In this document: positions 1 through 64,000 of the stretch, piece after piece
Numbering within the stretch: the first letter of the stretch is position 1
Layout: every line of letters begins with the position of its first letter
NCBI GenBank assembly: GCA_964399865.1
Contig: CAYNRJ010000001.1
Location: 266,050 to 330,049 of the forward strand
DNA length: 64,000 bases
Direction of reading: 5' to 3'
DNA from: an uncultured Candidatus Saccharibacteria bacterium
GTDB lineage: Bacteria > Patescibacteriota > Minisyncoccia > Phycocordibacterales > UBA2100
Translations under genes and position numbers: made by a program
The notes under the pieces: generated by a model
Databases searched by the model: none
What the model saw: the letters and a program-made list of their open reading frames with translations, nothing else
Told to the model about the DNA's origin: nothing

Positions 1-183
1 GTTGCGGGATGCCACCAGTCGATGGTCCACCAGTAATAGGCAGTTGCAACACTCATGAGCCCGATCAGGATTCCGGTAAATAGCATCTCCCCTCTCAAAT
101 CCTTTCTGCGAAAGAAAAGAAAAGCCCACACAAGAATAAAGGGCAAGCACGCGATCAGATACACCCACTCCGTCGGGACCATT
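1..183 (-). CDS. hypothetical membrane protein, N-terminal part only; the gene continues beyond the window start
   Basis: Reverse-strand ATG at 183..181. The translation MVPTEWVYLIACLPFILVWAFLFF... is hydrophobic with TM-like segments. No stop before the window edge. Confidence 0.3.
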
Positions 184-216
184 CAAAAATTATAACAGCA
201 AGTTGCTATGTACTGA

Positions 217-287
217 CTGGGAGACATGGATTCGAACCATGATTCACGGCTCCAAAGGCCGCTGTCCTACCATTAGACGATCTCCCA
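217..287 (-). tRNA. tRNA-Gln (anticodon TTG)
   Basis: The reverse complement folds as a cloverleaf: acceptor TGGGAGA/TCTCCCA with a U1:A72 pair as in bacterial tRNA-Gln, T-arm CATGG-TTCGAAT-CCATG, anticodon loop CTTTGGA and discriminator G. CCA is not encoded. Confidence 0.7.
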
Positions 288-306
288 AACTGCCGCATTA
301 TGCGGA

Positions 307-1350
307 TTACTTCTTATTCTCGCAAATGTCTATTATCGCGAGCTCAAGCGGCAAATGCGGAACTGCCGCATATGCCATTGTACTGTACGCGTCCAAGAGC
401 GATTTTAGAGTGTCGGAATTAACTCCTGGTTCTTTTGATGTTTCTTTCGCCATGACGATATCCGCCTCGGTTAATTCTTTAGACAGAGCCTCCGCAATGT
501 CGGGCGCATATCGAAGGAGAAGCACAACGCGCATGCGGTGAATCAGAAGTTTTGCGAGCGTGCGCGGTTCCACATTTTCTTCAATTGCGTTCCCGATAAA
601 CTTGAGGGCTGACGGTGCATCCTTCTTTGCGATCGCAGTAAGAATCTTGCGTACCATCTCACCTCTTGGCGCACCGGATACTGCTTCAACTTCCTCTATT
701 TCTATTTTTTTATTTTTCGAAACCGCCAAGATCTTCTGCAATATTGAAAGTGCATCTCTGAAAGAGCCTTCGGCAAGAAGAGCAACTAATTCTGACGCTG
801 AGCGCTCCATTGAATATCCTTCTGCTTTTGCTACATCTTCGATTACCCCCGCGAGTACTTCGCGTGTCGGTTGCTTGAACGAATAGATCTCGCAACGTGA
901 CTGGATCGTGTCCGGCACTTTATCGCGCTCCGTTGTCGCCAAAACGAAAATACAGTGAGCTGGTGGCTCTTCGAGTGTTTTAAGAAATGCATTCCATGCA
1001 GCGCGAGAGAGCATGTGCGCCTCATCTATTATGTAGAACTTGTAGGGCGATTCGAACGGCATTGCATAGACCCCCTCTCGAAGCTCGCGGATATTATCGA
1101 CGCCTGTATGCGATGCAGCGTCTATTTCATAGAGGTCTTTGTCGGTGACACCAAGCTCATGCGCGAGAATACGCGCAACGGACGTCTTCCCTGTCCCGCG
1201 ACTTCCCGCAAATAGATACGCATGCGCTATTTTCTTATTCTCTATTGCCTTCTCAAGTACGCCTACCACATGCTCCTGTCCTTGTACTTCCTTAAAGCTT
1301 CCGGGACGATACGCTCGATAGAGTGTTGTGGACTTCACCTCTTTCTTCAT
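307..1350 (-). CDS. dnaX: DNA polymerase III subunit gamma/tau
   Basis: N-terminus MKKEVKSTTLYRAYRPGSFKEVQGQEHVV, Walker A GSRGTGKTS and a DEAH-like IIDEAHML box. The start was trimmed to the MKKEV ATG at 1350; the ORF-track 5' extension is atypical. Confidence 0.85.
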   Translation of the reverse strand: MKKEVKSTTLYRAYRPGSFKEVQGQEHVVGVLEKAIENKKIAHAYLFAGSRGTGKTSVARILAHELGVTDKDLYEIDAASHTGVDNIRELREGVYAMPFESPYKFYIIDEAHMLSRAAWNAFLKTLEEPPAHCIFVLATTERDKVPDTIQSRCEIYSFKQPTREVLAGVIEDVAKAEGYSMERSASELVALLAEGSFRDALSILQKILAVSKNKKIEIEEVEAVSGAPRGEMVRKILTAIAKKDAPSALKFIGNAIEENVEPRTLAKLLIHRMRVVLLLRYAPDIAEALSKELTEADIVMAKETSKEPGVNSDTLKSLLDAYSTMAYAAVPHLPLELAIIDICENKK

Positions 1351-1418
1351 GCGAGCAGTATAACAAAAGAAAAATCCCGCGGGAGCAGCGCGGGATACAC
1401 AAATCGGCCAATGCAGCC

Positions 1419-1691
1419 TCACTTAATAAGGCCTTTGCGGCGGGCATCTTCCTCGAGCTGCCGCAAGAGTCGTTTCCTGTTCGTGTCTTCGTCGACTCCC
1501 TGGGCCGTTCTTTCGGCCCGTGTTCTATCTTTCGCGCGGAGTCTCTCTAACTCCACAGGATCCAGCGTTCTTGCAGAACGGGTTAGCGTCTCGACACTCG
1601 TCGAGGCGAAAGTCTTCTTGTGCCCCTTCTTTACGGGCTTCCTCCGCGGGTCGTCAAACAAGGGGTCAAATCGTCCACGTTTCTTCGGCAT
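1419..1691 (-). CDS. hypothetical small basic protein (Lys/Arg-rich, 90 aa)
   Basis: Complete ORF with a good AAGGGAGA ribosome-binding site 7 nt upstream of the ATG. Very basic composition and no recognisable family. Confidence 0.4.
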   Translation of the reverse strand: MPKKRGRFDPLFDDPRRKPVKKGHKKTFASTSVETLTRSARTLDPVELERLRAKDRTRAERTAQGVDEDTNRKRLLRQLEEDARRKGLIK

Positions 1692-1748
1692 TACAAAGAT
1701 CTCCCTTTTCGATTGGTGCTATCCTAGCATTCTTCCCGCTACTTTGCT

Positions 1749-2702
1749 TCAGAGAGAAACTTTTTCCAAGGTCGCAATTGCCTCCCTTACACTCCCGACT
1801 TCCATCAGTGTGATTCTTAAGTCTTTGGCTCCATCCCAGCCCGAAATGTAGGCTTTGAAATGCTTTTTCATCAGCGCGAAATTCGTAGTCCCTGTCAGAA
1901 GCTCATCAAAAAGAGCGAGATGCTCCTTGAGCGCTGCAACCCGCTCGACAGGAGTTGGAGGCTCTGTTCGATCGGCAAAGAGCCACGGATTACCGTAAAT
2001 AGCACGGCCGAGCATTGCCCCATCTGCTCCTGTTTCCGCAATTTTCGCGCGTGCATCCGCAATATCTTTTACGTCGCCGTTTCCGAGGATGCGCGCCTTG
2101 GACTTTAACTCATCACGAATTTCGACTGCTCGCTTCACCCTTTCCCATCGCGCAGGCACGAGTGACATCTCTTTTCGAGTACGTGCATGGATCGTCACGG
2201 CTGCAGGTTCTTCTGCAAGAAGCTCCGGAAGCCACGTATCGAGCTCATCTTTAGTAAAACCTAGCCGCGTTTTTACGGAAACTGGAAGACCGCATTTCTT
2301 TGCCGCCCGGATTAACTCACGCGCAAGCGGCGGATTTTTAATAAGACCAGCACCGCATTGCTGTCGCACGACTTCGTCCACTGGGCATCCCATATTGATA
2401 TCGACGCCATCAAACCCAAGGTCCGCCACAAGCTGTGCGATTTTTTCCATGTGCTCAGGATATGCAGTGAAAAGTTGTGCCGAGATTGGCCTTTCGGATT
2501 CGCTATAGAGCAACTTCTTTTTAAGACGTTTTTGTCCGTCTGCATCCGCAAGAAGAAGCCCGTCCGCAGAAGTAAATTCCGTGAACATCACGTGCGGTTT
2601 TCCATATCGAGCGATGAGCCTACGAAATGCTGCATCCGTCACGTCCTCGAGCGGCGCGAGAGCAAAAATAGGCTTCGGCAATTTCTCCCAAAAATTTTGC
2701 AT
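1749..2702 (-). CDS. dus: tRNA-dihydrouridine synthase (Dus family, FMN TIM barrel)
   Basis: Translation matches Dus enzymes: ALAPLEDVTDAAFRRL, DINMGCP, the catalytic Cys region and a C-terminal helical domain. Confidence 0.85.
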   Translation of the reverse strand: MQNFWEKLPKPIFALAPLEDVTDAAFRRLIARYGKPHVMFTEFTSADGLLLADADGQKRLKKKLLYSESERPISAQLFTAYPEHMEKIAQLVADLGFDGVDINMGCPVDEVVRQQCGAGLIKNPPLARELIRAAKKCGLPVSVKTRLGFTKDELDTWLPELLAEEPAAVTIHARTRKEMSLVPARWERVKRAVEIRDELKSKARILGNGDVKDIADARAKIAETGADGAMLGRAIYGNPWLFADRTEPPTPVERVAALKEHLALFDELLTGTTNFALMKKHFKAYISGWDGAKDLRITLMEVGSVREAIATLEKVSL

Positions 2703-2728
2703 TGCAGAGAATGTAGCACAAATGCCCT

Positions 2729-3640
2729 TTACTGTGTTACTGCCGCTTCTCCGAAAAATTTGTAGTACACGCGATTGCCGAAACGAAGATCAACATATTC
2801 AAGTTCCCCTTCCCGGCCACGTAGAGCATCCGATGAAAGAACCAGCTCAAGGTTTCGCACTATTTTTTCTGCATCCTCATTGAAAGCAATCCGAAGCTTG
2901 TATCCGCGCTCAAGAGAAACAGAAAAATCTTGCTCACTCTCAATCGTTATTACTTTCGGGATGAAATTCTTTTCCTCGAGAAGATGTAGAAGCGTGACCA
3001 CCTGAGCAAACCTCTCAGGAAGAAACTTCTGACCAATAGGATCGACACCCTCAGGAAGCGCGCCTCTAAACGTATACGGGACAGTATATGGTGAAGCCAT
3101 CGGCTCCTCCGCGAAAATAAAACCATTATCATCCATGAGATAACACTCCTCAAGAACGCACCAGCGAGCGCTCGGCCCTCTCTCTGCCACTGTGACACGA
3201 ATTGATTGAGCGAGGAGCGAATCGCGCGAAATATTCACCGAGTGAAGACGAGGGAAATATTTTTGTACACCTTGTTCTAGTGCCCTCCTTGGATAGAGAA
3301 ATACATTTTCTTTTGAGAAAAAGGCATTCGAGCCATCACGAAGCTCCGCTTCGACATATGCGCGTACCAAATCCTCAGAGATATCGTTCGCACCGACCAC
3401 TTCTATTTGTTCGATCGCGAACTGAGGAAGATGTGTTGCATACCCAGCTCCCCACGTCGCTCCTGCGCCGAGAATAAGAATACCGAGTCCGATAAGCACA
3501 CGTGTCCGGCGCCTTTTAGCGCGAAGCGGTGACTTGCGCGCCGCGGGTCGCACCTTAACGGGCGTAGTTGAACGAGAGAAAAGCTCACTATAGATCCCGG
3601 GCTTTTTCTTCCGGAGATCAATTGTTCTTTTTGATGACAT
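2729..3640 (-). CDS. FtsQ/DivIB-like cell-division protein (N-terminal TM anchor plus POTRA-like region)
   Basis: Basic N-terminus, one TM helix (VLIGLGILILGAGATW) and a following QIEVVGANDISEDLVRAYV segment typical of a POTRA/FtsQ domain. Not embedded in a dcw cluster here. Confidence 0.45.
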   Translation of the reverse strand: MSSKRTIDLRKKKPGIYSELFSRSTTPVKVRPAARKSPLRAKRRRTRVLIGLGILILGAGATWGAGYATHLPQFAIEQIEVVGANDISEDLVRAYVEAELRDGSNAFFSKENVFLYPRRALEQGVQKYFPRLHSVNISRDSLLAQSIRVTVAERGPSARWCVLEECYLMDDNGFIFAEEPMASPYTVPYTFRGALPEGVDPIGQKFLPERFAQVVTLLHLLEEKNFIPKVITIESEQDFSVSLERGYKLRIAFNEDAEKIVRNLELVLSSDALRGREGELEYVDLRFGNRVYYKFFGEAAVTQ

Positions 3641-4892
3641 CTTTCCCCATGTATGTCCGGAGCACCTCCGGAATTAATATCGAACCATCTTCCTGCTGAT
3701 TGTTTTCCACTATCTGCGTAAGGATGCGGGGCGTTGCAAGCGCGGTGTTATTCAGAGAGTGAGCGTAGCGAAGGACCCCTTCGGCGTCGCGGTAGCGGAT
3801 ATTCATGCGACGCGTTTGGAAATCATGGAAATACGAAGAGGAGTGAGTCTCTCGATACTTCTGTTCGCTTGGCATCCACGCTTCGATATCATATTTCTTT
3901 ACCTGACCGAGACCTAAGTCTCCTCCACAATTGATAACAACGTGGTATGGCAATTTCAATTCTTGTAACAGGGCTTCGGCATTCCCCGTTAACTCCTCAT
4001 GGAATTTCACGGACGTTTCGTGATTCGCTTCGCACAAGACTACCTGCTCGAACTTAACGAATTCGTGAATACGAAAAATTCCCTTTGTATCTTTGCCGTG
4101 ACTTCCCGCTTCCCGGCGGAAACACGGAGAAAATGCGAAGAACTTTATCGGAAGACTTGCCTTGTCGAGGACCTCGTCCATGTAGTACCCCATCGTTGCG
4201 ACCTCAGCAGTTCCCGCGAGATAATCGCCATCTTGAGTTTTGTACAAGTCCTCTTCACTTTGCGGAAGATATCCAGTTCCTACGAACGGCTCTCTCCTCA
4301 CGAGTGAGGGCACGATCATCGGAGTGAATCCTTCGCGATTCATAAAACGCTCTTGCACAAAACGCTCTAGCGCCCATACGAGACGTGCTCCATCATTCTT
4401 CAAAAAGTATCCTCGAAAGCCTGCGACTTTCGCGCCGCGTTCGTAGTCGGCCATGTCATGCATGAGAAGAAGCTCGCTGTGATTCTTCACCGGAAAATTA
4501 AACGTCGGGATCTCTCCCCACTGACGCACTTCTTTATTATCAGCATCAGATTCCCCTTCCGGCACCGACATGTCTGGGACGTTTGGCACCATGACCATAA
4601 GAGCGCGCCATTCTTTCAAAAGTTCTTGCATGGACTCCTCTTCTACCTTAAGAGTCTCTTTCAAATCTTGCATGCGCTTAATGATCTCCTGTTTTTTTGC
4701 AGGATCTTTCTCAGATGCGATCGAATCCGACGCGGCATTCTGTTCACCGCGTTTACCGTCAATTGAGAGCTGGAGTTCACGACGCTTATCGTCGATTTGG
4801 AGGAGCTTATCGAGATCAATATTGATGCGTTTTTTCTTGGCTCCTGCCGCAACAATATCCTTATTCTCTCGGATGAATTTGATATCAAGCAT
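3618..4892 (-). CDS. serS: seryl-tRNA synthetase
   Basis: MLDIKFIRENKDIV start, N-terminal coiled-coil and class II aaRS motifs (FRRE, GYYMDE..). Full length at 424 aa. Confidence 0.9.
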   Translation of the reverse strand: MLDIKFIRENKDIVAAGAKKKRINIDLDKLLQIDDKRRELQLSIDGKRGEQNAASDSIASEKDPAKKQEIIKRMQDLKETLKVEEESMQELLKEWRALMVMVPNVPDMSVPEGESDADNKEVRQWGEIPTFNFPVKNHSELLLMHDMADYERGAKVAGFRGYFLKNDGARLVWALERFVQERFMNREGFTPMIVPSLVRREPFVGTGYLPQSEEDLYKTQDGDYLAGTAEVATMGYYMDEVLDKASLPIKFFAFSPCFRREAGSHGKDTKGIFRIHEFVKFEQVVLCEANHETSVKFHEELTGNAEALLQELKLPYHVVINCGGDLGLGQVKKYDIEAWMPSEQKYRETHSSSYFHDFQTRRMNIRYRDAEGVLRYAHSLNNTALATPRILTQIVENNQQEDGSILIPEVLRTYMGKDVIKKNN

Positions 4893-4909
4893 ACGTGGCG
4901 CTTCTATAA

Positions 4910-5788
4910 ATGCAGTATCATACTAGCATGAAAGACGGCTTAAAACTGCTCTCTCGTAAGGACTTTCCACCCCTCCTTAAAGAAATCCCAGACGCCCCAA
5001 AGAAGCTTTACGTCCGTGGCGAGCTTCCGGATTTCAGAAAAAAATGGCTCGCGGTTGTTGGGAGCCGCGCATGCACGCCGTATGGTCGACAAGCGCTCCG
5101 TCATCTAATAGAGGGGCTGCGTGGATATCCTGTCGTTATCGTATCCGGACTCGCATACGGGATCGATGCCGAAGCACATAAAGCAGCGCTTGAGGCCGGA
5201 TTGCCGACAGTTGCTGTCCCCGGCTCTGGACTTGGCTGGGATGTGCTGTATCCACGCGCGAACGTGCCTCTTGCGCGGGCAATTGTAAAAGCGGGCGGTG
5301 CACTTCTTTCAGAATACGAACCGAATTTCAAAGCGACCGATTATTCTTTTCCCCAAAGAAATCGTGTAATGGCAGGTCTTTGCAATGCGACTCTCATGAT
5401 CGAAGCAAAAGAAAAGTCGGGCTCACTCATTACCGCGCGCCTCACGACTGAATATAATCGCGAACTTCTCGTTGTCCCCGGTTCGATATTCTCCGCGGAA
5501 AGTCGCGGCACTCATCAATTCCTAAAGCTTGGCGCGACGCCGATCACAGAGCCTGCCGACATTCTCCGAGTACTCGATATTAAAACCGAAGTGCGAGAAT
5601 CTGCTGCAATGCGGGCCGATCTTTCTGAAGACGAAAAACGGGTGCTTGAAATCATCAAAAACCCGATGAGTCGAGATGATCTAATTGAGGCGCTCGAATT
5701 ACCGATTTCGGACGCAAATATTTTACTTTCAACTATGGAAATCAAAGAGCTGATTGTAGAAGTATTAGGTACGATCCGTGCGAAGTAG
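4910..5788 (+). CDS. dprA: DNA processing protein DprA (Smf)
   Basis: Rossmann-like DprA core (VVGSRACTPYG, VIVSGLAYGIDAEAH, SGSLITA) plus a C-terminal winged-helix-like tail. Confidence 0.85.
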   Translation: MQYHTSMKDGLKLLSRKDFPPLLKEIPDAPKKLYVRGELPDFRKKWLAVVGSRACTPYGRQALRHLIEGLRGYPVVIVSGLAYGIDAEAHKAALEAGLPTVAVPGSGLGWDVLYPRANVPLARAIVKAGGALLSEYEPNFKATDYSFPQRNRVMAGLCNATLMIEAKEKSGSLITARLTTEYNRELLVVPGSIFSAESRGTHQFLKLGATPITEPADILRVLDIKTEVRESAAMRADLSEDEKRVLEIIKNPMSRDDLIEALELPISDANILLSTMEIKELIVEVLGTIRAK

Positions 5789-5839
5789 AAGGAGGTCATA
5801 AAATATGCTACATATTGCCGCAGGCAATTACGAGGGAGA

Positions 5840-6295
5840 ATGGCTATGTCGCGCATTATCGCTCGGATGAGCACAGCAGACCGCGTAGAGGCGATCAAGC
5901 AATGCTTGGCGGAAGAGAGACCGAAGTCGGCGATTGCGGCTCTGTTCGACGCCGAGATCGCCGATATCAGAATGTTCATCGAAATGAACTTCCCCAGTTA
6001 TCTGGCTCAGTTCGATCAGTTACCGACTGGTAACCGAGCGCGACCGGAGGAATCACCCGCGCCTGCTCGGCCGAGGAAACCGCGAGGTGTCAGCGGTGGA
6101 ACATCGGCCGGGACCAGCCCAGGACCTAAGCCGGAAGCGCTGGAGATTCCACTAACCGCAAGTGAGCGTCTGCTCGTAGACTTGATCCGCAACCGCTTCC
6201 ACTACGCGCCGGAAGCACGACCGTTCCGATTTCTTCCCCGAGAGATACAGCGGCAGATACGTCAGCGGGCTGTAGACATCATGTACCTGAGATGA
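5840..6295 (+). CDS. hypothetical protein with a Pro/Gly/Ser-rich low-complexity centre (151 aa)
   Basis: Complete ORF with a GAGGGAGA ribosome-binding site. Noticeably more GC-rich than its neighbours. Inserted between dprA and topA. No family recognised. Confidence 0.45.
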   Translation: MAMSRIIARMSTADRVEAIKQCLAEERPKSAIAALFDAEIADIRMFIEMNFPSYLAQFDQLPTGNRARPEESPAPARPRKPRGVSGGTSAGTSPGPKPEALEIPLTASERLLVDLIRNRFHYAPEARPFRFLPREIQRQIRQRAVDIMYLR

Positions 6296-6314
6296 GTACA
6301 GGGGACGATTTTTT

Positions 6315-6350
6315 GGTCGCGGCACGATGTGCCGCGACCTCCTGTTTTTT
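6315..6350 (+). terminator. rho-independent terminator (11-bp GC stem ggtcgcggcac/gtgccgcgacc followed by a T-run)
   Basis: Read directly from the sequence, downstream of the 151-aa ORF and upstream of topA. Confidence 0.5.
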
Positions 6351-6414
6351 ATATTTTGAAGATATCTTCATTTGACATGTGCTACGCTTCTCCTGTATCA
6401 CTGTCCATTACGGT

Positions 6415-8577
6415 ATGAAATTAGTAATAGTAGAATCACCGGCAAAAGCGAAAACGATCGAGAAGTACCTCGGTAAGGGTTTTACCGTGCGCGCATCGGT
6501 CGGTCACATTCGCGATCTGCCAAAGAGCAACAAAGACGCCGTCGATATCGAGGGTGGTTTCGTGCCGCGCTATCAAATCGTAAAAGAGAAACAGCACATA
6601 ATAGATGATCTTCAAAAAGAAGCAGGTAAGGCTGATGAGGTTATCCTAGCGACAGACCCCGACCGTGAAGGCGAAGCTATCGCGTGGCACCTCGCACAGG
6701 CCATCGGCTTAAAGAAACCAAAACGAATCGTATTCCACGAGATTACAGAACACGCAGTCCAAGACGCTCTCGCACACCCACGTCTTATAGACAACGATCT
6801 TCGCAGTGCCCAAGAAGCGCGCCGCGTGCTCGATCGCTTATTCGGCTATGACCTCTCGGGACTCGTATGGAAAAAGGTGCGCTACGGACTCTCCGCAGGC
6901 CGCGTGCAATCCCCTGCGCTCCGAATCATTATGGAAAAAGAACGCGAAATCCGAGCGTTTATACCAGAAAAGTATTGGGTCATTAGCGCGGACATGAGAA
7001 CGAAGCTCGGTAAAAATTTCACTGTTACCTGTGTTGAAGAACCAAAAACAGAAGAGGAGGCTACGCGTATTCTGCGTACCGCCCAAACAGAGCCCTGGTT
7101 CGTACATTCTATAGAAGAATCCGAGCAGTCCCGCGCCCCAAAGGCGCCTTTCACTACATCGACCCTCCAACAGGCGGCTTCCACTCGCCTTGGCTTCTCT
7201 CCTTCCCGCACGATGGGTACTGCACAAAAATTGTACGAAGCGGGTCACATTACATATATGCGAACAGATAGTCCAAACCTTGCTAAGGAGGCGCAAGCTG
7301 CGCTCCTTGGAGTTGTCGAGAGTGAATATGGAAAAGACTACCTAGCACCACGTGAGTACAAGACAAAAAGTAAGACTGCACAGGAGGCGCACGAGGCAGT
7401 GCGTCCTACTGATCCCAAAAAACATTCTGCTGGTGCAAATGATGACCAAAAGAAATTGTATGAGTTGATCCACTCACGCGCACTCGCAAGTCAGATGGCA
7501 GACGCACGAGTCATGCGCACTACAATCTCCACAAGGGCGAGCGATTCCATTCCACTTTTTGCTGCCCGTGGCTCACGTGTCGTATTTGAAGGCTGGCTCA
7601 AAGCGGATCCAGGGGCACGCGGCGAAGAAGTAGAACTTCCAAAAGTTACGGAGGGTGATCCCCTACAACTTCTTGAGGCGCGCTCGGAGGGAAAAGAAAC
7701 TCAACCACCTGGACGCTACAGCGAAGCCGGACTCGTAAAAGAATTGGAGAAACGCGGCATCGGCCGACCTTCAACGTACGCAAGTATCATAAAAACCCTT
7801 GAGGACCGCGGGTATGTAGAAAAGCAGGGACGAACACTTCTCCCTACCTATACAGGCGACGTCGTCTCAACATTTTTGGAGAATCATTTTGCCGATTACA
7901 TAAGCGACGGCTTCACAGCAGAAATGGAGAACGAACTCGATGAGATCGCCGATGGTAAACGAAAGTACGAAAAGACGATGAAAGATTTCTATGGACCTTT
8001 CACGAAGGCAGTGAAGAGTAAGGCCAAAATTGAGAAGCTCACAAACATGGGTGATGCACCGAAGGAATTCCCCTGCCCTATCTGTAAGGGTCCGATGGTC
8101 TACAAGCTGTCCAAAAACGGGCGCTTCATGAGCTGTGCAAAATTCCCTGAGTGCCTCGGGGCTCGTAAGGAAGATGGAAATGAGATCGCGCCTCCAAAGG
8201 ATCTCGGCGAAGCTTGCCCTCAGTGTAAAGACGGAAAATTAATCCTTCGTGAAGGACGTTTCGGCCAATTTATTGCGTGCGCAAACTATCCAAAATGTAA
8301 GTTCGTTAAGAAAGATCCGGCAGAAGAAGCTCGCTCGAAAACAGGTGTTGCCTGCCCTACGTGTGGAAAAGGAGAAATGGTGGAGCGTCGAGGACGTTTT
8401 GGACTCTTCTATTCTTGCTCCAATTATCCTGACTGTAAGAACGCGATCAAAGCAAAACCTACCGGTAGGATCTGCAGTCTTTGTGGAAGTTTGATGATGG
8501 AGGGAACGAAAACGATCCCTGAGCGTTGTTCGAATAAGACGTGCGCAAATCACCGACCAGATAAGCTCAAGAAATAG
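6415..8577 (+). CDS. topA: DNA topoisomerase I with four C-terminal zinc-ribbon repeats
   Basis: TOPRIM start MKLVIVESPAKAKTIEKYLGK, a catalytic Tyr region, then four CxxC...CxxC ribbons. The ATG at 6415 is preferred over the upstream GTG at 6379. Confidence 0.9.
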   Translation: MKLVIVESPAKAKTIEKYLGKGFTVRASVGHIRDLPKSNKDAVDIEGGFVPRYQIVKEKQHIIDDLQKEAGKADEVILATDPDREGEAIAWHLAQAIGLKKPKRIVFHEITEHAVQDALAHPRLIDNDLRSAQEARRVLDRLFGYDLSGLVWKKVRYGLSAGRVQSPALRIIMEKEREIRAFIPEKYWVISADMRTKLGKNFTVTCVEEPKTEEEATRILRTAQTEPWFVHSIEESEQSRAPKAPFTTSTLQQAASTRLGFSPSRTMGTAQKLYEAGHITYMRTDSPNLAKEAQAALLGVVESEYGKDYLAPREYKTKSKTAQEAHEAVRPTDPKKHSAGANDDQKKLYELIHSRALASQMADARVMRTTISTRASDSIPLFAARGSRVVFEGWLKADPGARGEEVELPKVTEGDPLQLLEARSEGKETQPPGRYSEAGLVKELEKRGIGRPSTYASIIKTLEDRGYVEKQGRTLLPTYTGDVVSTFLENHFADYISDGFTAEMENELDEIADGKRKYEKTMKDFYGPFTKAVKSKAKIEKLTNMGDAPKEFPCPICKGPMVYKLSKNGRFMSCAKFPECLGARKEDGNEIAPPKDLGEACPQCKDGKLILREGRFGQFIACANYPKCKFVKKDPAEEARSKTGVACPTCGKGEMVERRGRFGLFYSCSNYPDCKNAIKAKPTGRICSLCGSLMMEGTKTIPERCSNKTCANHRPDKLKK

Positions 8578-8838
8578 TACGCGGCGCTCTCGGCGCCGCG
8601 CAGGTCCGACATATAACTTCGGACAAAACAGGTTCCTTCACAGGAAGGATCCGGGGAGACGGAATCTCCTCCGGGACCGGTCTTATCACATATCGGTTGT
8701 GTCCACATTCAGGACAAATCCCGACCGTTGAGTTAAACCGACCATGGATCGAACAAAAGAACTCGGTATTAAACGCAGTGCGATGGCACACATGGGCCTC
8801 CCATTGCCAACCGGTAGGGAGGCAGTATTATCAATTAG

Positions 8839-10389
8839 ATGACTGAGGTCAACCTACGCCCACTTAAAGACATCCTCTCCGCGATGGTGAGCAAGGAGAG
8901 CGCGGATGTAGACCTCGTTACGCGAGCCTACGAATTTTCGCAAGCTAGTCACGCCGATCAGAAGCGCTATTCTGGAGATCCTTACTTTTATCACCCTGCT
9001 GAAGTCGGGTATCTTCTTGCTACCGCCGGTATGGATGCTCGCGCGATCGCGGCAGGCCTTCTGCATGACACTATTGAGGACGCGGGTGTGAAGCCAAAAG
9101 ATATCGAAGAAAAGTTCAGTGCTGAGGTGCTTTCTCTCGTCGAGGGCGTGACGAAGCTTGGAACTCTCCGCTATCGAGGGCTTGAGCGTCACACCGAATC
9201 GCTTCGCAAGCTGTTCGCTGCGACAGCGAAAGACATTCGAGTTCTCATCATTAAATTGATGGACCGCCTCCACAATGTACGCACCCTCGAACACGTGCCA
9301 CGTCCTGAGAAACGCGAACGTATAGCACTTGAGACTCTTGAAATATACGCGCCGATCGCCGATCGACTCGGTATGAGCGTTGCGAAACAAGAATTGGAGG
9401 ATGCTGCGTTTCCTCATGCATACCCTAAAGAATACGAGAAAACGCGTGAGCTACTCCGTGAACGCAAGAAAGAGAACGAGGATCAGTTAGAAAAGGTTGA
9501 GAAAGAATTAAAACGAGAGTTCGCGGAAGCTGGGCTTCTAACATTCCGTACAGAGAGGCGCATGAAAGGTATCTACAGCCTTTTTAGGAAACTGGAGCGT
9601 AAAGATTGGGACATCACAAAGATTTACGACATTCTCGCATTACGCGTTATCTTCCCTACGGTAGCGGACTGCTACTCCGCGCTTGGAATTATTCATGGAG
9701 AATGGCGACCTGTGCCAGGTAAAATTAAAGATTACATCGCATTCCCGAAGCCGAACGGCTATCAGAGCATTCACACGACTGTTTACACCGGAGATGGAGG
9801 GGCACTCGAGATGCAACTTCGTACAGAGGATCAACATCGTGAGGCCCTCTATGGAATTGCGTCACATCTCACCTATAAGGAGACTCAGGGGAGCCGAAAG
9901 GAAGGAAAACGCGGTGGACTCGAGTGGGTACGACAATTTTTTCCAATGCTTCGAAGAGCACCTGTGGAGAAGAGTGCCGAGACGGAGTTTGGTACTCGTC
10001 GCACAATCCCAAGTTGGGTAAAAGAGCTCGCACACGCCGATGGCGTTGCAGAAGAGTCAGACGAATACCTTGATACCTTAAAGACCGACTTCTTCAGTCA
10101 TCGCGTATTCGTATTTACCCCGAAAGGAGACGTCATTGACCTCCCTGCCGCAGCGACTCCTATCGATTTTGCGTACGCCGTTCACTCAGATCTCGGGAAC
10201 ACGATGTCGGGAGCACGAGTAAATGGAAAATTAGTATCGCTTGATACATCGCTCCGAAACGGCGACATCGTGGAAGTCATTACAAAGCCAGCCGGAAAGC
10301 CGTCGCGCAAATGGCACGACATAGCAAAGACCAACATGGCCAAGAAATTCATTCGCGCCGCTCTCGCAGCACAACCTAAGAAATTCTAA
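8839..10389 (+). CDS. bifunctional (p)ppGpp synthetase/hydrolase of the RelA/SpoT family (HD, synthetase and TGS domains; no C-terminal ACT)
   Basis: HD motif LLHDTIED, synthetase motifs (RMKGIYSLFRKL, GYQSIHTTV) and a TGS region VFVFTPKGDVIDLP. At 516 aa it is shorter than long RSH proteins. Confidence 0.85.
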   Translation: MTEVNLRPLKDILSAMVSKESADVDLVTRAYEFSQASHADQKRYSGDPYFYHPAEVGYLLATAGMDARAIAAGLLHDTIEDAGVKPKDIEEKFSAEVLSLVEGVTKLGTLRYRGLERHTESLRKLFAATAKDIRVLIIKLMDRLHNVRTLEHVPRPEKRERIALETLEIYAPIADRLGMSVAKQELEDAAFPHAYPKEYEKTRELLRERKKENEDQLEKVEKELKREFAEAGLLTFRTERRMKGIYSLFRKLERKDWDITKIYDILALRVIFPTVADCYSALGIIHGEWRPVPGKIKDYIAFPKPNGYQSIHTTVYTGDGGALEMQLRTEDQHREALYGIASHLTYKETQGSRKEGKRGGLEWVRQFFPMLRRAPVEKSAETEFGTRRTIPSWVKELAHADGVAEESDEYLDTLKTDFFSHRVFVFTPKGDVIDLPAAATPIDFAYAVHSDLGNTMSGARVNGKLVSLDTSLRNGDIVEVITKPAGKPSRKWHDIAKTNMAKKFIRAALAAQPKKF

Positions 10390-11375
10390 ACGCTGAAATT
10401 GCGAATGGAGTAGAGATCGTCTTCATTCGGCTTCGCCTCCTGCTTTACAGCTGGATTTGGACTCTCGTTAGATGAAACCTCGTTCGCTGACGCTACCTCT
10501 TCTGGAGTAGCCGTCTGTGCTTCAGGAACCGGAGATACACTTGCGGCGGTCTTCTGCTCTCGAGACAAAAGGTCACGAATGGCGGCAAGGTCGTCGACTG
10601 AGAAAAATTCGATAAGCACCTTTCCGCCCTGATCTTTTTTCTCGATGCGAACACGGGTACCAAGCGATTCGGTTAACTCACGCTCTAATAGAAGAAGTTC
10701 CGGTGTTAGATCAGGCTTGCGAGCACGCTCTGTCGCTATGCGACGCGCCACTTGTTCGGCATCACGCACGGTGAGCTTACGCGTCATGATCTCGTGGAAT
10801 AGGGTTTTCTGCTCCTCGGGACGATCTGTGAGCATAAGAAGAGGTCTCGTATGACCTTCGTTGATATCACCAGCCGCGAGCGAATTCTGCATCTCTTCAG
10901 GGAGCATGAGAATGCGCAGAGTGTTCGAGACATACTCACGGCTCTTTCCTACCCGTTTCCCTATTTCCGTGTGCTTCAAACCGAATTCTTTAAAAAGCCG
11001 ATCGAATGCCTTTGCTCTGTCTATCGCATTCAAATCCTCACGTTGCAGGTTCTCAATGATCGCAAGCTCCAGTTTCATCCGATCGTCGTCCTCTCCGTTT
11101 CGAATGACAACAGGTACCTGTAAGATTCCCGCTAATTTCGCAGCGCGGAGTCTGCGTTCTCCAGCGATAAGCTCGTATTCGACTGAAATACCCTCTCCGG
11201 GACGCTCTACTTCCTTTCGCGTGACGGTAAGGGGTTGGAGTACTCCGTACTGACGAATCGACTCGGAAAGCGACGAAAGTGCCGTCTCATCAAAGACTTT
11301 GCGTGGTTGAAATGGGTTAGGTTTTATTCGCTCCACTTCCACCCAAAAAATAGCATCGCCGTAATATCCCGACAT
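10386..11375 (-). CDS. parB: ParB/Spo0J-like partition protein
   Basis: ParB N-terminal domain (VERIKPNPFQPRK, GERRLRAA), a helix-turn-helix and a C-terminal dimerisation region. No adjacent parA. Confidence 0.8.
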   Translation of the reverse strand: MSGYYGDAIFWVEVERIKPNPFQPRKVFDETALSSLSESIRQYGVLQPLTVTRKEVERPGEGISVEYELIAGERRLRAAKLAGILQVPVVIRNGEDDDRMKLELAIIENLQREDLNAIDRAKAFDRLFKEFGLKHTEIGKRVGKSREYVSNTLRILMLPEEMQNSLAAGDINEGHTRPLLMLTDRPEEQKTLFHEIMTRKLTVRDAEQVARRIATERARKPDLTPELLLLERELTESLGTRVRIEKKDQGGKVLIEFFSVDDLAAIRDLLSREQKTAASVSPVPEAQTATPEEVASANEVSSNESPNPAVKQEAKPNEDDLYSIRNFSV

Positions 11376-11407
11376 GCCGAAAATTATATCACGCTACTTT
11401 TATATTT

Positions 11408-11532
11408 TGTGCCGGGAGAGAGAATCGGTCACGGGTTTTCGCGTGCTCGCGAAACCCGCTACCCTGCCTCACTCGCCTACGCTCGCTCCGGCCTTCGATT
11501 CTCTGCTCCTTTCTCGCTTCGCTCGAAATTTG
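11408..11532 (-). repeat. tRNA-Leu(CAA) 3' trailer module
   Basis: Read on the minus strand after the tRNA: spacer AAATTTCGAGCGAAGCGAGAAAGGAGCAG, then AGAGAATCGAAG, then a 66-nt insert beginning gccggagcg with gcgagtgaggc and a gggtttcgcg/cgcgaaaccc hairpin, then GATTCTCTCTCCCGGCACA, which is identical to the tRNA 3' end. Confidence 0.6.
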
Positions 11533-11614
11533 TGCCGGGAGAGAGAATCGAACTCTCACATCTTGCGATACACGATTTTGAGTCGTGCGCGTCTACCAAT
11601 TCCGCCATCCCGGC
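11533..11614 (-). tRNA. tRNA-Leu (anticodon CAA), long variable arm
   Basis: Cloverleaf on the reverse strand: acceptor GCCGGGA/TCCCGGC, anticodon loop CTCAAAA, long variable arm, T-arm GAGAG-TTCGATT-CTCTC, discriminator A. CCA is not encoded (the tRNA is followed by CA). Confidence 0.8.
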
Positions 11615-11669
11615 AATGGGCCCGCGAAAGACTCGCGTAGGCGGCCAGAGTGTCTATAATACGCCAGCT

Positions 11670-12569
11670 ATGGGTAAGAAACAAAAGGTGCTGATCCTGG
11701 TGGGACCCACATCCTCCGGCAAAAGCGCTCTCGCTGTCGAGCTCGCAAAGAAGCTAGATGGTGAGATTATTTCCGCTGATTCTCGGCAAGTATACAGAGG
11801 GCTTAATATCGGAACTGGGAAGATTACGAAACGCGAAATGAGAGGGGTGCGCCATCACCTTTTGGACGTCGCATCCCCGAGGCGCATATTTACTGCACAC
11901 GAATACGAGAGCGCTGCACGAAGTGTGATCAATGAAATCGCTGCGCGCGGGAAACTGCCCATTATTGCCGGCGGTACCGGATTCTATATAGATGCGCTCG
12001 TGGGCCGCATTACCCTTCCCAACGTACCTGTAAATACAAAATTGCGAGCGATTCTTGAAAAAAAGACTGCAATGCAGCTGTTTGCCCTTTTAAATAAGCG
12101 AGACAAGGAGCGAGCAAAAAACATAGACCCGCACAACTCACGACGACTTATCCGCGCACTCGAGATCGTATCAGCTCTCGGGTCAGTCCCCCACCCTCCC
12201 GCACATCGTGCTTCGTACGATACTCTGTGGATTGGTATCGAGTCGCCGCTTTCGGAACTTCTAGAAAAGATCAAGGTGCGACTTTCCGCGCGTATAAGAC
12301 AAGGCATGGTTGGCGAAGCAAAGAAGCTTCGAGCAGGTGGATTATCATGGAAACGAATGGAGTCCCTCGGGCTTGAATACCGTGCTCTCGCTCGCCTACT
12401 TCAAAACAAGATCACGAGAAAGGAATTTGAATCAGAACTTCTTGGAGAAATTCGACGCTATGCAAAACGCCAGATTACATATTGGAAACGCAATAAAGAC
12501 ATTCTATGGTTTGAGAAGTTTAAAAAAACTACCATTGAGAGACACGTGCTGGCATGGCTGAAAGAATAA
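11670..12569 (+). CDS. miaA: tRNA dimethylallyltransferase
   Basis: P-loop start MGKKQKVLILVGPTSSGKSALAVELA and the SADSRQVYRGLNIGT motif. The ORF-track 5' extension from 11235 would overlap the tRNA and parB and was rejected. Confidence 0.85.
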   Translation: MGKKQKVLILVGPTSSGKSALAVELAKKLDGEIISADSRQVYRGLNIGTGKITKREMRGVRHHLLDVASPRRIFTAHEYESAARSVINEIAARGKLPIIAGGTGFYIDALVGRITLPNVPVNTKLRAILEKKTAMQLFALLNKRDKERAKNIDPHNSRRLIRALEIVSALGSVPHPPAHRASYDTLWIGIESPLSELLEKIKVRLSARIRQGMVGEAKKLRAGGLSWKRMESLGLEYRALARLLQNKITRKEFESELLGEIRRYAKRQITYWKRNKDILWFEKFKKTTIERHVLAWLKE

Positions 12570-12741
12570 TGCGGGCGATGTAGGAATCTCCTTCGCCTCT
12601 CAGCTCGCCGTCGCTCGCTTCGGACTAGGCACCGCCTCACTGCCTCGCCTGCTGGCTCGGCAACGTTCCGGCGTTCGATTCCTACTCGCGCAATGCGCAG
12701 GCATTGCGCTATCGCACCGCAAAACACTTCGTGTCATTTTG
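12570..12741 (-). repeat. tRNA-Trp 3' trailer module
   Basis: Minus-strand order: spacer with a gcgcaatgc/gcattgcgc hairpin, then TAGGAATCGAAC, then an 85-nt insert gccggaacgttgcc...gcagtgaggcggtgcctag...gaggcgaaggag, then ATTCCTACATCGCCCGCA, identical to the tRNA-Trp 3' end. The insert is about 80% identical to the Tyr insert. Confidence 0.6.
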
Positions 12742-12812
12742 CGGGCGATGTAGGAATCGAACCTACGACGTCGGTTTTGGAGACCGAAGTTATACCATTT
12801 AACTAATCGCCC
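12742..12812 (-). tRNA. tRNA-Trp (anticodon CCA)
   Basis: Acceptor GGGCGAT/ATCGCCC, anticodon loop CTCCAAA, T-arm GTAGG-TTCGATT-CCTAC, discriminator G. CCA is not encoded. Confidence 0.8.
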
Positions 12813-12859
12813 TTCGGTGAAAGTATAGGGCTAGAAGGTGGAAGCTCAAAGCGAGAGGC

Positions 12860-13018
12860 TTATTTCTTGGCTTCTTTGTGCTTCGTGTGAGCTCTGCACC
12901 ATTTGCAGAATTTCTTCAATTCAATCTTGCGCTCCACCAACTTCCTATTCTTGCGCGACCAATAGTTAATGCGGCCGCACTTCTGGCAAGCAATCTTTAT
13001 TAGTTGATCCTGGGACAT
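12860..13018 (-). CDS. rpmG: 50S ribosomal protein L33
   Basis: A 52-aa ORF that is absent from the ORF track. Translation MSQDQLIKIACQKCGRINYWSRKNRKLVERKIELKKFCKWCRAHTKHKEAKK carries the L33 zinc-ribbon CxxC...CxxC. It lies just upstream (minus strand) of tRNA-Trp. Confidence 0.8.
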   Translation of the reverse strand: MSQDQLIKIACQKCGRINYWSRKNRKLVERKIELKKFCKWCRAHTKHKEAKK

Positions 13019-13051
13019 AGCTCAGCACTATACAGAAGTGATTGGAGGGAG

Positions 13052-13576
13052 TCAATCACACAGCGGCTCCCACGGCCTGAGGAGGCCTGCAGGCATTCCG
13101 CTCTCTTCACCGGTCTCCGGATCAGTAGGCCGGTCAGCAAGTAATACGCGCATGAGCGTATCCACCACAAGCCACCCCACAAGGATGATAATAAGTCCGA
13201 CAAACACGTTGGTGAATATGCTTCGCGCTTCGTGCGCCTTACTCGCGCTGCCCCCCGCGGTGACGTGCTTCCAACCGGCCCATGCGAACATAATCGCGGA
13301 GAAAAATATGGCGATATAAATGCCCCCATTTAGCACCCTTTTGGCGAGCTCTCCGATGTGGCAAACGGTGCACTCAGTCCCCTCTTTTACACCATCTCCA
13401 TCCCTATCGATGGCTACGCCGTCACATGGAACTATCTGCTCACCAAACCCCGCCGCAGCAAAGGCGATCGACGGCAACAAGGACATCAGTACGATGAATC
13501 CGAGGACCCAACCCACCGCTAACTTGCGATACATGTGAGATATTGTAACACCAAAAAACATTCGCCCCTCGCTCAC
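13052..13576 (-). CDS. small Cys-rich membrane protein (signal/anchor, CDGVAIDRDGDGVKEGTECTVCH segment, two TM helices)
   Basis: The topology resembles the 2-TM small-protein array at 23.7-26.4 kb. No confident family assignment. Confidence 0.45.
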   Translation of the reverse strand: MSEGRMFFGVTISHMYRKLAVGWVLGFIVLMSLLPSIAFAAAGFGEQIVPCDGVAIDRDGDGVKEGTECTVCHIGELAKRVLNGGIYIAIFFSAIMFAWAGWKHVTAGGSASKAHEARSIFTNVFVGLIIILVGWLVVDTLMRVLLADRPTDPETGEESGMPAGLLRPWEPLCD

Positions 13577-13605
13577 TTTTTGCTTTTAGGTATAATCAAC
13601 CCGTT

Positions 13606-13688
13606 GCGCCGATGGTAGAGCGGTCAAATACGACGCGCTGTAGACGCGTTGCCTTCGGGCTACGGGGGTTCGAATCCCTCTCGGCGCA
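13606..13688 (+). tRNA. tRNA-Tyr (anticodon GTA), long variable arm
   Basis: Acceptor GCGCCGA/TCGGCGC, anticodon loop CTGTAGA, variable arm GCCTTCGGGCTAC, T-arm GGGGG-TTCGAAT-CCCTC, discriminator A. Followed by CA, not CCA. TATAAT at 13591-13596 lies just upstream. Confidence 0.8.
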
Positions 13689-13891
13689 CAAAATGAAAAT
13701 ACCGGCCTCGTGCCGGTCGTTTTCTTTTTGTGGCACGAAGCGAGCTGCCTGCGCAGCTTGCGAGGGGGATTCGAACGCCGGAACGATGCGAGGCGAGGCG
13801 AGTACGCCGAGCCGTGAGGCGGTGCCTAGCCCGAGTCGAGCGACGGCGAGACAAGAGGCGAAGGAGAATCCCCTTCTCTTCTCGGCGCACA
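13689..13891 (+). repeat. tRNA-Tyr 3' trailer module
   Basis: Spacer with a terminator-like hairpin and CACGAAGCGAGCTGCCTGCGCAGCTTGCGAG, then GGGGGATTCGAAC (13764-13776), then a 90-nt insert gccggaacgatgcg...gccgtgaggcggtgcctag...gaggcgaaggag (13777-13866), then AATCCCCTTCTCTTCTCGGCGCACA, which copies the tRNA-Tyr T-stem and 3' end. Confidence 0.6.
13701..13730 (+). terminator. hairpin plus T-run (accggc ctcgt gccggt cgttttctttttg) inside the tRNA-Tyr trailer
   Basis: Read directly from the sequence. Confidence 0.4.
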
Positions 13892-13896
13892 CAAAT

Positions 13897-13925
13897 AAAA
13901 CACCGCCAATTGGCGGTGTTTTATA
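13897..13925. terminator. bidirectional terminator hairpin (aaaacaccgcc aatt ggcggtgtttt) between the tRNA-Tyr region and the clpB 3' end
   Basis: Perfect 11-bp stem flanked by A-runs and T-runs on both strands. Confidence 0.45.
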
Positions 13926-13942
13926 ATTGATGACCCAAGCTA

Positions 13943-16633
13943 TTAAGCTGTTGATCCGATCTTCGCCCGCGCACGAACGCCCCGAGCTCGTTCTGGACCT
14001 TTTCTGACGTCAAAGGTGAACTCCCCGTCTTTGATATCAACGAATACAGAGCCGCCCTCCATGACACCACGAGCCACCATAAAGTTCGCAACTGGAGTCA
14101 TGATCTTCGTCTGGATAAGACGCTTCAGAGGACGCGCTCCATACTGAGGGTTGTACCCTTCTTTTGCGAGATACTCGATGACACCTTGAGATACCGAGAG
14201 CGCGATCCTCTTTTCTTCAAGACGCTTCGCAACGATATCCACCTGCATTCTCACGATATCCATGATTGCATCACGAGAGAGAATGTTGAAGAGAATTATT
14301 TCGTCTAGACGGTTGAGGAATTCCGGACGGAAGACATCCTTAAGGGATCCCATGACCTTGTCCTTCACCTGATCATAGCGCTCTCCCTCAGTCTTTGTAA
14401 GGCCACTGCCGAAACCGAGGCCAGACATTTTATCTATGTGCTCAGATCCGATGTTTGAGGTGAGGATGATGACCGTGTTCTTGAAGTTAACAATGCGCCC
14501 CTTCGCATCCGTTAGTCGTCCATTGTCTAGAACCTGGAGAAGTATGTTGAAGACTTCTGGATGTGCTTTTTCTATTTCGTCGAAGAGAATGACTGAATAC
14601 GGTCGGTGACGAACTAATTCTGTGAGACCACCGCCTTCATCATGCCCTACATAACCCGGAGGAGAGCCGATCATTTTCGAGACTGAATGCTTCTCCATGT
14701 ATTCCGACATATCGACGCGGATGAGTGTCTTTTCACTGTCGAAAAGGAATTCTGCGAGTGAGCGTGTAAGCTCAGTCTTTCCAACTCCTGTTGGTCCAAG
14801 GAAGAGAAAACTCCCTACCGGACGATTAGGGTCAGAGATACCGGCACGACTCCGCTTGATTGCATCTGCGACTTTTTGTACTGCCTCGTCTTGTCCCACA
14901 ATGCGCTTTTTGAGTTCTGCCTCCATGCGAGAAAGTTTTTCCGCTTCTTCCTCAAGCATTCGTGAGACCGGCACCCCAGTCCAGCGGGACACAACAGAGG
15001 CAATATCCTCTTCAGTAATCTCCTCTTTCAACACACGACGTGTCGCCTGCAATTTCTTGAGGCGCTTCGTTGCAGTCTCAATCTCTTTCTCAAGATGAGG
15101 AATCTTCGCATATCGAATTTCTGCAGCCTTCGTGAGATCGACTGCGCTTTCTGCACTTTCTGCATCAATACGTGCTTTCTCTAGCTCATTCTTTGCACGT
15201 TTAATTTCTGCGAGTGTCTCTTTCTCGTTCTTCCATTTAAGCTCGAGCTCGCGTGTTGAATCCTTTAGGTCGGCGACTTCCTTCTCGATGGATTCTGTTC
15301 TTGTGCGGGCCTTGCTTTCGCCTTCCGTTGCTTCCTTCTTTAGAGCTTCGCGCTCAATCTCAAGACGCGTGATCTTTCTGTGCGCGTCCTCAAGAAGCGG
15401 CGGCTTGTTCTCAAGGGAAAGTCTGAGAGCAGAAGATGCTTCATCAATTAGGTCTATCGCCTTGTCAGGGAGGAAACGCTCAGTGATGTAGCGAGATGAA
15501 AGCTGGACTGCAGCTACGATAGCGGCATCGGTTATGTGAACTCCATGATAGAGCTCATAGCGTTCCTTGAGCCCCCGAAGGATCGCGATTGCATCCTCAA
15601 CCGTTGGCTCGTTCACATAGACCGGCTGGAATCGTCTTGTGAGCGCAGGATCGTGTTCGATGTGTCTCTGATACTCCTTCAAGGTCGTGGCCCCGATCAC
15701 GCGGATTTCGCCGCGAGCGAGCGCGGGCTTCAACATGTTGGAAGCATCCATCGAGCCTTCAGCAGCCCCTGCTCCTACGAGAGTATGTATCTCGTCAATA
15801 AAGAGAATGATCTTACCTTCCGAACGCTCAACTTCTTTCATGACTGCCTTCAAGCGCTCTTCAAATTCTCCACGATATTTCGTACCAGCGATGAGGAGTC
15901 CAAGATCAAGTTGGACCAATTCCTTCCCACGAAGCGATTCCGGCACATCGCTCGAAGCGATGCGCTGTGCGAGTCCTTCTGCAACTGCAGTCTTTCCAAC
16001 ACCTGCTTCTCCAATGAGTATCGGGTTATTTTTTGTACGACGGCTAAGGATCTGGATCACGCGAGTTATTTCTGTATCGCGACCAATGACGGGATCGAGT
16101 TTATTCTCGCGAGCGCGTTCGGTAAGAGAGCGAGCGAAACGAGCGAGAGCCCGCGGCTTCTTTGGCTCTTCCACATCGCGAATCTTCCCTTCTTTAATGT
16201 CGGAAAGAACGCGTGCAAGGGTCGCGCGGTCAATCCTGAATCGTGCGAGGATCTCCTGTGCAGGTCCTGGATGTTCTATGAGACCAAGTAGAAGATGTTC
16301 TGGAGAGACGAACTGATCATTGAAGGATGCGGCGATCCTTGGAGCGGCCTCGAACACTCGCACCAATTCCGGTGTCAGGTACAGCTGAAACGACGGAGAA
16401 ACCGTGGTACTTCCCGTTGAACCCTCTATAAGCTCTAAGACAGAATCGGTGAGATGGGCGACGTCTATATCTACCTGCTCGAGCATAGGTAGTACCATCG
16501 ACTCCTCTTGAGTAAGGAGTGCTGCAAGAAGATGTAGAGTGGATACCTGATTGTGCCCCCGCTCTACAGCCAGCTGGTGGGCTCTGTGTATCGCCTCTTT
16601 AGCTTTTGTTGTGTAGTTATGAAATGGAGCCAT
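13943..16633 (-). CDS. clpB: chaperone ClpB (two AAA+ domains with a middle coiled-coil)
   Basis: Clp N-domain, two Walker A sites ([18 protein letters not shown]) and a long coiled-coil M-domain. At 896 aa it is full length. Confidence 0.9.
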
Positions 16634-16639
16634 ACGATT

Positions 16640-17455
16640 TTATTCTACTTTATTTTCTGTTTCCGTCACAAGTTGTTTAAGGAGAGACGTTGAGGCGATA
16701 AAGCCCCCTGGAGATGACGCGCGAGAGACCGAGGTGCTTACACCGATCACTTCCCCATCAGTATTGATAAGGGGTGCGCCCTCTACTATTCCTCCCGGCG
16801 CAATATTTGTATCAATGATTGTACCTACTGGCTCTTTCCCTGGGACAAGAGCTGCTACGAGACCGTCCTCCACGCGCAAGATCGATTTGCCGGAGAATGT
16901 CACAACGCTTTGTCCAAGAAGTGGACTGCCGCCCGCAAGAATCGCCGGTTTTAGTGTAGGGGTAGTCGTCGACAAAGCAGCTTGCAAGAACGTGAGTCCC
17001 GAATCTTTTTCAGAGGAGCCAACGACCGCAGACATGCGTGTACCATCGGAGAGAGCGACAACAACTTCTTTCAAATCCCCAACTGCTGCTCCATCACTTA
17101 CGATAGAGCCTTCAGTACTGAGCACAACTCCAAATCCCAAAAATGTAGCTGTTTCCGCATCGGAGTTATATAGACGTACCACGCTTGGCGAAACGCGCGT
17201 CACAGCCTGAGATATGAGCTCGCTTTCTTTCACGACGACTGTGTGTTCTCGAACAACCGCTGCTGCAGCTCCCTGACTTGCGGGAACGACGGTTTCGACG
17301 GTGCGTTCGATGACACGATTCACCGTTTGAGCAATGACTGGAGGAGCCTGGTCCATGAGCGAGACCGTGACGATACCTGTTGCGATCGAAGTAACGAAAG
17401 AGACAAGGAGAGTGAGGAGGACTATCTGTGATTTGTTGAGTTGTTCAATGTTCAT
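16640..17455 (-). CDS. membrane-anchored trypsin-like (HtrA/S1C-fold) protein, apparently lacking the catalytic His and Ser
   Basis: N-terminal TM then an S1-like fold. Where HtrA has TNNHVV this protein has SDGAAV, and where HtrA has GNSGGPL it has PGGIVEGAPL. Confidence 0.55.
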   Translation of the reverse strand: MNIEQLNKSQIVLLTLLVSFVTSIATGIVTVSLMDQAPPVIAQTVNRVIERTVETVVPASQGAAAAVVREHTVVVKESELISQAVTRVSPSVVRLYNSDAETATFLGFGVVLSTEGSIVSDGAAVGDLKEVVVALSDGTRMSAVVGSSEKDSGLTFLQAALSTTTPTLKPAILAGGSPLLGQSVVTFSGKSILRVEDGLVAALVPGKEPVGTIIDTNIAPGGIVEGAPLINTDGEVIGVSTSVSRASSPGGFIASTSLLKQLVTETENKVE

Positions 17456-17507
17456 GTCACTAGTAGTGTAGCACTCCCGTATACTCTCTGCAAAATGTCA
17501 AGAGAAT

Positions 17508-18695
17508 TTAACCAGATAATTGGCGATATTTTGTAATACTGCTCACAAGAACCTCTGAGGTTCTCAAAATATCCGATTTTGTCGTATCTTTTCCGAGAGA
17601 GAACCGAAGCGTATTACGTGCTCGCCATTCTTCCCCTCCTAGCGCGGCCACCACATGAGAAGAGCCTTCCGCAGATCTGCAGGCGCTCTTTGTGGATATC
17701 GCGATCCCGTCGTGATCAAGCGCAAGCGTTATATACTCGCTCGAGATATCTGGTATCGAGATATTGAGCATGTGCGGAAGTGTATGTTTTAGATTTCCGT
17801 TTACCAAAAGCTTCGGAATGGCTTTCTCTAATTCTTTGACGAGGAGATCTCGTAATTCTTTAAGACGAGTACTCTCATTTTTTCGATCGATCGAAATCAA
17901 TTCCAAAGCTTTCGCGATTCCCGCTGCGGGCACTACATTTTCTGTTCCCGCTCGAAGTCCTTTTTCCTGACTCCCCCCAAAAAGTATTGGCAAGAGAGAG
18001 TCCGGCGCTTCAACGTACAGTACACCGCACGACCGCGGACCGTATAATTTTCCACCGCCGAGTGAAAGTAAATCCACACCGAGCGTGTGCACTTGAGGAG
18101 AAAGATAGAGTGGTGCTTGTCCCGCGTCGCTGTGAAAGAGAATCGTCTGCCCTGCCCTCTTCCCATGAACTACTCGTGCAAGATCTGAGAGTGGCTGTAG
18201 TACCCCTATCTCATTATTCGCCCAACCGATAGAAACAAAAACCGTTTCGGGTCGAATTGCACGAGAAAGTATGTCGGCCGAAAATCTACCATCTGCATCT
18301 GGATCGATGAAGGTTACGCTTCCTCCCATCTTTTCAATTTCAGAAAAACATTCGAGAACTGAATCGTGCTCGATGGAACTTACAATCCAGTGAGTGCTAT
18401 CGATCTTACGGCCCGCTGCTTCCAATTTTCGCGCGTGACCCAAGATGGCAAGATTATTACTCTCGGTAAGACCTGAGGTAAAAATAATCTGTCGTGATTT
18501 GCACCCTAGTTCCAGAGCAACAGCATCACGCGCAGCCTCTAAGGTCTTCTTCGCCTCGACACCTTCTTTATGTATCCCTCCTGGATTTGCGAATGATTCC
18601 TCAGCTCTGCCCATCGCACGGAGGACTTCCGGTAAGATCGGCGTCGCGCTCGAGTGGTCGAGATATACCCTCCTCTTCCTAAAGAAACCAAACAT
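17508..18695 (-). CDS. cysteine desulfurase (class V aminotransferase; IscS/NifS/SufS-like)
   Basis: MFGFFRKRRVYLDHSSATPILPEV start, a PLP Lys region and an active-site Cys loop (STKSACRSAEGSSHV). The start was chosen at MFGFF (18695) rather than 18752. Confidence 0.8.
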   Translation of the reverse strand: MFGFFRKRRVYLDHSSATPILPEVLRAMGRAEESFANPGGIHKEGVEAKKTLEAARDAVALELGCKSRQIIFTSGLTESNNLAILGHARKLEAAGRKIDSTHWIVSSIEHDSVLECFSEIEKMGGSVTFIDPDADGRFSADILSRAIRPETVFVSIGWANNEIGVLQPLSDLARVVHGKRAGQTILFHSDAGQAPLYLSPQVHTLGVDLLSLGGGKLYGPRSCGVLYVEAPDSLLPILFGGSQEKGLRAGTENVVPAAGIAKALELISIDRKNESTRLKELRDLLVKELEKAIPKLLVNGNLKHTLPHMLNISIPDISSEYITLALDHDGIAISTKSACRSAEGSSHVVAALGGEEWRARNTLRFSLGKDTTKSDILRTSEVLVSSITKYRQLSG

Positions 18696-18769
18696 AGGGC
18701 CATTGTAGGGGCATAGGAGACTATTGGCTAGAGCGACTCTCAATCGGTCCATAGAAGCCGAAAGTGGGA

Positions 18770-18835
18770 GGCATCCCGCGGCGGTATTTCGGCGGAGGAG
18801 TGGCTCAAACCACCGAAATACCGCCGCGGGATGCC
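18770..18835. repeat. long near-perfect inverted repeat (23-bp perfect stem ggcatcccgcggcggtatttcgg / ccgaaataccgccgcgggatgcc, loop about 14 nt) in the divergent promoter region between the cysteine desulfurase and infB
   Basis: Read directly from the sequence. Confidence 0.45.
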
Positions 18836-18927
18836 TAAAGCGAAATACATAAATGTACCCTAGTACTCACCCCCTTTTTATCGTATACTGCGCGGCGAAA
18901 CTGCCTCTATGGCAACAAAACACACAT

Positions 18928-20439
18928 ATGGCAAGAGTTCCTACTTTCATCGAGCGTCCTCCTATAGTTGCCGTTCTCGGACACGTTGACCATGGAAAGT
19001 CGACTCTTCTCGACTTCATAAGAAAATCTAATACCGTCGACAAAGAAGCTGGAGGTATCACTCAGCACGTCGCTGCATACGAAGCTGTTCGCGAAAAGGA
19101 CGGTGTGGAGAAGCACATTACGTTCATCGATACTCCGGGACACGCGGCGTTCGCTGCGATCCGTGCACGCGGGGCAAACGTCGCTGACATCGCGATCCTC
19201 GTCGTCGCAGCTGACGATGGGGTCAAGCCACAGACCCTTGAGGCTTTGAAAAGTATTAAGGAGGCTGATATTCCCTTCGTCGTTGCGTTCAACAAAATCG
19301 ATAAGCCAGAGGCAAATCTTGAGCGTGCGCAAGCATCTCTCATGGAAAAAGGAGTGTATTTGGAAAATCTTGGAGGCGATGTGCCATGGGCTGCTATTTC
19401 TGCGAAAAGTGGTCAGGGCGTAAGCGATCTCCTTGATCTCATTCTTCTCGTCGCGGAAGTCACAGAGTTGAAAGGCGACCCAGTCGTACCAGGCTCTGGA
19501 TACGTCATCGAAACTCACCGCGACACGAAACGTGGCATCGCAGCCACCCTCATCGTCACCAATGGAACATTAAAGTCTGGCTCCGCAGTGCTCGCCGGGA
19601 ATGCAATCGCACCGGTGCGAATAATGGAAAGTACGGCGGGCAAATCTCTCCGCGAGGCTTCCCTATCGACTCCGGTCCAACTTATTGGATTCGATGCCCT
19701 ACCACAGGTGGGTACGGAATTTCATGCGTTCAAAAACAAAAAGGATGCCGAGGAAGCACGTGCAGAAATGCCTGTCGTAGCCCCTATTCCAGAAGCACAA
19801 GTGAAAACTGAAGACGGAGAAAAAGCCGAGCACTATTACCTTCCCGTGATTTTGCGAGCGGATACCACGGGTTCCCTCGAGGCCGTGGCCCACGAAGCAG
19901 CTCGTATCGGCGACGAGCACTCCTCGGTCCGCATCGTACTCTCCGGCATCGGCAATATCTCAGAGAACGACATTAAGAGTGCCATCGCGGGTGACGTCCA
20001 TGCAGCAATCATCGGATTCAATGTGAAAGTCGACGTTATTGCAGAAACCATGGCGAGACAGAATTCCATCCCTGTAGAAACTTTCCAGATCATTTACAAA
20101 CTCACAGAACGTCTAGAAGAACTTCTCCAGGAGTCCCGTCCAAAGCGCGTAGTCGAGGAAGTTACAGGTCGCGTAAAGATCTTGAAGCAATTCTCGAGTC
20201 GGAAAGACTCCCACGTGGTCGGCGGATCCGTCATCGAAGGATATTTGGCTCGGGGAGCTGCCGTACGTGTGCTCCGTCGCACCGCACTCCTTGGCGTTGG
20301 TAAGGTTAAGAACTTACAAGCTCATAAAAAAGATACCGACCGCGTAGAAACCAAATCTGAATTCGGAGCACAAATTGAGGCACCCTTTGAGATCGCCGCA
20401 GGCGATGTGTTAGAAGCATTCGTAAAGAAAGAACTCTAA
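18928..20439 (+). CDS. infB: translation initiation factor IF-2 (short form)
   Basis: G-domain start VAVLGHVDHGKSTLLD, then DTPGH and NKID motifs and the C-terminal beta-barrel domains. The start was set at MARVP (18928). Confidence 0.85.
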   Translation: MARVPTFIERPPIVAVLGHVDHGKSTLLDFIRKSNTVDKEAGGITQHVAAYEAVREKDGVEKHITFIDTPGHAAFAAIRARGANVADIAILVVAADDGVKPQTLEALKSIKEADIPFVVAFNKIDKPEANLERAQASLMEKGVYLENLGGDVPWAAISAKSGQGVSDLLDLILLVAEVTELKGDPVVPGSGYVIETHRDTKRGIAATLIVTNGTLKSGSAVLAGNAIAPVRIMESTAGKSLREASLSTPVQLIGFDALPQVGTEFHAFKNKKDAEEARAEMPVVAPIPEAQVKTEDGEKAEHYYLPVILRADTTGSLEAVAHEAARIGDEHSSVRIVLSGIGNISENDIKSAIAGDVHAAIIGFNVKVDVIAETMARQNSIPVETFQIIYKLTERLEELLQESRPKRVVEEVTGRVKILKQFSSRKDSHVVGGSVIEGYLARGAAVRVLRRTALLGVGKVKNLQAHKKDTDRVETKSEFGAQIEAPFEIAAGDVLEAFVKKEL

Positions 20440-20443
20440 AACC

Positions 20444-20776
20444 ATGACGTCCCGCCGCGAAGTTCAAGTTGGAGAAACAATCGCCCACCTCGCGGCAGAC
20501 TTTTTCGCACGCGAATCGAATTCTCAGTCACTTATTACGGTTACTCGGGCGGATACCTCAGCTGATTTAAAGAATATCGTAGTGTACTTTACTGTGTTAC
20601 CGGAGAAATTCGAGGAGCCCGTTCTTGCGTTCGCAAAGCGAAATCGTACGGATTTTCGTGAGTACGTAAAAAAGCATAGCGCTCTGCAGCATGTGCCCAC
20701 CTTGGACTTCGAGATCGATTACGGAGAGAAGAATCGCCAACGCATTGACGACCTCACACGAGGCGACAAGAAGTGA
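20444..20776 (+). CDS. rbfA: ribosome-binding factor A
   Basis: Lies immediately downstream of infB. RbfA-like KH fold, 110 aa. Confidence 0.75.
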   Translation: MTSRREVQVGETIAHLAADFFARESNSQSLITVTRADTSADLKNIVVYFTVLPEKFEEPVLAFAKRNRTDFREYVKKHSALQHVPTLDFEIDYGEKNRQRIDDLTRGDKK

Positions 20777-20887
20777 TATATTGAGCCGCACGGCCACTGA
20801 GGCGATGGAGAATGACGCCCACGCGGCCGGCCTGCTCTACAGTTTTCTGGCGTTATGGGTGGGCAGAGTAGTTTGAAGGTATCGAAT

Positions 20888-20960
20888 GGCCACATGGCGA
20901 AGTAGCAACGCGACGGTCTGCAAAACCGTTATTGGGTGGGTGCAACTCCCACTGTGGCCT
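20888..20960 (+). tRNA. tRNA-Cys (anticodon GCA), with an atypical T-loop TGCAACT and a 3-bp D-stem
   Basis: Acceptor GGCCACA/TGTGGCC, anticodon stem-loop ACGGT-CTGCAAA-ACCGT, discriminator U as is usual for Cys. The T-loop lacks the canonical TTCRA. Confidence 0.55.
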
Positions 20961-20996
20961 CAAGTCCCTAAGTGCATATCGCCTCTGAGGGACGAC

Positions 20997-21079
20997 GCCG
21001 GGGTGGCGGAATGGTTTACGCGGAAGACTTAAAATCTTTGACCCGAAAGGGTTTGTGGGTTCGAGTCCCACCCCCGGCA
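20997..21079 (+). tRNA. tRNA-Leu (anticodon TAA)
   Basis: Acceptor GCCGGGG/CCCCGGC, anticodon loop CTTAAAA, long variable arm, T-arm GTGGG-TTCGAGT-CCCAC. Confidence 0.8.
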
Positions 21080-21143
21080 CAAGTCCCACTGAAACAGTGA
21101 GCCACCCTTACTAAATCGTAAAAAATGGGTACAATCCCCTAAA

Positions 21144-21214
21144 CCCCTCATAGCTTAATGGTAAAGCAGTTGCCTCTTAAGCAATTGACCTAGGTTCGAT
21201 TCCTAGTGGGGGGA
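21144..21214 (+). tRNA. tRNA-Lys (anticodon CTT)
   Basis: Acceptor CCCCTCA/TGGGGGG (one G-U pair), anticodon stem-loop GTTGC-CTCTTAA-GCAAT, T-arm CTAGG-TTCGATT-CCTAG. Confidence 0.7.
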
Positions 21215-21224
21215 CTAGATAAGT

Positions 21225-22739
21225 TTGCGGTGGCTCAACATAGTGTATTCTTGGGCGATGCGTTTTGTATTACCCATCGTGGTGTTTATCTCGGGCTCCG
21301 TCGTGATGATCCTTGAGCTCGCGGCATCGCGGATCATCGCACCATACCTTGGAACTTCGGTCATCATTTGGACAAGTCTTATAGGCGTTATCCTCGCAGC
21401 CTTATCCTTCGGCTATTTTATGGGAGGTAGGATCGCGGACAAATATCCTTCCCCTGCCACTCTCGCACTTATCCTTGGAGGGGCGGGTGCATCGATCGCA
21501 GTCAGTTCTTATTTTCAATGGATCTTGCAGATATTTGCACTGCTTTCCAACTTACAGATGGCAGCGATGCTCAGTCTATTTTTACTCTTCGGCCCAACAA
21601 CGATCCTTCTGGGGATGATAAGTCCTCTCGCGGTCAAACTCTCTCTTACCGACGTTATGAAAAGCGGTAGGACGGTCGGTAACCTGTATGCCATTTCAAA
21701 CACCGGATCGATCATTGGGACTTTTCTCGGTGGCTTTATCCTTATTTCATTCTTTGGAAGCTCGCGTATTTTGTCTTTACTCTCCTTGACGCTCATTACC
21801 CTATCAGTGATCGTCGTTCTCACCTGGCGTCTCCAACTTAAGCATTCCCTTTATATTATCGGAGCACTTGTGTCGATAGGCGGGTTTTTCGCGCCAAACG
21901 GGCTCGCTTTATCTTACTACGATACACTAGTCGCCGACGTGGATACTCAATACAGTCGTACTTGGATATACGATCGCGAGTGGGAATCCGGTCGAACCGT
22001 CCGGACCATGACGAACGATGTCGGAGGCTCACAATCTGCACAGTATCTTGATAACGCATCGGAACTCGTGTTTGCATACACGCGCATGTATGACGACCTA
22101 TCCTTAGCACTTCATCCTGATGCAAAACATGCACTAATGATCGGTGGATCAGCCTATACATACCCCCGACATTTCGTTGCGAGTTCGCAGGACCGCACGA
22201 TGACGGTAATTGAGATTGATCCGATGATAACTGAACTTGCCCAAAAATATTTCGGTCTTACCGAGGACCCAAATCTAACAATCATTCACGAGGATGGGCG
22301 GATATTCCTCAATAAAAACAATCAAAAATTCGATCTTATTTTTGTCGATGCATTTTCGTCGCAATTATCTATCCCCTTTCATCTGACCACACGAGAGGCC
22401 GTGTCGCGTATCTCGGAAGGCCTAACGGACGAGGGGCTGGTACTAGTTAATATAATCTCTGCGCTTGAGGGATCGCGAAGTGGGTTTCTTTCTGCAGCAT
22501 ATGCGACTTACGCAAGTGCATTTCCCTATGTTTCTCTCTACCGCATACAAGATAGAGGATCCGAGGAAAGGCAGAATATAATACTCGTCGCCTCGAAATC
22601 TCCTCTTATGCATAATAATACCCATCCAGACTCGAGATCCATCTCGACTGCTGAGCTCAAGTTTACTCCTACACCACTCCACGTACTTACCGATGATTTC
22701 GCTCCCGTTGAAAGATATACGGCGTTACTCCAGTTTTAA
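21225..22739 (+). CDS. fused multi-TM domain plus spermidine-synthase-like (polyamine aminopropyltransferase fold) protein
   Basis: About 200 aa of TM helices are followed by a SpeE-like SAM Rossmann region (ALMIGGSAYTYPRHF, DLIFVDAFSS). Confidence 0.6.
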   Translation: MRWLNIVYSWAMRFVLPIVVFISGSVVMILELAASRIIAPYLGTSVIIWTSLIGVILAALSFGYFMGGRIADKYPSPATLALILGGAGASIAVSSYFQWILQIFALLSNLQMAAMLSLFLLFGPTTILLGMISPLAVKLSLTDVMKSGRTVGNLYAISNTGSIIGTFLGGFILISFFGSSRILSLLSLTLITLSVIVVLTWRLQLKHSLYIIGALVSIGGFFAPNGLALSYYDTLVADVDTQYSRTWIYDREWESGRTVRTMTNDVGGSQSAQYLDNASELVFAYTRMYDDLSLALHPDAKHALMIGGSAYTYPRHFVASSQDRTMTVIEIDPMITELAQKYFGLTEDPNLTIIHEDGRIFLNKNNQKFDLIFVDAFSSQLSIPFHLTTREAVSRISEGLTDEGLVLVNIISALEGSRSGFLSAAYATYASAFPYVSLYRIQDRGSEERQNIILVASKSPLMHNNTHPDSRSISTAELKFTPTPLHVLTDDFAPVERYTALLQF

Positions 22740-22773
22740 GGAAACGGTATCGCATGTATAGTAGAGAGGCGTT

Positions 22774-22858
22774 GGGCAGATGGCGGAATTGGTATACGCG
22801 CTAGCCTTAGGAGCTAGTCCCGCAAGGGTTGGGAGTTCGAGTCTCCCTCTGCCCACCA
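22774..22858 (+). tRNA. tRNA-Leu (anticodon TAG), CCA encoded
   Basis: Acceptor GGGCAGA/TCTGCCC, anticodon loop CTTAGGA, long variable arm, T-arm TGGGAGTTCGAGTCTCCC (7-bp stem), ends ACCA. Confidence 0.8.
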
Positions 22859-23685
22859 TGGAGTTCAAATACTTCTCAAAAGACGGCGCTGTCTTTCCTG
22901 TTTCTGATGCTGTCATTCCAATTTCCAATATCGAGTACTCATATGGATTTGGAGTATACGAAACGATTCGGGTAACAAATGGAGTGCCTTACTTTCTTAA
23001 GGATCATTTGGAGCGCCTCTTGAGTTCGGCGCAGATCATAGATCTTGAGCATCCCTATTCGGAGGATTTCGTGACACGCGCTATTCAGGAACTTATTCAG
23101 AAGAATCAGGTTGATACGTGCAACCTCAAGATTCTACTAATTGGAGGCACGGAAAGAGAGAGGGCGGCGTTATACATTCTATGCCTTAACCCTCTCTTCC
23201 CAGATAAGAAACTGTATCGTGACGGAGCACACTGTATAACCTACGAATATGAACGTATCTTCCCTCACGCGAAAACTCTCAATATGCTGGGAAGTTATAT
23301 CGCGTACCGAAAAGCAAAACGCGAAGGCGCGTACGATGCGATCCTCGTTGATCGAAATGGATGTATTACAGAAGGAACGAGGACAAACTTTTTTTGTATC
23401 CAAGACAAAGTACTGATCTCCCCTCCCTCGCAAAAGATATTGCCAGGAGTTACGCGAAAGGTCCTCGAAAAAGTGGCTTCAGAAAATGGATACACGCTCG
23501 AGGAACGAGATATATCGCTCGCCGATGCACAAAAGTACGACGGTGCGTTCTTGACGAGTACTTCAACAAAAATCTTACCCATTCAAAAAATCGACTCTAT
23601 TACAATTAAGGGACCGAGTTCCCCACTCCAGGAACTTATGCGACAGTTCGATATGTTTGTGGAAAAAAGCGCCGGTATTTTGTAG
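22858..23685 (+). CDS. class IV PLP aminotransferase (branched-chain/D-amino-acid aminotransferase family)
   Basis: Fold-type IV motifs (YGFGVYETIR, EGTRTNFFCI, ILPGVTRK). The start ATG overlaps the last base of the tRNA. Confidence 0.7.
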   Translation: MEFKYFSKDGAVFPVSDAVIPISNIEYSYGFGVYETIRVTNGVPYFLKDHLERLLSSAQIIDLEHPYSEDFVTRAIQELIQKNQVDTCNLKILLIGGTERERAALYILCLNPLFPDKKLYRDGAHCITYEYERIFPHAKTLNMLGSYIAYRKAKREGAYDAILVDRNGCITEGTRTNFFCIQDKVLISPPSQKILPGVTRKVLEKVASENGYTLEERDISLADAQKYDGAFLTSTSTKILPIQKIDSITIKGPSSPLQELMRQFDMFVEKSAGIL

Positions 23686-23721
23686 CGCTAGTCAGCATAG
23701 TGACGCCTCAACTGAGAGGCT

Positions 23722-24033
23722 TTACTCTCCTAGGAATGGAGCGTCGTTAATACGGCTCATATCTGGCTTATATGTACCGTCTTCACGGAGGCCAAGATCA
23801 AAAGTATTACTTATGAGCATCAGGATTGCCCAGAATGAGACCATCACTAGCATTCCCACAACTCCCCATATCATGTGCTGGATTCCCTCATTTCTACTTG
23901 CCCCCTCATCTAGTTTCCAAAGAAATTGAACTAGCCCCCACATAAACAGGAAAAAGCCTGTCGCAAAGACAAGATACATTGCTGGTGTAATTATAAAATC
24001 GACAAACCTACCCAGAAGTACTGTCGGCTCCAT
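23722..24033 (-). CDS. small 2-TM protein, member of the pilin-like paralog array (no signal peptide)
   Basis: MWGLVQFLWKLDEGASRNEGIQHMIWGVVGMLVMVSFWAI shares the WG...G..K/E..I.WG...LFVMVS.WG core with its neighbours. Confidence 0.5.
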   Translation of the reverse strand: MEPTVLLGRFVDFIITPAMYLVFATGFFLFMWGLVQFLWKLDEGASRNEGIQHMIWGVVGMLVMVSFWAILMLISNTFDLGLREDGTYKPDMSRINDAPFLGE

Positions 24034-24097
24034 ATTTTATTTCAGATCTTTATCGACTCATCATATCGAAACATGCCGATTTTGAGTATCCTAGGTC

Positions 24098-24511
24098 CTA
24101 ATACTCCGTAGTACAGTCCTCATCAGCGCCACCATCGCAATACTCTACACCTCCTACACCTCCGTAATTCACACTTGGAATCGTGATGGTTGTCTCATCA
24201 ACACCGAAGGTATTTTGGATAAGTTTGACGATTCCCCAAATCGATACCATGACAAAGAGAGCAATAGCGCCCCAAAACATTATCTTCAAACCATCCGACG
24301 AACCTTCGGAGCCTGCTCCCCATAGGTACTTGATGAGACCCCAGAAGAAGACCACTAGGCCGAGCGTGATGAGAAGCGCGATGAGCCCATTTAGAAGACT
24401 GCCTATTGTCCCAAGTATGGTTCCGAACGTACTGTCCCCGTCCGCTGCCAAAGCAGCACTCGGCAACAACAAACAGACGAGAGCGAGTGAGAATAGGGCT
24501 GATGTACGCAT
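24098..24511 (-). CDS. TrbC/VirB2-like (T4SS pilin-like) small protein: signal peptide plus two TM helices
   Basis: MRTSALFSLALVCLLLPSAALA signal peptide, then FFWGLIKYLWGAGSEGSSDGLKIMFWGAIALFVMVSIWGIV and a Gly/Cys-rich tail. Confidence 0.55.
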   Translation of the reverse strand: MRTSALFSLALVCLLLPSAALAADGDSTFGTILGTIGSLLNGLIALLITLGLVVFFWGLIKYLWGAGSEGSSDGLKIMFWGAIALFVMVSIWGIVKLIQNTFGVDETTITIPSVNYGGVGGVEYCDGGADEDCTTEY

Positions 24512-24634
24512 ACGGATTTTAAAGTGTAATTAGTTTATCCTGTGTATTAGTAGTATCTCTATGGTATCGGACTCCTTAGAAAATACAACGCCCATAGGCA
24601 ATATCTGTGGACAATGTAGTGCCTGAGACACCTC

Positions 24635-24964
24635 TTAATGCTCTCCTCCTTCTTCCTTCTTTGGGGCTGAGAAGGTCCTCATAACAAAGACGGCGACAGA
24701 GACGAGGATAATAATCGCAAGAATGGCACTCGTTATCTTCGGGTAGCGCTCAAAATACTGCACGATCCCCATAATTACAACGAGGACAAAGAGAATGGCC
24801 ACCGCCCACTCCATTACTTTAATACTTGAATCCCGGTAGCTCGGCCATGTGCCGAGGCGTGGAAAATAACTCGCAAGCCCACCCGCAAACACGAGAATCG
24901 CCACGGTCAGCATGATGCCTGTGAAAAGATTGAAGATTTCAGCGATTTGAACGAAGGTGACCAT
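24635..24964 (-). CDS. small 3-TM membrane protein within the array (divergent from the other members)
   Basis: Hydrophobic 109-aa ORF with an acidic C-terminal tail. Confidence 0.4.
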   Translation of the reverse strand: MVTFVQIAEIFNLFTGIMLTVAILVFAGGLASYFPRLGTWPSYRDSSIKVMEWAVAILFVLVVIMGIVQYFERYPKITSAILAIIILVSVAVFVMRTFSAPKKEEGGEH

Positions 24965-24979
24965 GTTCTTGTGGCTACA

Positions 24980-25297
24980 TTATGACCCAAAAAGAGTGCG
25001 CTGAAGGATCGCTACTATGCCCCAGATCGAAACCATGACAAAAAGTGCGACGATGCCCCAGAGAAAGTACGCTTTTCGTTTATCCGCATCTTCTTGGAGC
25101 TTCCCCATACCTGCAGTCATGCCCCAGAAATACACTACGACACCGAGGGTGAGGAGCAGTGCCGTCGCGACATTCAAAAATCCTACCAGATTCGCAACTA
25201 GCTCTGAGAAATTACGAGGTGCACGTGCCACATCTGCTGCTGCGGCAATTCCAGGCATCGATAGAAAAGCGAGAGCGCAAAGCATGAGGAACTTCAT
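24980..25297 (-). CDS. TrbC/VirB2-like small protein (paralog)
   Basis: Signal peptide, then VVYFWGMTAGMGKLQEDADKRKAYFLWGIVALFVMVSIWGIV. Confidence 0.55.
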   Translation of the reverse strand: MKFLMLCALAFLSMPGIAAAADVARAPRNFSELVANLVGFLNVATALLLTLGVVVYFWGMTAGMGKLQEDADKRKAYFLWGIVALFVMVSIWGIVAILQRTLFGS

Positions 25298-25387
25298 ACG
25301 AGATACTGTAACACACTACCCCCCGAGTCTTTTTGACGCGGAGGGTAGTGAAGAGTTATAGATATAACGCTATAAGATGAGCTGTTA

Positions 25388-25849
25388 TTAGCAGCCCTCG
25401 ATACCCGGATCAGTTTCGCATTCAGCCGCAGTTGGCCCATCCGCGCCAGCACCTGCAGCAGCTCCAGCACCAGCTCCGCCGGTAACCTGCAAGTTAGCTG
25501 GGTTAACTACGTCTGAACCCCTTACGCTATCGACGTTGAGAGTTTGCTGAAGGAGCTGAACCAAACCCCAGATTGAAACCATGACAAAGAGACCGACTAT
25601 GCCCCATAGCATTATCTGGAGACCACCCTTACTGCCCTCTTCTCCTCCTATCTTAAATAGATACTTTACAAGGCCCCAGAGGAATATAACTACCGCGACC
25701 GTGAGAAGTAGTGGTATTAAAGAATTTACAATGCCGCTCAAACTAGTAACTGTTCCTGCGATACCGTCTTCGGCAAAAGTAATAAGCGGAAATGCTAACA
25801 GTAACGCAGCTAGAATCGCTCCGCTCACCGCTTGTAATTTATTGGTCAT
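25388..25849 (-). CDS. TrbC/VirB2-like small protein (paralog) with a Gly/Ala-rich Cys-containing tail
   Basis: Signal peptide, then VIFLWGLVKYLFKIGGEEGSKGGLQIMLWGIVGLFVMVSIWGLV. Confidence 0.55.
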   Translation of the reverse strand: MTNKLQAVSGAILAALLLAFPLITFAEDGIAGTVTSLSGIVNSLIPLLLTVAVVIFLWGLVKYLFKIGGEEGSKGGLQIMLWGIVGLFVMVSIWGLVQLLQQTLNVDSVRGSDVVNPANLQVTGGAGAGAAAGAGADGPTAAECETDPGIEGC

Positions 25850-25993
25850 ACAATCTTATTAATTTCGATTACCTTTAATGCGGCTCATAATAGCACTCAA
25901 TATATTCAGTCTTTTCTCATGTTTACCCCTATGTGGATAAGTAGGCCCAAGAGATCCCTCCAGGGTATAGGAGGCACCCTCAAGCGATTCCGA

Positions 25994-26437
25994 TTATATT
26001 GAGGCTATAAGCCCCTCATTGGGGATATCGAGCCAAACAGTAGGCTCGATGAGTTGGGTGACCGTCCCTCCTATAAGGGTCGCTATTACCCACGCGCCAA
26101 GTATTAATATTGATCCAATTATGACGTATAAGAAGTTACTTTTTGCCTTCTCAAGCTGACTCGAATTTCCACGTGCCGACACGAAGAGGAAGCCCGAATA
26201 TACGATAAAGATTGTGAGGATCGGGAGCGATATCATAACCATCGCCTGGAGAGCTGCTGCGATGAATTCAGGTACAGTACCAAATTTAAGAGGATTTGGT
26301 ATGCCGGCTTTCGCACCATCTGCGGCAAATGCAATTGCCGTGAAGGCAAAGAAAACGAGCGTTGTGAGGAGAAATATGGCGACAGTGCCATGCATCAACC
26401 CCAGAATTCGACGTGTCAGACCCGATGAAATTTTCAT
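25994..26437 (-). CDS. TrbC/VirB2-like small protein (paralog)
   Basis: Signal peptide/anchor, then a loop ARGNSSQLEKAKSNFLYVIIGSILILGAWVIATLIGG that resembles T4SS pilin motifs. Confidence 0.55.
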   Translation of the reverse strand: MKISSGLTRRILGLMHGTVAIFLLTTLVFFAFTAIAFAADGAKAGIPNPLKFGTVPEFIAAALQAMVMISLPILTIFIVYSGFLFVSARGNSSQLEKAKSNFLYVIIGSILILGAWVIATLIGGTVTQLIEPTVWLDIPNEGLIASI

Positions 26438-26450
26438 GATATGGGTTCTT

Positions 26451-27740
26451 TTAAAATAGCTCAGCTAATTCCTGATCGGCCCGTAATATGGCCTCGTTTA
26501 AGCGTAGCGCCCCAGACGTTACGTTCTCTATCATAGCTCGAAAGACAGTCCTCGTCCCGTCAGAGTCAGGATCAGCCCACGCGCGCGAGATAATAGCTTG
26601 CCTGCTTACGAGCAATCCATCCCCCGTTTTCCCGCTTAGGACATTTCGTCTCGCGGAGGCCATGCCGAGGTTCGTAGCAAGGGCATCGGACGCATCAGCT
26701 GAGGCGAGACGGGAGGCGACGGTAGCGGCCCCGAGCGGATTTCTCGTTGTGCGCGTCTTCGCTATCCCATATACCTTTGCCACATCCACCTGGCGCTCTG
26801 CGGATCGTATCTGAGGAATTGCAGCGACTCCAAAATTGAGGTTTGGGTTAAGCTGCGCGAGGTCATCTTGCTCGCTCGCATAGCCCACATAGAGGGCAAG
26901 GTCGCCCGAAGCAAATGCGGATTTTGATTCAGGGAGCGCGCGATTCCAAGAATAAATAGACTTGGAAGGATCTGCGAACTCCGCATAAAAACGAATCGCC
27001 GATTCCGCAGCCTGCCTTGCTCCTCCCGACTGCTCAGAAAGCACTGTATTGTACCCTCCCTCGTCCGTACGGATGACGATTGGGTTTCCAGCCTGGAGGA
27101 TAAGGAGGCTCATAATATCTTTTGCATGAGTGACGTTTCGGTACTCACCGAAGGAAACGGTGGACTTGGTTATCTGACCTTCATCGTTTTTCTTAGTTAT
27201 CTTCTGCGATATACCACTGATCTCGTCCCAAAAGCGAGGTGGTGTTGCATAGCCTGCTGTGGAGAAAAGGTCTCGATTCCAGTATAGAACCAGAGGATCT
27301 GCAACAAGCGGCATCGCCATTATGCCGGTTCGTAGGAGAAATGGGTCCGCCGCTTCAATGAATGTATTCCGAAACTGCGTCTCTGTAAGCTGTTCGTATG
27401 TCGTCGGTGATATCTTCCGAGAATCTTGAATCGCATAATCTTGACTCAAAATGAAAAGGTCCGGCGCGCTGCCTGTTGCAAGCGCCTCTGTAAGATCCTC
27501 CATGAAAGTGCTCGCATTTTTCTGCACATACGTGACCTGCTCATATGTCTTATCGAGATCGGACACTTGCTCGAGAACTTCGTTAAATGCAGTTTGATCT
27601 AGTGTGCCCCATATCCTCACCGCTCCGAGTGAAGCAGAAGTATTACCATTGATGACAAGTGCAAAAATAAGCACCCCTGAAATTGCGAGGGCCGCAAAGA
27701 TTCCAAGAAGAACGAGTTGAAATGCTGAAAGTTTAGGCAT
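26451..27740 (-). CDS. extracellular solute-binding protein (ABC transporter substrate-binding, family 1-like), membrane-anchored
   Basis: N-terminal TM anchor then a periplasmic-binding-protein fold. No permease or ATPase genes are adjacent within the window. Confidence 0.65.
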   Translation of the reverse strand: MPKLSAFQLVLLGIFAALAISGVLIFALVINGNTSASLGAVRIWGTLDQTAFNEVLEQVSDLDKTYEQVTYVQKNASTFMEDLTEALATGSAPDLFILSQDYAIQDSRKISPTTYEQLTETQFRNTFIEAADPFLLRTGIMAMPLVADPLVLYWNRDLFSTAGYATPPRFWDEISGISQKITKKNDEGQITKSTVSFGEYRNVTHAKDIMSLLILQAGNPIVIRTDEGGYNTVLSEQSGGARQAAESAIRFYAEFADPSKSIYSWNRALPESKSAFASGDLALYVGYASEQDDLAQLNPNLNFGVAAIPQIRSAERQVDVAKVYGIAKTRTTRNPLGAATVASRLASADASDALATNLGMASARRNVLSGKTGDGLLVSRQAIISRAWADPDSDGTRTVFRAMIENVTSGALRLNEAILRADQELAELF

Positions 27741-27748
27741 GATGGTCT

Positions 27749-28348
27749 TTATTGTGCCATAGATACGGGTCGGAAGATGAGTCCATAGTGGTGAGCACCT
27801 GCAGGAAACTCTTTTTCAAGTACGAATCCTGCTCGTTGGGCAAAATCGATCGCCATTCCCCTCTCAAATACTTCCTCTTCCGCCGGACCCATGCCGTCAA
27901 AGGAGTCTTGCCAGTCGATGATAGAGACACGGCCGCGAGAATTCAGAATGCGACGCGCTTCCGCGAGAACGGCAAGCTTACTTTCAATTTGGAAGAGAAT
28001 ATTTGAAAGAAGAACGAGATCAATCGTGTTATCCGCAATCTTAGACGCACGAGGCATCTCTAAATCCGCCCAAATAACGTCGACCGTGTCGAATCCTCGC
28101 CGCATCGCCTCATTTGCTATGCGTCGTAAAAGATCCTTCTGAATATCGATCGCGTACACACGTCCCTTTCCTTCCAACCTTTCAGCAACAGAGAGCACGT
28201 GAGCACCACTCCCAGAGCCAAAATCGGCAACATGCATTCCCTCTCGGATGCCGAGTGACCATACGTGCCCTTTTGGATGAGCGAATCTACCTAATGAAGT
28301 AAGATCGCGCGTTTGCACTTCTTGCATTCTTTTTATTATACCGTGCAA
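27749..28348 (-). CDS. class I SAM-dependent methyltransferase
   Basis: Motif I VADFGSGSGAHVL, acidic motif II YAIDI and the DLVLLSNIL region. Confidence 0.7.
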   Translation of the reverse strand: MHGIIKRMQEVQTRDLTSLGRFAHPKGHVWSLGIREGMHVADFGSGSGAHVLSVAERLEGKGRVYAIDIQKDLLRRIANEAMRRGFDTVDVIWADLEMPRASKIADNTIDLVLLSNILFQIESKLAVLAEARRILNSRGRVSIIDWQDSFDGMGPAEEEVFERGMAIDFAQRAGFVLEKEFPAGAHHYGLIFRPVSMAQ

Positions 28349-28494
28349 ACACGCGGTTCTCGGCTATACACCGAACCTTTTGGGGAAAAGTTACTGGCGA
28401 CGTAGAGCGAGCGATAATGAAAATGAGTACATTTTCATTTCCGAGCCGAGGAGTCAGAAAAACTCACGTCTTGACCGCAGGGCAAGCGTGAGTT

Positions 28495-30993
28495 TTATGC
28501 CTTCGGCTCCTCTTCTCCTGCCTCAAACACCACGAATGATGCCACCTGATCCCCTTCACGCATTTTCATCACACGAACGCCCTGCGTCGCGCGACTGAGA
28601 GTTGGTATTTCATCGAGCCCTGTTCGTATAGTCTGACTCTTCTTAGACATTGCGACAATTTCTCCACCTTCGAGTACAACCGCACCTCCCACCAACTGTT
28701 TCGTCTTTGGAGTAATAGACATTGTCTTGATACCGCTACCGCCGCGACCCTGTGTCTTGTATTCAGAAAGTTTTGTTTTCTTGCCGTAGCCTGTCGAAGA
28801 AAGCACAAGAAGCTGCGGATCCTTTGCATCCTTTGGAATGACTCCTGTACCAACGATAGAATCCCCACTCCCGAGCTTCATGCCACGCACTCCTCCAGCT
28901 TGGCGCCCCATTTCGCGCACATCATCCGTCGAGAATCGAATGGATTGTCCTTTTGCAGTCACAAGCACTGCATCATCACCTTTACGCACAAACTGCGCGG
29001 AAATAAGCGAGTCACCTTTTTCGAGACCTATGGAAATGAGACCACTTCGGCGCACTTCCTTAAATTTATCCGCAGAAGTTTTCTTCACCGTGCCCTGTTT
29101 TGTGGTCATGAGGAGCGCCAGCCCGTCGGAAGCTTTGATTGCTTTTGGCATCGCAAGGATAGAAGTTATATTTTCTCCCTGCTCAAGTGAAATAAAGTTC
29201 ATGATCGACTTTCCTTTCGTTGCACGTTTCCCTTCTGGGAGTTCGTACATCTTCAATTGATATGCCTTGCCGCGATCTGAGAAGAAAAGAAGATCAGAGT
29301 GAGCAGATGCGGTAAGGAATTGCGTTACGAAATCTTCTTCTTTCGTATCGAGATCAACGACACCGACACCCCCGCGCTTCTGTCGTCTGTATTCTGAAGG
29401 ATTAGTACGCTTGATATAGCCGCCAGAAGTAAGGACGAGGACCGAATCCTCATCTGCCACAAGATCCTCAGCAGAAAGCGTCTTTACTTCCCTTTTAACG
29501 ATCTTAGTGCGACGCGCATCACCGTACTTTTCGATCACATCGCCGATCTCCTTCTTGATGAGACCCATCAATTTCTTTTCGCTCTTAAGAAGTGACGTCA
29601 ATTCCTCGATGAGTGCCTGGACCTCCTTCAATTCTTCCTCAACTTTCTTGCGCTCAAGACCGGCGAGCTTCGAGAGACGCATTTCGAGAATTGCGTTTGC
29701 CTGGAGTTCGGAGAATTTAAATTTACTCATGAGGGACGCGCGGGCATCGTCCACATCTTTCGATTTCTTAATGAGTTGAATGATCTCGTCTATGTGATCG
29801 AGCGCCTTCTTCAATCCGAGAAGAATGTGCTCGCGTGCTTCAGCTTTTGCGAGGTCAAATTTCGTCCGGCGCGTGACCACATCCTTTCGGTGAGCGACGA
29901 ATATCTCGAGGAGCGCCTTGAGGGAAAGTGTCTGAGGCACACCATCGACGAGCGCAACAACGTTGTAGTGGAAGGTTTCCTCAAGCTGTGTGTGCTTATA
30001 GAGGTAATTGAGGACCGTCTGTGCGTTCCCCGTATTTTTTAACTCGATAACAACACGAATATCCTTCGTGGACTCATCTCGAATGTCACGGATACCCTCG
30101 AGCTTCTTCTCATGCACGAGATCAGCGATCTTCTGCAAGAGATCTGCTTTATTTACTCGGAACGGGATCGAGGTAACAACGATTGAGTAGTCCCCTTTCT
30201 TGCCTTCTACTATTTCTGCGTCCCCTCGTACTACAACCCCACCGCGACCTGATGAATATGCGTGCGCAATATCTTTTTGATTGAATGCGATACAGCCTGT
30301 CGGGAAATCCGGTCCCTGCACGAACTGGAGAAGGTCATCGGTCGTCGCTTCTGGATTATCAATGAGGTGCACTGCAGCATCACAAATCTCCTTCAAATTA
30401 TGCGGAGGGATATTGGTGGCCATACCAACGGCAATTCCGAGCGTGCCATTCAAAAGTAAGTTTGGAATTGCAGCTGGAAGCACTGATGGCTCCTGCTTTG
30501 TATTGTCATAGTTGGATACGAAATCAACTGTTTCCTTCTCAATATCCTTCATCATCTCCCCCGCAAGTCGCGACATCTTCGCCTCGGTGTATCGATATGC
30601 TGCTGCGGCGTCCCCGTCAATCGAACCGAAGTTACCTTGACCAACGATAAGTGGATATCGCATCGTAAAGTCCTGCGCCATCTTTACCATCGCGTCATAC
30701 ACTGACGCATCACCGTGTGGGTGATACTTACCGAGCACATCTCCCACGACTGTTGCAGACTTCCTCGTTTTTGCCGAAACAGAGAGCCCTGCCTCTTGCA
30801 TAGCAAAAAGGATGCGACGATGGACTGGTTTTAGACCATCACGCGCGTCCGGAAGCGCACGGGCCGTGATGACCGACATCGCGTAGTCAAGATACGAATT
30901 GCGCATCTCCGCGGAGATGCCTTGAGGGATGACCGAACCCGTATTTATTGGCTTACTTTCAGCCTTTTCTGAATCCTCATTCTTACGGGCCAT
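28495..30993 (-). CDS. gyrA: DNA gyrase subunit A
   Basis: N-terminal [10 protein letters not shown]...[17 protein letters not shown] with the active Tyr region, plus the C-terminal beta-pinwheel repeats. Confidence 0.9.
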
Positions 30994-31062
30994 AATCGGA
31001 TAATTATACCTTTAAATGGCCCGAGATGCCAGTAGAAAAGTCCACAAAATCGAGTGTAGACC

Positions 31063-32178
31063 TCACCTTTCGGTCCTATTTTTCACCAGCAATCGTACTG
31101 CGATAAAGGTGGTGATCGGGACTGTGAGGACTATGCCGATCGAGCCTACAAGAGTGCGCACTATTTCTGTTGCGAAGATCTCACGATTCACGGCGATAAA
31201 TATTGACTCACTCCCGAATCCATAAAAAAGAAGTAGGAGCGGCAAGGAAACACCGACATATGCAATTGCGAGGGTGTTTACAAGAGCCCCCACGTGTTCA
31301 CGGCCTATGCGGAGCGCCCGGGCAAATATCGTACGACGAGGAAGATCGGGACCTGCGGCAGCGAGCTCTTCAACAGAGATCGACTGCCCTATCGCGGCGT
31401 CATACAAGACTCCCAGAATACCGATAAGGACACCGCCGAGAAGAATACCCGCAATGTCTATTTCCCCACCCGTATTAAAGTTCAAATATATACTCTCGTC
31501 CGAACTAAAGCCTGAGAGACGCGTAAAGATAATCGCGACATGTGCCAACACTCCAGTGAGACTTATCGTCGCTACCATTCCGAGGACAGCGGTGGTAGTA
31601 GTTTTATTGAACCCATGAGTGACATAGGAACCAAGACAAATGATAAGGGACGACACAGCGACCGCTACGAGAACGGGAGAAAAACCCTGGAGTATTCCCG
31701 GAAGGAGGAGAAACACTATAAAGACAAGACTCATGAGAAGCGAGAGTAGTCCGCGAATACCCTGCTTCCCGCCAAACACGAGCACCACGCCGATGAAAAG
31801 CGCCGCGAGGAACGCTAACGCGGATAAGCGATACGGCTCTGAGACCATGTATGAATCGATACCATTGAGTTCGTCTTTTGTGTGTCGAAGAAAGAATTGC
31901 TCATCCTCACGTAACATAAGATAGTCGTTATCGATCGTAACGATCTTCCCCTCCTCTTCTCCCTCCAGTATCAGGGCACGAATAACTTGAGTATCAGCCA
32001 ACGTATTTGTGCCGGGAATTATTTGCTCTTCCTCGCTCACGACTTCGACGACGCGGGCTTTTACTGTCTCACTAGTATCAAGAACCAGTTCCTGAGCAAA
32101 GGTCGTACCGAACGAAACACCAAAAAGAATCACTGCACATGAGATTGTAAAAAGACGCATGCATAGCAGTATACCCAA
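31063..32178 (-). CDS. YibE/F-family integral membrane protein
   Basis: Soluble N-terminal region then about 7 TM helices typical of YibE/F. The exact start is uncertain (MGILLC or MRLF). Confidence 0.55.
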   Translation of the reverse strand: MGILLCMRLFTISCAVILFGVSFGTTFAQELVLDTSETVKARVVEVVSEEEQIIPGTNTLADTQVIRALILEGEEEGKIVTIDNDYLMLREDEQFFLRHTKDELNGIDSYMVSEPYRLSALAFLAALFIGVVLVFGGKQGIRGLLSLLMSLVFIVFLLLPGILQGFSPVLVAVAVSSLIICLGSYVTHGFNKTTTTAVLGMVATISLTGVLAHVAIIFTRLSGFSSDESIYLNFNTGGEIDIAGILLGGVLIGILGVLYDAAIGQSISVEELAAAGPDLPRRTIFARALRIGREHVGALVNTLAIAYVGVSLPLLLLFYGFGSESIFIAVNREIFATEIVRTLVGSIGIVLTVPITTFIAVRLLVKNRTER

Positions 32179-32216
32179 TCAAGCTCCCGTATCCCAGTTG
32201 CAATATTTTTGCATCT

Positions 32217-32660
32217 GTGTATAGTGCCTGTATGCAAGATATCGCCGCTAGAAAAATCCTGTCTGAATCGGGACTCCGAGCAACCGCACCACGAGTTGCA
32301 GTAATTGAATTTCTCCAGAAGTGCGACTACCCTCTTTCGATAAAAGATCTCGGAGAGAAATTTGCCCATATCGATCAAGTGACTCTATATCGCATGATGG
32401 AAACGTTTACTGTCGCAGGATTCGTGTCACGAATTGATTTGGGAGATGGTGTCGCATCCTTTGAATTTAAAGATGAGCGCGATCATCACCACATCATCTG
32501 TGTGGATTGCAAAAAAATAGAAGATTTCACGGATGCCGCCCACGAGAAACTGCAGAAAAAAATTCTTGCAGGCTCAAAATCTTTTGCAAAAATCGTTAGT
32601 CATTCATTCGAAATATTCGCTCTCTGTCGCTCTTGTGTAAAGAAACAAACCCTCGCATAA
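32217..32660 (+). CDS. Fur-family transcriptional regulator (probably Zur-like, given the downstream ZIP transporter)
   Basis: Winged-helix N-terminus, HHHIICVDCKKIED and a C-terminal CRSC metal site. Confidence 0.8.
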   Translation: MYSACMQDIAARKILSESGLRATAPRVAVIEFLQKCDYPLSIKDLGEKFAHIDQVTLYRMMETFTVAGFVSRIDLGDGVASFEFKDERDHHHIICVDCKKIEDFTDAAHEKLQKKILAGSKSFAKIVSHSFEIFALCRSCVKKQTLA

Positions 32661-32664
32661 CTCT

Positions 32665-33480
32665 ATGACAATCATCCTATTCTCTGTCGCCGCAGCACTT
32701 TGTGTGATGAGCGCCTCTCTCGTGGGAGTAATCTTTATTCATCGCACACTTGGCGCTTGGATGCGACCCCGTCTCACATACCTTGCGACATTCTCTGCGG
32801 GCGTGCTTACAATCCTCGCGTATCATCTGATCGAAGAAGCCTTCCACGAAGCTGAGTCTGTTGCCCTTATTGCAGGCTCCATAGTCGCCGGAGTCGTCGT
32901 GCTTGAGATAATCCACTACGTATTACCCCATGAGGATGAGCACCATCACCATGGAGAAGCCTCGGGCCACACTCACTCCCCAGTCGACGGTCGTCGAGTC
33001 TTGATCTCGGACAGTGTACACAACGTTACTGATGGCTTTCTCATAGTCCCTGCGTTTCTTATCGACTGGAGATTCGGGATCGCGGCGACCGTTGGAATTT
33101 TCTTTCACGAGCTCGTTCAAGAGATCTCAGAGTTCTTTATTTTGAAGGAGGCGGGGTATTCGAACAAAAAAGCCCTCTCGCTGAATTTTGCCGCATCCTC
33201 GACCATTCTTATCGGTATCATTCTCGCACTAACCCTCGCGTCGTTCGAGACAATACTTGCTGTGCTTGCCGGCTTTGCAGCAGGTGGATTTCTTTCAGTC
33301 GTCATTCGTGACCTATTACCCCATGCGGCAGAGTCCGTCAAAGTAAGCGGCAAATGGCTCCCTCATGTTTTAGCCGCCACCGCGGGGATATTACTTATGA
33401 GTGGCATAACCTTCCTCGCTCCGCACGAGCATGCTGAGCACGACGAAGAACACGTTGACGCTGTTGTAGTGGAGGTATAA
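32665..33480 (+). CDS. zupT: ZIP-family metal (zinc) transporter
   Basis: 8-TM ZIP fold with a His-rich loop HEDEHHHHGEASGHTHS and the HNVTDG / HELVQE motifs. Confidence 0.75.
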   Translation: MTIILFSVAAALCVMSASLVGVIFIHRTLGAWMRPRLTYLATFSAGVLTILAYHLIEEAFHEAESVALIAGSIVAGVVVLEIIHYVLPHEDEHHHHGEASGHTHSPVDGRRVLISDSVHNVTDGFLIVPAFLIDWRFGIAATVGIFFHELVQEISEFFILKEAGYSNKKALSLNFAASSTILIGIILALTLASFETILAVLAGFAAGGFLSVVIRDLLPHAAESVKVSGKWLPHVLAATAGILLMSGITFLAPHEHAEHDEEHVDAVVVEV

Positions 33481-33487
33481 TTGCCTA

Positions 33488-33865
33488 ATGCCAGAGAAGC
33501 TCACAAAAAAGAAAGAATTAATAGGGTTCAAGTATTCTTTTAACGGTCTCAAAATTGCGTGGCGCCAGGAGTTCAACTTTCGGTTCGACGTTACGTGTGC
33601 GGTCATAGTCCTCGCCCTCAGTTGGTTCTTCGGGATTTCTACGACTGAGCTTCTCATCATTGTGGGAGCCATAGGTTTTGTGATGACTGCAGAAATATTT
33701 AACACTGCGCTCGAAGAACTCTGCGACAAATTCCAACCCGAGCACGATCCACATATCGGTAAAATTAAGGATCTCTCTGCGGCTGCGGTACTTATCTCCT
33801 CGATAACAGCTACCGCAGTCGGCATAATAATCTTCGTTCCATACGTGATTGCTCTTTTATCATGA
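33488..33865 (+). CDS. dgkA: diacylglycerol kinase (prokaryotic DgkA family)
   Basis: 3-TM 125-aa protein with the DgkA-like FRFDVTCAV...AEIFNTALEEL motif. Confidence 0.65.
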   Translation: MPEKLTKKKELIGFKYSFNGLKIAWRQEFNFRFDVTCAVIVLALSWFFGISTTELLIIVGAIGFVMTAEIFNTALEELCDKFQPEHDPHIGKIKDLSAAAVLISSITATAVGIIIFVPYVIALLS

Positions 33866-34404
33866 GCGCTATCGCTGCCCTCGACACTGGGGTACTAGAA
33901 CTCCTCTACTCGATCCGTAATGCGGACTTAGTCCAAATATTCATTTGGATAAGCGAATTTGGGAGACTGTCCACGGTCTGCGGCCTCATGGCCTCTGTCG
34001 CGCTATTCTTTATCCTCGCCCGTAAGTACGCATACGCGGTCGGGCTTGTTGTGAGTGTCGTCTCTAGCACAGTCGCGATTGTTGCTCTAAAGGAAATAGT
34101 TGAGCGAGCCAGACCACCTATTTCTTTTCAGGCTTACACTGAGATCTGGTACTCATTCCCGAGCGCCCATGCAGCGCTCGCTGCAGCATTCTACGGATTT
34201 CTTGTCTATATAGCCGCCCGATCAATAACGAACAGGACCCTCAAAATCATCGTCATAACGATGTGCGTCGCTCTCGTCCTATTGGTAGCCTTTAGTCGAA
34301 TATATCTTGGTGTTCACTACATGAGTGACGTAGTAATGGGGCTCCTGCTTGGCCTCGCATCCGTATCGCTCGGTATTAAAGTATCTAGACGTCTTCCACA
34401 ATGA
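33862..34404 (+). CDS. PAP2-family phosphatase (phosphatidic-acid phosphatase type 2 fold)
   Basis: PAP2 motifs KEIVERARP, SFPSAH and SRIYLGVHYMSD. Confidence 0.7.
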   Translation: MSAIAALDTGVLELLYSIRNADLVQIFIWISEFGRLSTVCGLMASVALFFILARKYAYAVGLVVSVVSSTVAIVALKEIVERARPPISFQAYTEIWYSFPSAHAALAAAFYGFLVYIAARSITNRTLKIIVITMCVALVLLVAFSRIYLGVHYMSDVVMGLLLGLASVSLGIKVSRRLPQ

Positions 34405-35168
34405 ATATTTTCGAGAGCATTATCCTTGGCGTTGTTGAAGGACTGACGGAATTTCTTCCGATCTCCTCTACCGGACATCTCATACTGACGAGCACTCTCC
34501 TTGGCATAGAACAAACCGAATTCCTTAAGACCTTTGAGATCGTGATCCAACTCGGCGCGATCTGCGCTGTCCTTTCGCTTTTCTGGAGATCGCTCCTCAA
34601 TATCGAGGTCCTGAAGCGGCTTTTCATCGCCTTCATACCGACTGCACTTATTGGATTCCTCGCCTATCCATTCATAAAAGGGGTACTACTTGAGAGCCCG
34701 CTTACTGTCGTGGTGGCACTCTTTCTAGGGGGCATTGCGCTCATCGTATTCGAACTATTCCACACCGAACGCGAAGATGCAGCTGGGAGCGTGCAAGAAG
34801 TTTCCTACAAGCAATCATTCATTATCGGACTATTCCAATCAATTGCGATGGTCCCAGGTGTCTCACGCTCCGCGGCAACGCTCGTGGGTGGACTCCTCAT
34901 GGGAATCAAACGTGTAGCGATCGTAGAATTCGCATTCCTTCTCGCGATCCCCACGATGCTTGCGGCAACGGGCTACGATGTGTTGAAGAGCTATGAAAAC
35001 CTCTCGAGCGACAACCTACCAATACTGGCAGTTGGTTTCATTACTTCTTTTATCGTTGCGATACTCGCCGTAAAATTCCTTCTTTCGTACGTTAAAAACC
35101 ATTCGTTCATCGCGTTCGGTATATACCGGATAATTCTCGCCGCACTCTTTTTCCTCTTCGTTCTCTAG
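34401..35168 (+). CDS. uppP: undecaprenyl-diphosphate phosphatase (BacA/UppP)
   Basis: EGLTEFLPISSTGHL and PGVSRSAATL signature motifs. Confidence 0.85.
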   Translation: MNIFESIILGVVEGLTEFLPISSTGHLILTSTLLGIEQTEFLKTFEIVIQLGAICAVLSLFWRSLLNIEVLKRLFIAFIPTALIGFLAYPFIKGVLLESPLTVVVALFLGGIALIVFELFHTEREDAAGSVQEVSYKQSFIIGLFQSIAMVPGVSRSAATLVGGLLMGIKRVAIVEFAFLLAIPTMLAATGYDVLKSYENLSSDNLPILAVGFITSFIVAILAVKFLLSYVKNHSFIAFGIYRIILAALFFLFVL

Positions 35169-35722
35169 CGAGCACGAAAGAACGCGAGTGCACGAGACTG
35201 CACAACAGAAAATTCGAGTGCATCATTTTGTATAACCCAACGATACAAGACTGGTGACAGGACCGTTGCAAAGAATACGGTACTGATGAGATGCATGATC
35301 GTAAACGGGATCTGCCCTAGAAGCGCGACACTCCAGAGCTGCGTGCTAAAGAGGGGCCCAATCATCATAGTGACTGCGTCATAGAGTAATGTCGCAGGGA
35401 TTCCAAATGTAAGAAAATTCTTGACGCTTGCCTCGCGGTTTTTGAAGAAATAATACGCGCCAACTCCGAGGAGTCCGTAACACGCAGCTGTCACCCACGT
35501 CCATATTCCCCAACCGCTCGTCACGGCGTCGTAGATGACGATCGCGAAGAAGCCAAAGCTAAAAGTCGCCAGAATGCCATACCGTTTCGAGAACGGCATC
35601 ATAGCCCCCATGAGAGGCTCAAAATTCGGAGGGCGTACAGGGAGAAGGATAAGTCTGAAAAGGAATACAGCCATCCATCCGAGAATAAATTTAATCGTGC
35701 CTGAAGGAATTGAAAATTGCAT
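35165..35722 (-). CDS. integral membrane protein (possibly an ECF-transporter S-component-like fold)
   Basis: Five to six hydrophobic helices. No confident family. Confidence 0.35.
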   Translation of the reverse strand: MQFSIPSGTIKFILGWMAVFLFRLILLPVRPPNFEPLMGAMMPFSKRYGILATFSFGFFAIVIYDAVTSGWGIWTWVTAACYGLLGVGAYYFFKNREASVKNFLTFGIPATLLYDAVTMMIGPLFSTQLWSVALLGQIPFTIMHLISTVFFATVLSPVLYRWVIQNDALEFSVVQSRALAFFRAR

Positions 35723-35766
35723 GGCTCACTAGTATAGCAACGCCAAGCAGCCAATCAATCACCTCC

Positions 35767-36348
35767 TTATTCACCATCCAGGTGTACCACTGAGGAATTG
35801 TTCTTTGCGGTTGTATTCCTTACAGATTCAGCCGAAATTGTGAGCTGTGGAGTATTCCCCTCTAATGGTCCTGAAATACTCACATGATCGCCAACCTCTA
35901 TATTCTGAATGGTGCCTCTCTCGCCATTTTTTAGGATAAATCTAGTGCCGTTATCAATGTTGATCGTCCAGTGAAATTCAGAGGACCCCCACGCAGTTTT
36001 TACATCTATCTCCGAGTTAGATACGGAAACTACTCGTGCTCCCTCAAGGTATACGAGCCCGTTATTTGCGATATGCAGCTCTAAATCCGGCGCTGACTCC
36101 GAAGACGGCTCTTCCTTCACAACTGGTGTCACCGCTGCGGCTTGAACCGGTGGGCTATTTCTCTGGAAGATTAAAGTAAATAGCGCGGCAGTGAAGAATG
36201 CTGCTGATATGAGGAGGGCTGCAATAACAATCCTCTTTTTAGAGAGTTTTGATGTTATTCCCTTGAGAGATGCCTGGGGACGGGATGAAATAAATTCCAT
36301 TGACCTTCCAAGGCGTCCCACGCGTATTGAAGAAGTTGAATTGCGCAT
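35767..36348 (-). CDS. hypothetical membrane-anchored protein
   Basis: One TM (IVIAALLISAAFFTAALFTLIF) then a soluble region. The start is uncertain (possibly MEFISS at 36300). Confidence 0.4.
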   Translation of the reverse strand: MRNSTSSIRVGRLGRSMEFISSRPQASLKGITSKLSKKRIVIAALLISAAFFTAALFTLIFQRNSPPVQAAAVTPVVKEEPSSESAPDLELHIANNGLVYLEGARVVSVSNSEIDVKTAWGSSEFHWTINIDNGTRFILKNGERGTIQNIEVGDHVSISGPLEGNTPQLTISAESVRNTTAKNNSSVVHLDGE

Positions 36349-36355
36349 ATGTATT

Positions 36356-36505
36356 TTAAAGTGGTCGTTGTCCCCGGATCACTCGTAATAGGACTACTGC
36401 GATCGCGATCAGAAGGAGAAGATGAATAAAGCCGCCAAGCGTATTGGAACTGATTAGGCCCACGAGCCAGAAGAGAAATAAAAGTGCGGCGATTGTGTAT
36501 AACAT
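36356..36505 (-). CDS. Lmo0937-family small membrane protein (49 aa)
   Basis: Not in the ORF track. The translation MLYTIAALLFLFWLVGLISSNTLGGFIHLLLLIAIAVVLLRVIRGQRPL matches the conserved small-protein pattern (..W..G....TLGG.IH.LL..A......I.G.R). Confidence 0.5.
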   Translation of the reverse strand: MLYTIAALLFLFWLVGLISSNTLGGFIHLLLLIAIAVVLLRVIRGQRPL

Positions 36506-36693
36506 ACATTCTTTTTTAGTCAAACAAGATCCTAGTTCCGTGCACTTCTCTTACACTTAGACGCATGAACAGTGGACCTGCTTACCATTTAATACGACTC
36601 GTATGAAAACAGGCTGAACTTTGTCAGTGACACTCGCGATGCCGCCACACCAAAATACGCCGCAGTCTTTGCGGTCCTCAGTACTTTTTCAAT

Positions 36694-37932
36694 TTAGAGA
36701 ACGAACTTACCGTCCTCGTAGATCACTTTTGTAGAACCATCTTTGAGATGTGCAGTTACGGTTCGATCTGTCGTTGAGACGACGTCTGTGTGAACCGAGG
36801 AATCGTTAAAGCCGAGGCGCTCTGCCTCTTTGGTTGTGAGTTTGGATACATCACCTGCATAGGTGTCGCGATAGCTCATGCCGAGCGCGATGTGCGAATT
36901 ACCGTAGCGACCACCCATGTTCTCGTCGAAGAGAGTTTCTGCCATGAACTTCGTGATGCGCGAGTGACGTGAGTCTGTGAGTGAGTACTCCCCGATCTTG
37001 TTCGCATTCTTTGTCGCGATCATTTCCTTGAGAAGCTTCTCGTTCGTCTTTGCTTTCGATTTTACGACGATGCCGTCTTTGAACCAGAGCTCGATACCAG
37101 TAATCTTGTTGCTGTAACGGTAGAGTGGCTGATTGATACGAATCCATCCGTTTGTACCGCGCCAATCAGGAGACGTGAAGATTTCAAACGACGGAATATT
37201 ACGGCCGCTTCCCGCGTGCCATGCGCGCTTCTCCCCAAGTGTGTACCACATGTCCATATCTTCTCCCACTGCATGGAGTTTATCGATTTTCGGAGAGAGC
37301 TTGTTGAGTCGGCTGCGATACTTTTCGATATCACGATACACGGCTTTCCACTTTCCGATTGGATCTTTTTCATCAAGGAAACACGCCTTAATGATCTGAT
37401 CCCAGTATTCTTTCTCGCTTAGCCCTGCCTCTTTCGCCATCGCAGGAGTTCCGTAGAGCGCGATCGTCCACGTAAATTTATTCTTCCACTCCTTCTCGTG
37501 GCGCCAGTCCATGAATGGTTTGAGTGCCAGCCCTCGCTGCATTATCTTTTTTGGTTCAATGCCTTTAAGAGCATGAGGATCCTTTTCCGCAAGAAGGAAG
37601 ACCGAGTGATCCATTTCATCAATGACACCCTTCAAGTATTTTGCAGGAAAATGATTGAGTTGATGTGGCTTTGCGTGTTCATAGAAATAGCGGGAGACAC
37701 TGATATTGCGGCGCTTGTCTCCCTGCTCTTCGTCGGGACCGTAATTCGACATGACGTGTCCGCCCGCATCGACTATCGCATTACATACTGCAATAAAAAG
37801 CGGCTTCGCTGATTCAGAAGCCGATACTCGTACAACCTCTCCCTTTTTAATTCCCTTCCCTCCGCCGAGCGCGAAGTTAATAAGTACATCTGCATATCTT
37901 TTAAGAATGATGTCGCTTGGTGTGTATGCCAT
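36694..37932 (-). CDS. aminopeptidase, M29 (AmpS/PepS thermophilic metalloprotease) family
   Basis: Full-length 412 aa with the M29 hallmark segments (GVSYRDTYAGD-like region, HTDVV). Confidence 0.75.
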   Translation of the reverse strand: MAYTPSDIILKRYADVLINFALGGGKGIKKGEVVRVSASESAKPLFIAVCNAIVDAGGHVMSNYGPDEEQGDKRRNISVSRYFYEHAKPHQLNHFPAKYLKGVIDEMDHSVFLLAEKDPHALKGIEPKKIMQRGLALKPFMDWRHEKEWKNKFTWTIALYGTPAMAKEAGLSEKEYWDQIIKACFLDEKDPIGKWKAVYRDIEKYRSRLNKLSPKIDKLHAVGEDMDMWYTLGEKRAWHAGSGRNIPSFEIFTSPDWRGTNGWIRINQPLYRYSNKITGIELWFKDGIVVKSKAKTNEKLLKEMIATKNANKIGEYSLTDSRHSRITKFMAETLFDENMGGRYGNSHIALGMSYRDTYAGDVSKLTTKEAERLGFNDSSVHTDVVSTTDRTVTAHLKDGSTKVIYEDGKFVL

Positions 37933-38026
37933 TGGGCTAGACTACAAAATGAAAGTCCTCCTGTCGAGTATAGAAAAGAGGCGGCCGCGAAAGTCGCGAG
38001 CCGCCCCTCCGGAAGCACCGCAAACC

Positions 38027-38209
38027 CTAGGGCGCGAGTGCTTCCCTGACCAGTTGCGAAAGTCGCTCCTGGTCGTACTCGCCGGTCATCTGATCGCCCG
38101 AAAACGAAGAGACGGCCGGCAAGGTTTCGGCGAACTGCGAGGTGGCGAAAAAAGCGAGGGCCACGAACACAATCCCACCGAGACATACTTCAATAATCCT
38201 TGTACGCAT
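38027..38209 (-). CDS. hypothetical small membrane/secreted protein (60 aa)
   Basis: TM/signal-like IVFVALAFFATSQFA then a hydrophilic tail. Weak support. Confidence 0.25.
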   Translation of the reverse strand: MRTRIIEVCLGGIVFVALAFFATSQFAETLPAVSSFSGDQMTGEYDQERLSQLVREALAP

Positions 38210-38353
38210 GACATCTTCTCCTGGTTACTCATTACACATAGCAGTCGTCGGTTTTTACCCGACTTTTCTGCCACCAAGGATTGATGCCTCCCAAATCTAA
38301 TTATTACACGAAACCATCTGTTTGTCAATATGTGGCTTATTCCCTAGCCCAAA

Positions 38354-38411
38354 TGCAATGAGGCGACGCCTCATTGCGTGGGAAGCACGCGATGAGATGA
38401 CATCTCATCGC
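38354..38411. repeat. pair of REP-like palindromes: tgcaatgaggcgacgcctcattgc (38354-38377) and gcgatgagatgacatctcatcgc (38389-38411)
   Basis: Perfect palindromes. The first matches the copy at 54048 and resembles the hairpins flanking the RAYT gene at 57 kb. Confidence 0.5.
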
Positions 38412-38430
38412 ATAGGGCGGAAACGAGGGC

Positions 38431-39915
38431 CTAGACGCGCTTTATCTCGTTCGCACGTTCCTTGATATCTATTGGATAGATCCCTGTGAAGCAGGACGTG
38501 CAGAATTGATCTTCTGGGATCCCGGTCGCTCGTATCATGCCATCGTATGAAAGGTACCGGAGCGATGTTGCGCCTAGATATTTTTCTATCTCCTCTACGG
38601 ACTGGTTCGCAGCGATGAGGTCCTTCTGCCTTGGAGTATCAATTCCATAGAAGTCTGGATATTTAACCGGCGGGGACGCAACGAGGAAGTGCACCTCTCT
38701 CGCTCCCGCATCAAAAAGCATTTTAACGATCTGTCGAGAAGTCGTACCTCGGACGATCGAATCATCGAAAACGATCACTCTTTTCCCATTAATGACTTCT
38801 GGGAGGGCAGAGAGCTTTGCATGTACACCCTGCTCTCGCACGTGCTGCTCAGGAGTAATGAATGTGCGGTGGATGTAGCGATTCTTTGTGAGTCCCATTT
38901 CAAACGGGATACCGAGAGCCTGAGCGTACCCGATAGCAGAAGGAATAGCGGTTTCTGGCACAGGGATGACAACGTCTGCTTCAAGGGGATATTCTTTTGC
39001 GAGCTCAACGCCGAAATTCCGTCGCACTTCGTAGATAGATTTCCCGAGTAGTTTGCTATCAGGACGTGCGAAATAAACGAATTCGAATATATCCAACTTC
39101 GGAGTAGGTGGCGCGACCTGTTCACTCTTCACTCCACTTTCGTCAATGACGATCATCTCGCCCGCATTAATTTCTCGAATGAATTCCGCACCGATCGGCG
39201 AAAACGCACAGGTTTCCGATGCGACAACGTATCCCCCATTCAATTTAGCGAGTGCGAGTGGCCGAATACCGTATCTATCGCGAACCGCAACCAGTTTGTT
39301 CTCCGACATTAAGATGAGAGAAAATGCTCCCGTGAAAAGCGGGTACATATTCTTGATCGCTGTAGGGAGATCGACGTTCGTCTCACGCATATGCGCAGCG
39401 ATCGCTTCGACGATCATGCGTGAATCCGAAAATTCTTTCGACGCTATTCCCTGTTTAGTCAGGTATTCGGTGAGTAGATCCCAGGTCGGCAAATTTCCGT
39501 TGTGCGCGAGTGCGATAGCCCCATCGTCTGGACTAGAGCAAAGCGAAACCGAGTCGTTAAGACTCGGGTGTGGATCTTCGTATGAGACTTTGTGGATCGA
39601 AGCTGCGGCTGCTGCGAGCATGGGCTGCGCATGTTTTACATGAGTACCACCTGCAGTTGAATATCGATTATGGCCGACAGCTATATGTCCTTTTAACCCG
39701 CCAATAATTTCATCATTAAAAACCTGAGATACCAGACCCGAGCCTTTGTGAAGCGTGATAGTGCTCCCATCTGCGGTTGCTATACCAGAAGACTCTTGCC
39801 CGCGGTGTTGCAGTGCAAAGAGTCCGAAAAAGGAGAGGCGCGCAACATCGAGGCCCTTGCCGTAAACGCCGAAGACCGCGCATTTTTCCCCAAGGTTGCG
39901 CATGGAAGCAAGCAT
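38431..39915 (-). CDS. purF: amidophosphoribosyltransferase with an 11-residue propeptide before the catalytic Cys
   Basis: MLASMRNLGEK-CAVFGVYG matches the N-terminal nucleophile Cys after a B. subtilis-like propeptide. Also has the PRTase motif and a C-terminal Cys cluster. The start was set at 39915. Confidence 0.85.
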   Translation of the reverse strand: MLASMRNLGEKCAVFGVYGKGLDVARLSFFGLFALQHRGQESSGIATADGSTITLHKGSGLVSQVFNDEIIGGLKGHIAVGHNRYSTAGGTHVKHAQPMLAAAAASIHKVSYEDPHPSLNDSVSLCSSPDDGAIALAHNGNLPTWDLLTEYLTKQGIASKEFSDSRMIVEAIAAHMRETNVDLPTAIKNMYPLFTGAFSLILMSENKLVAVRDRYGIRPLALAKLNGGYVVASETCAFSPIGAEFIREINAGEMIVIDESGVKSEQVAPPTPKLDIFEFVYFARPDSKLLGKSIYEVRRNFGVELAKEYPLEADVVIPVPETAIPSAIGYAQALGIPFEMGLTKNRYIHRTFITPEQHVREQGVHAKLSALPEVINGKRVIVFDDSIVRGTTSRQIVKMLFDAGAREVHFLVASPPVKYPDFYGIDTPRQKDLIAANQSVEEIEKYLGATSLRYLSYDGMIRATGIPEDQFCTSCFTGIYPIDIKERANEIKRV

Positions 39916-39985
39916 TGTACCAGATAGCTGCGGGAACGCTAGATAAGGTTTTGGGCGCACGCGACAAAGTCGCGTGCGCCCTTTT

Positions 39986-40558
39986 CTACGACCGACGGAT
40001 GAAGAGCCAGCGCTCGCCGTCCTTCGGCATGGGAAGCGCTTCGAGCAAAGCGGTTCGTGGCAATCGTTCGCCGAGGTCCACGACCGCGCTCCAGTCGTGC
40101 ACATCGGGCATTGTTGCCAAGGTGACGGGACGAAACCCTAGGATGCCAGCGGTACGCATCACCGGAAACGCGTCAGTGATGAGGAAGAGACCTTTGCCCT
40201 GAGGCGCTTTCGCCACGAGCTCAGTCATGAGATCGAACTGTACGCCATTCCCGCGTAGCTCAGGCGTCACCCAGACCGTCCCCAACTCGTACCAGCCATC
40301 GACTGCGGTGCGCCAAAGCGCAGCATACCCTTGGACGAAACGCAGACTCGCCACAGGCGAATCGATCTGCCGCACCACCGCGCGCCCAGCGTAGAAACGC
40401 TTCGAAAGCTTTCTCGCCGTTGTCCGGGCAGAGAAATACTTCCCCTCCGCTCGAATCTGCTCAGAAAGAACAATCCACCTATCCTGCATTCGAATGACCT
40501 CCTCATGAATGCAAAGCGGCCTCCGATTGAGGCCGCTTTGGAAATTTTGTAGAGACAA
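39986..40558 (-). CDS. putative GNAT-like N-acetyltransferase (GC-rich gene)
   Basis: GWYELGTVWVTPELRGNG resembles the GNAT motif A. Weak. The start is uncertain. Confidence 0.35.
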   Translation of the reverse strand: MSLQNFQSGLNRRPLCIHEEVIRMQDRWIVLSEQIRAEGKYFSARTTARKLSKRFYAGRAVVRQIDSPVASLRFVQGYAALWRTAVDGWYELGTVWVTPELRGNGVQFDLMTELVAKAPQGKGLFLITDAFPVMRTAGILGFRPVTLATMPDVHDWSAVVDLGERLPRTALLEALPMPKDGERWLFIRRS

Positions 40559-40665
40559 AAACTCTAAACGACCTCAATCATTGAGACCGTACGGCGGCAA
40601 TTCATTGTAGATTTCGCGCTCATGTATTTCTTTTATACCATAGCCCCATATTCGTGCAATAAGAA

Positions 40666-40696
40666 TGCGGGCGCGCCACGAGGGCGCGCCCGCATG
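40666..40696 (-). terminator. GC hairpin gcgggcgcgcc/ggcgcgcccgc immediately downstream of the hisG stop
   Basis: Read directly from the sequence. Confidence 0.4.
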
Positions 40697-40708
40697 CAGC
40701 TTGCGACA

Positions 40709-41611
40709 TTACAAGGTCGCGATGACAGCCGATATCGGGCTCACGAGGAACCCCTCCGCACCGGAGGCTGCGCAAACAACGATGAGGTGATTCGCGCTCG
40801 TGGCAGGAACGACAGCGCTCACCGAATGGAACGGCGGCGTCCCAGAAAGCGAAGTCACGGTCGGATTGCGCATCGCAGGGAGAAGCTTCAGGACATCTCC
40901 GAGGCGAGTATCGGGCACGTTCATCGTGAGAAGTACCTTACCCCGTGCCTCGACGACACCCCGTAAGATTGCCGCGAGAGCGCTGACCTTCGCCGCAGTC
41001 TCTCTGTCCTTCAGCACCTTTCTATTCGCGATGAGGACGACGCTCGATTCCAGGATTGAATCGATGGCGCGCAAACGATTCGCACGAAGAGATGTCCCCG
41101 TTTCCGTCAGGCACACGCCGTACGGATAGATGTCGGGGATTTCGGCCTCGACGGAGCCCACAGACGAGACCACCGTGACGTTCTTGCCGCGCTCCGTGAA
41201 GAACGCTCTCGTTAGCCGCGGATACTCCGACAGGATACTGCTCCCATCCGGGATCGCGCTGGCATCCTTTTCTCGTCCGCTTTCCGGGCCGATGACGACG
41301 ATCCGCGCCTTGGAAGTCGTGCCGCGATTGAATTCGAGATCAGCGCAAACTTCGACGCGCGCGCCCGCTTCTCGCACAGCATCGAGCCCCGTGATCCCGA
41401 CATTGAATTCCCCGCTCTCGACGAGCTTAGGAATGCGAGTGGGCTTCACGAACCTCGCAACGTGCGGCCATGAGACGCCCTCTAAGAGGGCCTCGTTGCT
41501 GCCGGATTGCCTGGACAACATGATCCTGGCTGCCCGTAGATGGTCGACAGACCTCTCCTCGATACTCTTCCCAGACGGCAAAGCAATGGTACCCATTACT
41601 GTATTCCTCAA
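40709..41611 (-). CDS. hisG: ATP phosphoribosyltransferase, long form with a C-terminal regulatory domain
   Basis: GTIALPSGKSIEE, GSVEAEIPDIYPYGVCLTETGTSLRANRL and a HisG C-terminal domain. GC-rich. No other his genes are nearby. Confidence 0.8.
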   Translation of the reverse strand: MRNTVMGTIALPSGKSIEERSVDHLRAARIMLSRQSGSNEALLEGVSWPHVARFVKPTRIPKLVESGEFNVGITGLDAVREAGARVEVCADLEFNRGTTSKARIVVIGPESGREKDASAIPDGSSILSEYPRLTRAFFTERGKNVTVVSSVGSVEAEIPDIYPYGVCLTETGTSLRANRLRAIDSILESSVVLIANRKVLKDRETAAKVSALAAILRGVVEARGKVLLTMNVPDTRLGDVLKLLPAMRNPTVTSLSGTPPFHSVSAVVPATSANHLIVVCAASGAEGFLVSPISAVIATL

Positions 41612-41637
41612 AGATCACGCGCCTGTTATGGGACATG

Positions 41638-41665
41638 AACGCAAAACCCCCTCGCAAGAGGGGGC
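41638..41665 (-). terminator. candidate attenuator terminator (CCCCCTC ttgc GAGGGGG then UUUUGCGUU) about 27 nt upstream of hisG
   Basis: Read on the minus strand, between the leader ORF and the hisG start. Confidence 0.4.
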
Positions 41666-41695
41666 TAGTTTGATTAGGGAAAAATGGAAATCAAC

Positions 41696-41755
41696 TCAAT
41701 CCTCTCTTGCGACGAGAATTAAGTGGTGATGGATTATGTTGCTTATCTTTTGCAT
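41696..41755 (-). CDS. candidate his leader peptide MQKISNIIHHHLILVARED (19 aa, three consecutive His codons)
   Basis: A small ORF immediately upstream of the terminator hairpin and hisG. The codons CAT CAC CAC are contiguous. Confidence 0.35.
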   Translation of the reverse strand: MQKISNIIHHHLILVARED

Positions 41756-41774
41756 GTATGTTCTTTGTACCTCT

Positions 41775-42560
41775 TTATATATTTTCTGTCAATTTCAAGA
41801 GTTCGGCGTGTAAGTCTGGGTTTGCTGCAACCATCTCCAAATCCCCCAATTTCCAAGGGTTACCCTTTGTATCGGTCACCTTGCAACCCGATTCAGCAAG
41901 GAGAAGCGAAGTGGGGGCAAAATCCCACACACTTCCCGCAAGCGGTACGTACCAATCCTTGCGCCCGCACGCGGTGTAGCAGGCATTAATCGAGAATGCT
42001 CCGACAGATCTCATTTGAATACGAGACTCATCAGCGTTCGCAAGAATATTGCGCATAAACTTAACCGCCTTTCCTTGAAGCGTGGAGGAACTGCTCCCCG
42101 AAGAATTGTGAAGCGTCTTCTTCTCCGCACAGTGGATTCGCTTTCCGTTTAAAAAAGCTCCTTTACCTTTCTCGGCAAAAAACAATTCGTTCGCGGTCGG
42201 AATGTAGATGGCAGAAAGTATGACCTCATTCTTGTGAATAAGACATACCATCGTACCGAAAAGCGGGATGTGTGCGGCAAAATTCTGAGTGCCATCAATT
42301 GGGTCGATTGCCCAGAGATATCCCGTGTCACCATCTGCATTTGTCTCACCACTCTCTTCGGCGACTATGCTATGTTCTGGATATGTTTTTTTAATTGCGG
42401 AAACAATGATTTCCTCGGAAAGAAAATCTGCTTTTGTGACCGAATCAGAGAGTCGATCTGATTTCATGTATTCCACCCCGACGGTTCCGAAGAGCTCGAG
42501 CACGGCATCGCCCGCCTTCTTTGCGATTTCTTGAATGAATGTATCAGCTCCTTTAGGCAT
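41775..42560 (-). CDS. inositol-monophosphatase family protein (SuhB/HisN-like phosphatase)
   Basis: IMPase motifs WAIDPIDGT and a metal-binding Asp/Glu set. HisN-type histidinol-phosphatases belong to this family, and the gene is adjacent to hisG. Confidence 0.7.
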   Translation of the reverse strand: MPKGADTFIQEIAKKAGDAVLELFGTVGVEYMKSDRLSDSVTKADFLSEEIIVSAIKKTYPEHSIVAEESGETNADGDTGYLWAIDPIDGTQNFAAHIPLFGTMVCLIHKNEVILSAIYIPTANELFFAEKGKGAFLNGKRIHCAEKKTLHNSSGSSSSTLQGKAVKFMRNILANADESRIQMRSVGAFSINACYTACGRKDWYVPLAGSVWDFAPTSLLLAESGCKVTDTKGNPWKLGDLEMVAANPDLHAELLKLTENI

Positions 42561-42610
42561 GCCCTATCCTACACAATACTCGTGGAATAAAAAGCGGCAC
42601 ACCTGTACAA

Positions 42611-43066
42611 CTATTTAAGTTCAATGAGCGCCTGGAAATTTCCACGCACTCCTGGTGTCTCTGCGCTCCCCTCATCAAGCTCTCCTTTCTTCACGACAAG
42701 TTCTCCATCCTCGCGAAAGACTCCGATCTCTGTGCCTCCGCCAGCAAACCAGCAGATGACCCCCGAGAGTTCATTGTCTTGTAATTCCCAGCTCGTGCCC
42801 TCGATTACAGAACAATCCCCCTGGTACGTCCCCACAGAATAGGGCGCGCCGTCTGCGCGAAGCGTGACCGCTGTCATCGGAGCGCCTGTGTCTTCTTCAG
42901 TACCCACATTCTGGAAACTCCACGTAAATTGTTCACCGCTTACCTTTGAATTTGCGACATCCTCCGGCGAGTGCTTGGCGATACTATCTTTTGCGGCCAT
43001 ACCAAGCCCTACTATGATCAACGTCAATATAATAAGAATCGCTACCTTTCCGGTTATTCCTGTCAT
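42611..43066 (-). CDS. hypothetical secreted/membrane-anchored protein (about 151 aa)
   Basis: Signal anchor MTGITGKVAILIILTLIIVGLG. The start was trimmed to avoid overlap with gdhA. Confidence 0.45.
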   Translation of the reverse strand: MTGITGKVAILIILTLIIVGLGMAAKDSIAKHSPEDVANSKVSGEQFTWSFQNVGTEEDTGAPMTAVTLRADGAPYSVGTYQGDCSVIEGTSWELQDNELSGVICWFAGGGTEIGVFREDGELVVKKGELDEGSAETPGVRGNFQALIELK

Positions 43067-43092
43067 AGAAAGGCAGTGTATCACCCTCTTTC

Positions 43093-44367
43093 TTACTTCG
43101 AAACACTGCCGCTTAGTCGCTGAAGGGCGACTATATATGCGGCTTCTCTGAGAGAGACTTTGTATTTTTCTGATGCAGCGAACACTTCGTCGGTCGCTGT
43201 TTCCATCAGCGTTTTGAGTTTGGCGAGGACATCTTCCTTCGTCCATTTTTCGTTGTGCATATTCTGATACCACTCAAAATAGGACACGGCGACACCTCCA
43301 CTATTTGCGAGAATGTCTGGAATCACGGTTACTCCTTTTTCGGCGAGCACTTCATCAGCCTCGAGAGTTGTTGGGCCGTTCGCCATCTCAAGCACTATGC
43401 TGGCTTTGATCTTTTCGACATTTTCTTTTGTGATCGTATTTTCAAGCGCTGCTGGAACAACGATGTCGACAGGCAGAGTCAGCACCTCGTCTCCCGTTAT
43501 GTCTCTTCCACCAAGTTTTTCTTTCGCCGCAGCATCGCACACAGACCCGATGCAGTAACAATTTGTGAATTGGCCAGTTTTCTTTTTGCAGGCCTGCATC
43601 ACAGAAATATCCGGAATTCCACCAGGCACATACATGCCGCCTTTTGAATCTGCGACAGCGACGACTTTAAATCCGTGGTCGTGCAAAAAGTTTGCCAGAA
43701 AACTTCCGAGGTTACCGAACCCTTGTATCGCAACTGTCATCCCCTTGGGATCTTTTTTCGCTCTTCGGAGAGCGTTAAGGAGCACGTAGCCGCCTCCATA
43801 TCCTGTTGCGCCTTCGCGGCCTTCGGAACCCTCTTTCTCAACAGGTTTCCCCGTTACTACGGCCGGAGAGTCCTTTCCGACGACTTCGCTATACCCTTCT
43901 CGCATCCAGTTCATGATCACTCCGTTGGTATTCATGTCGGGTCCTGGCACATCGATCGTAGGACCGAGGACTGGTGCGAGCTTTCGTGCAAATTCGAGCG
44001 TGAGTCGCTGCAATTCTCCTTGAGATAGTTTTTCTGGATCGACGATGATACCTCCCTTTCCACCCCCGAACGGAATATTCACAATCGCATTCTTCATTGT
44101 CATCCAGAACGACAGCGCTCTCATTTCGTCCGCTTCAACCGCAGGATGATAGCGAATGCCGCCTTTGTAGGCGCCACGCATATTGTTGTGCTGCACGCGA
44201 AACCCTTGAAAGACTTCCACGTGTCCCCCATCCATTTTTATCGGAATTGAAACTTCGACCACACGATCAGGGTGCTCCAGTCGTGCGAGTAACATTGGAT
44301 CTAATTTTAAATGTTTTGCCGCATCTCGTAATTGTGTTCTTGCTCTGTCCCATGCGTTGTCTTGCAT
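43093..44367 (-). CDS. gdhA: glutamate dehydrogenase
   Basis: GDH signature with the catalytic Lys region FGGGKGG and the NAD(P) Rossmann GFGNLG. Confidence 0.9.
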   Translation of the reverse strand: MQDNAWDRARTQLRDAAKHLKLDPMLLARLEHPDRVVEVSIPIKMDGGHVEVFQGFRVQHNNMRGAYKGGIRYHPAVEADEMRALSFWMTMKNAIVNIPFGGGKGGIIVDPEKLSQGELQRLTLEFARKLAPVLGPTIDVPGPDMNTNGVIMNWMREGYSEVVGKDSPAVVTGKPVEKEGSEGREGATGYGGGYVLLNALRRAKKDPKGMTVAIQGFGNLGSFLANFLHDHGFKVVAVADSKGGMYVPGGIPDISVMQACKKKTGQFTNCYCIGSVCDAAAKEKLGGRDITGDEVLTLPVDIVVPAALENTITKENVEKIKASIVLEMANGPTTLEADEVLAEKGVTVIPDILANSGGVAVSYFEWYQNMHNEKWTKEDVLAKLKTLMETATDEVFAASEKYKVSLREAAYIVALQRLSGSVSK

Positions 44368-44448
44368 AATGCCGCCTATTCTACCGTGGAACAGAACCGC
44401 ACGCGATGACCCGTTTCTAACTCCTTTCCCTCCCCGGAAATAATAGCT

Positions 44449-44583
44449 GCGAGGCGGCAGGTATATGCAAAACCTCTGGAGACGCGTCGGCTTGGACGGC
44501 GCAAAGCGCCGCGACGCGTTGAAGCATAAGGACGCTCTCCGCAGGAGAGAGCGTCCGGGTTTCGCATATACCTGCCGCCGAGC
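44449..44583. other. structured inverted-repeat element: 22-bp interrupted outer helix (ggcggcaggtatatgc.aaacc / ggttt.gcatatacctgccgcc) enclosing two internal perfect hairpins
   Basis: Intergenic between a hypothetical gene stop and the gdhA start. The inner hairpins are gacgcgtcg...cgacgcgtc and ggacgctctc cgcagga gagagcgtcc. Confidence 0.45.
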
Positions 44584-44585
44584 AC

Positions 44586-46133
44586 TTAGCGCATTTCTTC
44601 CGCCTTCTCCCGTATGTACACCATGAACTGATTCGAGAAATTAAGGAGGCGTTTGAATGGTGTCTCAATAATGAAGTCCATGATGAGGACGATCACGTTA
44701 ATTGATGAGAACGAGCGAGACAGCCATCTGCCCACGCGTACGATCGGTATCGCAAGCACACTCGAGAGAAGGAAGAGCGTACTGCCGCTTTCGACAACTT
44801 TCCAGCGCCTGGACTGATAACGAATGCGGAATGCAAAGTACGAGACGAGCGCGAGGAATAGTAGGAAGAGAATGATAGAGACAGGATTGAAATGTAGGAG
44901 TTGTAGGATGCCGATGAGCGCTCCGAATACAAAAACGATGAGTGCAAGATAGATAGTTCCAAATACGAGGGAGAGGCGTGTGTAATTATTACGTACTCGC
45001 ACGTTGCGCACCTTCCCTTCATAAATAACACCGCGGACTCCCTTCACTATCGCAGCGGTATTCGACTCATCGAGCGCACCGACTCTTCGAGTGAGCGCAA
45101 ATAGGAGCGCTGGGTGGAAGAGGATGTTAACTGAGAGTGGGAAATAATTTATGCCGCCAAGAATGATGACCTCATACGGTACTTCGATCGCGAGCGCGAC
45201 CAACATTTTTGTAAGGAACAAATACCCAACTGCTCGAATACCGCTTGATTTGATGCGTTCGTTCTCCTTTTCGTATTTCTTAGCAAGAAAATCCCTCGTG
45301 TGTTCTTCTAATTCGTGAGGCGAGTTAAGAACATGCTCCGCAGACGAACCATGATGCTGAATGACATCGCGGATAATATGGAAATAGATACTTTCATTTT
45401 TTATTTTCTGCGCGAGCTGCCACTGGAGCGGATTATCGACTGACTCACGTATGGTCGCTACGATTCCACCTAGGCGCTGGGCTACATTCTGGACATTCAG
45501 TCCTGGAAGTTTCCACTCGGGGACATATAAAAGCCACAGTGCGTATGACAGTCGCTCATTGTCTGCCGAAAGAAGCGATCGCCATGCAGCGCAGTAAAGT
45601 TGAGAATTAACTCCCTCTATTGAAACACCGGAAACTCCGACGTGTCCCTGCATCGACTTGTAAAATGCCTCGACGGTCGCGTCATCAACTGCGTATTGGA
45701 TCGGAGAAAGTCTCGCGTCGATCTCTGTCGCTGCAAAACTTAAGAGTCGTCGCGCAATGGTGCCACTCGCTCTTGCGGTATCGATAAGTCCGAGGAATTT
45801 CCAAACGATGACATCAATATCGGCACCAAGCTCTTCAGTAGCCTGCTCCTTTTGAAGGTACTGGCCATCTACAAGCTCCTGAAGCAGCGCCATGCCCGCG
45901 TGCATGTCACGTTCTATGAAAATACGTCTCTTGAGAATGCGTTCTATCGCGGAGCGACGGATCGTGTGCTCTTCACGATAATCAACGAGGTATCGAACCT
46001 TCTCATAGAAAGAAGCCGCCTTCCCGATGATTCGGTTAACTTCAAGAGCCTGTTCGCCGACAGGGAGGTCCGCGGCTGCCTTTTCGGCAGCGTCTACTTT
46101 AAGCACGAGTTCCCGTATGGGATCTGTGAGCAT
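44586..46133 (-). CDS. hypothetical protein (about 330-aa soluble N-terminal domain plus C-terminal TM helices)
   Basis: Long complete ORF with no family recognised. Confidence 0.5.
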   Translation of the reverse strand: MLTDPIRELVLKVDAAEKAAADLPVGEQALEVNRIIGKAASFYEKVRYLVDYREEHTIRRSAIERILKRRIFIERDMHAGMALLQELVDGQYLQKEQATEELGADIDVIVWKFLGLIDTARASGTIARRLLSFAATEIDARLSPIQYAVDDATVEAFYKSMQGHVGVSGVSIEGVNSQLYCAAWRSLLSADNERLSYALWLLYVPEWKLPGLNVQNVAQRLGGIVATIRESVDNPLQWQLAQKIKNESIYFHIIRDVIQHHGSSAEHVLNSPHELEEHTRDFLAKKYEKENERIKSSGIRAVGYLFLTKMLVALAIEVPYEVIILGGINYFPLSVNILFHPALLFALTRRVGALDESNTAAIVKGVRGVIYEGKVRNVRVRNNYTRLSLVFGTIYLALIVFVFGALIGILQLLHFNPVSIILFLLFLALVSYFAFRIRYQSRRWKVVESGSTLFLLSSVLAIPIVRVGRWLSRSFSSINVIVLIMDFIIETPFKRLLNFSNQFMVYIREKAEEMR

Positions 46134-46184
46134 TGTGCCATTCTACCGACTTACGAGCCCTTACGCGAGCGTCATAGTCCCCAC

Positions 46185-48020
46185 CTATCTACTGCCGCCA
46201 CCAACGATTTCCTTAACTTTTGCAGCGATTCGCTTTGCTGAAATACCCTCAAACTCCAACAATTCCTCAGGTTTGCCGCTTCGCGGTATCTTTTCAACCG
46301 CAAGTGAATGAACCTTATGTCCAAAAGGGGCAAGAGCTCCGGCAACAGCTTCTCCAAGTCCCCCTTCGATGTGGTGATCTTCAACAGTAAGGATGACTCC
46401 TGTTTCTTTGACACACGTTTGGAGCGTCTTTAAATCAAGTGGTTTAACGCTATAGAGATCCACAACTCGGGCAGATATATTTTCTTTTTTCAAAAGTTCC
46501 GCCGCAGCGAGAGCTTCGTGGAGCGTGATGCCTGCGCCCAAAATTGTTGCGACATCGTTTGCGCTCTGGCGCAAAATTTTACTTCCTCCTACAGGGAATT
46601 TCTCATCGGCGCCGTACAAGATCGGTGTTTCCTTTCTAGTCGTGCGGATATAGACGATTCCCTTCTCTGTAAGAGCTGCTTCAACAAGTTTCTCGCACGA
46701 GATCGCGTCCGATGGATACAGGACACTGCTTCCAAGGAGTGTCCTGAACGTAGCGATGTCCTCAAGACCCATTTGTGATGCGCCATCTTCCCCAATTGAA
46801 ACCCCCGCATGAGAACCCGCGAAGATAATGTGTGCTTTTGCGTACTGCGCCATGCGGATTTGATCGAATGCTCGCGCGAAGAACGCCGCGAACGTGGACG
46901 CAAACGGAATCTTCCCGCGGCGCCACAAGCCGAGTGCTACTCCCGCCATGTTTTGTTCTGCTATAAACATTTCAAAGAAATTCTTTGGGAACGTCTTTTT
47001 GAATTCATCGGTGTATGTGGAGTTACTTACTTCCGCGTCGACGACGACCATTTCAGGGTTCGCCGGGAAGAGGCGCACGAGCGCATTGCCGTAGGCTTTG
47101 CGCGTCGCAATAAGTTTCCCTTTTTCGTAAGAGATAGGTTTCGCTTGAGCTCGCGCCACATTTTTTTGAGTACGCGCGGATGGCTTTGCCAATTTTTGAG
47201 TAAGTGCGATATCTACTGTTCCTAATTCAGGGAGTGCGAGATCATGTTCTTCTTTTTTAAACACTTTTCCATGCCATCCGTCTTTATTTTCAACAAAAGA
47301 TATGCCCCTGCCTTTGAAGGTCTTTGCAATGATCATGACGGGCTTTTTTGCGCGAGTGGCTTTCTTGAATGCGCTCGTGATCGCGGAGAGTGAGTGTCCA
47401 TCCACCACAATCGCTTCCCACCCAAATGACTCGACACGTTTTTTATACGTCTTGATGTCGTGCCCGAGCATTGTTTCTCTGCTCTGACCAAGACGGTTCA
47501 CATCGATTATTCCGACGATGTTATCGAGCTTGTAGAAAGTCGCTGATGCCATTCCTTCCCATACAGAACCTTCCGCCATTTCACTGTCGCCAAGGAGCAC
47601 GTATGTCTTGTATGGAAGTTTGTCTATATATTTTGCTGCGAGTGCCATCCCAACCCCGACTGAAAGTCCCTGACCGAGAGATCCCGTTGGAACTTCAGTA
47701 AATGGCAAATCCATTGAAGGATGCCCTTCGAGTCGTGAATCAAATTTGCGGAACGTCGCGAGTTCCTCTTTCGGAATGCCGCCCGCGACCGCCCAGAGCG
47801 CATAAAAAAGTGGTGAGGCGTGCCCCTTGGAAAATATCAGTCGATCGTTATTTGGATTCGCTGGATTTTTTACATCAAAGCGAAAAAATCCACCAAAAAA
47901 GAGCACCGCCATAAGGTCGGTCGCGGAAAGTGATGAGGTGAGATGGCCCGAGCCTGCGGCCGTTGTCGAAGTGAGAATGTGATGCCTTAGAACTGCAGCG
48001 ACCCGCTTTAGTTGTGGCAT
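46185..48020 (-). CDS. tkt: transketolase (single-chain, 611 aa)
   Basis: TPP-binding N-terminal (GSGHLTSSLSATDLM, GDSEMAEG), the pyrimidine-binding middle domain and a C-terminal domain. Confidence 0.85.
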   Translation of the reverse strand: MPQLKRVAAVLRHHILTSTTAAGSGHLTSSLSATDLMAVLFFGGFFRFDVKNPANPNNDRLIFSKGHASPLFYALWAVAGGIPKEELATFRKFDSRLEGHPSMDLPFTEVPTGSLGQGLSVGVGMALAAKYIDKLPYKTYVLLGDSEMAEGSVWEGMASATFYKLDNIVGIIDVNRLGQSRETMLGHDIKTYKKRVESFGWEAIVVDGHSLSAITSAFKKATRAKKPVMIIAKTFKGRGISFVENKDGWHGKVFKKEEHDLALPELGTVDIALTQKLAKPSARTQKNVARAQAKPISYEKGKLIATRKAYGNALVRLFPANPEMVVVDAEVSNSTYTDEFKKTFPKNFFEMFIAEQNMAGVALGLWRRGKIPFASTFAAFFARAFDQIRMAQYAKAHIIFAGSHAGVSIGEDGASQMGLEDIATFRTLLGSSVLYPSDAISCEKLVEAALTEKGIVYIRTTRKETPILYGADEKFPVGGSKILRQSANDVATILGAGITLHEALAAAELLKKENISARVVDLYSVKPLDLKTLQTCVKETGVILTVEDHHIEGGLGEAVAGALAPFGHKVHSLAVEKIPRSGKPEELLEFEGISAKRIAAKVKEIVGGGSR

Positions 48021-48072
48021 GGTGACGCCAGTATACCCTACTCTCGGGAATGGAACAGAGGTCTTTGGGAGA

Positions 48073-48630
48073 CTATTTTTCTTCGCCCGGCACAGTTAGT
48101 TTTACTGTGGCGAGGAGGTTTGCGAAGTCAATTCGTATCGGATCTGTTGGCGTCTGGTACGTAACAGAAAACATTACGATACTATCGCCGTGTGCAAATA
48201 CGACACTCTCCCCTTGATACAATCCATCCCATTTGTAACTCACGACCTCAGCGCCATCGCGTTCTGCAACTGCCAGTTCATCGTCAGGAGATAATTGGAA
48301 ATTCGAATTACTTGAGGTGCGTACCCAATTCTCTGCTCCCATACTTCCCAAATAGCGATACACATCAACCGTGATCGCAACAGGACCTTCTCCGTTTTGT
48401 GGGACCGGAAGATTATCTTTATGTATCAGGGTAACTGCTGTATGCGCACTATCAATTGCTCTCTCTGTGAGTTCGTATTGTTTCGGATATTCAAATTCGA
48501 TTCCCTCACTCGTATTTGAGTAGATTTTCGCTCCGAATATAGGCTCTACAACACCAAGTTGCATAAGAACGGCAAGGAGTACGATCGCCCCAAGAAGTCC
48601 ACCGAGCAGCCACAGTATTGGGTTATTCAT
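48073..48630 (-). CDS. hypothetical secreted/membrane-anchored protein
   Basis: N-terminal TM/signal ILWLLGGLLGAIVLLAVLM. No family. Confidence 0.45.
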   Translation of the reverse strand: MNNPILWLLGGLLGAIVLLAVLMQLGVVEPIFGAKIYSNTSEGIEFEYPKQYELTERAIDSAHTAVTLIHKDNLPVPQNGEGPVAITVDVYRYLGSMGAENWVRTSSNSNFQLSPDDELAVAERDGAEVVSYKWDGLYQGESVVFAHGDSIVMFSVTYQTPTDPIRIDFANLLATVKLTVPGEEK

Positions 48631-48639
48631 ATTTATATA

Positions 48640-49383
48640 TTATCGTTTTTTAATTTCAAAAATAAAGGTGTATTCACTTTCCTCCAGTTCTGATCCTCCA
48701 ATTGCTTCTGGAAGAACTTCCGAGAGGGTTATCTCCTCCGCCTCTGTCGTTACTGGTTTCCCGAGTTCGAAGATCTGCGAAGCATCTCCGAGTCCACTCG
48801 TTAACTCCACGCGAAGTCGGACCGTTCCCGCCCAGACACACTGCACAGTACTAGGACAACGACTATCTTCCAAGACTTCGATAGGTTTTATCGTGACGCC
48901 GAGAGCTGTAACTTCTTGATCAATTTTTGCTTCCACATGCTCACCCGTATTGATCAGGGTTATTATCGCATCTACCTCAGTATTTCCTACAACCTGGATG
49001 GCAAGTCGTTTTGAGACATTCTCAAGAAGAGTCGCATAGCCCTTGTCGGACACCATTCGTTCAGCGGACGTTATAGGGTTTTCCTTATTTCGCTCAAATA
49101 TAATAGTGCCGTTTTCGGTACTATAGACCCCTTCTACGGTTTCAACTCCCTCAAAATCCTCGGCGGTTAATCCCGGGAACGCGATAATGAGTAGGTTTGC
49201 GTCAAATCCCTCGATAGGTTGCCCGATATCTTCTATCCCGAGCGTCACGAGGCGGTCTGCAAAGTACTCCTCTTGGGCGCTTACTTCAGGCTCCGGCGTA
49301 TTTCGCTCTCCTGCTGGTAATAAGAAAAAATAGCCTATTGCGGCCAAGATAATGATAATAACTCCAATTGAAAATGGCTTCAT
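48640..49383 (-). CDS. hypothetical secreted protein
   Basis: Signal anchor FSIGVIIIILAAIGYFFLL. No family. Confidence 0.45.
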   Translation of the reverse strand: MKPFSIGVIIIILAAIGYFFLLPAGERNTPEPEVSAQEEYFADRLVTLGIEDIGQPIEGFDANLLIIAFPGLTAEDFEGVETVEGVYSTENGTIIFERNKENPITSAERMVSDKGYATLLENVSKRLAIQVVGNTEVDAIITLINTGEHVEAKIDQEVTALGVTIKPIEVLEDSRCPSTVQCVWAGTVRLRVELTSGLGDASQIFELGKPVTTEAEEITLSEVLPEAIGGSELEESEYTFIFEIKKR

Positions 49384-49435
49384 ACTGTATATGACTGAGT
49401 ACCGTGATAAATATTACAGGAAAACCTCTCGCACC

Positions 49436-50899
49436 TCATGTATCCCTCACTTCGAGAGATGGATCTACCTCCAGGTTTGCCTTGTAGGACTCTCTCATAT
49501 CTCGCGGATCAAAGATAGACTTCTGGACCTCTTTGCCCGCCAACATGTCTGAGATCCTCTTCGCTCCATATATAGAAGGCAAAAGCCCCACCCCGTTGCA
49601 CCCAAGATTGTAGAGTAAAACTGGATTGCATGGTTCGGGACCAACGAGACGGACGCGATTTGTGGTGTAGCCCATGAGACCGTGCCACGCAAACAACTCT
49701 TCCTCCCGATACTCTGTGTAGTACTGATAGGTATTTTTTAAGAAAGTTACGAAATTTTTCAATTCCCTCTTCTTGAACGGATGCTCCCTGCTATATTGGT
49801 GCGCTTCCTCCCACCATTTGTCTAATCCGCCAACACACAGAAGATTCTTTGCGACATTTTCTGCGCTTGGCTGTGCAGGAACTCCTTCTTTCGGCGACAT
49901 ATCAAATGGACGACGAGTAAGGTAGTAATACGGATCATCCGGATCTGCACCTTTTTCTGTGTAATAACTTATCGCTGTCGGAGGTCTGTCCATCGGCTCG
50001 AGAAATCCTGCCATATAGCTCACCTTTCCCATGACGGTGTGGTGAAATTCGGTATCGATATCCGGCCCTGCATTATTTTTTATCTTGATGCGCTTAAACC
50101 CATTGGTGCAGAGGAGCACGCGCTTGGCGTGGATCGTATGCTCGTCTGTATAGAGCATCGCTTCATCGGCTTGCAGCTCAACTTTCGAAACGGGCGTCAT
50201 CTCTCGAATAGAAAAACGGTCGGAATATTTCTCTAGAAGTTTCTCTACTACTTCCTCTGTAAAGACCGCGCTATTCATGCAGCCTTTGTCGTAACAAATG
50301 GCAGCTATGTACGAAGCGTCTTTTGTTTCAAGAAGCGAGGTTATGTATTCTCGCGGGACGAATTGGCACAAGCTGCGATATTCGACCGGGATCGATTCTT
50401 CTTTGACGTCCTCGCCCGACACATAGATACGCTCAACTAATAGACCTCCCGCGGCTCGGAGAGCGTTATCCTTAAGATCAAGAAGCACTTGATCAAGATT
50501 CGTGCATCCCGCATACCCCGTGAAGCGCCACACCGGAACTTTGAGCTGCAGATCTTTTCTGATCTCTTCGAGCAAATCCCATGCGGACTCCACCGCGCCC
50601 TGTCCTCGGGCAGCGAGCTCAAGGCCGAATTCTTCCACAAGACTTGCGAAGGGCCGCTCAAAATAACTCGTGACTTGGCCCGCGTTGTGTCCAGTTGCGC
50701 CGTGAGCAACTTTATCCGCTTCTACGACGAGTACCGAGAACTTTGTGTAGCGAAGAATGAAATACGCGCTCACAATCCCTGCAATTCCACCACCCACGAT
50801 CGCGATGTTCACTTTATGCGGGCGGTCTATCGCCTGTATCGGGCGCGTGCGCTTCAATTGATGTAGCCACGGAGACCGTGGCGCTTGATGATGCTTCAT
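49436..50899 (-). CDS. FAD-dependent oxidoreductase (DAO/glycine-oxidase-like family)
   Basis: N-terminal FAD dinucleotide fold IAIVGGGIAGIVSAY and a C-terminal GxGxxG-like LGCNGVGL. Confidence 0.65.
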   Translation of the reverse strand: MKHHQAPRSPWLHQLKRTRPIQAIDRPHKVNIAIVGGGIAGIVSAYFILRYTKFSVLVVEADKVAHGATGHNAGQVTSYFERPFASLVEEFGLELAARGQGAVESAWDLLEEIRKDLQLKVPVWRFTGYAGCTNLDQVLLDLKDNALRAAGGLLVERIYVSGEDVKEESIPVEYRSLCQFVPREYITSLLETKDASYIAAICYDKGCMNSAVFTEEVVEKLLEKYSDRFSIREMTPVSKVELQADEAMLYTDEHTIHAKRVLLCTNGFKRIKIKNNAGPDIDTEFHHTVMGKVSYMAGFLEPMDRPPTAISYYTEKGADPDDPYYYLTRRPFDMSPKEGVPAQPSAENVAKNLLCVGGLDKWWEEAHQYSREHPFKKRELKNFVTFLKNTYQYYTEYREEELFAWHGLMGYTTNRVRLVGPEPCNPVLLYNLGCNGVGLLPSIYGAKRISDMLAGKEVQKSIFDPRDMRESYKANLEVDPSLEVRDT

Positions 50900-51007
50900 T
50901 GCAGATAAAGTATACCGCGCGAGAAAAGCAGTTCGAAATAAATACGGGGAAAAAGTTAGAGGGATGCGCCGCGTGATTTTTCTTCATTATCGTTATACTA
51001 TTCCAGC

Positions 51008-52051
51008 ATGAACGCTGCTTTCACGATCGGTCAGAGAATATTCTTTTTTGCACTTCTATTTGGTGCCAGCGCATTCTTTCTTTGGATGGTCCGTGACTAC
51101 CTATTCCCTGTATTTTGGGCGATAGTGTTTTCTCTCCTACTGCACCCTGTATACGCGAGGCTCCAAAGGAAAATGAACGACACATTTGCTTCAGCACTTA
51201 CAATGGTTTTTGCACTTATCGTGGTTGTCCTCCCAGTATCTCTCCTTGCGACCCAGATCGCGCAGGAAGCATTTTCCTTATATCGCTCGCTTTCAGAAAG
51301 CTCATTCCTTTCTTCATTTACGTTACCTGAACCTATCTCCCACCTCATCGGCATATTTGGATATGACACCGATAACATACAGACAGATGTGAGCGCGTGG
51401 ATTAGTGCAGCGAGTGCGTGGATATTTTCCGAGGCTGTTGCTATCAGCTCAGCGACATTCACTGTCATCATTAAAACGCTCTTCATGCTCTACCTCCTCT
51501 TTTTCTTCCTTCGTGACGGAGAGAAACTCGGTCACTATGTCATGCACCGTTTACCGCTTGGCGATGCGAAAGAGAACGCACTATTTGTTCGATTCGCTTC
51601 TACAACACGCGCGATGATGAAAGGCACGATAGTTGTTGCCCTCATTCAAGGCGTCATCGGTGGAATTCTTTTCTGGATAGCAGGAGTTCCGAATCCAGTT
51701 CTTTGGGGCGCAGTCATGGCATTCGTTTCTGTGATCCCTGCAGTCGGACCATTTATTGTATGGCTCCCTGCCGGACTTTTCCTTCTCCTCACAGGTCAGT
51801 TCGTTCCCGCGCTCATTATTTTGATTGGTGGTGGCGTAGTGATAAGTTCCGTTGATAACATCCTTCGACCAATTCTTGTTGGCCGCGACACTTCGATGCC
51901 GGACGCTCTCATTTTCATTGCCATCCTCGGAGGCATTAGCGTGTTCGGTCTTACCGGCGTCATCATTGGCCCAGTTATCGCGGCTCTCGTAATTACAATT
52001 TGGGATCTATTCGCAAAAGAGTTCAAAAAAGAATTGACGGCGCAAGGATAG
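51008..52051 (+). CDS. AI-2E family transporter (PerM/YdiK-like, UPF0118)
   Basis: 8-TM protein with the conserved AI-2E core (PAVGPFIVWLPAGL). Confidence 0.7.
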   Translation: MNAAFTIGQRIFFFALLFGASAFFLWMVRDYLFPVFWAIVFSLLLHPVYARLQRKMNDTFASALTMVFALIVVVLPVSLLATQIAQEAFSLYRSLSESSFLSSFTLPEPISHLIGIFGYDTDNIQTDVSAWISAASAWIFSEAVAISSATFTVIIKTLFMLYLLFFFLRDGEKLGHYVMHRLPLGDAKENALFVRFASTTRAMMKGTIVVALIQGVIGGILFWIAGVPNPVLWGAVMAFVSVIPAVGPFIVWLPAGLFLLLTGQFVPALIILIGGGVVISSVDNILRPILVGRDTSMPDALIFIAILGGISVFGLTGVIIGPVIAALVITIWDLFAKEFKKELTAQG

Positions 52052-52167
52052 GTAGTTTGACAATCCCCTTTTCTTTCAGCATAGTGTGAACAGTGCCGTG
52101 CGCTACAGCGGCTTTAATTAAATGTAGCGATCCCGCAACGCTCCAAACCAAGAAAATGGGGTAAGCA

Positions 52168-52806
52168 ATGTTAGAGACCAGTGGGGTTGTACGCCCCCTC
52201 ATTGAATCCATCTGCGTCTTCAGTGGATCCGCGCTCGGGAACGATCCCGCGTTCGAACGGGACGCCAAGGAGATCGGGCGCATCATCGCCCTGTCGAAGA
52301 GCCGCCTCATCTACGGCGGTGGCGAGATCGGCCTGATGGGTGCTTCCAGCCTGAGCGCCCACGAGCACGGAGGGAAGGTTTTCGGCATCATGCCGCGATT
52401 CCTCGTTGAGCGTGAGGGCTTCCCGCATTACGGGGAGCAGATCCTCGTCGATGACATGCACGAGAGGAAGCGCAGGATGTACGAGGAGTCGGATGCCTTC
52501 CTCGTCCTTCCTGGCGGCATTGGGACGCTCGAAGAGGCCGTCGAGATCATGACGTGGAGGCAGCTCGGCAGGCATCAGAAGCCGGTCGTCTTCCTCAACA
52601 CGAACGGGTTCTGGAACCCGTTCTGTGAACTCATCGGGCAGATGGCTCAGAGCGGGTTCATCAACTATCCCGGCAAGGTGGTTCGCCTCGAGATGGTGGC
52701 CCACGTCGACCAGGTACTGCCGAGTATGTTCGCGCAGATCGACAGCAGGGGGCTGGAAGCGGCCAACGACGTCGACGAGACCACGCGTCTTCTCGCCAAG
52801 ACCTAG
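52168..52806 (+). CDS. LOG-family protein (nucleotide 5'-monophosphate phosphoribohydrolase / Rossmann TIGR00730-like)
   Basis: GGGEIGLMGA and PGGIGTLEE signature motifs. GC-rich relative to its flanks. Confidence 0.75.
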   Translation: MLETSGVVRPLIESICVFSGSALGNDPAFERDAKEIGRIIALSKSRLIYGGGEIGLMGASSLSAHEHGGKVFGIMPRFLVEREGFPHYGEQILVDDMHERKRRMYEESDAFLVLPGGIGTLEEAVEIMTWRQLGRHQKPVVFLNTNGFWNPFCELIGQMAQSGFINYPGKVVRLEMVAHVDQVLPSMFAQIDSRGLEAANDVDETTRLLAKT

Positions 52807-52937
52807 GTCATCGTAAGTTGCGACCAACGCCAACGAGGCTCCGGGTTTACTCGGAGCCTCTTCATTTTTTATGAACTTTTACATTCCCGTGAATTTGTGG
52901 TATTAAACCACTCTCACTCTCTCGGGAAAGGAGAAGG

Positions 52938-53480
52938 ATGATGAGCAATCACTCCAATGCTCTCCCTCCCGCACCACCGGGAAAGGAGACGATCTTTAGC
53001 TATCTTCTGAACGCTTTCCTTTTCGTCTGCGCTTTCTATGCGCAGAAAAGACTGGCGTTCTCGTATCGGAATTTCCGCGTCGGAGCTGCGTGCATCGCAA
53101 GGCGTAGTAACAAGCCGTGGTGGACGGGTCGGAGGTATCGACTCTTCATCGCAGGCAACACGCAAGCGAAGCCCGGATGGCATCCGGAAAAATCGTGCTC
53201 CGAGAAGAAATTGATGAAGAAGGCCGAGAAGGCCGGCTTCGACAAGATCCTCGTGATCGCGATCGTGGCACCGGGACAATCCGACGACCACAGCGGCGTG
53301 TACTGGGGAGCTTTGATCCCTTGCGGTCACTGCCGCCTCGAATTCTCGAGCCATGTCGACAACGGCGGGCCCGTGAAAAGGGACACGCGTATTATCGCGT
53401 TCAACCTTGAGACGTGGCGGTGCGTGCGGATTACCGTCGCTGATCTTGCAGGATTGCGGAACGAATTCCGCGCTGACTAA
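52938..53480 (+). CDS. cytidine/deoxycytidylate-deaminase-fold zinc protein
   Basis: FRVGAACIA, then H-P-E (the HxE zinc/catalytic motif), then PCGHCR. Resembles homotetrameric CDA. GC-rich. The start is uncertain. Confidence 0.55.
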   Translation: MMSNHSNALPPAPPGKETIFSYLLNAFLFVCAFYAQKRLAFSYRNFRVGAACIARRSNKPWWTGRRYRLFIAGNTQAKPGWHPEKSCSEKKLMKKAEKAGFDKILVIAIVAPGQSDDHSGVYWGALIPCGHCRLEFSSHVDNGGPVKRDTRIIAFNLETWRCVRITVADLAGLRNEFRAD

Positions 53481-53481
53481 T

Positions 53482-53515
53482 CGGGGCGACCTTTCGAGGC
53501 CGCCCCGTTCGCTTT
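53482..53515. terminator. bidirectional hairpin (cggggcgacc tttcga ggccgccccg) between the converging deaminase and folA genes
   Basis: Read directly from the sequence. Confidence 0.4.
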
Positions 53516-54020
53516 ATTCCCTCTCCAGATCTACGTATTTATATTTGATCCCGTTCCACTCGTGCTCTTCTTCAAATACTTTTTTCGTAAATTCAGTTTC
53601 GTAGGGTGGGAAGAAAATGTTCGCGTCTTTTGATTCTGCGTCGATCAGAGTGAGGTACAGTTTGTCGACAAGTGGGAGCGCCTGCCTGTATATTTCTCCC
53701 CCACCACCGATATGGATCTCTTCACTATCAAGCGGCGTCGCAATCTCAATCGCTTTTTGAATTGAGTCGGTGACGATAACTCCATCATATTTCCAGGACG
53801 GGTCACGCGTCACGACAATATTTGTACGCTCAGGAAGCGGGCCGCCCACGTACCCGACGATAGATTCAAACGTCTTGCGCCCCATGATAATGGGATGACC
53901 TTTCGTGAGTTCCTTGAAGCGTTTTAAATCCTCCGGAATGTGCCAGAGCAATTTCTCATCCTTCCCGAGCTCGCGATTCTTCCCTATCGCCACAACCACA
54001 CAGATCCGCGGCTTCTTCAT
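53514..54020 (-). CDS. folA: dihydrofolate reductase
   Basis: ICVVVAIGKNRELGKDEKLLWHIPEDLKRFKELT and IMGRKTFES, the classic DHFR pattern. Confidence 0.85.
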   Translation of the reverse strand: MKKPRICVVVAIGKNRELGKDEKLLWHIPEDLKRFKELTKGHPIIMGRKTFESIVGYVGGPLPERTNIVVTRDPSWKYDGVIVTDSIQKAIEIATPLDSEEIHIGGGGEIYRQALPLVDKLYLTLIDAESKDANIFFPPYETEFTKKVFEEEHEWNGIKYKYVDLERE

Positions 54021-54047
54021 CCATTTACTATATCATTTTCCACCCTG

Positions 54048-54072
54048 TGCAATGAGGCGTCGCCTCATTGCA
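54048..54072. repeat. REP-like perfect palindrome tgcaatgaggcgtcgcctcattgca
   Basis: Same family as the element at 38354. Overlaps the 3' end of the membrane-protein gene. Confidence 0.5.
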
Positions 54073-54466
54073 CCTTGCGCGAAGCGATGGCAATGATGAT
54101 TACGCTGACGACTACGTAGAGAGCACTCAGCCATTGGAATACCTGCTCGGGATATGGAGAGAAGAAATCGCCGGAGCCGGGCTCAGGATAGAAGACGAAA
54201 ATGAGCGCCGCGATTGGAACGAACCAGATCGCAAATTTCTTCCACGCCCTGAATGCTTGCGGAACGAAATAGAGGAGCGCAAAGACCAATGCCAACGCCC
54301 CCATGCCGTAGAAAAGACCCTTCCCCAACCTAACCAGCATTTCTCCGGTAATACCCGGGGATATGTTTGATTGGAGTATCAAGAAACCAGTTATTAGTCC
54401 TACTAAAGAAAGCCCTCCGGACAAGAGAATTCTATTCTTCATGGAAAAATTATATCGCATTTTCAA
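54065..54466 (-). CDS. hypothetical 4-TM membrane protein
   Basis: Hydrophobic 133-aa ORF. Confidence 0.4.
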   Translation of the reverse strand: MKMRYNFSMKNRILLSGGLSLVGLITGFLILQSNISPGITGEMLVRLGKGLFYGMGALALVFALLYFVPQAFRAWKKFAIWFVPIAALIFVFYPEPGSGDFFSPYPEQVFQWLSALYVVVSVIIIAIASRKVQ

Positions 54467-56972
54467 TCTGCTCTAATAAATTGAGTAACTCCTGTGCATC
54501 ACTATCTGATATCTTCCCCTTTTCAGCTTTATTAAAGATCTTCTTGGTAAGATTGCTAACATTCTTGGTGGCCTTCTTATCTTTTTTCTTCTCGATTCTC
54601 TTTTCGAGAGCAGCGACTTTTTTGAGTAGATTCTTTTTCAAACTTTCCTTAATATTCATGGTCGCTATTTTCTGCTTTAGGATCGCTAACAGCTCAGTGA
54701 GTGAGACCTCTGCCCCATCAGGCAATACGACCTCATCCACTTGCCCATCATCATTTGAGTCCACTCGTATTACCGCTTGTCCCGGAGATTCAGTATTTAC
54801 CGCAAAAGCGGCTACCGTGTCGAGAGTCGTTGGAATGTCGGAATACGTAGCAAGTGGTGTCGTCACTTCTGCTACAAAATTGTCGATCTCTACCGTGGTC
54901 GGACCACTCCCTAAACCTTTATATACGAAATTGTAGGAGCCCGATTTTGGCAGGAAAATATATTGCCCCTCTGCTGAATAAAGAAACGTGCTGCCAGGTA
55001 TTTCTTCCTTTATTGCAAGAAATTCAGCGGACAGATCCTGTATCTGGTCAATGCCTGTAAAATTCCCGAAGGAGTCATACGCACCGAGTATGACTGGAGA
55101 ATGAGTGCTTACTATCAACTTGTGGTCTAGATTTGTGACTACTGGCTTTTCATTATGGATGTATTCAATATTTTCAATTGCCGCCTCGGAGATTATTTCC
55201 TTAAGGATTTTCTGAATTGATGATGTGTTAAGTAGATCCCTATGCTGACTATTTTGATTGAGGTTCTTGTTAAATTCGAAAAGATCAAAATAATAAACTT
55301 CGTAAGAGTCACTTGAAACGGCGCTCGGATATACGACTGTTTTATCGCCTTCATCGGTGAACTTCACTTTATAACTCGGTAAAAAGTGACTGTTCCGATA
55401 TTCAATCGCTTTTACTGTCGGTCTGCCCCACCCCGCGACCTGCACCACACGAATATTATCTGGGAATTCATACGAGTCGAACTCAGTATGAAAATTCATG
55501 GCATCTTCTGTCAGGTTAACGTCCAGTATTTCCGGTATCCTCAAAGTATCTTCGGAAGGATCAGTGCGAGTGACCCCGCCTCCAGTTAAGAATGCAAAAA
55601 AGTCGAGGTACGCGGATATTCCGTCCTCTCCCCAATAATTTCTCCAAGGTTCTGTGAACGCGGCAGCCGGATCAAAGGTGATAACAGGATCGTCAACTTC
55701 TTCGAAATAACGCGGCGATGGGAGCAGTGTGTACGCTGCCGGCATATTCTGACCGAGCGTGCGCGAAGTTGCCGGATTCACAAAAAGCGGAATCCATTCG
55801 TCATCTCCGTGTAGAAGTGAGCCCGCGGCTTGCGGTGTCCCAAGTTGCGGCGTTCCAACCATGACAAATGAATCAATGAGATCTGCCTTGCCTTCCTCTT
55901 CCAATTTCTTAATGAGTGCCTTTCCAACAAGACCGCCCATTGAATGCGCAACGAGTGTCACGTGCCCTGTCTGAGATTCGGACGCGAGCTGCTCTATTTC
56001 TTCTACCATATCAACTATCCCCTGCGGAGTGTTCACGCCTTCTTCCACAATCGTGGTCGGCGAGAGTCGCCAGTCATATGGAAGCGGTATCCACGCGTCG
56101 ATCGTTCCTTCGGACACAACGCCATCAAGAAAATCGACAAATGGTGCGTAGACAGTCGTCGTGAAAAAATTATTCATAACCCCATCGACACGAACGTCGT
56201 TCACGCTTACCCCACTATCATTAAGAGCCAGTTGCGGCACATCATTACTCCACAAGGTCGGCGGCCATATCGTGTCAGACCCGATTTTCAAAACACTTCC
56301 CTTGAACCCCGGCAAAAACGCGACGCTTGAACAGCACTCCTCCACGTCAGGCACCGCCTCACCTGCCACATATTCAAATTCGAGAAATCTGTATGCAATC
56401 GGTGCATATGTACCTTCAAATGTCGTGAACCATTTCGCAAAATCGATATCTTCGTAAGTTTCTTCTTCAAAAGTATCTGTGATTGGGTTATATGTAAACT
56501 TTGTGTCCGGCACTTCGGCGATGGCTATCGTATAAATACCGGACAAAGTATTGGGATCACCGAGCGGAGGAAGCGAGAATGATATCGACGCTGTTTCATT
56601 TCCGATCACATGTCGTACGACTGAATAATTGACGCCCGAAACCGGTTCACCTCCATCTAACCCATCGATAGATCCTCGGAATAAAGCATATATCGCGTTA
56701 TTTGCGGGAACCGGATAATCCCAAGGTTCAAGAAACGTAATCTCCCAGTCGTTGTTAATCGCGTTCAAATCAGATCCGTTTACTACTGGCATTGGCACTG
56801 TATGGTTTAGAATTTCTACCCCTGCGTGAGTAGCTTGAAGATTGGGCGGTGGTGGTGGAGGAGCTTCAAAATCACCTCTTGCGACTGATGCACTTAAAAG
56901 GAAACACACTGCCGTGATAGTCGCTACAGCCGCGACTTGTAGACTGCCGCCCGAGATTCGAGCGAACTTCAT
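54450..56972 (-). CDS. large secreted alpha/beta-hydrolase (lipase/esterase, GHSMGG nucleophile elbow) with a Lys-rich coiled-coil C-terminus
   Basis: Signal peptide MKFARISGGSLQVAAVATITAVCFLLSASVA, Pro-rich linker, VTLVAHSMGGLVG. The start was set at MKFA (56972). Confidence 0.6.
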   Translation of the reverse strand: MKFARISGGSLQVAAVATITAVCFLLSASVARGDFEAPPPPPPNLQATHAGVEILNHTVPMPVVNGSDLNAINNDWEITFLEPWDYPVPANNAIYALFRGSIDGLDGGEPVSGVNYSVVRHVIGNETASISFSLPPLGDPNTLSGIYTIAIAEVPDTKFTYNPITDTFEEETYEDIDFAKWFTTFEGTYAPIAYRFLEFEYVAGEAVPDVEECCSSVAFLPGFKGSVLKIGSDTIWPPTLWSNDVPQLALNDSGVSVNDVRVDGVMNNFFTTTVYAPFVDFLDGVVSEGTIDAWIPLPYDWRLSPTTIVEEGVNTPQGIVDMVEEIEQLASESQTGHVTLVAHSMGGLVGKALIKKLEEEGKADLIDSFVMVGTPQLGTPQAAGSLLHGDDEWIPLFVNPATSRTLGQNMPAAYTLLPSPRYFEEVDDPVITFDPAAAFTEPWRNYWGEDGISAYLDFFAFLTGGGVTRTDPSEDTLRIPEILDVNLTEDAMNFHTEFDSYEFPDNIRVVQVAGWGRPTVKAIEYRNSHFLPSYKVKFTDEGDKTVVYPSAVSSDSYEVYYFDLFEFNKNLNQNSQHRDLLNTSSIQKILKEIISEAAIENIEYIHNEKPVVTNLDHKLIVSTHSPVILGAYDSFGNFTGIDQIQDLSAEFLAIKEEIPGSTFLYSAEGQYIFLPKSGSYNFVYKGLGSGPTTVEIDNFVAEVTTPLATYSDIPTTLDTVAAFAVNTESPGQAVIRVDSNDDGQVDEVVLPDGAEVSLTELLAILKQKIATMNIKESLKKNLLKKVAALEKRIEKKKDKKATKNVSNLTKKIFNKAEKGKISDSDAQELLNLLEQIENAI

Positions 56973-57020
56973 GAAGCCCAGTGTACTCCTCCTACGAAAT
57001 CCTCCATCACTTGTCCACAA

Positions 57021-57764
57021 TGCAGTGAGGTCCCACCTCACTGCATTATCGTTCGAAATTTTCCTTCGTAAGACTTGCGTAATAATCTCTAGACTCGAGA
57101 AGCATTCGACTAATCGATAGCTGTTCGCTGACCTCGAATACCTCTTTCGATAAAATTGGGTTCTCAGATCGTCGTTCGTGTGCTAGCAAACTTGAGTAGG
57201 GATAATCAGAGAGCTTTCGTTGTAACGAGCGCATGTTTCGTACTTTCCCTTCTTTCCAGCCAGGCTCATAGAGCTCAGAAGGATTACAGTGAATGTATTG
57301 CAAGACTTTCTGAAAATAACGATCGTCCCCAACATGGCGAGATCGAAACGGCCCCGTGAATAAATACCCTACGCGCTCATGCTTAGCATTGAAATACATG
57401 GTATACGCTGTTCCAATCTTTCGCATAAATGACGTTATCCCGCCCTCTGTTAATTCTTTAAGCAGCAGATGATAATGGTTGGGCATTAAACAATACGCCC
57501 CAATCGCGACAATGGGTGTGCCCCGTTCATCCGACAATACATCTGAAAGACGTGGTTTTCGAGTATTGTAAAGACTGACTTGCCTAGTGCCATTTGCCAG
57601 GTATAGGAGCATCAGAAACCGATTCGCATCGTATTCATTGTCAAAAAGATTGCGCTTATCGACACCTCTATTAAAGCAGTGGTACCACTCATCTATTCCA
57701 AATTTCACCGCTCGGGCCATCCGAAAAGCATAGCATGCGTGCAGTGAGGTCCCACCTCACTGCA
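57021..57764 (-). mobile_element. REP-RAYT-REP unit: IS200-like/REP-associated tyrosine (HUH, Y1) transposase gene flanked by identical hairpins
   Basis: The hairpin tgcagtgaggtcccacctcactgca occurs at 57021-57045 and again at 57740-57764, directly abutting the ORF's stop and start. Confidence 0.6.
57046..57720 (-). CDS. IS200-like / RAYT tyrosine (HUH, Y1) transposase
   Basis: HUH motif in LMPNHYHLLL, conserved WYHCFNRG, GYLFTGPFRSRHV and YIHCNPSE with the catalytic Tyr region. Confidence 0.65.
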   Translation of the reverse strand: MARAVKFGIDEWYHCFNRGVDKRNLFDNEYDANRFLMLLYLANGTRQVSLYNTRKPRLSDVLSDERGTPIVAIGAYCLMPNHYHLLLKELTEGGITSFMRKIGTAYTMYFNAKHERVGYLFTGPFRSRHVGDDRYFQKVLQYIHCNPSELYEPGWKEGKVRNMRSLQRKLSDYPYSSLLAHERRSENPILSKEVFEVSEQLSISRMLLESRDYYASLTKENFER

Positions 57765-57795
57765 TTCCGACAGAGAGCCTGATACAATAAAGAGC

Positions 57796-58479
57796 ATGAC
57801 ATCAGTGCAGACATACGAAGTAGAGGTGAAGTCGCTGCTCGGTTCGCCGGAGCGTGCCGACGAGGTACGGCGGGCGATGAAAGAGCTCGATCCGAGCTGC
57901 AAGCTAACGTCCAAAAATAAACAGCTGAACCATTATTTCGAAGGCGGCACTATAGATAAGCTCGCTGAAGCGCTCGCCCCTCACCTCCCGCCAGAGAAGA
58001 TGGCAACGTTGAACGATCTTGCGAAACGCGCGAAGAGCTTTTCTGTCCGCACCCGCGACAAAGACGGTACCGTGCTCGTCGTCGTCAAAGCCTCTGTCGG
58101 GGACGATTCAAGTTCGAACGGAGTCGCTCGTATGGAGTTTGAAGAAAAAGTCCCGCTGACGATCGAAGAATTGGACAAACTTATTCTTTCTGCCGGATTC
58201 AAATACCAGGCGAAATGGTCGCGCGAGCGCGAGGAATATCTCTGCAACGGAGTAAACGTCACCCTAGACAGAAACGCCGGATATGGTTGGCTCGCAGAAT
58301 TCGAGCGCATCGTGGATAGCGAAGCTGATGTGCCACGCGCGAGGGAGGAAGTGGAAAATCTGATGAAAAACCTCGGTGTTTCCGAGCTCCCGCAGGACCG
58401 ACTAGAACGTATGTTCGCCTTCTACAACGAAAACTGGCCTCAGTACTACGGTACCGACAAAATCTTTGTGGTAGAGTAG
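57796..58479 (+). CDS. CYTH-domain protein (class IV adenylyl cyclase/triphosphatase fold)
   Basis: N-terminal YEVEVKSLL (the ExExK motif) and an acidic-residue pattern through the barrel. Confidence 0.65.
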   Translation: MTSVQTYEVEVKSLLGSPERADEVRRAMKELDPSCKLTSKNKQLNHYFEGGTIDKLAEALAPHLPPEKMATLNDLAKRAKSFSVRTRDKDGTVLVVVKASVGDDSSSNGVARMEFEEKVPLTIEELDKLILSAGFKYQAKWSREREEYLCNGVNVTLDRNAGYGWLAEFERIVDSEADVPRAREEVENLMKNLGVSELPQDRLERMFAFYNENWPQYYGTDKIFVVE

Positions 58480-58487
58480 GACGACTT

Positions 58488-59045
58488 ATGTTTTTATCCG
58501 ATGTCGACATCAAGAAGGCAGTGGCGGACGAACGAATTACTCTCGAACCATTTGATACTTCACGCCTCCAGCCAGCAAGCTACGACATCCGTCTCGCCAA
58601 CAAATTCATCATTAACGAAGAAAGTCAGACGCACATCATTGACCCCGTAAAGAAGATCTACGCGAAAACGCGTGAGATAAGCGTGAAAGATGGTGAAGAG
58701 TTCGTGCTTCACCCAGGAATTTCCGTTCTCGGCTCCTCAAAAGAATTCTTTGGGAGCGATCACTACTTAATCCAAGTCGGAGGCAAGTCATCACTCGCGC
58801 GCGTCGGTCTCATGGTCCACAACACCGCCGGAATCATTAACCCGGGACATTTCCTCAACATCACGTTTGAAATAACAAACCAGAACAACGTACCGATAGT
58901 CCTTCGCCCCGGCATGGAGATCGCGCAGATCACATTCTCGATGCTCTCCTCCCCGACCGAGCAGAACTACCGCAAGAACGGACGCTTCGCAAAGGATAAT
59001 TGGAAACATTTCGTCGCACCGAAAGCAAAAAAGGCTAAAAAATAA
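58488..59045 (+). CDS. dcd: dCTP deaminase
   Basis: dUTPase-like fold with ASYDIRL, GKSSLARVGL and the PGMEIAQI region. Confidence 0.85.
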   Translation: MFLSDVDIKKAVADERITLEPFDTSRLQPASYDIRLANKFIINEESQTHIIDPVKKIYAKTREISVKDGEEFVLHPGISVLGSSKEFFGSDHYLIQVGGKSSLARVGLMVHNTAGIINPGHFLNITFEITNQNNVPIVLRPGMEIAQITFSMLSSPTEQNYRKNGRFAKDNWKHFVAPKAKKAKK

Positions 59046-59046
59046 T

Positions 59047-60006
59047 ATGACTCATCCCGAACAGCAGTACTTGGATCTGATGAGGGAGTGCATGGAGAAG
59101 GGTGACCGTCAGGTGGATGCGGGACACGGCGGCGCACACTACGGACTTTTTGGTCGGCAGATTAGATTCGATCTCTCGCAAGGCTTCCCAATGCTCACGA
59201 CCAAGCGTGTGTATTGGAAAGGCGTCCTACACGAACTCTATTGGTTCATGTCAGGACAGACAAATATAAAGTACCTCGTTGATAACGAAGTGCACATTTG
59301 GGACGACTACCCATACCGTTTCTATATGGAACACGCGAAGCGTGGAAAGTGGCCCGAGATGACGAAAGACGAGTTTATCGCGAAAATAAAGAGCGACGAC
59401 TCATTCGCAAAACAGCACGGCGACCTTCGTCATATCTACGGAGAGATGTGGCGTGCATGGCCGGCAAAAGATGGCCGTGGCATAGACCAGCTCGCATGGG
59501 CGATAGAAGAGCTGCGCCGCGACCCAGGATGTCACAACGCGATCGTCACCTCATGGAATCCTGAGTATCTCTACACGATGGCGAAGCCGGAAGAAGTGAA
59601 TCACTTCCCGATCTGCCACAACATGTATCAGTTCAATATTAAAAACGAGAAGGTCTCGCTGCAGCTCTACCAGCGAAGTGCAGATATCTTCCTCGGAGTC
59701 CCCTTTAACATCGCGAGCTACGCACTTCTCGTGCAAATCGTTGCGCATCTCCTCGGCCGCGAAGCGGGAGATTTCGTGCACACATTCGGCGATGTGCACA
59801 TGTACGAAAATCACAAAGCTGCAGTACAAGAACAACTTCTCCGCGAGCCAAAAGCGTTTCCCAAAATTACGATTGATAAGAGTGTAAAGACGCTTGCAGA
59901 TTTCCGACCGGAACACGTCACGCTCGAAGGATACGATCCACATCCGACGATCAAAGCTGAACTCACCGTCGCAGGATTTAGAAATCTGGAGAACAAACCG
60001 GATTAA
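59047..60006 (+). CDS. thyA: thymidylate synthase (ThyA)
   Basis: The catalytic Cys in PICHNMYQFN is present, with conserved flanking segments. Confidence 0.9.
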   Translation: MTHPEQQYLDLMRECMEKGDRQVDAGHGGAHYGLFGRQIRFDLSQGFPMLTTKRVYWKGVLHELYWFMSGQTNIKYLVDNEVHIWDDYPYRFYMEHAKRGKWPEMTKDEFIAKIKSDDSFAKQHGDLRHIYGEMWRAWPAKDGRGIDQLAWAIEELRRDPGCHNAIVTSWNPEYLYTMAKPEEVNHFPICHNMYQFNIKNEKVSLQLYQRSADIFLGVPFNIASYALLVQIVAHLLGREAGDFVHTFGDVHMYENHKAAVQEQLLREPKAFPKITIDKSVKTLADFRPEHVTLEGYDPHPTIKAELTVAGFRNLENKPD

Positions 60007-60007
60007 T

Positions 60008-60631
60008 ATGGCTCGCGGGAAATTTATTGTGTTTGAGGGCGGAGAAGGATCCGGCAAGGACACGCTCATTAATCTCATTAAGGAAAAGTACGCAGACCGT
60101 GACATTGTGTTCGCACGCGATCCGGGCGGCACACCGCTCGGCGAAAAAGTGCGCGACCTCGTGCTCGGCAAAGATGCCGTCGGCACAGACACGCGTGCGG
60201 AGCTTCTGCTTTTTCTCGCGGCGCGCGCGGAGCTCGTCGGGAAAGTCATCGCACCTGCACTTGAAGCTGGCAAGACTGTGATCGGCAATCGTTTTACTCT
60301 CTCCACTATCGCCTACCAGATATATGGCAGGCAGCATCCGCAGTTCCTTGATTTCGTACAACGAACATCAGATTTCGCTGATCAGGACATCCTCCCCGAT
60401 CTTTGCATCTTCCTCGATGTCGCGCCGAGGACAGGAATCGAGCGAACGACGAGGCGCGCTGGGGTCTTGAACCGTTTCGACGAAGAAGAGATCGCCTTCC
60501 ACGAGCGCGTGTACGACGGCTACAAAAAACACCTCGAAGGATCGGCAAAAAAGACCCTTATTATCGACACGAGCGGCACTATTGAAGACGCTTGGACACA
60601 GACCGAGGCCGCGCTACAATCATTTCTTTAA
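60008..60631 (+). CDS. tmk: thymidylate kinase
   Basis: P-loop FIVFEGGEGSGKDT, a DRY-like motif and a lid region. The start was set at 60008. Confidence 0.85.
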   Translation: MARGKFIVFEGGEGSGKDTLINLIKEKYADRDIVFARDPGGTPLGEKVRDLVLGKDAVGTDTRAELLLFLAARAELVGKVIAPALEAGKTVIGNRFTLSTIAYQIYGRQHPQFLDFVQRTSDFADQDILPDLCIFLDVAPRTGIERTTRRAGVLNRFDEEEIAFHERVYDGYKKHLEGSAKKTLIIDTSGTIEDAWTQTEAALQSFL

Positions 60632-60688
60632 TGCCGCCTATGATCTAACCTGACTCTCATCTCCCCCATTACGAACTAACCTTTCTTT

Positions 60689-61957
60689 ATGGAACACTAT
60701 CCCTACATCAAAAAACAAGATAAGGACGTATACAAAGCGCTCGTCGGCGAGGAGAAGAGACAGGCAGAAGGCATCGAGCTCATTCCTTCCGAAAATTACG
60801 TCTCCCGCGCAGTTCGTGAAGCAAACTTTTCAGATCTCACAAACAAGTACGCTGAAGGATACCCGGGGAAACGCTACTACGGCGGTCAGATGTACACCGA
60901 CATAGTCGAGAATCTCGCACGCGATCGCGCGAAGAAGCTCTTCGGTGCGCAGTTTGCCAACGTCCAACCGCATTCAGGAGCCAACGCGAACGTCGGACTC
61001 TATTTCGCTCTTCTCGAACCGGGAGACACGATCATGGGTATGGATCTCTCGCACGGCGGTCACCTCACCCACGGTCACCCAGTCACATACATCACGAAGA
61101 TCTTCAAGTTCATCCGTTACAAGATGAAAGATGTCGCAACTGGCGAGATTGATTACGACGAGATGCGTGCGACCGCACTCCGCGAGAAACCAAAAATACT
61201 TCTTGCCGGATACTCCGCATACCCACGCGAACTTGATTATGCGAAGTTCGTTGAGATCGGTCGCGAAGTCGGGGCGTACGTGATCATGGACATCGCGCAC
61301 ATCGCAGGCCTCATCGCGGGAAAGGCAGTAAAGAATCCGTTCGATTTCGGCTTTGATGTCATGACAACAACGACTCACAAGACACTCCGCGGTCCACGCG
61401 GCGGTATGATCCTCACCCGCGAGAACGAGGAGATCGCGAAGAAGATCGACAAGAGTATCTTCCCTGGCCTCCAGGGCGGACCTCTCATGAACACGATCGC
61501 AGGTAAGGCAGTGTGTTTCGGCGAAGATCTGAAACCTGCATTCAAAAAGTACGCCGGCCAGATCTTGAAGAACGCGAAGGCGATGGAAAAAGTCTACAAA
61601 GATGCGGGCATCCGCCTCATCACCGGTGGGACTGATAATCACCTGCTTCTCGCTGATGTGTTCGGTTCCCTCGGCATCCCTGGAAAAGAAGCGGAGCATC
61701 TTCTCGATGAAGTCGGCATAACTCTCAATAAAAACTCGATAGCTGATGACGTACGCGGACCGATGGATCCATCAGGCATTCGTTTTGGTACTCCTGCGAT
61801 CACAACTCGCGGCTTTAAAGAGAAAGAGTGCGCTCGTGTTGCAGAGCTCATGATCGAAGCGATGAAAAATAAGGACAACAAGAAAAAGCTTGGCGCAATT
61901 CATAGCGAGATCAAGGCGCTCTGCAAAAAACACCCGATTCCAGCCGCGTTCGTCTAA
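60689..61957 (+). CDS. glyA: serine hydroxymethyltransferase
   Basis: SHMT motifs (IELIPSENY, the PLP Lys in TTTHKTLRGPRGG). Confidence 0.9.
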   Translation: MEHYPYIKKQDKDVYKALVGEEKRQAEGIELIPSENYVSRAVREANFSDLTNKYAEGYPGKRYYGGQMYTDIVENLARDRAKKLFGAQFANVQPHSGANANVGLYFALLEPGDTIMGMDLSHGGHLTHGHPVTYITKIFKFIRYKMKDVATGEIDYDEMRATALREKPKILLAGYSAYPRELDYAKFVEIGREVGAYVIMDIAHIAGLIAGKAVKNPFDFGFDVMTTTTHKTLRGPRGGMILTRENEEIAKKIDKSIFPGLQGGPLMNTIAGKAVCFGEDLKPAFKKYAGQILKNAKAMEKVYKDAGIRLITGGTDNHLLLADVFGSLGIPGKEAEHLLDEVGITLNKNSIADDVRGPMDPSGIRFGTPAITTRGFKEKECARVAELMIEAMKNKDNKKKLGAIHSEIKALCKKHPIPAAFV

Positions 61958-62013
61958 CGAAAATCTTCATGTTAGGCTGATCGCGGTGAATCAACCGCGG
62001 AAAGGATACGACC

Positions 62014-62196
62014 ATGCGCATCTGCGCGCGGTGCGGCCATTACGAGGAGGATCATTCACGGCTCGCTACTTCGTCAGAGGCCGACGAAGCGCGAGGAGAT
62101 CTGCACACACTTCCTGGGAAGAAACACTCACTGCAAGACTGTGTTGCTTTGGGTGGCTTCGTCGCAGAAGGATCCAAGGAGATGTTCAAGCTGTAA
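62014..62196 (+). CDS. hypothetical small Cys/His-containing protein (60 aa)
   Basis: AAAGGA ribosome-binding site 7 nt upstream. Followed by a strong terminator. CARCGH...H pattern. Confidence 0.3.
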   Translation: MRICARCGHYEEDHSRLATSSEADEARGDLHTLPGKKHSLQDCVALGGFVAEGSKEMFKL

Positions 62197-62222
62197 TTCG
62201 GGGTTAGCAACCCCACAAACTT

Positions 62223-62260
62223 GGGCGTCCGCGACATGCGCGGACGCCAAAATCTTTTTA
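62223..62260 (+). terminator. rho-independent terminator (gggcgtccgcg acatg cgcggacgcc followed by a T-run)
   Basis: Read directly from the sequence. Confidence 0.5.
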
Positions 62261-62276
62261 TATACACGCTTATTTC

Positions 62277-62657
62277 ATGACGGGTCCTCACAATTTCATA
62301 TTCTTGACACACCCCCACACTAAGGACAGTATGGTTTTAGGGGGCTTATTTGGGGGCAATAAGGAGTACCTGAACGTGAGCGAGATCGTACGACCTGAGA
62401 GGCCGAACGATCCGAGACGCGTCATTTTCGCGTCATGGCCAAGCATCGCGACTGACGGCGGAAAAGCTGTCATCGTCGACGCGGCGGTGGCCATAGTTGC
62501 GGATCAACTCGGCTTATCGAAGGAAGAAGATCTGGCTACAGCGCGCACGAACATTGAAGCTGACGTACGTTTTGCGATCGAAGGTCACCTCGGTCCCGCG
62601 GAATTCTACGGCAGCCTCATGCGCTCTCTGGACGTCAGGAGCGCTAGCGCAAACTGA
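62277..62657 (+). CDS. hypothetical protein
   Basis: Complete ORF. An internal ATG at 62331 has an AAGGACA ribosome-binding site and may be the true start. Confidence 0.4.
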   Translation: MTGPHNFIFLTHPHTKDSMVLGGLFGGNKEYLNVSEIVRPERPNDPRRVIFASWPSIATDGGKAVIVDAAVAIVADQLGLSKEEDLATARTNIEADVRFAIEGHLGPAEFYGSLMRSLDVRSASAN

Positions 62658-62688
62658 AGTCACACTTTCTTCCTCCCAAGAAGAACCG

Positions 62689-62728
62689 CGGGCGACATTC
62701 ACTGTTTCGGATGCCGCCCGCTTTTTTA
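62689..62728 (+). terminator. rho-independent terminator (gcgggcgacat...atgccgcccgc followed by TTTTTT)
   Basis: Read directly from the sequence. A TATAAT at 62740-62745 follows, before the next gene. Confidence 0.5.
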
Positions 62729-62760
62729 CCTTTTCGAGTATAATGACTCTTTCCCATTCA

Positions 62761-64000
62761 TGCCGTTTATTCCTGATATCGATCTGCTCGCGCTCGTCCA
62801 ACTCATCGGATACCCCGGTATAGCGACAATCATCTTCCTCGAGTCCGGCGTCTTCTTCGGATTCTTCCTCCCCGGCGCTTCCCTACTTTTCATCTCAGGA
62901 GTCCTCGCCGAATCAGGCATTTTCAATATCTGGATACTTCTCCCCTTGGTCGGCATTGCCGCTGTCCTTGGAGATAACGTCGGCTACTGGTTCGGCGCGA
63001 AAGTAGGGATTAAGCTTTTCACGCGTCCGGACTCACGATTCTTCAAGCAAAGTCACGTAGACAAGACGCGTATATTCTTCGATAAGTACGGCCGGAGCGC
63101 TGTCCTTCTTGCGCGCTTCGTCCCGATCATCCGCACCTTCACCCCGATCCTCGCGGGAGTCGGAGGTATGAACTACCGTGTGTTTTTCTTTTACAACATT
63201 GTCGGCGCATCAGTGTGGGCATGTGGTGTGACACTCCTTGGATACTTTGTCGGCTCAAAAATCCCGAGCGCGGAACAATACATCACGCCAATAGTCCTCG
63301 TTATCATCGCAATTACGTGCATTCCGCTCGCGCTGCAGTGGTTTAAAAAAGGAAAAGTCGCGCGCATAAAGAGCTGCCCGCGCGCTGTCATATTCGATGT
63401 TGATGACACTCTGACGGAGAGCTTCAAAGCTCCAAAGCCTCAGATTGTTGAGAAAGTAAAAAAACTGCTCGACATCATGCCGGTCGCAATCATGTCGGCA
63501 GCTGGATTCCCTCGCATAGAAAAAGAATTCCTTCCGATCCTTACAACGAGCCCTCATGTCTCACGCTTGTACGTGTTCCCCAATTCCACCGCTCAATGCT
63601 ACACATGGGATGGGAGCACATGGAATCAAGTGTATGACAACAAACTTACAGATGAGGAACGAGATCGCATAAAGAATGCAATCGAAGAAGGAGTTAAGGA
63701 GACCGGCATTCTTGAAGGCGTAACTCCAGTAGGTCAGCAGATAATCGACCGCGGCGCACAGATCGCTTTTGCCGCGATCGGTATCGAGGCAACGGATGAG
63801 AATAAGAAATCATGGGACGTCGATAAGTCCAAACGTACCAAGCTCCAGAAGTTCCTCCGTCACCACATTCCGGAATTTGAAATATTGATTGGCGGTCGCA
63901 CCACGCTCGATGTCACAAAGAAAGGCGTAAACAAGGCCTTTGGCGTACGGTGGCTCTCGGAGAAACTAGACATGAAGCCGAAAGAAATGCTCTACGTTGG
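62761..64000 (+). CDS. DedA/VTT-domain membrane protein fused to a HAD-family hydrolase domain (partial; the gene continues past the window end)
   Basis: N-terminal DedA pattern (GVFFGFFLPGASLLFISG...ARFVPIIRTFTPILAGV) then a HAD motif I VIFDVDDTLT and Cof-like cap segments. No stop before position 64000. Confidence 0.6.

Follow-up and report, generated by a model that had tools for sequence, protein, structure and literature searches.

Structured trailers behind tRNA genes of Patescibacteria: an apparently undescribed family of probable T-loop-targeting mobile elements

Overview

In the analysed stretch of DNA from an ultra-small bacterium (64,000 nt, hereafter the window), the tRNA-Leu(caa), tRNA-Trp and tRNA-Tyr genes are each followed by a same-strand module whose far end repeats the 3' end of that tRNA. 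We interpret these trailers as small, non-autonomous mobile elements of one family, with the T-loop of tRNA genes as their target, and assign this reading a probability of about 0.55. Mobility is inferred from how the copies are distributed, and the family is apparently undescribed; our literature search found no published account of it. The elements are about 120-200 nt long, carry no protein gene, and are repetitive in CPR/Patescibacteria. A miniature mobile element of this kind was the first of three unranked readings in the first-pass annotation. It best fits the new evidence since the modules occupy more than 100 loci and 19 isotypes, the repeat starts at C56 or G57, an orthologous site is empty, tandem arrays with different cores occur, and near-identical cores are found behind different tRNAs.

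Modules at three tRNA loci

The tRNA-Leu(caa) gene (11532-11614, minus strand; called by ARAGORN, and at 59.6 bits by the Rfam tRNA model) is intact, and its last ~22 nt are the first copy of a direct repeat. It is followed on the same strand by a spacer (11510-11531) and a left arm, GGAGCAGAGAATCGAA (11494-11509), which is the reverse complement of the T-loop, the 3' strand of the T-stem and the start of the acceptor strand. The diverged core (11428-11493; fold z -3.7) comprises a short hairpin A with tandem G.A loops and a plain hairpin B. The right arm, CGATTCTCTCTCCCGGCACAAA (11406-11427), directly repeats the 3' end of tRNA-Leu from C56 onward, as recognised from the sequence repeat and from an empty site in the relative L134; the original downstream flank follows it.

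The tRNA-Trp(cca) gene (12741-12812, minus strand; ARAGORN; Rfam tRNA, 70.3 bits) is also intact. The spacer of its module (12722-12740) is predicted to form a small hairpin with a U-run, whose stem is kept and whose loop is changed in L134. Next comes a segment that we call accC, TGCGGTGCGAT (12711-12721), which in the predicted fold can pair with the 3' strand of the acceptor stem, the discriminator and CA. Hairpin H1 (12686-12710) has the family-conserved base GC..GCG and is homologous to H1 of the Tyr module, with compensatory changes. The left arm, GTAGGAATCGAAC (12673-12685), matches the reverse complement of tRNA positions 53-65 exactly, pairing with GTTCGATTCCTAC at 13/13 positions. 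The conserved core (12589-12672) is a three-way junction supported by covariation and by a covariance model score of 109.8 bits, with a hairpin A and a helix P3 around hairpin B (CGAG-CGACG-GCGAG). The right arm (12570-12588) repeats the tRNA from G57 through the discriminator and CA, all on the minus strand, with 19/19 nt identical.

On the plus strand, the intact tRNA-Tyr(gta) gene (13606-13689; ARAGORN and Rfam) is followed by a flank with a terminator-like hairpin (13690-13729), by an accC segment, GTGGCACGA (13730-13738), predicted to pair with the acceptor 3' copy, and by H1 (13739-13763), assigned through homology to the Trp H1. The left arm, GGGGGATTCGAAC (13764-13776), is an inverted copy of the T-loop and T-stem 3' strand (19 nt, 89%). 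The conserved core (13777-13865) scores 100.4 bits with the covariance model, and the right arm (13866-13891) directly repeats the 3' end of tRNA-Tyr but has partly decayed, with 12 nt exact and 85% identity over 26 nt. A second terminator-like palindrome (13895-13924, plus strand), found as an inverted and direct repeat, lies 3' of the module; it parallels the one after tRNA-Tyr and is a diverged duplicate of that flank.

The similarity between the trailers is real and far above chance, as the first-pass annotation had proposed. The Trp and Tyr inserts are 78-81% identical across 125 nt, and a covariance model built without the Leu insert recovers it as a homolog at 50.3 bits (E 8.5e-12). The far end of each trailer does copy the 3' end of the adjacent tRNA, over 20-22 nt in the case of Leu. 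The spacer motif TGCCTGCGCA, noted earlier as shared, is the conserved hairpin H1. The five remaining tRNAs of the window have no module. One piece had been misread. What was described as a T-stem 5' strand plus TTCGAA is the reverse complement of the T-loop and T-stem 3' strand, in the Tyr module as in the Trp module; this piece often extends into the complement of the acceptor 3' strand, and its pairing partner is the distal direct copy. In the Trp and Tyr modules, the further piece upstream complements the acceptor 3' strand, discriminator and CA.

We consider it practically refuted that the trailers are decayed tandem duplicates of tRNA genes whose mutual similarity is coincidental. Tandem isoacceptor tRNAs can mimic the 3'-end repeat, and two loci of this type (L129 and L047) were false positives of our repeat screen. 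However, ARAGORN and Rfam called only the three upstream tRNAs, and no module was called as a tRNA (RF00005). The modules have no D arm or anticodon arm; one optional hairpin lies where these would be, and the core replaces the T-loop. The shared non-tRNA core, its covariation and covariance-model E values down to 1e-30 refute this explanation.

Structure and covariation of the core

On the tRNA-sense strand, the order is the intact tRNA, a short flank or spacer, an inverted arm, the core of ~85 nt, the direct copy, and the original downstream DNA. The inverted arm is the reverse complement of positions ~54-74 of its own tRNA and is often split by H1. The core is a three-way junction of two hairpins with three tandem G.A internal loops, and a purine-rich tract, GAGAGGCGAAGGAG, lies immediately 5' of the right repeat. 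The distal copy runs from C56/G57 to the 3' end of the tRNA and beyond. The two arms pair, so that the sense single strand forms a long stem capped by the core. Other core types exist that follow the same arm logic.

Checking the modules for covariance, as had been suggested, revealed strong covariation in the core. Across 34 pairs, 82% were paired, whereas shuffles reached 63% and sliding the partner gave 33-46%; both sides had changed in 741 cells compared to 277 in the shuffles. The tRNA-sense strand gave the better fold in 105/105 copies among the matches listed.

The first-pass annotation had also seen half of a REP palindrome in each insert, and had pointed to the RAYT-like gene at 57 kb. 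A Y1_Tnp ORF (57046-57720, minus strand) is indeed present with two flanking REP palindromes. Folded single-stranded DNA is what HUH enzymes act on, and the modules fold best on one strand. Nevertheless, the modules are very unlikely to be REP/REPIN-type repeats mobilised by this transposase. Within the window, the REP sequence GCAGTGAGGTCCCACCTCACTGC occurs only at 57022 and 57741, flanking the ORF. Outside the REPs there is a single occurrence of the shared 9-mer, where 0.31 would be expected, and the family consensus at that position is GCGAGGCGG; the resemblance is at the level of chance and leaves the proposed tie unsupported. IS200/IS605-type insertion is not known to produce a target duplication of 20-60 nt, and Y1 genes are not enriched near the copies.

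Abundance and association with tRNA genes

A pattern scan of metagenomes for further copies found at least 120 loci. Among the matches listed, 93/125 are located 19-251 nt downstream of a tRNA on the same strand, and most of the others are at contig ends. Of the 25 matches found by the model alone in unselected flanks, 18 likewise follow a same-strand tRNA at a distance of at most 70 nt. The matches listed and the covariance-model finds together cover 19 tRNA isotypes. About 17-38% of tRNAs bear a module; which tRNAs do so differs among relatives, and the orientation is always that of the tRNA.

At least 8 nt of the 3' end of the copy's own tRNA are repeated exactly in 80 of the 93 copies among the matches listed, and the left arm tracks the T-loop variant of its own tRNA. 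In the same set, the direct repeat starts at C56 in 24 copies and at G57 in 13, its length varies from 8 to 66 nt (median 16 nt, maximum 66 nt), and in nine cases it includes at least 10 nt of non-tRNA flank, sometimes with a terminator.

Strong terminator-like hairpins are often found between tRNA and module. At L092, modules are interleaved in a tRNA-Val/Pro/Ala cluster that has one promoter-like site and no sense-strand terminators. At L069, a genuine group I intron is located inside the tRNA upstream of the module; the modules themselves have no match to RF00028.

Searches for known families and proteins

A permissive scan (E<=1) of positions 11000-14500 with Rfam 15 returned just the tRNAs and sub-threshold noise, and a scan of five module loci at gathering thresholds had no match on the modules. 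No protein family was enriched near the copies; in particular, no transposase, integrase, recombinase or Y1 gene was linked to them. No reverse transcriptase was among the recurrent neighbours; the analysis covered about 10% of the source genome, and a trans-acting enzyme may be encoded elsewhere in it.

Tyrosine integrases that target tRNA genes classically leave an identity block from the T-loop to or past the tRNA 3' end and restore the tRNA. The modules have this block, starting in the tRNA loop, together with a restored tRNA. They could therefore be scars of conventional integration, in which attL and attR remnants at a 3'-end attB survive the deletion of nearly the whole element. We find this highly improbable. 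The material between the repeats is the same structured sequence of 100-180 nt at more than 100 loci and 19 isotypes, and not a set of random remnants; it is non-coding, with no integrase or cargo, and none of these genes lies nearby. The inverted copy of the target is foreign to att sites, and 2.9 million viral contigs contain essentially no copy of the core, with only one chance-like match.

Gain, loss and conservation between relatives

The nearest neighbor of a core is found at a different tRNA in 72/79 cases. In one sample, the cores behind a tRNA-Pro (L051) and a tRNA-Ser (L058) are 100% identical, whereas the arms differ. The H1 hairpins of this pair have diverged (19/24) despite the identical cores, and gene conversion of the core only fits this pair as well as transposition does. 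One tRNA-Lys is followed by a tandem array of three or four modules that differ in core type; within this array, a module-sized indel of 155 nt, flanked by 29-nt repeats, distinguishes two strains and can be explained by recombination.

Comparison of orthologous tRNA loci, another check suggested at the outset, revealed presence/absence differences. The Leu site is empty in L134, where the flank after the tRNA corresponds to the flank after the right arm in the window, and the Tyr module is absent at the L134 tRNA-Tyr. L137 contains a module remnant. The arms are decayed in many copies, and some copies are truncated or solo. We found neither an excised form nor a clean before/after pair of one insertion in close strains.

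The Trp modules of the window and L134 are 94% identical, while 4-fold sites are saturated at 28-41% identity; the substitutions are in loops, preserve wobble pairs, or are compensatory. In three further orthologous pairs, module identity likewise exceeds that of silent sites (0.77 vs. 0.46, 0.97 vs. 0.87, and 0.87 vs. 0.78), whereas one pair has changed at the neutral rate (0.81 vs. 0.82). The conservation of the Trp module is the pattern that an RNA useful to the host would show, and it weighs against the mobile-element reading.

The modules might accordingly be genes for a structured non-coding RNA that benefits the host and is linked to tRNA transcription units, being made from the tRNA precursor or by read-through. 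This RNA could serve as an element for the 3' end, for termination or for stability, or as a binding platform for a protein specific for tandem G.A motifs; the tRNA-derived sequence would merely close the stem, new copies would be rare, and gene conversion would homogenise the cores. The four conserved pairs, the strong and strand-specific covariation, the invariable orientation, and the modules inside the L092 tRNA cluster partly support the co-transcribed RNA that the first-pass annotation had considered. However, the minority of tRNAs that bear a module varies among relatives, decayed, truncated or solo copies are frequent, one pair is neutral, several tandem copies with different cores can follow one tRNA, the direct repeat can include non-tRNA flank, and terminator-like hairpins often precede the module. 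The proposed release by RNase Z or RNase P as a tRNA mimic is weak because the discriminator and following bases are paired and the T-loop is replaced, which makes a mimic of RNase P/Z or CCA-enzyme substrates implausible. Overall, we regard the host RNA as a rather unlikely origin for the family. That some copies, such as the Trp copy of the window, are now kept under purifying selection is in part shown by these comparisons.

A possible route of insertion

As a mobile element, the module would enter the tRNA gene at position 55/56, in the T-loop. The segment that begins at tRNA position 56 and ends at some variable point downstream would be duplicated, leaving the gene intact, and the displaced original 3' end would become the distal arm. 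The inverted arm would be made locally from the target and not imported. In the scheme that we prefer, a staggered break would leave a bottom-strand 3' end in the T-loop; this end would prime the copying of the folded core (target-primed), and the new strand would snap back on its own tRNA-derived primer region and join the other end. Alternatively, and with the same topology, a folded single-stranded hairpin that mimics the target might integrate, as in CTX-phage. The putative enzyme would act in trans. After insertion, as the comparisons show in part, recombination between repeats shuffles copies, cores become homogenised within genomes, and many copies decay. The snap-back scheme does not explain H1, which is located inside an arm that should form in one piece. 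If the intermediate is RNA, the terminator-like hairpins before the module argue against efficient co-transcription.

More tentatively, and with less confidence than in mobility as such, we suggest that the modules might be a new, self-retargeting class of mobile element. A folded core of ~85 nt, as RNA or single-stranded DNA, would be inserted in the T-loop, which is universally conserved, of any tRNA gene by a host or trans-acting enzyme. Both arms, direct and inverted, would be copied from the target, so that each copy would be specific for its tRNA and harmless to it, and some loci would have been co-opted as conserved RNA.

If the elements are mobile, they have a way to invade essential genes harmlessly, with target-matching arms that are re-specified at each insertion; we know of no described prokaryotic element that does this. 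Should the self-retargeting proposal be true, bacteria would have a hitherto unknown equivalent of target-primed or hairpin-mediated insertion in which the target templates the ends. The elements reside in roughly a fifth to a third of the tRNA loci of otherwise extremely streamlined genomes, which suggests that they are very successful parasites or pay their way. With its strong covariation and three tandem G.A motifs, the core represents an abundant family of nucleic acids that awaits a protein partner or catalytic role. For annotation, the modules yield false att sites and false partial tRNAs, and account for many "orphan" tRNA 3' fragments in CPR assemblies.

Comparison with known systems

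As in tRNA elements of tyrosine integrases, the direct repeat extends from the T-loop to or past the 3' end, the tRNA is intact, and the original 3' end is distal. In contrast, the module repeats enclose only ~100-180 nt with no integrase or cargo, an inverted copy of the target is added, one core serves 19 isotypes, and the repeat can take in local non-tRNA flank.

Structured non-coding RNAs of tRNA units (plant dicistronic tRNA-snoRNA, mascRNA, and the tRNA-like domain of bacterial Y RNA) also place a sense structured RNA directly 3' of a tRNA, and tandem G.A motifs are shared. The modules differ in that they lack box C/D and H/ACA motifs and do not mimic a T-loop or D-loop; their stem is a copy plus an inverted copy of the neighboring tRNA, and their distribution is patchy, repetitive, and decaying.

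LTR retroelements and TRIMs are laid out as a repeat, a primer-binding site complementary to a tRNA 3' end, an internal region, a purine-rich tract, and a second repeat. The modules likewise have a tRNA 3'-end complement just inside the left repeat and the purine-rich tract before the right one. With target-primed retroelements, LTR/TRIM elements and tRNA-derived SINEs, they share a target duplication of variable length with one end fixed, a dependence on tRNA loci, and a conserved sense-strand structure, as expected for an RNA intermediate. However, no reverse transcriptase was found near the modules, the complementary segment follows genomic flank and not a CCA end, and the repeats are the tRNA's own 3' end. 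To our knowledge, elements with such a layout are not known in bacteria.

The IMEX elements of CTX-phage and integron attC sites, which integrate as a folded single-stranded DNA hairpin that imitates the target site and depend on XerCD or IntI, resemble the modules in layout. In both, an inverted copy of the site, a spacer of ~90 nt (in the modules, the 85-nt core) and a direct copy lie at one junction, with a restored target at the other; only one strand, in the modules the sense strand, needs its structure, and the stem reproduces the target in double-stranded form. The target of the modules is a tRNA gene and not dif or attI, of which no core sequence was evident in the modules; moreover, the whole module is a hairpin plus a short spacer, and its arms vary by tRNA.

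MITEs, REP/REPIN sequences and PATEs derived from IS200/IS605 are, like the modules, small, non-coding, multicopy, hairpin-forming, and presumably mobilised in trans. Their terminal repeats are fixed element sequence, whereas those of the modules are copied from each target; the arms are not identical terminal inverted repeats, but vary with the T-loop variant and stems of each tRNA. Instead of a short target-site duplication of fixed length (2-10 bp), the modules have a long and variable one with a fixed start and a variable end, and their insertion site is strictly the T-loop of a tRNA.

Modules in the window

ARAGORN called eight tRNAs in the window. Three of them, tRNA-Leu(caa) (11532-11614, minus strand), tRNA-Trp (12741-12812, minus strand), and tRNA-Tyr (13606-13689, plus strand), each also identified with Rfam, are followed on the tRNA-sense strand by a module made up of a spacer, an inverted arm, a core, and a direct arm. 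The direct arm copies the 3' end of the tRNA that it follows; the repeat finder gave 20-22 nt for Leu and 19/19 nt for Trp, and in the Tyr module 12 nt are exact and 26 nt match at 85%. The remaining five tRNAs lack such a copy, as the first-pass annotation had noted. Its description of the upstream piece as a T-stem 5' strand plus TTCGAA was mistaken: this piece is the reverse complement of the T-loop and the T-stem 3' strand. The repeat finder matched the inverted arm to its own tRNA at 13/13 positions for Trp (GTTCGATTCCTAC / GTAGGAATCGAAC) and over 19 nt at 89% for Tyr. The likeness seen earlier between the Trp and Tyr inserts also holds, the modules being 78-81% identical over 125 nt (repeat finder).

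When the sense strand was folded, each module formed a single long hairpin (z-scores of -3.1 to -4.9 relative to shuffles for Leu, Trp, and Tyr). A further upstream piece in the Trp and Tyr modules, accC, forms pairs with the copied acceptor 3' strand, its discriminator, and the 'CA' after it. Between accC and the inverted arm, a conserved hairpin branches off (H1, the TGCCTGCGCA motif). The modules lack a T-loop, and their discriminator and the bases after it are engaged in pairing, so a tRNA mimic, handled by RNase P or RNase Z as suggested earlier or by the CCA enzyme, is unlikely.

The neighboring genes in the window are housekeeping genes (ParB, RelA/SpoT, MiaA, L33, a pilin-like protein, and ClpB), and every relative of MiaA comes from Patescibacteria/CPR (of the Kaiserbacteria, Paceibacteria, and Parcubacteria type). 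In five of the eight window tRNA genes (3' ends at 11532, 12741, 13689, 20961, and 21080), 'CA' directly follows the discriminator and no CCA is encoded; tRNA-Leu(tag) is the only one of the eight that encodes CCA. Two identical 23-nt REP palindromes (GCAGTGAGGTCCCACCTCACTGC) lie on either side of an IS200-like Y1 transposase ORF of the RAYT type (57046-57720, minus strand, within 57022-57763); they have no further copies in the 64 kb.

Abundance and placement of the family

The modules belong to a large family, and copies are present in relatives, where the first-pass annotation had advised searching. Two of 12 reference-genome MiaA loci carry a module, L001 at tRNA-Trp and L003, a Campbellbacteria MAG, at tRNA-Ser(gga); both copies match their own organism's tRNA. 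In metagenome contigs, a pattern of two conserved blocks (sense GAWTCGAANNNCGG..(35-65)..CGAGYGACGRCGAG) matched at least 120 loci. Placement is strictly in the sense orientation 3' of tRNAs: 93 of the 125 listed matches lie 19-251 nt 3' of a same-strand tRNA, and the rest are mostly at contig ends, with two false positives in coding sequence and a few solo copies. In 80 of the 93 listed tRNA-linked copies, the core is followed by 8 nt or more that reproduce the 3' end of their own tRNA exactly; many of these stretches are 19-27 nt long.

We built a covariance model from 105 distinct copies among the matches listed, with the Leu module excluded. In the window it scored the Trp module at 109.8, the Tyr module at 100.4, and the Leu module at 50.3 bits, with nothing else above 15 bits; the Leu score bears out the proposed homology of the Leu insert. 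Matches of the model to a non-tRNA core excluded the possibility that the modules are tRNA pseudogenes. In unselected flanks of the metagenome loci the model detected 25 additional copies, of which 18 lie no more than 70 nt 3' of a tRNA on the same strand. At least 19 tRNA isotypes carry modules, and about 17% of the tRNAs in the same metagenome loci that did not trigger selection bear a model-detected module. For 76 of 237 tRNAs, 12 nt or more of the 3' end recur as a direct copy no farther than 450 nt away; a few of these are tandem isoacceptors.

No gene is linked to the modules. When 2,881 ORFs from 133 loci were clustered all against all, only housekeeping families emerged, the recurrent neighbors including MiaB/MiaA, LepA, HtrA, TrmH-like, and TsaD. 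A phage origin was rejected: a pattern scan of 2.9 million viral contigs gave one chance-like match with no tRNA nearby. With this single match and no linked enzyme family near the copies, it is very improbable that the modules are scars left by integrases. The connection drawn earlier between the inserts and the REP/RAYT locus at 57 kb was rejected after exact and mismatch searches; these searches, and again the lack of a linked enzyme family, leave hardly any credibility to the modules being REP/RAYT repeats.

Fold of the core

The core is a three-way junction of about 85 nt. Of the 17 pairs predicted by RNAalifold, 14 show compensatory double changes. We tested on the alignment a hand-derived structure of 34 pairs, comprising P1 (the stem between the two arms), hairpin A, and P3, which encloses hairpin B. 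In this structure 82% of cells are paired, versus 63% in column shuffles and 33-46% with the partner slid, and both sides have changed in 741 cells versus 277 in shuffles; the covariation proposed earlier as a check is therefore strong. All three internal loops of the core are tandem G.A/A.G motifs, as read directly from the sequence.

The conserved fold is strand-specific. Among the matches listed, the tRNA-sense strand is more stable than its complement in 105/105 copies (-47.6 vs -39.0 kcal/mol), and in well-aligned helices G.U outnumbers A.C by 47 to 16. The overall G.U and A.C counts on the MAFFT alignment (122 vs 116) are uninformative, and the strand assignment rests on the folding-energy asymmetry, not on these counts. 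Because of the covariation, the folding asymmetry, and the G.U excess in well-aligned helices, the core structure is selected in a single-stranded form of the tRNA-sense strand, as RNA or DNA.

Arms, direct repeats, and spread of cores

Both arms derive from the target. The inverted arm tracks the T-loop variant of each tRNA (AATCGAA, ATTCGAA, ACTCGAA, GCTCGAA, or ATTTGAA). The direct repeat has a fixed start in the T-loop, at C56 in 24 copies and G57 in 13, and a variable end (median 16 nt, maximum 66 nt); in nine copies it continues at least 10 nt past the tRNA into the local flank, in some through the terminator (all among the matches listed). Therefore, DNA or precursor sequence was duplicated, not mature tRNA. 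Copying of accC from a mature CCA-ending tRNA was likewise rejected, as accC tracks the genomic flank (AAC in comparison locus L118). The idea that the inverted arm is more constrained than the direct arm was also rejected (39 vs 28 of 235 positions, P = 0.30); across copies, one arm decays about as fast as the other.

Near-identical cores occur at different tRNAs. Among the matches listed, 72 of 79 cores have their nearest neighbor at a different tRNA. In L051 (tRNA-Pro) and L058 (tRNA-Ser), two loci from the same sample, the cores are 100% identical, the arms are entirely different, and H1 matches at 19/24 positions; this pair suggests that gene conversion of cores within genomes probably also operates. 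The same arm logic is found in at least two other core types (L018/L040; L067) and in long variants. A putative third core type in L129 and L047 was rejected as tandem tRNA-Pro genes. The module-bearing contig L129 also contains a LOOT RNA (RF03000, 85.9 bits) at 1994-2113.

Tandem arrays combine different cores. In L042 (4330-5100) and L054 (331-910), an array of three to four tandem modules, with at least two core types among them, lies 3' of tRNA-Lys(ttt); these arrays, from strains about 99% identical at this locus, differ by 155-nt and 34-nt indels. The 155-nt indel is module-sized and flanked by 29-nt repeats. Recombination between repeats explains the arrays and some indels. In L040 (about 5230-5300, oriented), the distal arm 3' of tRNA-Gly(ccc) has an acceptor strand of the tRNA-Gly(tcc) type (TCTCGCTC) and is followed by a truncated second unit resembling that of L074, which suggests recombination between modules of different tRNA loci.

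A tmRNA as target in L069 was rejected; the upstream gene is a tRNA split by a group I intron (RF00028, 71 bits; 668-897), which is why ARAGORN missed it. In L092 (2435-3452) the order is tRNA-Val, module, tRNA-Pro, module, tRNA-Ala, module, module. With one promoter-like site upstream and no terminator-like sites on the sense strand, these modules probably lie inside a polycistronic tRNA transcript.

Gain, loss, and constraint among relatives

Empty, decayed, and truncated sites are all present. The closest available relative, L134, has a MiaA 73% identical to that of the window; fourfold degenerate sites are saturated between the two (28-41% identical). At the orthologous Leu locus, where the first-pass annotation had advised comparing presence and absence, the tRNA of L134 has no module, and its immediate 3' flank is the sequence that follows the direct arm in the window. 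The two loci form an empty-site/filled-site pair. The tRNA-Tyr of L134 also has no module and lies on the opposite strand to that of the window. The Trp module is present in L134 and 94% identical over 171 nt; the differences are in a loop, a wobble-preserving A-to-G change in an arm, one compensatory pair, and unpaired positions. Two other orthologous module pairs are constrained relative to silent sites (0.77 vs 0.46; 0.97 vs 0.87), and one is neutral (0.81 vs 0.82). Among more distant relatives, L001 has a diverged Trp module (17.8 bits with the covariance model), and L004, L008, L010, L012, and L136 have no module.

A further relative, L137, retains a module remnant whose inverted arm matches its own tRNA at 13/13 positions. 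At 3155-3249 (minus strand), in a tRNA-Tyr-like 3' region, half a module lies between two copies of ATCCCTCCCG. No intact tRNA-Tyr was called in this region, so partial deletion of the module may have broken the gene.

In the window, tRNA-Tyr and a promoter-like TATAAT region are on the plus strand (13540-13930), whereas in every examined relative tRNA-Tyr is on the same strand as tRNA-Trp (L134 7980-8170, L001 8389-8476, L136 3769-3852). The tRNA-Tyr segment therefore underwent inversion in the lineage of the window, and it is this lineage that has the Tyr module. In L001 the initial ~20 nt of tRNA-Leu(caa) (acceptor 5' strand and start of the D-arm) are repeated at 5868-5950, about 60 nt upstream of the tRNA; unlike the 3' modules, this is a 5'-end duplication. 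In L134 the L33 gene has its 3' end partly duplicated (7263-7400).

The conservation of the Trp module and the tRNA-operon context in L092 would fit modules that are purely host-functional RNA. This reading is unlikely in view of the patchy distribution, the decayed copies, the presence of several unlike cores at a single tRNA, and the duplicated flank. Given the strong conservation of the Trp module, the host may have co-opted some copies, or the lineage may persist because it keeps finding new sites while selection maintains a functional fold.

Proposed mechanism of insertion

We infer that the modules are mobile elements of a non-autonomous kind and that their point of entry is position 55/56 of the T-loop. 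Insertion would duplicate the tRNA from position 56 to a variable endpoint and so leave the tRNA intact, and the inverted arm would be synthesized from the target in the process. In the scheme we propose, a staggered break would leave a bottom-strand 3' end in the T-loop, from which the core is copied; having snapped back on the tRNA-derived region that served as its primer, the new strand would be joined to the other end. Such snap-back copying would explain the fixed start and variable end of the direct repeat, the contiguous inverted arm of 16-18 nt in copies without H1 (L016, L124), the lack of a spacer between the first repeat and the inverted arm in young copies, and the way in which the arms are specified anew at each tRNA. 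It leaves H1 unexplained. Alternatively, a folded single-stranded hairpin with a target-mimicking stem could integrate, as in CTX phage; this would give the same final topology, and either route may have been taken.

Comparison with known systems

Permissive and gathering-threshold scans found no Rfam match to the modules. Our literature search found no description of these elements, although such absence is no proof of novelty; neither duplications of the T-loop nor repeats are mentioned in a 2026 survey that covered the tRNA genes of 95 complete Patescibacteria genomes and was concerned with group I introns. The modules come closest to integrative elements that target tRNA genes, elements that integrate as folded ssDNA, repeats of the MITE/REP type, retroelements of the target-primed or LTR type, and tRNA-linked small RNAs. 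Each has some features in common with the modules; the integrative elements and the MITE/REP-type repeats each failed at least one tested defining feature, and the others also depart from the modules in some respects. The module family is real and far larger than the window alone implied, and it is unexplained by any of the families tested.

What the first reader, a model, noticed from the sequence alone, without database searches (positions are those of the whole stretch)
23722..26437. Tandem array of six small paralogous signal-peptide/2-TM proteins resembling TrbC/VirB2-type T4SS pilins
Five of six consecutive minus-strand genes (103-153 aa) share a core of the form TM1-WG..K/Y..G(loop with G/E/K)-I.WG...LFVMVS.WG.V. 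The sixth member carries the ARGNSSQLEKAKSNFLYVIIGSILILGA motif seen in Gram-positive-type VirB2 pilins. They differ strongly in their tails, which are Gly/Cys-rich or acidic. An array of diversified pilin-like subunits with no adjacent secretion ATPase is unusual. It could encode variable surface filament or attachment subunits, which is plausible for a host-associated reduced-genome bacterium. A related Cys-rich 2-TM protein sits at 13052-13576.
Basis: partly seen in the sequence, partly recalled or inferred. Interest (0 to 1): 0.6.

Follow-up and report, generated by a model that had tools for sequence, protein, structure and literature searches.

The report
VirB2-like pilin gene array, Paceibacteria
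This is a real tandem array of six small membrane-hairpin proteins related to type IV secretion (VirB2-type) pilins; such arrays are already described in these ultra-small bacteria, but this one lies far from any secretion genes, in a deeply conserved operon.

Summary
Six same-strand ORFs sit exactly at the stated coordinates. All have Pfam T4SS_pilin (PF18895) as their only pilin-type hit; two pass the curated cut-off, one is borderline and three are below it. No holin or immunity family matches.

The most divergent member (g6) links by profile-profile comparison to the other five (88%), to classical Agrobacterium VirB2 (85%) and to a small VirB2-family protein of a pLS20-like Gram-positive conjugation cluster (93%).

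The kind is already published. VirB2-like pilin arrays of 2-11 genes are reported in Patescibacteria, and one is essential in Southlakia epibionticum.

What I add:
- In 80 related Paceibacteria loci the array is an ancient, ordered set of orthologous subtypes (g6-g4-g3-g2-g1), not a recently diversified cassette.
- It follows a methyltransferase gene and an orphan membrane-anchored solute-binding protein gene with minimal gaps, next to gyrA.
- No ATPase of VirB4 or VirD4 size with a Walker A motif lies within 10 kb in any locus.
- The best-conserved subtype (g2) has its own promoter, preceded by an exact DnaA-box-like TTATCCACA.
- Covalently fused 2-3-module versions exist elsewhere.

Two of the six (g1, g3) lack signal peptides. 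Pilus formation and dependence on a type IV secretion system (T4SS) remain inferred.

The parts
27749..28348 (-). Class I SAM-dependent methyltransferase gene, likely first gene of the operon that contains the array
   Evidence: Pfam Methyltransf_31/25/11. The gap to the next gene is 8 nt here and has a median of 5 nt in 57 related loci.
26451..27740 (-). Orphan solute-binding protein of the distant MalE/sugar type, anchored by an N-terminal membrane helix, directly upstream of the array
   Evidence: SBP_bac_1 E 7e-16 and SBP_bac_8. It has weak similarity to solved sugar-binding proteins. An SBP gene is present in 66 of the 80 related loci; where it directly precedes a g6-type gene (51 loci) the median gap is -4 nt, a stop/start overlap. 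No permease or ATPase gene was seen nearby.
25994..26437 (-). g6: signal peptide plus 2-TM hairpin, the member closest to canonical VirB2/PF18895. It carries a 20-aa C-terminal extension absent from its orthologues.
   Evidence: PF18895 39.5 bits against a cut-off of 26.6. hhalign of its orthologue profile: 85% to VirB2, 93% to the Macrococcus plasmid VirB2-family protein. AF2 model of the mature part gives hairpin H17-49/H54-91, pLDDT 77.5. A g6-type gene is first in the array in 73 of 80 loci.
25932..25940 (-). Exact TTATCCACA (DnaA-box consensus), 82 nt upstream of the g5 start codon
   Evidence: This is the only exact copy in the 64-kb window. The same element sits upstream of g2-type genes in 24 related loci as the exact 9-mer and in 44 as the 8-mer, against 0.24 and 0.54 expected.
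25388..25849 (-). g5: signal peptide plus 2-TM hairpin and a long Gly/Ala-rich tail ending in a Cys pair. It is a lineage-specific extra copy of the g2 subtype.
   Evidence: PF18895 28.1 bits. 43% identical to g2. Classed as g2-type by subtype HMMs. AF2 model pLDDT 71.7 with a disordered tail.
24980..25297 (-). g4: signal peptide plus 2-TM hairpin. It lacks the C-terminal tail that its orthologues have.
   Evidence: PF18895 17.4 bits, below the cut-off. Orthologue alignment.
24635..24964 (-). g3: leaderless 3-TM variant with a cytoplasmic KKEEGGEH tail. Most orthologues have a signal peptide.
   Evidence: PF18895 21.7 bits. Hydropathy. Orthologue alignment.
24561..24614 (-). Promoter region of g2: TTGTCCACA (24606-24614), then 17 nt, TTGTAT (24583-24588), 16 nt, TACCAT (24561-24566)
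   Evidence: Read. The architecture box - 17/18 nt - TTGTGT - 16 nt - TAnnAT is conserved in the related loci and in the independent genome CP066682.1.
24098..24511 (-). g2: signal peptide plus 2-TM hairpin and a tail with a CDGGADEDC loop. This is the best-conserved subtype and the candidate major subunit.
   Evidence: PF18895 26.0 bits and TrbC 18.2 bits. Orthologues have a mean pairwise identity of 64.5%.
23722..24033 (-). g1: leaderless 2-TM hairpin, the terminal gene of the array
   Evidence: PF18895 18.3 bits. No orthologue has a signal peptide. A g1-type gene is last in the array in 70 of 80 loci.
23705..23720 (.). Short GC-rich hairpin between the convergent g1 and aminotransferase genes, a possible bidirectional terminator
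   Evidence: Terminator-like site. This is a consensus match only.
13052..13576 (-). g7: detached seventh family member. Signal peptide, an N-terminal Cys-pair segment, then the 2-TM hairpin.
   Evidence: PF18895 20.3 bits. 20 orthologues conserve VPC...C(T/G)F. In more distant relatives this subtype lies between the SBP gene and g6.

Best explanation
The six genes, plus the detached seventh at 13052-13576, encode VirB2-type (Pfam T4SS_pilin) membrane-hairpin subunits of a Paceibacteria (CPR/Patescibacteria) bacterium.

**Shown here:**
- They are homologous small proteins with a helical hairpin.
- Most have a Sec-type leader ending in AxA.
- Lys/Arg are concentrated in the inter-helix loop, and the tails are net acidic.
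- They form an ancient, ordered set of distinct subtypes: g6, g4, g3, g2, g1, plus g7.
- By spacing they are co-transcribed as methyltransferase-SBP-g6-(g5)-g4-g3.
- g2-g1 has its own promoter, which carries a DnaA-box-like site.

**Inferred:**
- The proteins insert with both ends outside, and the leader is removed by signal peptidase.
- The different subtypes co-assemble into one envelope-spanning or pilus-like structure, driven by the MPF-FATA-like type IV secretion system that most Patescibacteria encode elsewhere on the chromosome.
- g2 would be the major subunit. The 3-TM g3 and leaderless g1 would be specialised or anchoring subunits.
- The structure would serve contact or exchange with a host cell.
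For: **Family.** PF18895 hits for all seven. hhalign gives g6-type vs g1-5-type 88%, vs VirB2 85% colinear over 95 columns, and vs a pLS20-like plasmid VirB2-family protein next to VirD4 93%. Reversed controls score 12-20 against 38-41 for the true comparisons. NCBI names a g6 orthologue 'pilin'.

**Fold and topology.** AF2 hairpins. Hydropathy and charge distribution.

**Ancient ordered subtypes.** All 80 related loci carry pilin-like ORFs, 78 of them a same-strand array of 3-7. A g6-type gene is first in 73 and a g1-type gene last in 70. Orthologues are 40-65% identical, while paralogues are at most 44%.

**Co-assembly hint.** 67 of the best 150 family representatives are covalent 2-3-module fusions with a single leader.

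**Operon.** Gap medians are 5, -4, 1, 3, 112 and 36 nt. There is a conserved promoter and box upstream of g2.

**Literature.** VirB2-like arrays are widespread in Patescibacteria. The pilin series is essential for epibiotic growth in S. epibionticum. 2,474 virB4 genes were found in 3,035 genomes, and only 1,135 of 1,948 assemblies have a pilin gene near virB4 (PMC12102498, PMC10633639, PMC12857230).
Against: - No T4SS gene lies in the 64-kb window or within 10 kb of the array in 80 relatives. I could not check whether this genome has VirB4 at all.
- Four of the six score below Pfam's cut-off. The g1-5 profile does not reach classical VirB2 directly (11%).
- Foldseek against the PDB returns only generic hairpins, so the fold is consistent but not diagnostic.
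- No pilus has ever been seen for this family.
- The tight coupling to a solute-binding protein is not a feature of any known T4SS.
- The 3-TM g3 could not leave the membrane as a classical pilin does.
Confidence: 0.6

Rival explanations
1. The array is a T4SS-independent membrane complex. The hairpin proteins oligomerise in the cytoplasmic membrane together with the co-encoded membrane-anchored solute-binding protein. They would act as a channel, receptor or uptake device, or as an envelope scaffold. The homology to VirB2 would then reflect ancestry only.
For: - The SBP gene overlaps or abuts the first pilin gene (median -4 nt over 51 loci) and is linked to the array down to 30-35% SBP identity.
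- No permease or ATPase gene lies nearby, and no VirB4-like ATPase lies within 10 kb in any locus.
- The 3-TM g3 subtype and the covalent multi-module fusions fit a membrane-resident oligomer at least as well as a filament.
Against: - The whole gyrA...infB block is syntenic in these small genomes, so linkage alone is weak evidence.
- No known SBP-dependent system uses 2-TM hairpins.
- Family members in Firmicutes and in Saccharibacteria lie inside T4SS clusters (PMC10633639).
Confidence: 0.2
2. This is the first reader's reading: a cassette of diversified, interchangeable pilin variants used for surface variation or for adapting to different hosts, as proposed for the VirB2 paralogues of Bartonella and Anaplasma.
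For: - Pairwise identity within the array is low (10-44%).
- The tails differ and carry Cys-pair loops.
- Copy number of the g2 subtype varies from 1 to 4 between genomes, and the window has an extra g2-like copy, g5.
- The published survey suggests this reading (PMC12102498).
Against: - Each subtype has orthologues in fixed order across deep divergence (GyrA down to about 56-60% identity).
- The subtypes are as conserved as the neighbouring SBP, methyltransferase and RbfA genes.
- Subtypes differ in architecture: leaderless, 3-TM, or with an N-terminal Cys pair. That points to distinct roles rather than interchangeable variants.
Confidence: 0.12
3. The genes encode unrelated small membrane proteins such as holins, bacteriocin immunity proteins or toxins, and match the pilin HMM only through hydrophobic composition.
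For: Four of the six are below the Pfam cut-off. Helical hairpins give non-specific structural matches.
Against: - No holin or immunity family was hit in Pfam, NCBIfam or PHROGs.
- Reversed-profile controls rule out composition as the cause of the hhalign matches.
- No relatives were found in 2.9 million viral contigs.
- The genes sit in a housekeeping chromosomal context.
Confidence: 0.03

Closest known systems
VirB2-like pilin arrays of Patescibacteria: 441 arrays of 2-11 genes in 383 assemblies (Quinonero-Coronel et al. 2025, PMC12102498), and the essential pilin series in the T4SS cluster SEML1_0006-0019 of Southlakia epibionticum (Wang et al. 2023, PMC10633639)
   Same: Both are tandem small PF18895/PF04956-type hairpin proteins on a CPR chromosome, with low identity between members (published mean 25%, maximum 54%; here 10-44%). 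By the survey's criteria (E below 0.001), g2, g3, g5 and g6 would be counted as an array.
   Different: - This array is not inside or near a T4SS cluster.
- It sits in a methyltransferase-SBP operon beside gyrA.
- It shows a fixed order of orthologous subtypes across Paceibacteria, a class the survey did not single out for arrays.
- In relatives only the first gene is recognised by the precomputed Pfam hits on record, so most of the array would go unnoticed.
Classical VirB2/TrbC pilins (Agrobacterium T-pilus VirB2; Pfam PF04956)
   Same: Both have a long leader ending in an Ala-rich cleavage site, a two-helix membrane hairpin, a basic loop and a length of about 70-110 aa when mature. The g6-type profile aligns end to end with a VirB2 profile (85%).
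   Different: - The PF04956 cut-off is not reached (best 18.2 bits against 27.9).
- The host is a monoderm.
- There are no adjacent virB genes.
- There is no evidence of cyclisation.
- The g1-5 subtypes reach VirB2 only through g6.
Small leaderless VirB2-family or 'pilin-like' proteins of Gram-positive and mollicute conjugation systems (pLS20-like cluster of Macrococcus plasmid pJEK46-1; NCBIfam NF045849, Mbov_0395 family)
   Same: The loop/TM2 motif is shared: RG..(E/D)...AK....Y(I/V)I.G..(I/L)..GA. hhalign gives 93% with 38% identity over 53 columns. The leaderless 2-TM form matches g1 and g3.
   Different: Those proteins are single-copy genes of about 76-80 aa inside conjugation clusters next to VirD4. 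NF045849 scores here are at most 22 bits against a cut-off of 40.
Tandem VirB2 paralogues of Bartonella and Anaplasma T4SS
   Same: Several VirB2 paralogues lie in a row.
   Different: Those are considered variable surface antigens. Here the paralogues are ancient, ordered and conserved.
Major/minor pilin gene sets of type IV pili (an analogy only; the family is unrelated)
   Same: This is a way the array may work: one abundant subunit plus several specialised ones, encoded together and assembled into one fibre. C-terminal disulfide loops are exposed.
   Different: The fold, leader type and assembly machinery all differ.

Membership tests
Pfam PF18895 T4SS_pilin | HMM score at or above the gathering cut-off (26.6 bits) | tested here: inconclusive
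   g6 scores 39.5 and g5 28.1, both passing. g2 scores 26.0, just below. g3 21.7, g7 20.3, g1 18.3 and g4 17.4 are below. PF18895 is nevertheless the top or near-top hit for each. The sub-threshold members are clear paralogues of the passing ones.
Pfam PF18895 T4SS_pilin | Small protein with a two-helix transmembrane hairpin | tested here: met
   Hydropathy. AF2 hairpins in g5 (H30-66/H72-103) and mature g6 (H17-49/H54-91). g3 adds a third helix.
TrbC/VirB2 pilins (PF04956) | HMM score at or above the cut-off (27.9 bits) | tested here: not met
   Only g2 matches, at 18.2 bits, E 0.003, over the leader and TM1 only. g6 orthologues carry weak precomputed PF04956 hits.
TrbC/VirB2 pilins (PF04956) | Remote homology to bona fide VirB2 by profile-profile comparison | tested here: inconclusive
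   g6-type vs a 5-sequence VirB2 alignment: probability 85%, E 6e-6, colinear. The g1-5 type gives only 11%. Reversed controls score at most 20.
T4SS pilin (functional sense) | Encoded with or near VirB4, VirB6, VirB3 or VirD4 | tested here: not met
   None in the 64-kb window. No unexplained Walker-A ORF of at least 250 aa in 80 related loci of up to +-10 kb.
T4SS pilin (functional sense) | A T4SS is present somewhere in the same genome | not testable with these tools
   Only short contigs could be fetched beyond the window. The literature reports 2,474 virB4 genes detected in a dataset of 3,035 Patescibacteria genomes.
T4SS pilin (functional sense) | Leader cleaved, and subunits polymerise into an extracellular pilus | not testable with these tools
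   AxA motifs are present in g2, g4, g5, g6 and g7 (read from the sequences). No experimental data exist.
Patescibacterial VirB2 array (PMC12102498 definition) | At least two genes hitting PF18895 or PF04956 at E below 0.001 with more than 50% profile coverage, in tandem or separated by one gene, in a Patescibacteria genome | tested here: met
   g6, g5, g3 and g2 have E of 2.2e-4 or lower with near-full profile coverage. All 80 closest loci are Paceibacteria/Parcubacteria metagenome-assembled genomes.
Holins / bacteriocin immunity proteins | HMM match to a holin or immunity family | tested here: not met
   None in Pfam, NCBIfam or PHROGs.

The most novel reading that the evidence does not exclude
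The array may be part of a Paceibacteria-wide module that is detached from the T4SS: methyltransferase, an orphan solute-binding protein, and five or six ordered VirB2-derived hairpin subtypes. Its major-subunit gene would be switched by DnaA through a consensus DnaA box at about -60. That would make it a surface conduit or uptake organelle built with, or gated by, a solute-binding protein, with its production coupled to the replication state of the cell.
Probability: 0.15. Interest if true: 0.7.

Novelty: new member of a known kind. Interest (0 to 1): 0.38.

Why it matters
VirB2-like pilin arrays are among the few CPR-specific features with experimental weight. They are essential for the epibiotic life of a cultivated Saccharibacterium, and their role is unknown.

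This locus adds four points for the largest CPR class:
- The array is a stable set of non-equivalent subunits. It is not a variation cassette.
- Standard annotation sees only the first gene.
- The array is physically separated from the secretion genes but joined to a solute-binding protein gene.
- The best-conserved subunit gene carries a DnaA-box-like site.

These points give testable handles on how ultra-small bacteria build their host-contact apparatus: which subunit is major, whether the SBP is part of the structure, and whether DnaA controls it.

Tried and rejected
- **Sequence and profile search of the PDB.** Nothing significant. The pKM101 TraM pilin appears only at E 0.27.
- **Generic sigma-70/terminator scan of the array.** Fewer promoter hits than in shuffles, so uninformative. 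The conserved promoter only emerged from comparing orthologous upstream regions.
- **Rfam.** Only tRNAs in the window.
- **Extending beyond the window to look for VirB4.** Only Logan contigs of 6-11 kb could be fetched.
- **Cluster look-up.** It gave no names or accessions.
- **Viral contigs.** No relatives.
- **ORF at 13596-13892 next to g7.** It is not a gene. It overlaps tRNA-Tyr.
- **ATP-synthase c-subunit-like reading.** It has the same topology, fused repeats and Foldseek hits. I rejected it because the membrane helices have no conserved carboxylate.
- **Horizontal acquisition.** Rejected. GC content is only slightly lower than in the flanks and synteny is deeply conserved.
Full report

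| Gene | Coordinates | Length (aa) |
|---|---|---|
| g1 | 23722-24033 | 103 |
| g2 | 24098-24511 | 137 |
| g3 | 24635-24964 | 109 |
| g4 | 24980-25297 | 105 |
| g5 | 25388-25849 | 153 |
| g6 | 25994-26437 | 147 |

They are true paralogues. BLASTP gives g2-g5 43% identity (E 4e-30), g2-g4 41% (5e-21), g1-g2 44% (3e-16), g3-g5 30% (6e-11) and g4-g6 25% (2e-6) (alignment). The ORF at 13052-13576(-), here g7, is a seventh member.

Three details need correcting:
- g1 and g3 have no signal peptide.
- g3 has a third membrane helix and a KKEEGGEH tail.
- g4 has no tail.

**Family.**
- PF18895 (T4SS_pilin) is the only pilin-type family hit, and it is the top or near-top Pfam hit for every member. Scores are g6 39.5, g5 28.1, g2 26.0, g3 21.7, g7 20.3, g1 18.3 and g4 17.4 bits, against a cut-off of 26.6.
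- PF04956 (TrbC/VirB2) is touched only by g2, at 18.2 bits.
- NCBIfam gives weak hits to the mollicute 'pilin-like conjugal transfer protein' family NF045849.
- No holin or immunity family appears in Pfam, NCBIfam or PHROGs.
- tblastn of g6 against 72,556 plasmids found only a 76-aa 'TrbC/VirB2 family protein' in a pLS20-like conjugation cluster of Macrococcus plasmids, upstream of VirD4-like and pLS20_p028-family genes.

Profile-profile comparison used a g6-orthologue alignment (A3), the g1-5-type alignment (A2) and a VirB2 alignment (A4). A4 was built from genes annotated virB2 or TrbC/VirB2 on five plasmids. My remembered Agrobacterium sequence proved 100% identical to a deposited virB2.

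| Comparison | hhalign probability |
|---|---|
| A3 vs Macrococcus plasmid protein | 93% |
| A3 vs A2 | 88% |
| A3 vs A4 (colinear from leader cleavage site to C-terminus) | 85% |
| A2 vs A4 | 11% |

Reversed-alignment controls score 12-20 against 38-41 for the true comparisons, so composition does not explain the matches. I conclude that g6 is a remote VirB2 homologue and the other five are its divergent relatives.

**Fold and topology.** AF2 gives a helical hairpin for g5 (pLDDT 71.7, tail disordered) and for mature g6 (pLDDT 77.5). Foldseek against the PDB finds only generic hairpins, so the fold agrees with VirB2 but is not diagnostic. Leaders end in AxA. Lys/Arg are concentrated in the inter-helix loop (1-4 per loop; the N-tails of g2 and g5 and all C-tails but g1's have at most one or two). 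The tails are net acidic. This fits a topology with both termini outside, as in VirB2 (established knowledge).

**Organism and family size.** g5 is on an NCBI contig of 613,030 bp. A scan of one genome per species found 555 loci encoding a g5 relative. The best 80 are all Parcubacteria/Paceibacterota metagenome-assembled genomes: Kaiser-, Adler-, Vogel-, Nomura-, Wolfe- and Campbellbacteria, among others. An exhaustive profile search found 17,187 clusters at 50% identity with E at or below 0.001.

**Comparative anatomy.**
- All 80 loci carry pilin-like ORFs, and 78 of them have a same-strand tandem array of 3-7, most often 5.
- Subtype HMMs show a fixed order. A g6-type gene is first in 73 of 80 loci, a g1-type gene is last in 70 of 80, and the commonest pattern is g6-g4-g3-g2-g1.
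- In more distant relatives a g7-type gene, with a conserved N-terminal Cys pair VPC...C(T/G)F, lies between the SBP gene and g6. In the window's clade it has moved next to clpB.

Each subtype has its own conserved architecture:
- g1 is always leaderless.
- g3 has three membrane helices and a basic/acidic cytoplasmic tail.
- g2 has a conserved KVTSTDPVIPKGIQINTG tail.

Mean pairwise identity among orthologues in the 15 canonical loci is below. Window paralogues are at most 44% identical. The mean identity of the window's SBP, methyltransferase and RbfA to their orthologues in the same loci is 51-58%.

| Subtype | Mean pairwise identity among orthologues |
|---|---|
| g2 | 64.5% |
| g6 | 57% |
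| g1 | 56% |
| g4 | 48% |
| g3 | 40% |

The array is therefore old and its members are not interchangeable. This argues against a variation cassette.

The window has three lineage-specific features:
- an extra g2-like copy (g5) inserted after g6;
- a g4 without a tail, next to a g3 without a leader;
- a 20-aa extension on g6.

**Context.**
- The block gyrA - methyltransferase - SBP - array ... rbfA - infB is syntenic in almost all loci.
- Median gaps are methyltransferase-SBP 5 nt, SBP-g6 -4, g6-g4 1, g4-g3 3, g3-g2 112 and g2-g1 36. This suggests one transcript from the methyltransferase gene to g3, and a second for g2-g1.
- The SBP is a distant MalE/sugar-type binding protein with an N-terminal membrane anchor and no permease or ATPase gene nearby.
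- The window otherwise holds housekeeping genes and no VirB4, VirD4 or VirB6.
- In the 80 loci the only Walker-A ORFs of at least 250 aa are IF2 and ClpB, a few chance motif matches in GyrA- and SBP-like ORFs, one RecG-like helicase and nine other unassigned ORFs of 259-389 aa, all smaller than a VirB4- or VirD4-type ATPase.
- In the complete Kaiserbacteria genome CP066682.1 the same operon is present. Only its first pilin gene has a Pfam hit on record.

**Regulatory element (new, beyond the finding).** Aligning the regions upstream of g2-type genes revealed a conserved architecture: (T/C)TATCCACA - 17/18 nt - TTGTGT - 16 nt - TACCAT (TAnnAT) - about 50 nt - ATG.
- Exact TTATCCACA occurs 40 times in 2.29 Mb. 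24 of these lie in the 290-nt windows upstream of g2-type genes, against 0.24 expected.
- TATCCACA occurs there 44 times out of 80, against 0.54 expected.
- No g4-type or g3-type gene has the element.
- The window has TTGTCCACA/TTGTAT/TACCAT upstream of g2 (24561-24614). Its only exact TTATCCACA lies upstream of g5 (25932-25940).
- CP066682.1 shows the same arrangement.

TTATCCACA is the DnaA-box consensus (established knowledge). DnaA binding here is an inference. I found no paper linking DnaA boxes and Patescibacteria.

**Fusions.** 67 of the best 150 family representatives contain two or three hairpin modules. They have a single leader, and the modules are joined by Gly/Pro/Ser-rich linkers. 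This is a Rosetta-stone-type hint that neighbouring subunits sit side by side. It also shows that a module can insert without its own leader, as g1 and g3 must.

**What is known.**
- Wang et al. [quoted passage not shown]
- Quinonero-Coronel et al. 2025 used PF04956 and PF18895 and reported 441 VirB2 arrays of 2-11 genes, with mean identity 25%. Pilin genes were near virB4 in 1,135 of 1,948 assemblies. They detected 2,474 virB4 genes in 3,035 genomes (PMC12102498).
- A 2025 review highlights the six VirB2-like pilins as a unique trait of these monoderm systems (PMC12857230).

The finding is therefore a new member of a known kind.

**Mechanism, and how sure I am.** I put homology to VirB2-type pilins at about 0.85-0.9. 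I put assembly of the subtypes into one T4SS-dependent envelope or pilus-like structure, with g2 as the major subunit, at about 0.5-0.6. The main rival, at about 0.2, is a T4SS-independent membrane complex that works with the SBP.

**Limits.**
- The presence of a T4SS in this genome could not be tested.
- ORF starts are taken as the longest possible.
- The 80 loci were selected by a motif of the g2/g4/g5 type, so the presence of one such gene is by construction. The arrays, their order, the synteny and the promoter element are not forced by that selection.

Noticed in passing
window 24561-24614(-) and 25932-25940(-); L002-L081 upstream of g2-type genes; L090:12500-12550: A conserved promoter carries a DnaA-box-like element: (T/C)TATCCACA - 17/18 nt - TTGTGT - 16 nt - TAnnAT. 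Exact TTATCCACA lies upstream of g2-type genes in 24 loci, against 0.24 expected. It is absent from g3-type and g4-type genes. This suggests control by DnaA or another factor of the best-conserved pilin gene.
   Followed up: partly
window 26451-28348(-); SBP and methyltransferase genes in L002-L081, L090: An orphan membrane-anchored sugar-type solute-binding protein gene and a class I methyltransferase gene precede the array, with overlapping or near-zero gaps, across Paceibacteria. No permease or ABC ATPase gene is nearby. The functional link to the pilin-like proteins is unknown.
   Followed up: partly
P0025-P0098; L067:7917-8945: Some proteins carry two or three pilin hairpin modules fused behind a single signal peptide and joined by Gly/Pro/Ser-rich linkers. 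They make up 67 of the best 150 representatives.
   Followed up: partly
window 24964-24980 (g4/g3 junction): Compared with orthologues, the window's g4 lacks its C-terminal tail and g3 lacks its signal peptide. g3 starts almost exactly at the mature N-terminus of its orthologues. A deletion across the junction is possible. Leaderless g3 also occurs in L007 and L061.
   Followed up: partly
window 13052-13576(-); g7-type ORFs in 20 loci: The g7 subtype has a conserved Cys pair just after the leader (VPC...C(T/G)F) and often a C-terminal Cys. Cys-pair loops also recur in the C-tails of other subtypes: window g2 CDGGADEDC, g5 CETDPGIEGC, and g4 orthologues LCDxFGxC. These are possible surface disulfide loops.
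   Followed up: no
window 11235-12569(+), 22780-23685(+), 13596-13892(-): The longest-ORF starts of the miaA-like and aminotransferase IV genes run over tRNA-Leu genes (11532-11614, 22774-22858), so the real starts lie downstream. The 98-aa ORF at 13596-13892 overlaps tRNA-Tyr and is not a gene.
   Followed up: yes
window 54450-57041(-): An 863-aa protein has an LCAT-like alpha/beta-hydrolase domain and a C-terminal FIMAH domain. It is a candidate secreted or surface lipase-esterase of a host-dependent bacterium.
   Followed up: no
window 44586-46133(-) and 2729-3640(-): Two sizeable ORFs (515 aa and 303 aa) have no Pfam or NCBIfam match.
   Followed up: no
window 40001-42000: This is a local GC maximum (0.563 against about 0.49 elsewhere). 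No rRNA or other Rfam family was found there.
   Followed up: no

Follow-up and report, generated by a model that had tools for sequence, protein, structure and literature searches.

A putative His-codon attenuator in front of hisG in a Patescibacteria genome, with an Arg-codon element of similar build beside it

The classical his attenuator, whose logic has been set out (PMC3896937) and which the leader described here appears to follow, is the first of the systems with which the present locus has to be compared. The same source describes, for Corynebacterium glutamicum, a T-box leader in front of hisDCB, his genes that are scattered, and a large number of leaderless transcripts. In mycobacteria, leaderless short ORFs with poly-cysteine runs are presented, in a preprint (bioRxiv 10.1101/834739), as Cys-responsive attenuators.

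The locus considered here lies in a window of 64,000 nucleotides, by which is meant the whole stretch of DNA that was analysed; coordinates are those of the window, and all of the features located below are on its minus strand. To our knowledge, the usual description of the Patescibacteria (CPR) is of bacteria that lack amino-acid biosynthesis and in which few regulatory RNAs can be recognised. A search of the literature for hisG or ATP phosphoribosyltransferase together with Patescibacteria or Saccharibacteria found no papers, another for leader-peptide attenuation in CPR found none described, and the matches to 'histidine biosynthesis' together with Patescibacteria are unrelated, to judge by their titles and abstracts.

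In the window, hisG is preceded by a leader that, with a probability which we would put at about 0.82, acts as a ribosome-mediated transcription attenuator and would couple the expression of hisG to the level of charged tRNA-His. The mechanism itself is a known one, present here as a variant, and the element would very probably be a histidine-starvation switch of the classical kind. A His attenuator had already been proposed in the first-pass annotation of this DNA, and the proposal is now strongly supported by an exclusive antiterminator, a conserved leader and covariation in each of the three helices; the arrangement comprises (i) an ORF with the cognate codons, (ii) an intrinsic terminator, (iii) an antiterminator that excludes it, and (iv) a placement of the codons and of the stop that suits the switch.

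The gene in question (40709..41596) is intact and encodes a long-form ATP phosphoribosyltransferase of 295 aa, as had been annotated: the matches to Pfam HisG (3e-30) and HisG_C (1.5e-16) are accompanied by NCBIfam scores above the cut-offs (TIGR00070, 110.3 bits vs 75.75; TIGR03455, 73.4 vs 40.05), and the best solved structure, 2vd3, aligns over the full length (7.6e-35). Like the long-form enzymes of Methanothermobacter (2vd3) and M. tuberculosis (1nh7), the protein has both domains, including the C-terminal histidine-binding domain; its T-G-x-(T/S)-L loop is kept, as is the PT(V/I) motif in the C-terminal domain. Translation is likely to begin at ATG 41596, with a GAGGA Shine-Dalgarno sequence 8 nt upstream (at about 41612-41608), and the N-terminus of its relatives is M-x-x-IALP; the nearest of these relatives, 58% identical, belongs to the Patescibacteria. 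At one position, three before (E/D/S)-(T/S)-G, the Patescibacteria clade has Cys or Ala and not the acidic residue of other HisG proteins: this is so in 9/9 of the clade sequences aligned and also, read directly, in those of the related loci L019 and L040, whereas the 8 other aligned sequences have D or E. It was considered whether Cys or Ala in the PRPP loop could mark an inactive enzyme; the presence of hisE (L019), or of hisI and hisE (L040), following a Cys-variant hisG argues for activity. The one piece of mutagenesis found, that of D179 in PaHisGS (PMC9734150), bears on a residue that aligns with Glu165 of the window HisG (counted from the alignment), a position next to the Cys/Ala one.

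The leader ORF, MQKISNIIHHHLILVARED (41696..41755), consists of 19 codons and the stop TGA (41698-41696) and has homologues elsewhere; its three contiguous His codons, CAT CAC CAC (41723..41731), which had not escaped the first reading, occupy an aligned site that is conserved. Upstream of it, a -35-like hexamer TTGACA (41787..41792), read directly within the last codons of an IMPase-family gene, is separated by 17 nt from a -10-like hexamer TACAAA (41764..41769), whose end lies 8 nt upstream of the leader's ATG. The built-in sigma-70 scan omitted this putative promoter because its rule needs a T at position 6, where TACAAA ends in A, and the region was rescanned with a looser rule, which gave the -10-like hexamer. 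The same geometry, TTGACG-17-TACAAA-8-ATG, is found in L031, and a distance of 6-8 nt separates the end of a -10-like hexamer from the ATG of the leader in 12-13 of 14 loci. Such a promoter-like site would place the start of the transcript on the A of the leader ATG or immediately beside it, a geometry which suggests that the leader ORF is leaderless or nearly so.

Beyond the His codons, the RNA is able to adopt alternative folds. Segment 1 (41714..41724; RNAfold), the 5' arm of hairpin 1:2, begins inside the third and last His codon, at 41724. Segment 2 (41690..41710; RNAduplex), with the leader stop codon inside it, has two roles, firstly as the 3' arm of hairpin 1:2 (41704-41694), within which the UGA falls, and secondly as the 5' strand of the antiterminator, made up of GCAAGAGAGG (41710-41701) and TTGAT (41694-41690). 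In the extended antiterminator the latter finds its partner in ATCAA (41670..41674), helix 2 of the antiterminator in the group of leaders to which the window belongs (group A, below), and at these columns L003 has TTGC/GCAA, a compensatory change. Segments 3 and 4 form the intrinsic terminator (41638..41666; -16.2 kcal/mol), AGCCCCCTC-TTGC-GAGGGGGTT (41666-41645) followed by TTGCGTT, with a G+C stem of 9 bp and a U tract, UUUUGCGUU, which is short and interrupted. A G+C hairpin with a U tract had indeed been recognised upstream of hisG in the first-pass annotation, but the distance of 27 nt given for it was off because TTG 41611 seems to have been taken as the start of the gene: from the ATG, the end of the hairpin is about 48 nt away and the U tract about 41 nt. 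The same annotation had advised a search for mutually exclusive antiterminator and terminator folds, and such an antiterminator exists, as GCAAGAGAGG pairs with the terminator's CCCCCTCTTGC with an RNAduplex energy of -13.7 kcal/mol (z -5.2), equalled in 0/300 shuffles. These parts, their geometry and their exclusive pairings are seen directly.

The way in which they would work together can be proposed as follows. We infer that transcription would start at or near the A of the leader ATG, and that the 19-codon leader would be translated in leaderless form. With His-tRNA in ample supply, the ribosome would reach the UGA in segment 2 and would either cover this segment or allow hairpin 1:2 to re-form behind it; segments 3 and 4 would then fold and, with the U tract, bring transcription to an end about 45 nt before hisG. 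With His-tRNA scarce, the ribosome would stall on CAU-CAC-CAC and mask segment 1 (a ribosome footprint of the generally known size being assumed in placing the masked segment), and segment 2, once freed, would engage the terminator's 5' arm and loop in pairing, in such a way that no terminator would form and the RNA polymerase would enter hisG. A response to histidine is what we would infer from such a sequence of events.

In 17 distinct loci of the Patescibacteria, hisG has in front of it this layout of short His-codon ORF, hairpin 1:2 and terminator 3:4, which settles in the affirmative whether the leader would be conserved in related genomes. The genes upstream differ between loci (IMPase, NYN, LepA, NUDIX, MFS), and the leader element travels with hisG; the lineage labels of the conserved switches are Kaiserbacteria, Paceibacterota and Saccharibacteria. 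In-frame homologues of the leader ORF occur in 13 other loci, and in 5 more the homologous stretch forms the C-terminal end of a TrpR-like ORF, the protein of 102-110 aa ending in these five relatives in the His-codon tail and running straight into the attenuator. The His codons are kept in 19 related leaders, and the aligned site of each related leader shows HHH, HH, HGH or just one H; there are three of these codons in the window, most relatives have two, L004 and L008 only one, and between loci CAT and CAC are swapped synonymously, with CA invariant. The N-terminal codons of the leader vary in sequence and in number, yet the ATG frame reaches the His codons in 14 loci. Against the attenuator reading weigh the small number of His codons, the short and broken U tract, and loci that depart from the layout: in L016 and L027 the His-codon tail is present and the U-tract terminator absent, and five GC-rich soil contigs (L023, L024, L028, L032, L033) carry another leader.

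The pairings, too, can be followed through the relatives, where conservation and covariation are both seen directly. In 13/13 of the loci tested, no stretch of the upstream leader pairs better with the terminator's 5' arm and loop than segment 2 does (-13 to -23 kcal/mol), a pairing matched by 0-1 of 300 dinucleotide shuffles in 11 of those 13. Since a MAFFT alignment of all 16 leaders lost the structural register, the window's own subgroup (group A, 6 loci) and the remainder (group B, 10 loci) were analysed apart. In group B, all 110 cells of the antiterminator are paired (100%; slid controls 25-55%), and 4 of its pairs are compensatory, while P1 taken together with the terminator reaches 88.9% and has 8 such pairs; an independent run of RNAalifold returned the antiterminator as its consensus (19 pairs, 6 of them compensatory). 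The 14 pairs of the group A antiterminator are 91.7% paired, 4 being compensatory, and 0/500 shuffles reach that percentage; in the same group, the covariation of P1 and the terminator was no better than in shuffles. Hairpin 1:2 is 86% paired in group A and 80% in group B, in the latter with 3 compensatory pairs, and the terminator stands in the same place in 17 loci, 95-96% paired. As its stem is invariant within the window's subgroup, the covariation evidence for the terminator is of the between-group kind: from one group to the other the stems are unrelated (CCCCCTC, CGAGCTTTC, CGGGCTCTC), and all three pairings persist.

These comparisons bear on two other explanations of the same features. 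If the hairpin were a plain intrinsic terminator of the IMPase gene, and the HHH mini-ORF a product of chance, it would be natural to find it, as is the case, on the strand of the IMPase gene and 110 nt beyond its stop codon, with no intervening terminator, and the hairpin probably does end IMPase transcripts as well; however, hisG is preceded by this leader and these hairpins also in loci with an unrelated upstream gene or with none, the loop and 5' arm of the terminator show covariation with a segment further upstream, and HHH is found in this leader ORF only among the 492 ATG-started ORFs of 10-40 codons in the six frames of the whole window. The explanation is thus scarcely credible, the comparative data having already largely refuted it. 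The second would accept the folds as real and take the mini-ORF as untranslated, with a switch made of RNA only (tRNA-sensing, ligand-sensing or protein-bound) and His codons conserved on other grounds. It would agree with a leader that is largely conserved at the nucleotide level (for example GGTGTTTGYCATTCC), with RNA pairing that accounts for the C-terminal part of the 'peptide', and with a leader ATG that has no good Shine-Dalgarno sequence (AAGAGG lies 14 nt upstream), but it becomes quite unlikely given the ATG that, at a fixed distance from the -10-like box, opens a frame to the His codons in 14 loci, the synonymous variation of these codons, the full TrpR-like ORF in frame with the same codons in five loci, and a sister element with Arg codons, which argues for codon sensing. 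Moreover, a cmscan of 41400-41900 at E<=10 gave no Rfam match, neither to His_leader (RF00514) nor to the T-box, and Rfam at the gathering threshold detected tRNAs only in the whole window.

The sister element just mentioned is a putative Arg-Arg attenuator of the same build, 1 kb downstream of that of hisG and in front of a GNAT-like gene, and its presence would imply that the lineage makes repeated use of the mechanism. Its leader ORF, MSAKSTMNCRRTVSMIEVV (40564..40623), has the Arg codons CGC CGT at 40596-40591 and homologous RR leaders in L003, L012, L018, L019, L038 and L040; a -10-like TATAAA (40637-40632), read together with this leader, ends 8 nt before its ATG, and the terminator scan gives CAAAGCGGCCTC-AATCG-GAGGCCGCTTTG at 40512..40540. 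The 5' arm and loop of this terminator pair with GATTGAGG (40579-40572) at -20.2 kcal/mol (1/300 shuffles as good), and the 2:3 pairing is formed likewise in four relatives. For the gene that follows (39986..40489; 167 aa), the suggestion of a GNAT-like protein was well founded: the signal in the sequence is weak (Pfam E 0.0017; Acetyltransf_1, 19 bits vs a cut-off of 20.7; PDB profile 5e-4), that in the fold is clear, with an AF2 model of pLDDT 93.8 whose top Foldseek hits are all GNATs, at a TM of about 0.55-0.58. In relatives it adjoins arginine genes, the next gene in L012, L019 and L038 being that for an OTCase, and from its context the gene is a candidate for a short N-acetylglutamate synthase; the NAGS structures in Foldseek (2r8v, 5yo2, 5yge, 3e0k) score no better than other GNATs.

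Both of these genes are, as had been observed, richer in GC than their surroundings, with 60.0% (GC3 0.71) for hisG and 60.1% (GC3 0.69) for the ORF at 39986-40489, against 47-50% (GC3 0.49-0.54) for the IMPase, purF, M29 and GDH genes. A horizontal acquisition had been deduced from this, and in the form stated it finds no support. That the two genes should be a recently acquired foreign island, with a leader that came along or is unrelated, is doubtful: besides the composition, what would speak for it is that HisG is only 37-58% identical to relatives with which PurF and M29 have an identity of 77-84%, but the IMPase is also only 53% identical to that of L003, and therefore the low identity of HisG is not exceptional; HisG proteins from outside the Patescibacteria are at most 40% identical; the spacer between the two GC-rich genes is of ordinary GC (50%); and the GC3 excess of hisG recurs in relatives (L018 0.74, L031 0.71, L040 0.72; 0.70-0.74 in several). 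Furthermore, the order GDH-IMPase-(leader)-hisG-GNAT-purF-M29 is ancestral, being common to L003, L012, L018 and L040 (labelled Kaiserbacteria or Saccharibacteria), and in L040 genes for hisC-like, hisI and hisE are still in this same place. The locus is thus, as its gene order indicates, a reduced his cluster in the ancestral position, and because of this, and of a GC excess that recurs in relatives, the insertion of a foreign island is unsupported; it is possible that hisG was swapped in situ by the copy of a relative.

The IMPase-family gene (41775..42560), the 3' end of which overlaps the leader promoter, had been put forward as a possible HisN-like phosphatase. Its family is confirmed (Pfam 1e-54), and HisN TIGR02067 is its best-scoring model, but with 161.4 bits it is below the cut-off of 275.15; the gene adjoins his genes in L003, L031, L011 and L040, and the order in L040, namely IMPase, aminotransferase, hisG, hisI and hisE, does no more than hint at a HisN role. 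At the other end, a terminator-like hairpin with a 13-bp stem and then TCTTATTG (40665..40695; terminator scan) closes the hisG unit, homologous GC-rich hairpins being found after hisG or hisE in L003, L012, L018, L019 and L040. It is also correct that no other his genes are nearby: a tblastn search of the 64 kb for the E. coli proteins HisD, HisC, HisB, HisH, HisA, HisF and HisI gave no match at E<=1e-3. Among the best 120 of 4706 matches to the HisE of L019, none lay on a contig with the length of a hisG contig. The absence of other his genes from the 64 kb, together with that of the hisC-like, TrpR-like, hisI and hisE genes of L040 from this locus, would be expected if hisG were what is left, in decay, of a his cluster since lost, with a leader that is a fossil without current function. 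Such a remnant is, however, unlikely, given that hisG is of full length and keeps all 56 clade-invariant residues, that promoter, leader, all the pairings and terminator are intact, and that an identical protein is encoded on four contigs, three of them from different sequencing runs.

If the attenuator reading is accepted, the neighbouring hisG and GNAT-fold gene would each possess their own promoter, codon-sensing leader and terminator/antiterminator, which constitutes evidence, at the level of sequence, for Patescibacteria that tune biosynthetic genes to tRNA charging, and suggests both the coupling of transcription with translation and leaderless initiation in these organisms. The leaders offer a target for a covariance model with which further switches could be found, the TrpR-like gene that serves as leader ORF is an unusual arrangement which deserves to be flagged, and the role of a lone hisG in a reduced genome becomes a testable question. 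A wider reading, whose three parts taken jointly are rather unlikely, would be that the Patescibacteria have a family of leaderless His/Arg attenuators in which the 'leader peptide' may be a whole protein; that the translation of the TrpR-like regulator gene would be the histidine sensor of hisG, cut down to 19 codons in the lineage of the window; and that hisG would be the only his gene kept, together with a starvation switch that works, for a role other than histidine synthesis, for instance to draw off PRPP and ATP or to supply PR-ATP as a signal.

With respect to the systems described, the leader of C. glutamicum hisDCB is similarly upstream of his genes and is histidine-responsive, but it senses uncharged tRNA directly, without a His-codon ORF, whereas the leader in the window has such an ORF and no T-box match. 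The hisL of E. coli and Salmonella (RF00514) has in common with it a short ORF of consecutive His codons, alternative 1:2, 2:3 and 3:4 pairings, and an intrinsic terminator just upstream of hisG. However, there is no similarity between the two in sequence or covariance model; the Patescibacteria leaders have two or three His codons, in contrast to the seven of E. coli; the ORF of the window is probably at the 5' end of the transcript, without a Shine-Dalgarno sequence; a single gene would be controlled and not a whole operon; and the phylum is Patescibacteria in place of Proteobacteria. Finally, the mycobacterial Cys ORFs of the preprint resemble the present leader in being short regulatory ORFs with which a leaderless mRNA begins, and in containing consecutive codons for an amino acid related to the genes that lie downstream. 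Amino acid and phylum are different, and in the window a canonical pair of terminator and antiterminator, with covariation, is visible, which allows termination control to be argued from sequence.

The 180-nt spacer between an IMPase-family gene (41775-42560, minus strand) and hisG (40709-41596, minus strand) contains, on the same strand, a leader ORF of 19 codons (MQKISNIIHHHLILVARED, 41755-41696) with the codons CAT CAC CAC at 41731-41723, and a hairpin, AGCCCCCTC-TTGC-GAGGGGGTT (41666-41645), directly followed by TTGCGTT. Both parts of what the first-pass annotation had proposed as a ribosome-stalling His attenuator are present, and HHH is encoded by this leader ORF alone among 492 ORFs of 10-40 codons that begin with ATG in any of the six frames of the window. 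The distance of about 27 nt that had been given between hairpin and gene has to be corrected, as hisG most likely starts at ATG 41596 and not at TTG 41611; the ATG has GAGGA 8 nt upstream and fits the M-x-x-IALP start of the homologues, and with it the hairpin would end about 48 nt before the gene.

The folding by which the proposal was to be checked yielded the alternative structures. RNAfold places a strong hairpin right behind the His codons, with its 5' arm at 41724-41714 and its 3' arm, which includes the UGA stop of the leader, at 41704-41694. Overlapping the loop and 3' arm of this hairpin, GCAAGAGAGG (41710-41701) is complementary to CCCCCTCTTGC, that is, to the 5' arm and loop of the terminator. 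This antiterminator duplex reaches -13.7 kcal/mol, a value that none of 300 shuffles matches (shuffles -5.0; z -5.2), and a TTGAT/ATCAA pairing (41694-41690 with 41674-41670) lengthens it. The four segments could therefore form 1:2 (the hairpin P1), 2:3 (antiterminator) or 3:4 (terminator) in the textbook manner: a ribosome stalled at the His codons would mask segment 1, one at the leader stop codon would mask segment 2, and the geometry fits in both cases. Further upstream, on the same strand, a -35-like TTGACA (41792-41787) stands 17 nt from a -10-like TACAAA (41769-41764), itself 8 nt from the leader ATG, and in 12-13 of 14 loci the -10 hexamer of the best pair ends 6-8 nt before that ATG. 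No well-spaced Shine-Dalgarno is present for the leader ORF, and we infer translation from a leaderless transcript.

The conservation of the leader was followed through hisG loci of the same clade, gathered by exact-protein look-ups, a scan of species-representative genomes and a metagenome scan. The His-codon leader recurs before hisG in related loci, and in the 14 short-ORF loci listed here, the window included, His codons at the aligned position are followed by hairpin, spacer, terminator and hisG; the other ORFs are MKSIGNIVHHGSILARGD (L031), MEVPINNSAHHHSIPIARGS (L011), MSRIRISTLSQHHLDPFVRED (L030), MQFIFKNMFGHHTAFISKAGVCHS (L010), MQLVQTSIFIHHSAFTSKAGVCHS (L009), MQTGKTNNFIHHTAFISKARICHS (L017), MLTKRTKTNMFHHDTFFSKAGFCHD (L015), MQPKMRSNNHHAPVFISKAGLWRS (L013), MTFAAQNSIHHDRLYSKAGICRT (L025), MQLIASKGIHHTPTFHSKAGTWYS (L007), MNVSANNLHHTGLISKVGVCHS (L018), MQSKATTFSTYHAALVSRVGVCHS (L004) and MQSMAATFYTHRTALISRAGLCHC (L008). 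The His codons vary synonymously (CAT/CAC) and the frame is preserved. Since the genes upstream of the leader differ from locus to locus (IMPase, NYN, LepA, NUDIX, MFS transporter), the element is not tied to the IMPase gene and, judged from these arrangements, belongs to hisG. Two further loci, L016 (3880-4000) and L027 (about 760-920), have HHH or HH codons with the tails ...ARSGVSLK and ...LRKGVSL, and their hairpins before hisG have no U tract; these leaders may control translation instead of termination. In five GC-rich soil contigs with a hisG of the same clade (L023, L024, L028, L032, L033) there is no His-codon leader ORF; about 250 nt upstream of hisG these carry another conserved hairpin, AAGGTTCA...GACCTTGAGCG, with downstream structure, possibly a different regulatory leader. 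In L019 (3725-3890) a 55-aa ORF (MAQERPNRILDEEDL...) is inserted between the attenuator terminator and hisG, and begins where the hisG of relatives begins (after CTCTTTGAGG).

In all 13 loci tested, no stretch of the upstream leader pairs better with the terminator 5' arm and loop than the 3' arm of the hairpin behind the His codons (-13 to -23 kcal/mol), and in 11 of these loci no more than 1 of 300 shuffles is as good. The stems fall into mutually unrelated types (CCCCCTC/GAGGGGG, CGAGCTTTC/GAAAGCTCG, CGGGCTCTC/GAGAGCCCG, GAGCCTT/AAGGCTC), and with each change of type segment 2 changes too. In the second leader subgroup (group B, 10 loci) all 110 cells of the antiterminator are paired, 4 pairs being compensatory, where slid controls give 25-55%; for P1 plus terminator the figures are 88.9% and 8 compensatory pairs. 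Unguided, RNAalifold returns as consensus the antiterminator, extended to 19 pairs, 6 of them compensatory, which explains the conserved GGTGTTTGYCATTCC motif. In the window's own subgroup (group A, 6 loci) P1 plus terminator has no excess covariation, because the terminator stem is invariant there; for the extended antiterminator, with 4 compensatory pairs, pairing stands at 91.7% (slid controls 32-56%), a percentage reached by 0 of 500 shuffles, although such counts are not probabilities in sequences related by descent. As far as comparison of sequences goes, the argument for the pairings is carried by the slid controls and by the replacement of stems between groups. With antiterminator, conserved His-codon leaders and covariation all found, we put the probability that the His attenuator before hisG is real at about 80%.

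In four relatives (L003, L012, L019, L040) a TrpR-like ORF of 102 aa (Pfam Trp_repressor PF01371, 6e-18) has the His-codon tail and attenuator as its 3' end, at 4657-4965, about 3700-3830, 3304-3612 and 3075-3383, with the tails ...RLHGHPIPVARGG, ...KLHHHSTALAREG, ...KLHHHSTSLARGS and ...RLHHHSSPIARGG, respectively. A similar fusion of 110 aa in L016 (3567-3899; 5e-19) is without a U-tract terminator, and the C-terminal tails of the five read, for example, ...LHHH... or ...LHGH.... In L003 and L040, the two loci checked, the TrpR-like ORF starts 6 nt past a -10-like box. Either the 19-codon leader of the window is the cut-down remnant of a TrpR-like gene, or the fusion is the derived form.

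The hisG product is a complete long-form ATP phosphoribosyltransferase, both domains exceeding the curated cut-offs, and aligns over its full length with the Methanothermobacter enzyme 2vd3. An identical protein is present on a 613-kb NCBI contig; the closest non-identical relatives come from Patescibacteria metagenome-assembled genomes (58% identity and below), followed by actinobacterial and archaeal long-form enzymes (36-40%). The position of Cys162, three residues ahead of the (E/D/S)-(T/S)-G phosphate loop, holds Cys or Ala in 9/9 Patescibacteria-clade members of the HisG protein alignment (A1) and D or E in the 8/8 other long-form sequences aligned, the surrounding motif Y/H-R/P-F/Y-G-V/L-C/A-L being clade-specific. 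Direct reading shows Cys in L019 and L040 as well, and there hisG is followed by genes for subsequent steps of the pathway (hisE in L019; hisI and hisE in L040), so the Cys-variant enzyme is probably active.

The gene had been called isolated, and its GC-richness and that of its GNAT-like neighbour had been taken to point to horizontal acquisition. Isolation holds within the 64-kb window, where there are no further his genes (eight tRNA genes, by Rfam, are scattered over its first 23 kb, at 217-287, 11533-11614, 12742-12812, 13606-13688, 20888-21214 and 22774-22855). The GC excess is confirmed: hisG has 60.0% GC (GC3 0.71) and the GNAT-like ORF 60.1% (GC3 0.69), against 47-50% (GC3 0.49-0.54) in the neighbours. 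Acquisition itself is doubtful, as four points argue against an inserted island: (i) the minus-strand order glutamate dehydrogenase (GDH, 43093-44367, followed by a small ORF), IMPase, hisG, a 220-nt spacer, GNAT-like ORF (39986-40489, 167 aa), purF (about 38431-39915) and M29 aminopeptidase (36694-37932) is, in its named genes, common to the window, L003, L012, L018 and L040; (ii) hisG GC3 is 0.70-0.74 in L018, L031 and L040 as well, irrespective of background; (iii) the spacer between hisG and the GNAT-like gene is of ordinary composition; and (iv) the nearest HisG outside Patescibacteria does not exceed 40% identity. The excess could also stem from a codon bias specific to the gene, or from replacement in situ by the copy of a relative richer in GC. 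L040 (Kaiserbacteria GCA_016186695.1, 606-5090), in synteny with the window, has IMPase, DUF1003, aminotransferase, TrpR-like ORF with HHH tail, attenuator, hisG, hisI and hisE, and this fuller cluster at the same place shows the window locus to be a reduced form of the his cluster at its ancestral site. Besides hisE and hisI, hisC-like aminotransferases (L013, L040) and, in L011, argC, argJ, argB and argD adjoin hisG, so these lineages do have amino-acid biosynthesis genes; a Latescibacterota outgroup locus reads hisI-hisG. For the IMPase gene, suspected of a HisN-like role, HisN is indeed the best model, but at 161 bits against a cut-off of 275, and its recurrent place beside his genes is suggestive only.

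A second leader-peptide attenuator (40512-40637, minus strand) precedes the GNAT-like ORF. A -10-like TATAAA (40637-40632) ends 8 nt before the ATG of a leaderless-looking ORF of 19 codons (MSAKSTMNCRRTVSMIEVV, 40623-40564) with tandem Arg codons at 40596-40591 and a hairpin after them; the terminator CAAAGCGGCCTC-AATCG-GAGGCCGCTTTG (40540-40512) pairs through its 5' arm and loop with GATTGAGG (40579-40572), a 2:3 duplex of -20.2 kcal/mol that 1 of 300 shuffles equals. The same gene has a homologous leader with RR or RARR in front of it in six loci (L003, L012, L018, L019, L038, L040), in three of which an OTCase gene follows. The protein has a confident predicted GNAT fold (pLDDT 93.8), and its Foldseek matches include N-acetylglutamate synthases without being distinctive; from context, our working reading is an Arg-responsive attenuator on a short NAGS-like (argA-like) gene. 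This sister element independently supports codon-sensing attenuation as a regular device in the lineage. Downstream, the longest purF ORF (38431-40104, 557 aa) overlaps the GNAT gene through an N-terminal extension that is spurious. Translation of purF probably begins at MLASMRNLGEKC or at MRNLGEKC, shortly ahead of the catalytic Cys, a start consistent with the lengths of 489-494 aa called in relatives. Conservation of PurF and M29 is unusually high, at 77-84% identity between genomes that share only 37-58% in HisG and IMPase.

The window leader belongs neither to the Rfam His_leader nor to the T-box family (no match at E<=10), and a literature search found no paper joining hisG or leader-peptide attenuation to Patescibacteria/CPR; the element is thus independent in sequence and, in the literature searched, comes from a phylum without described attenuators. 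It follows the same logic as the enterobacterial hisL attenuator (PMC3896937), and for the leaderless leader the closest precedent comes from mycobacteria, which have poly-Cys attenuator ORFs that are leaderless (bioRxiv 10.1101/834739). The element has a small number of regulatory codons, a probably leaderless start and, in some lineages, a full regulator gene serving as the leader ORF.
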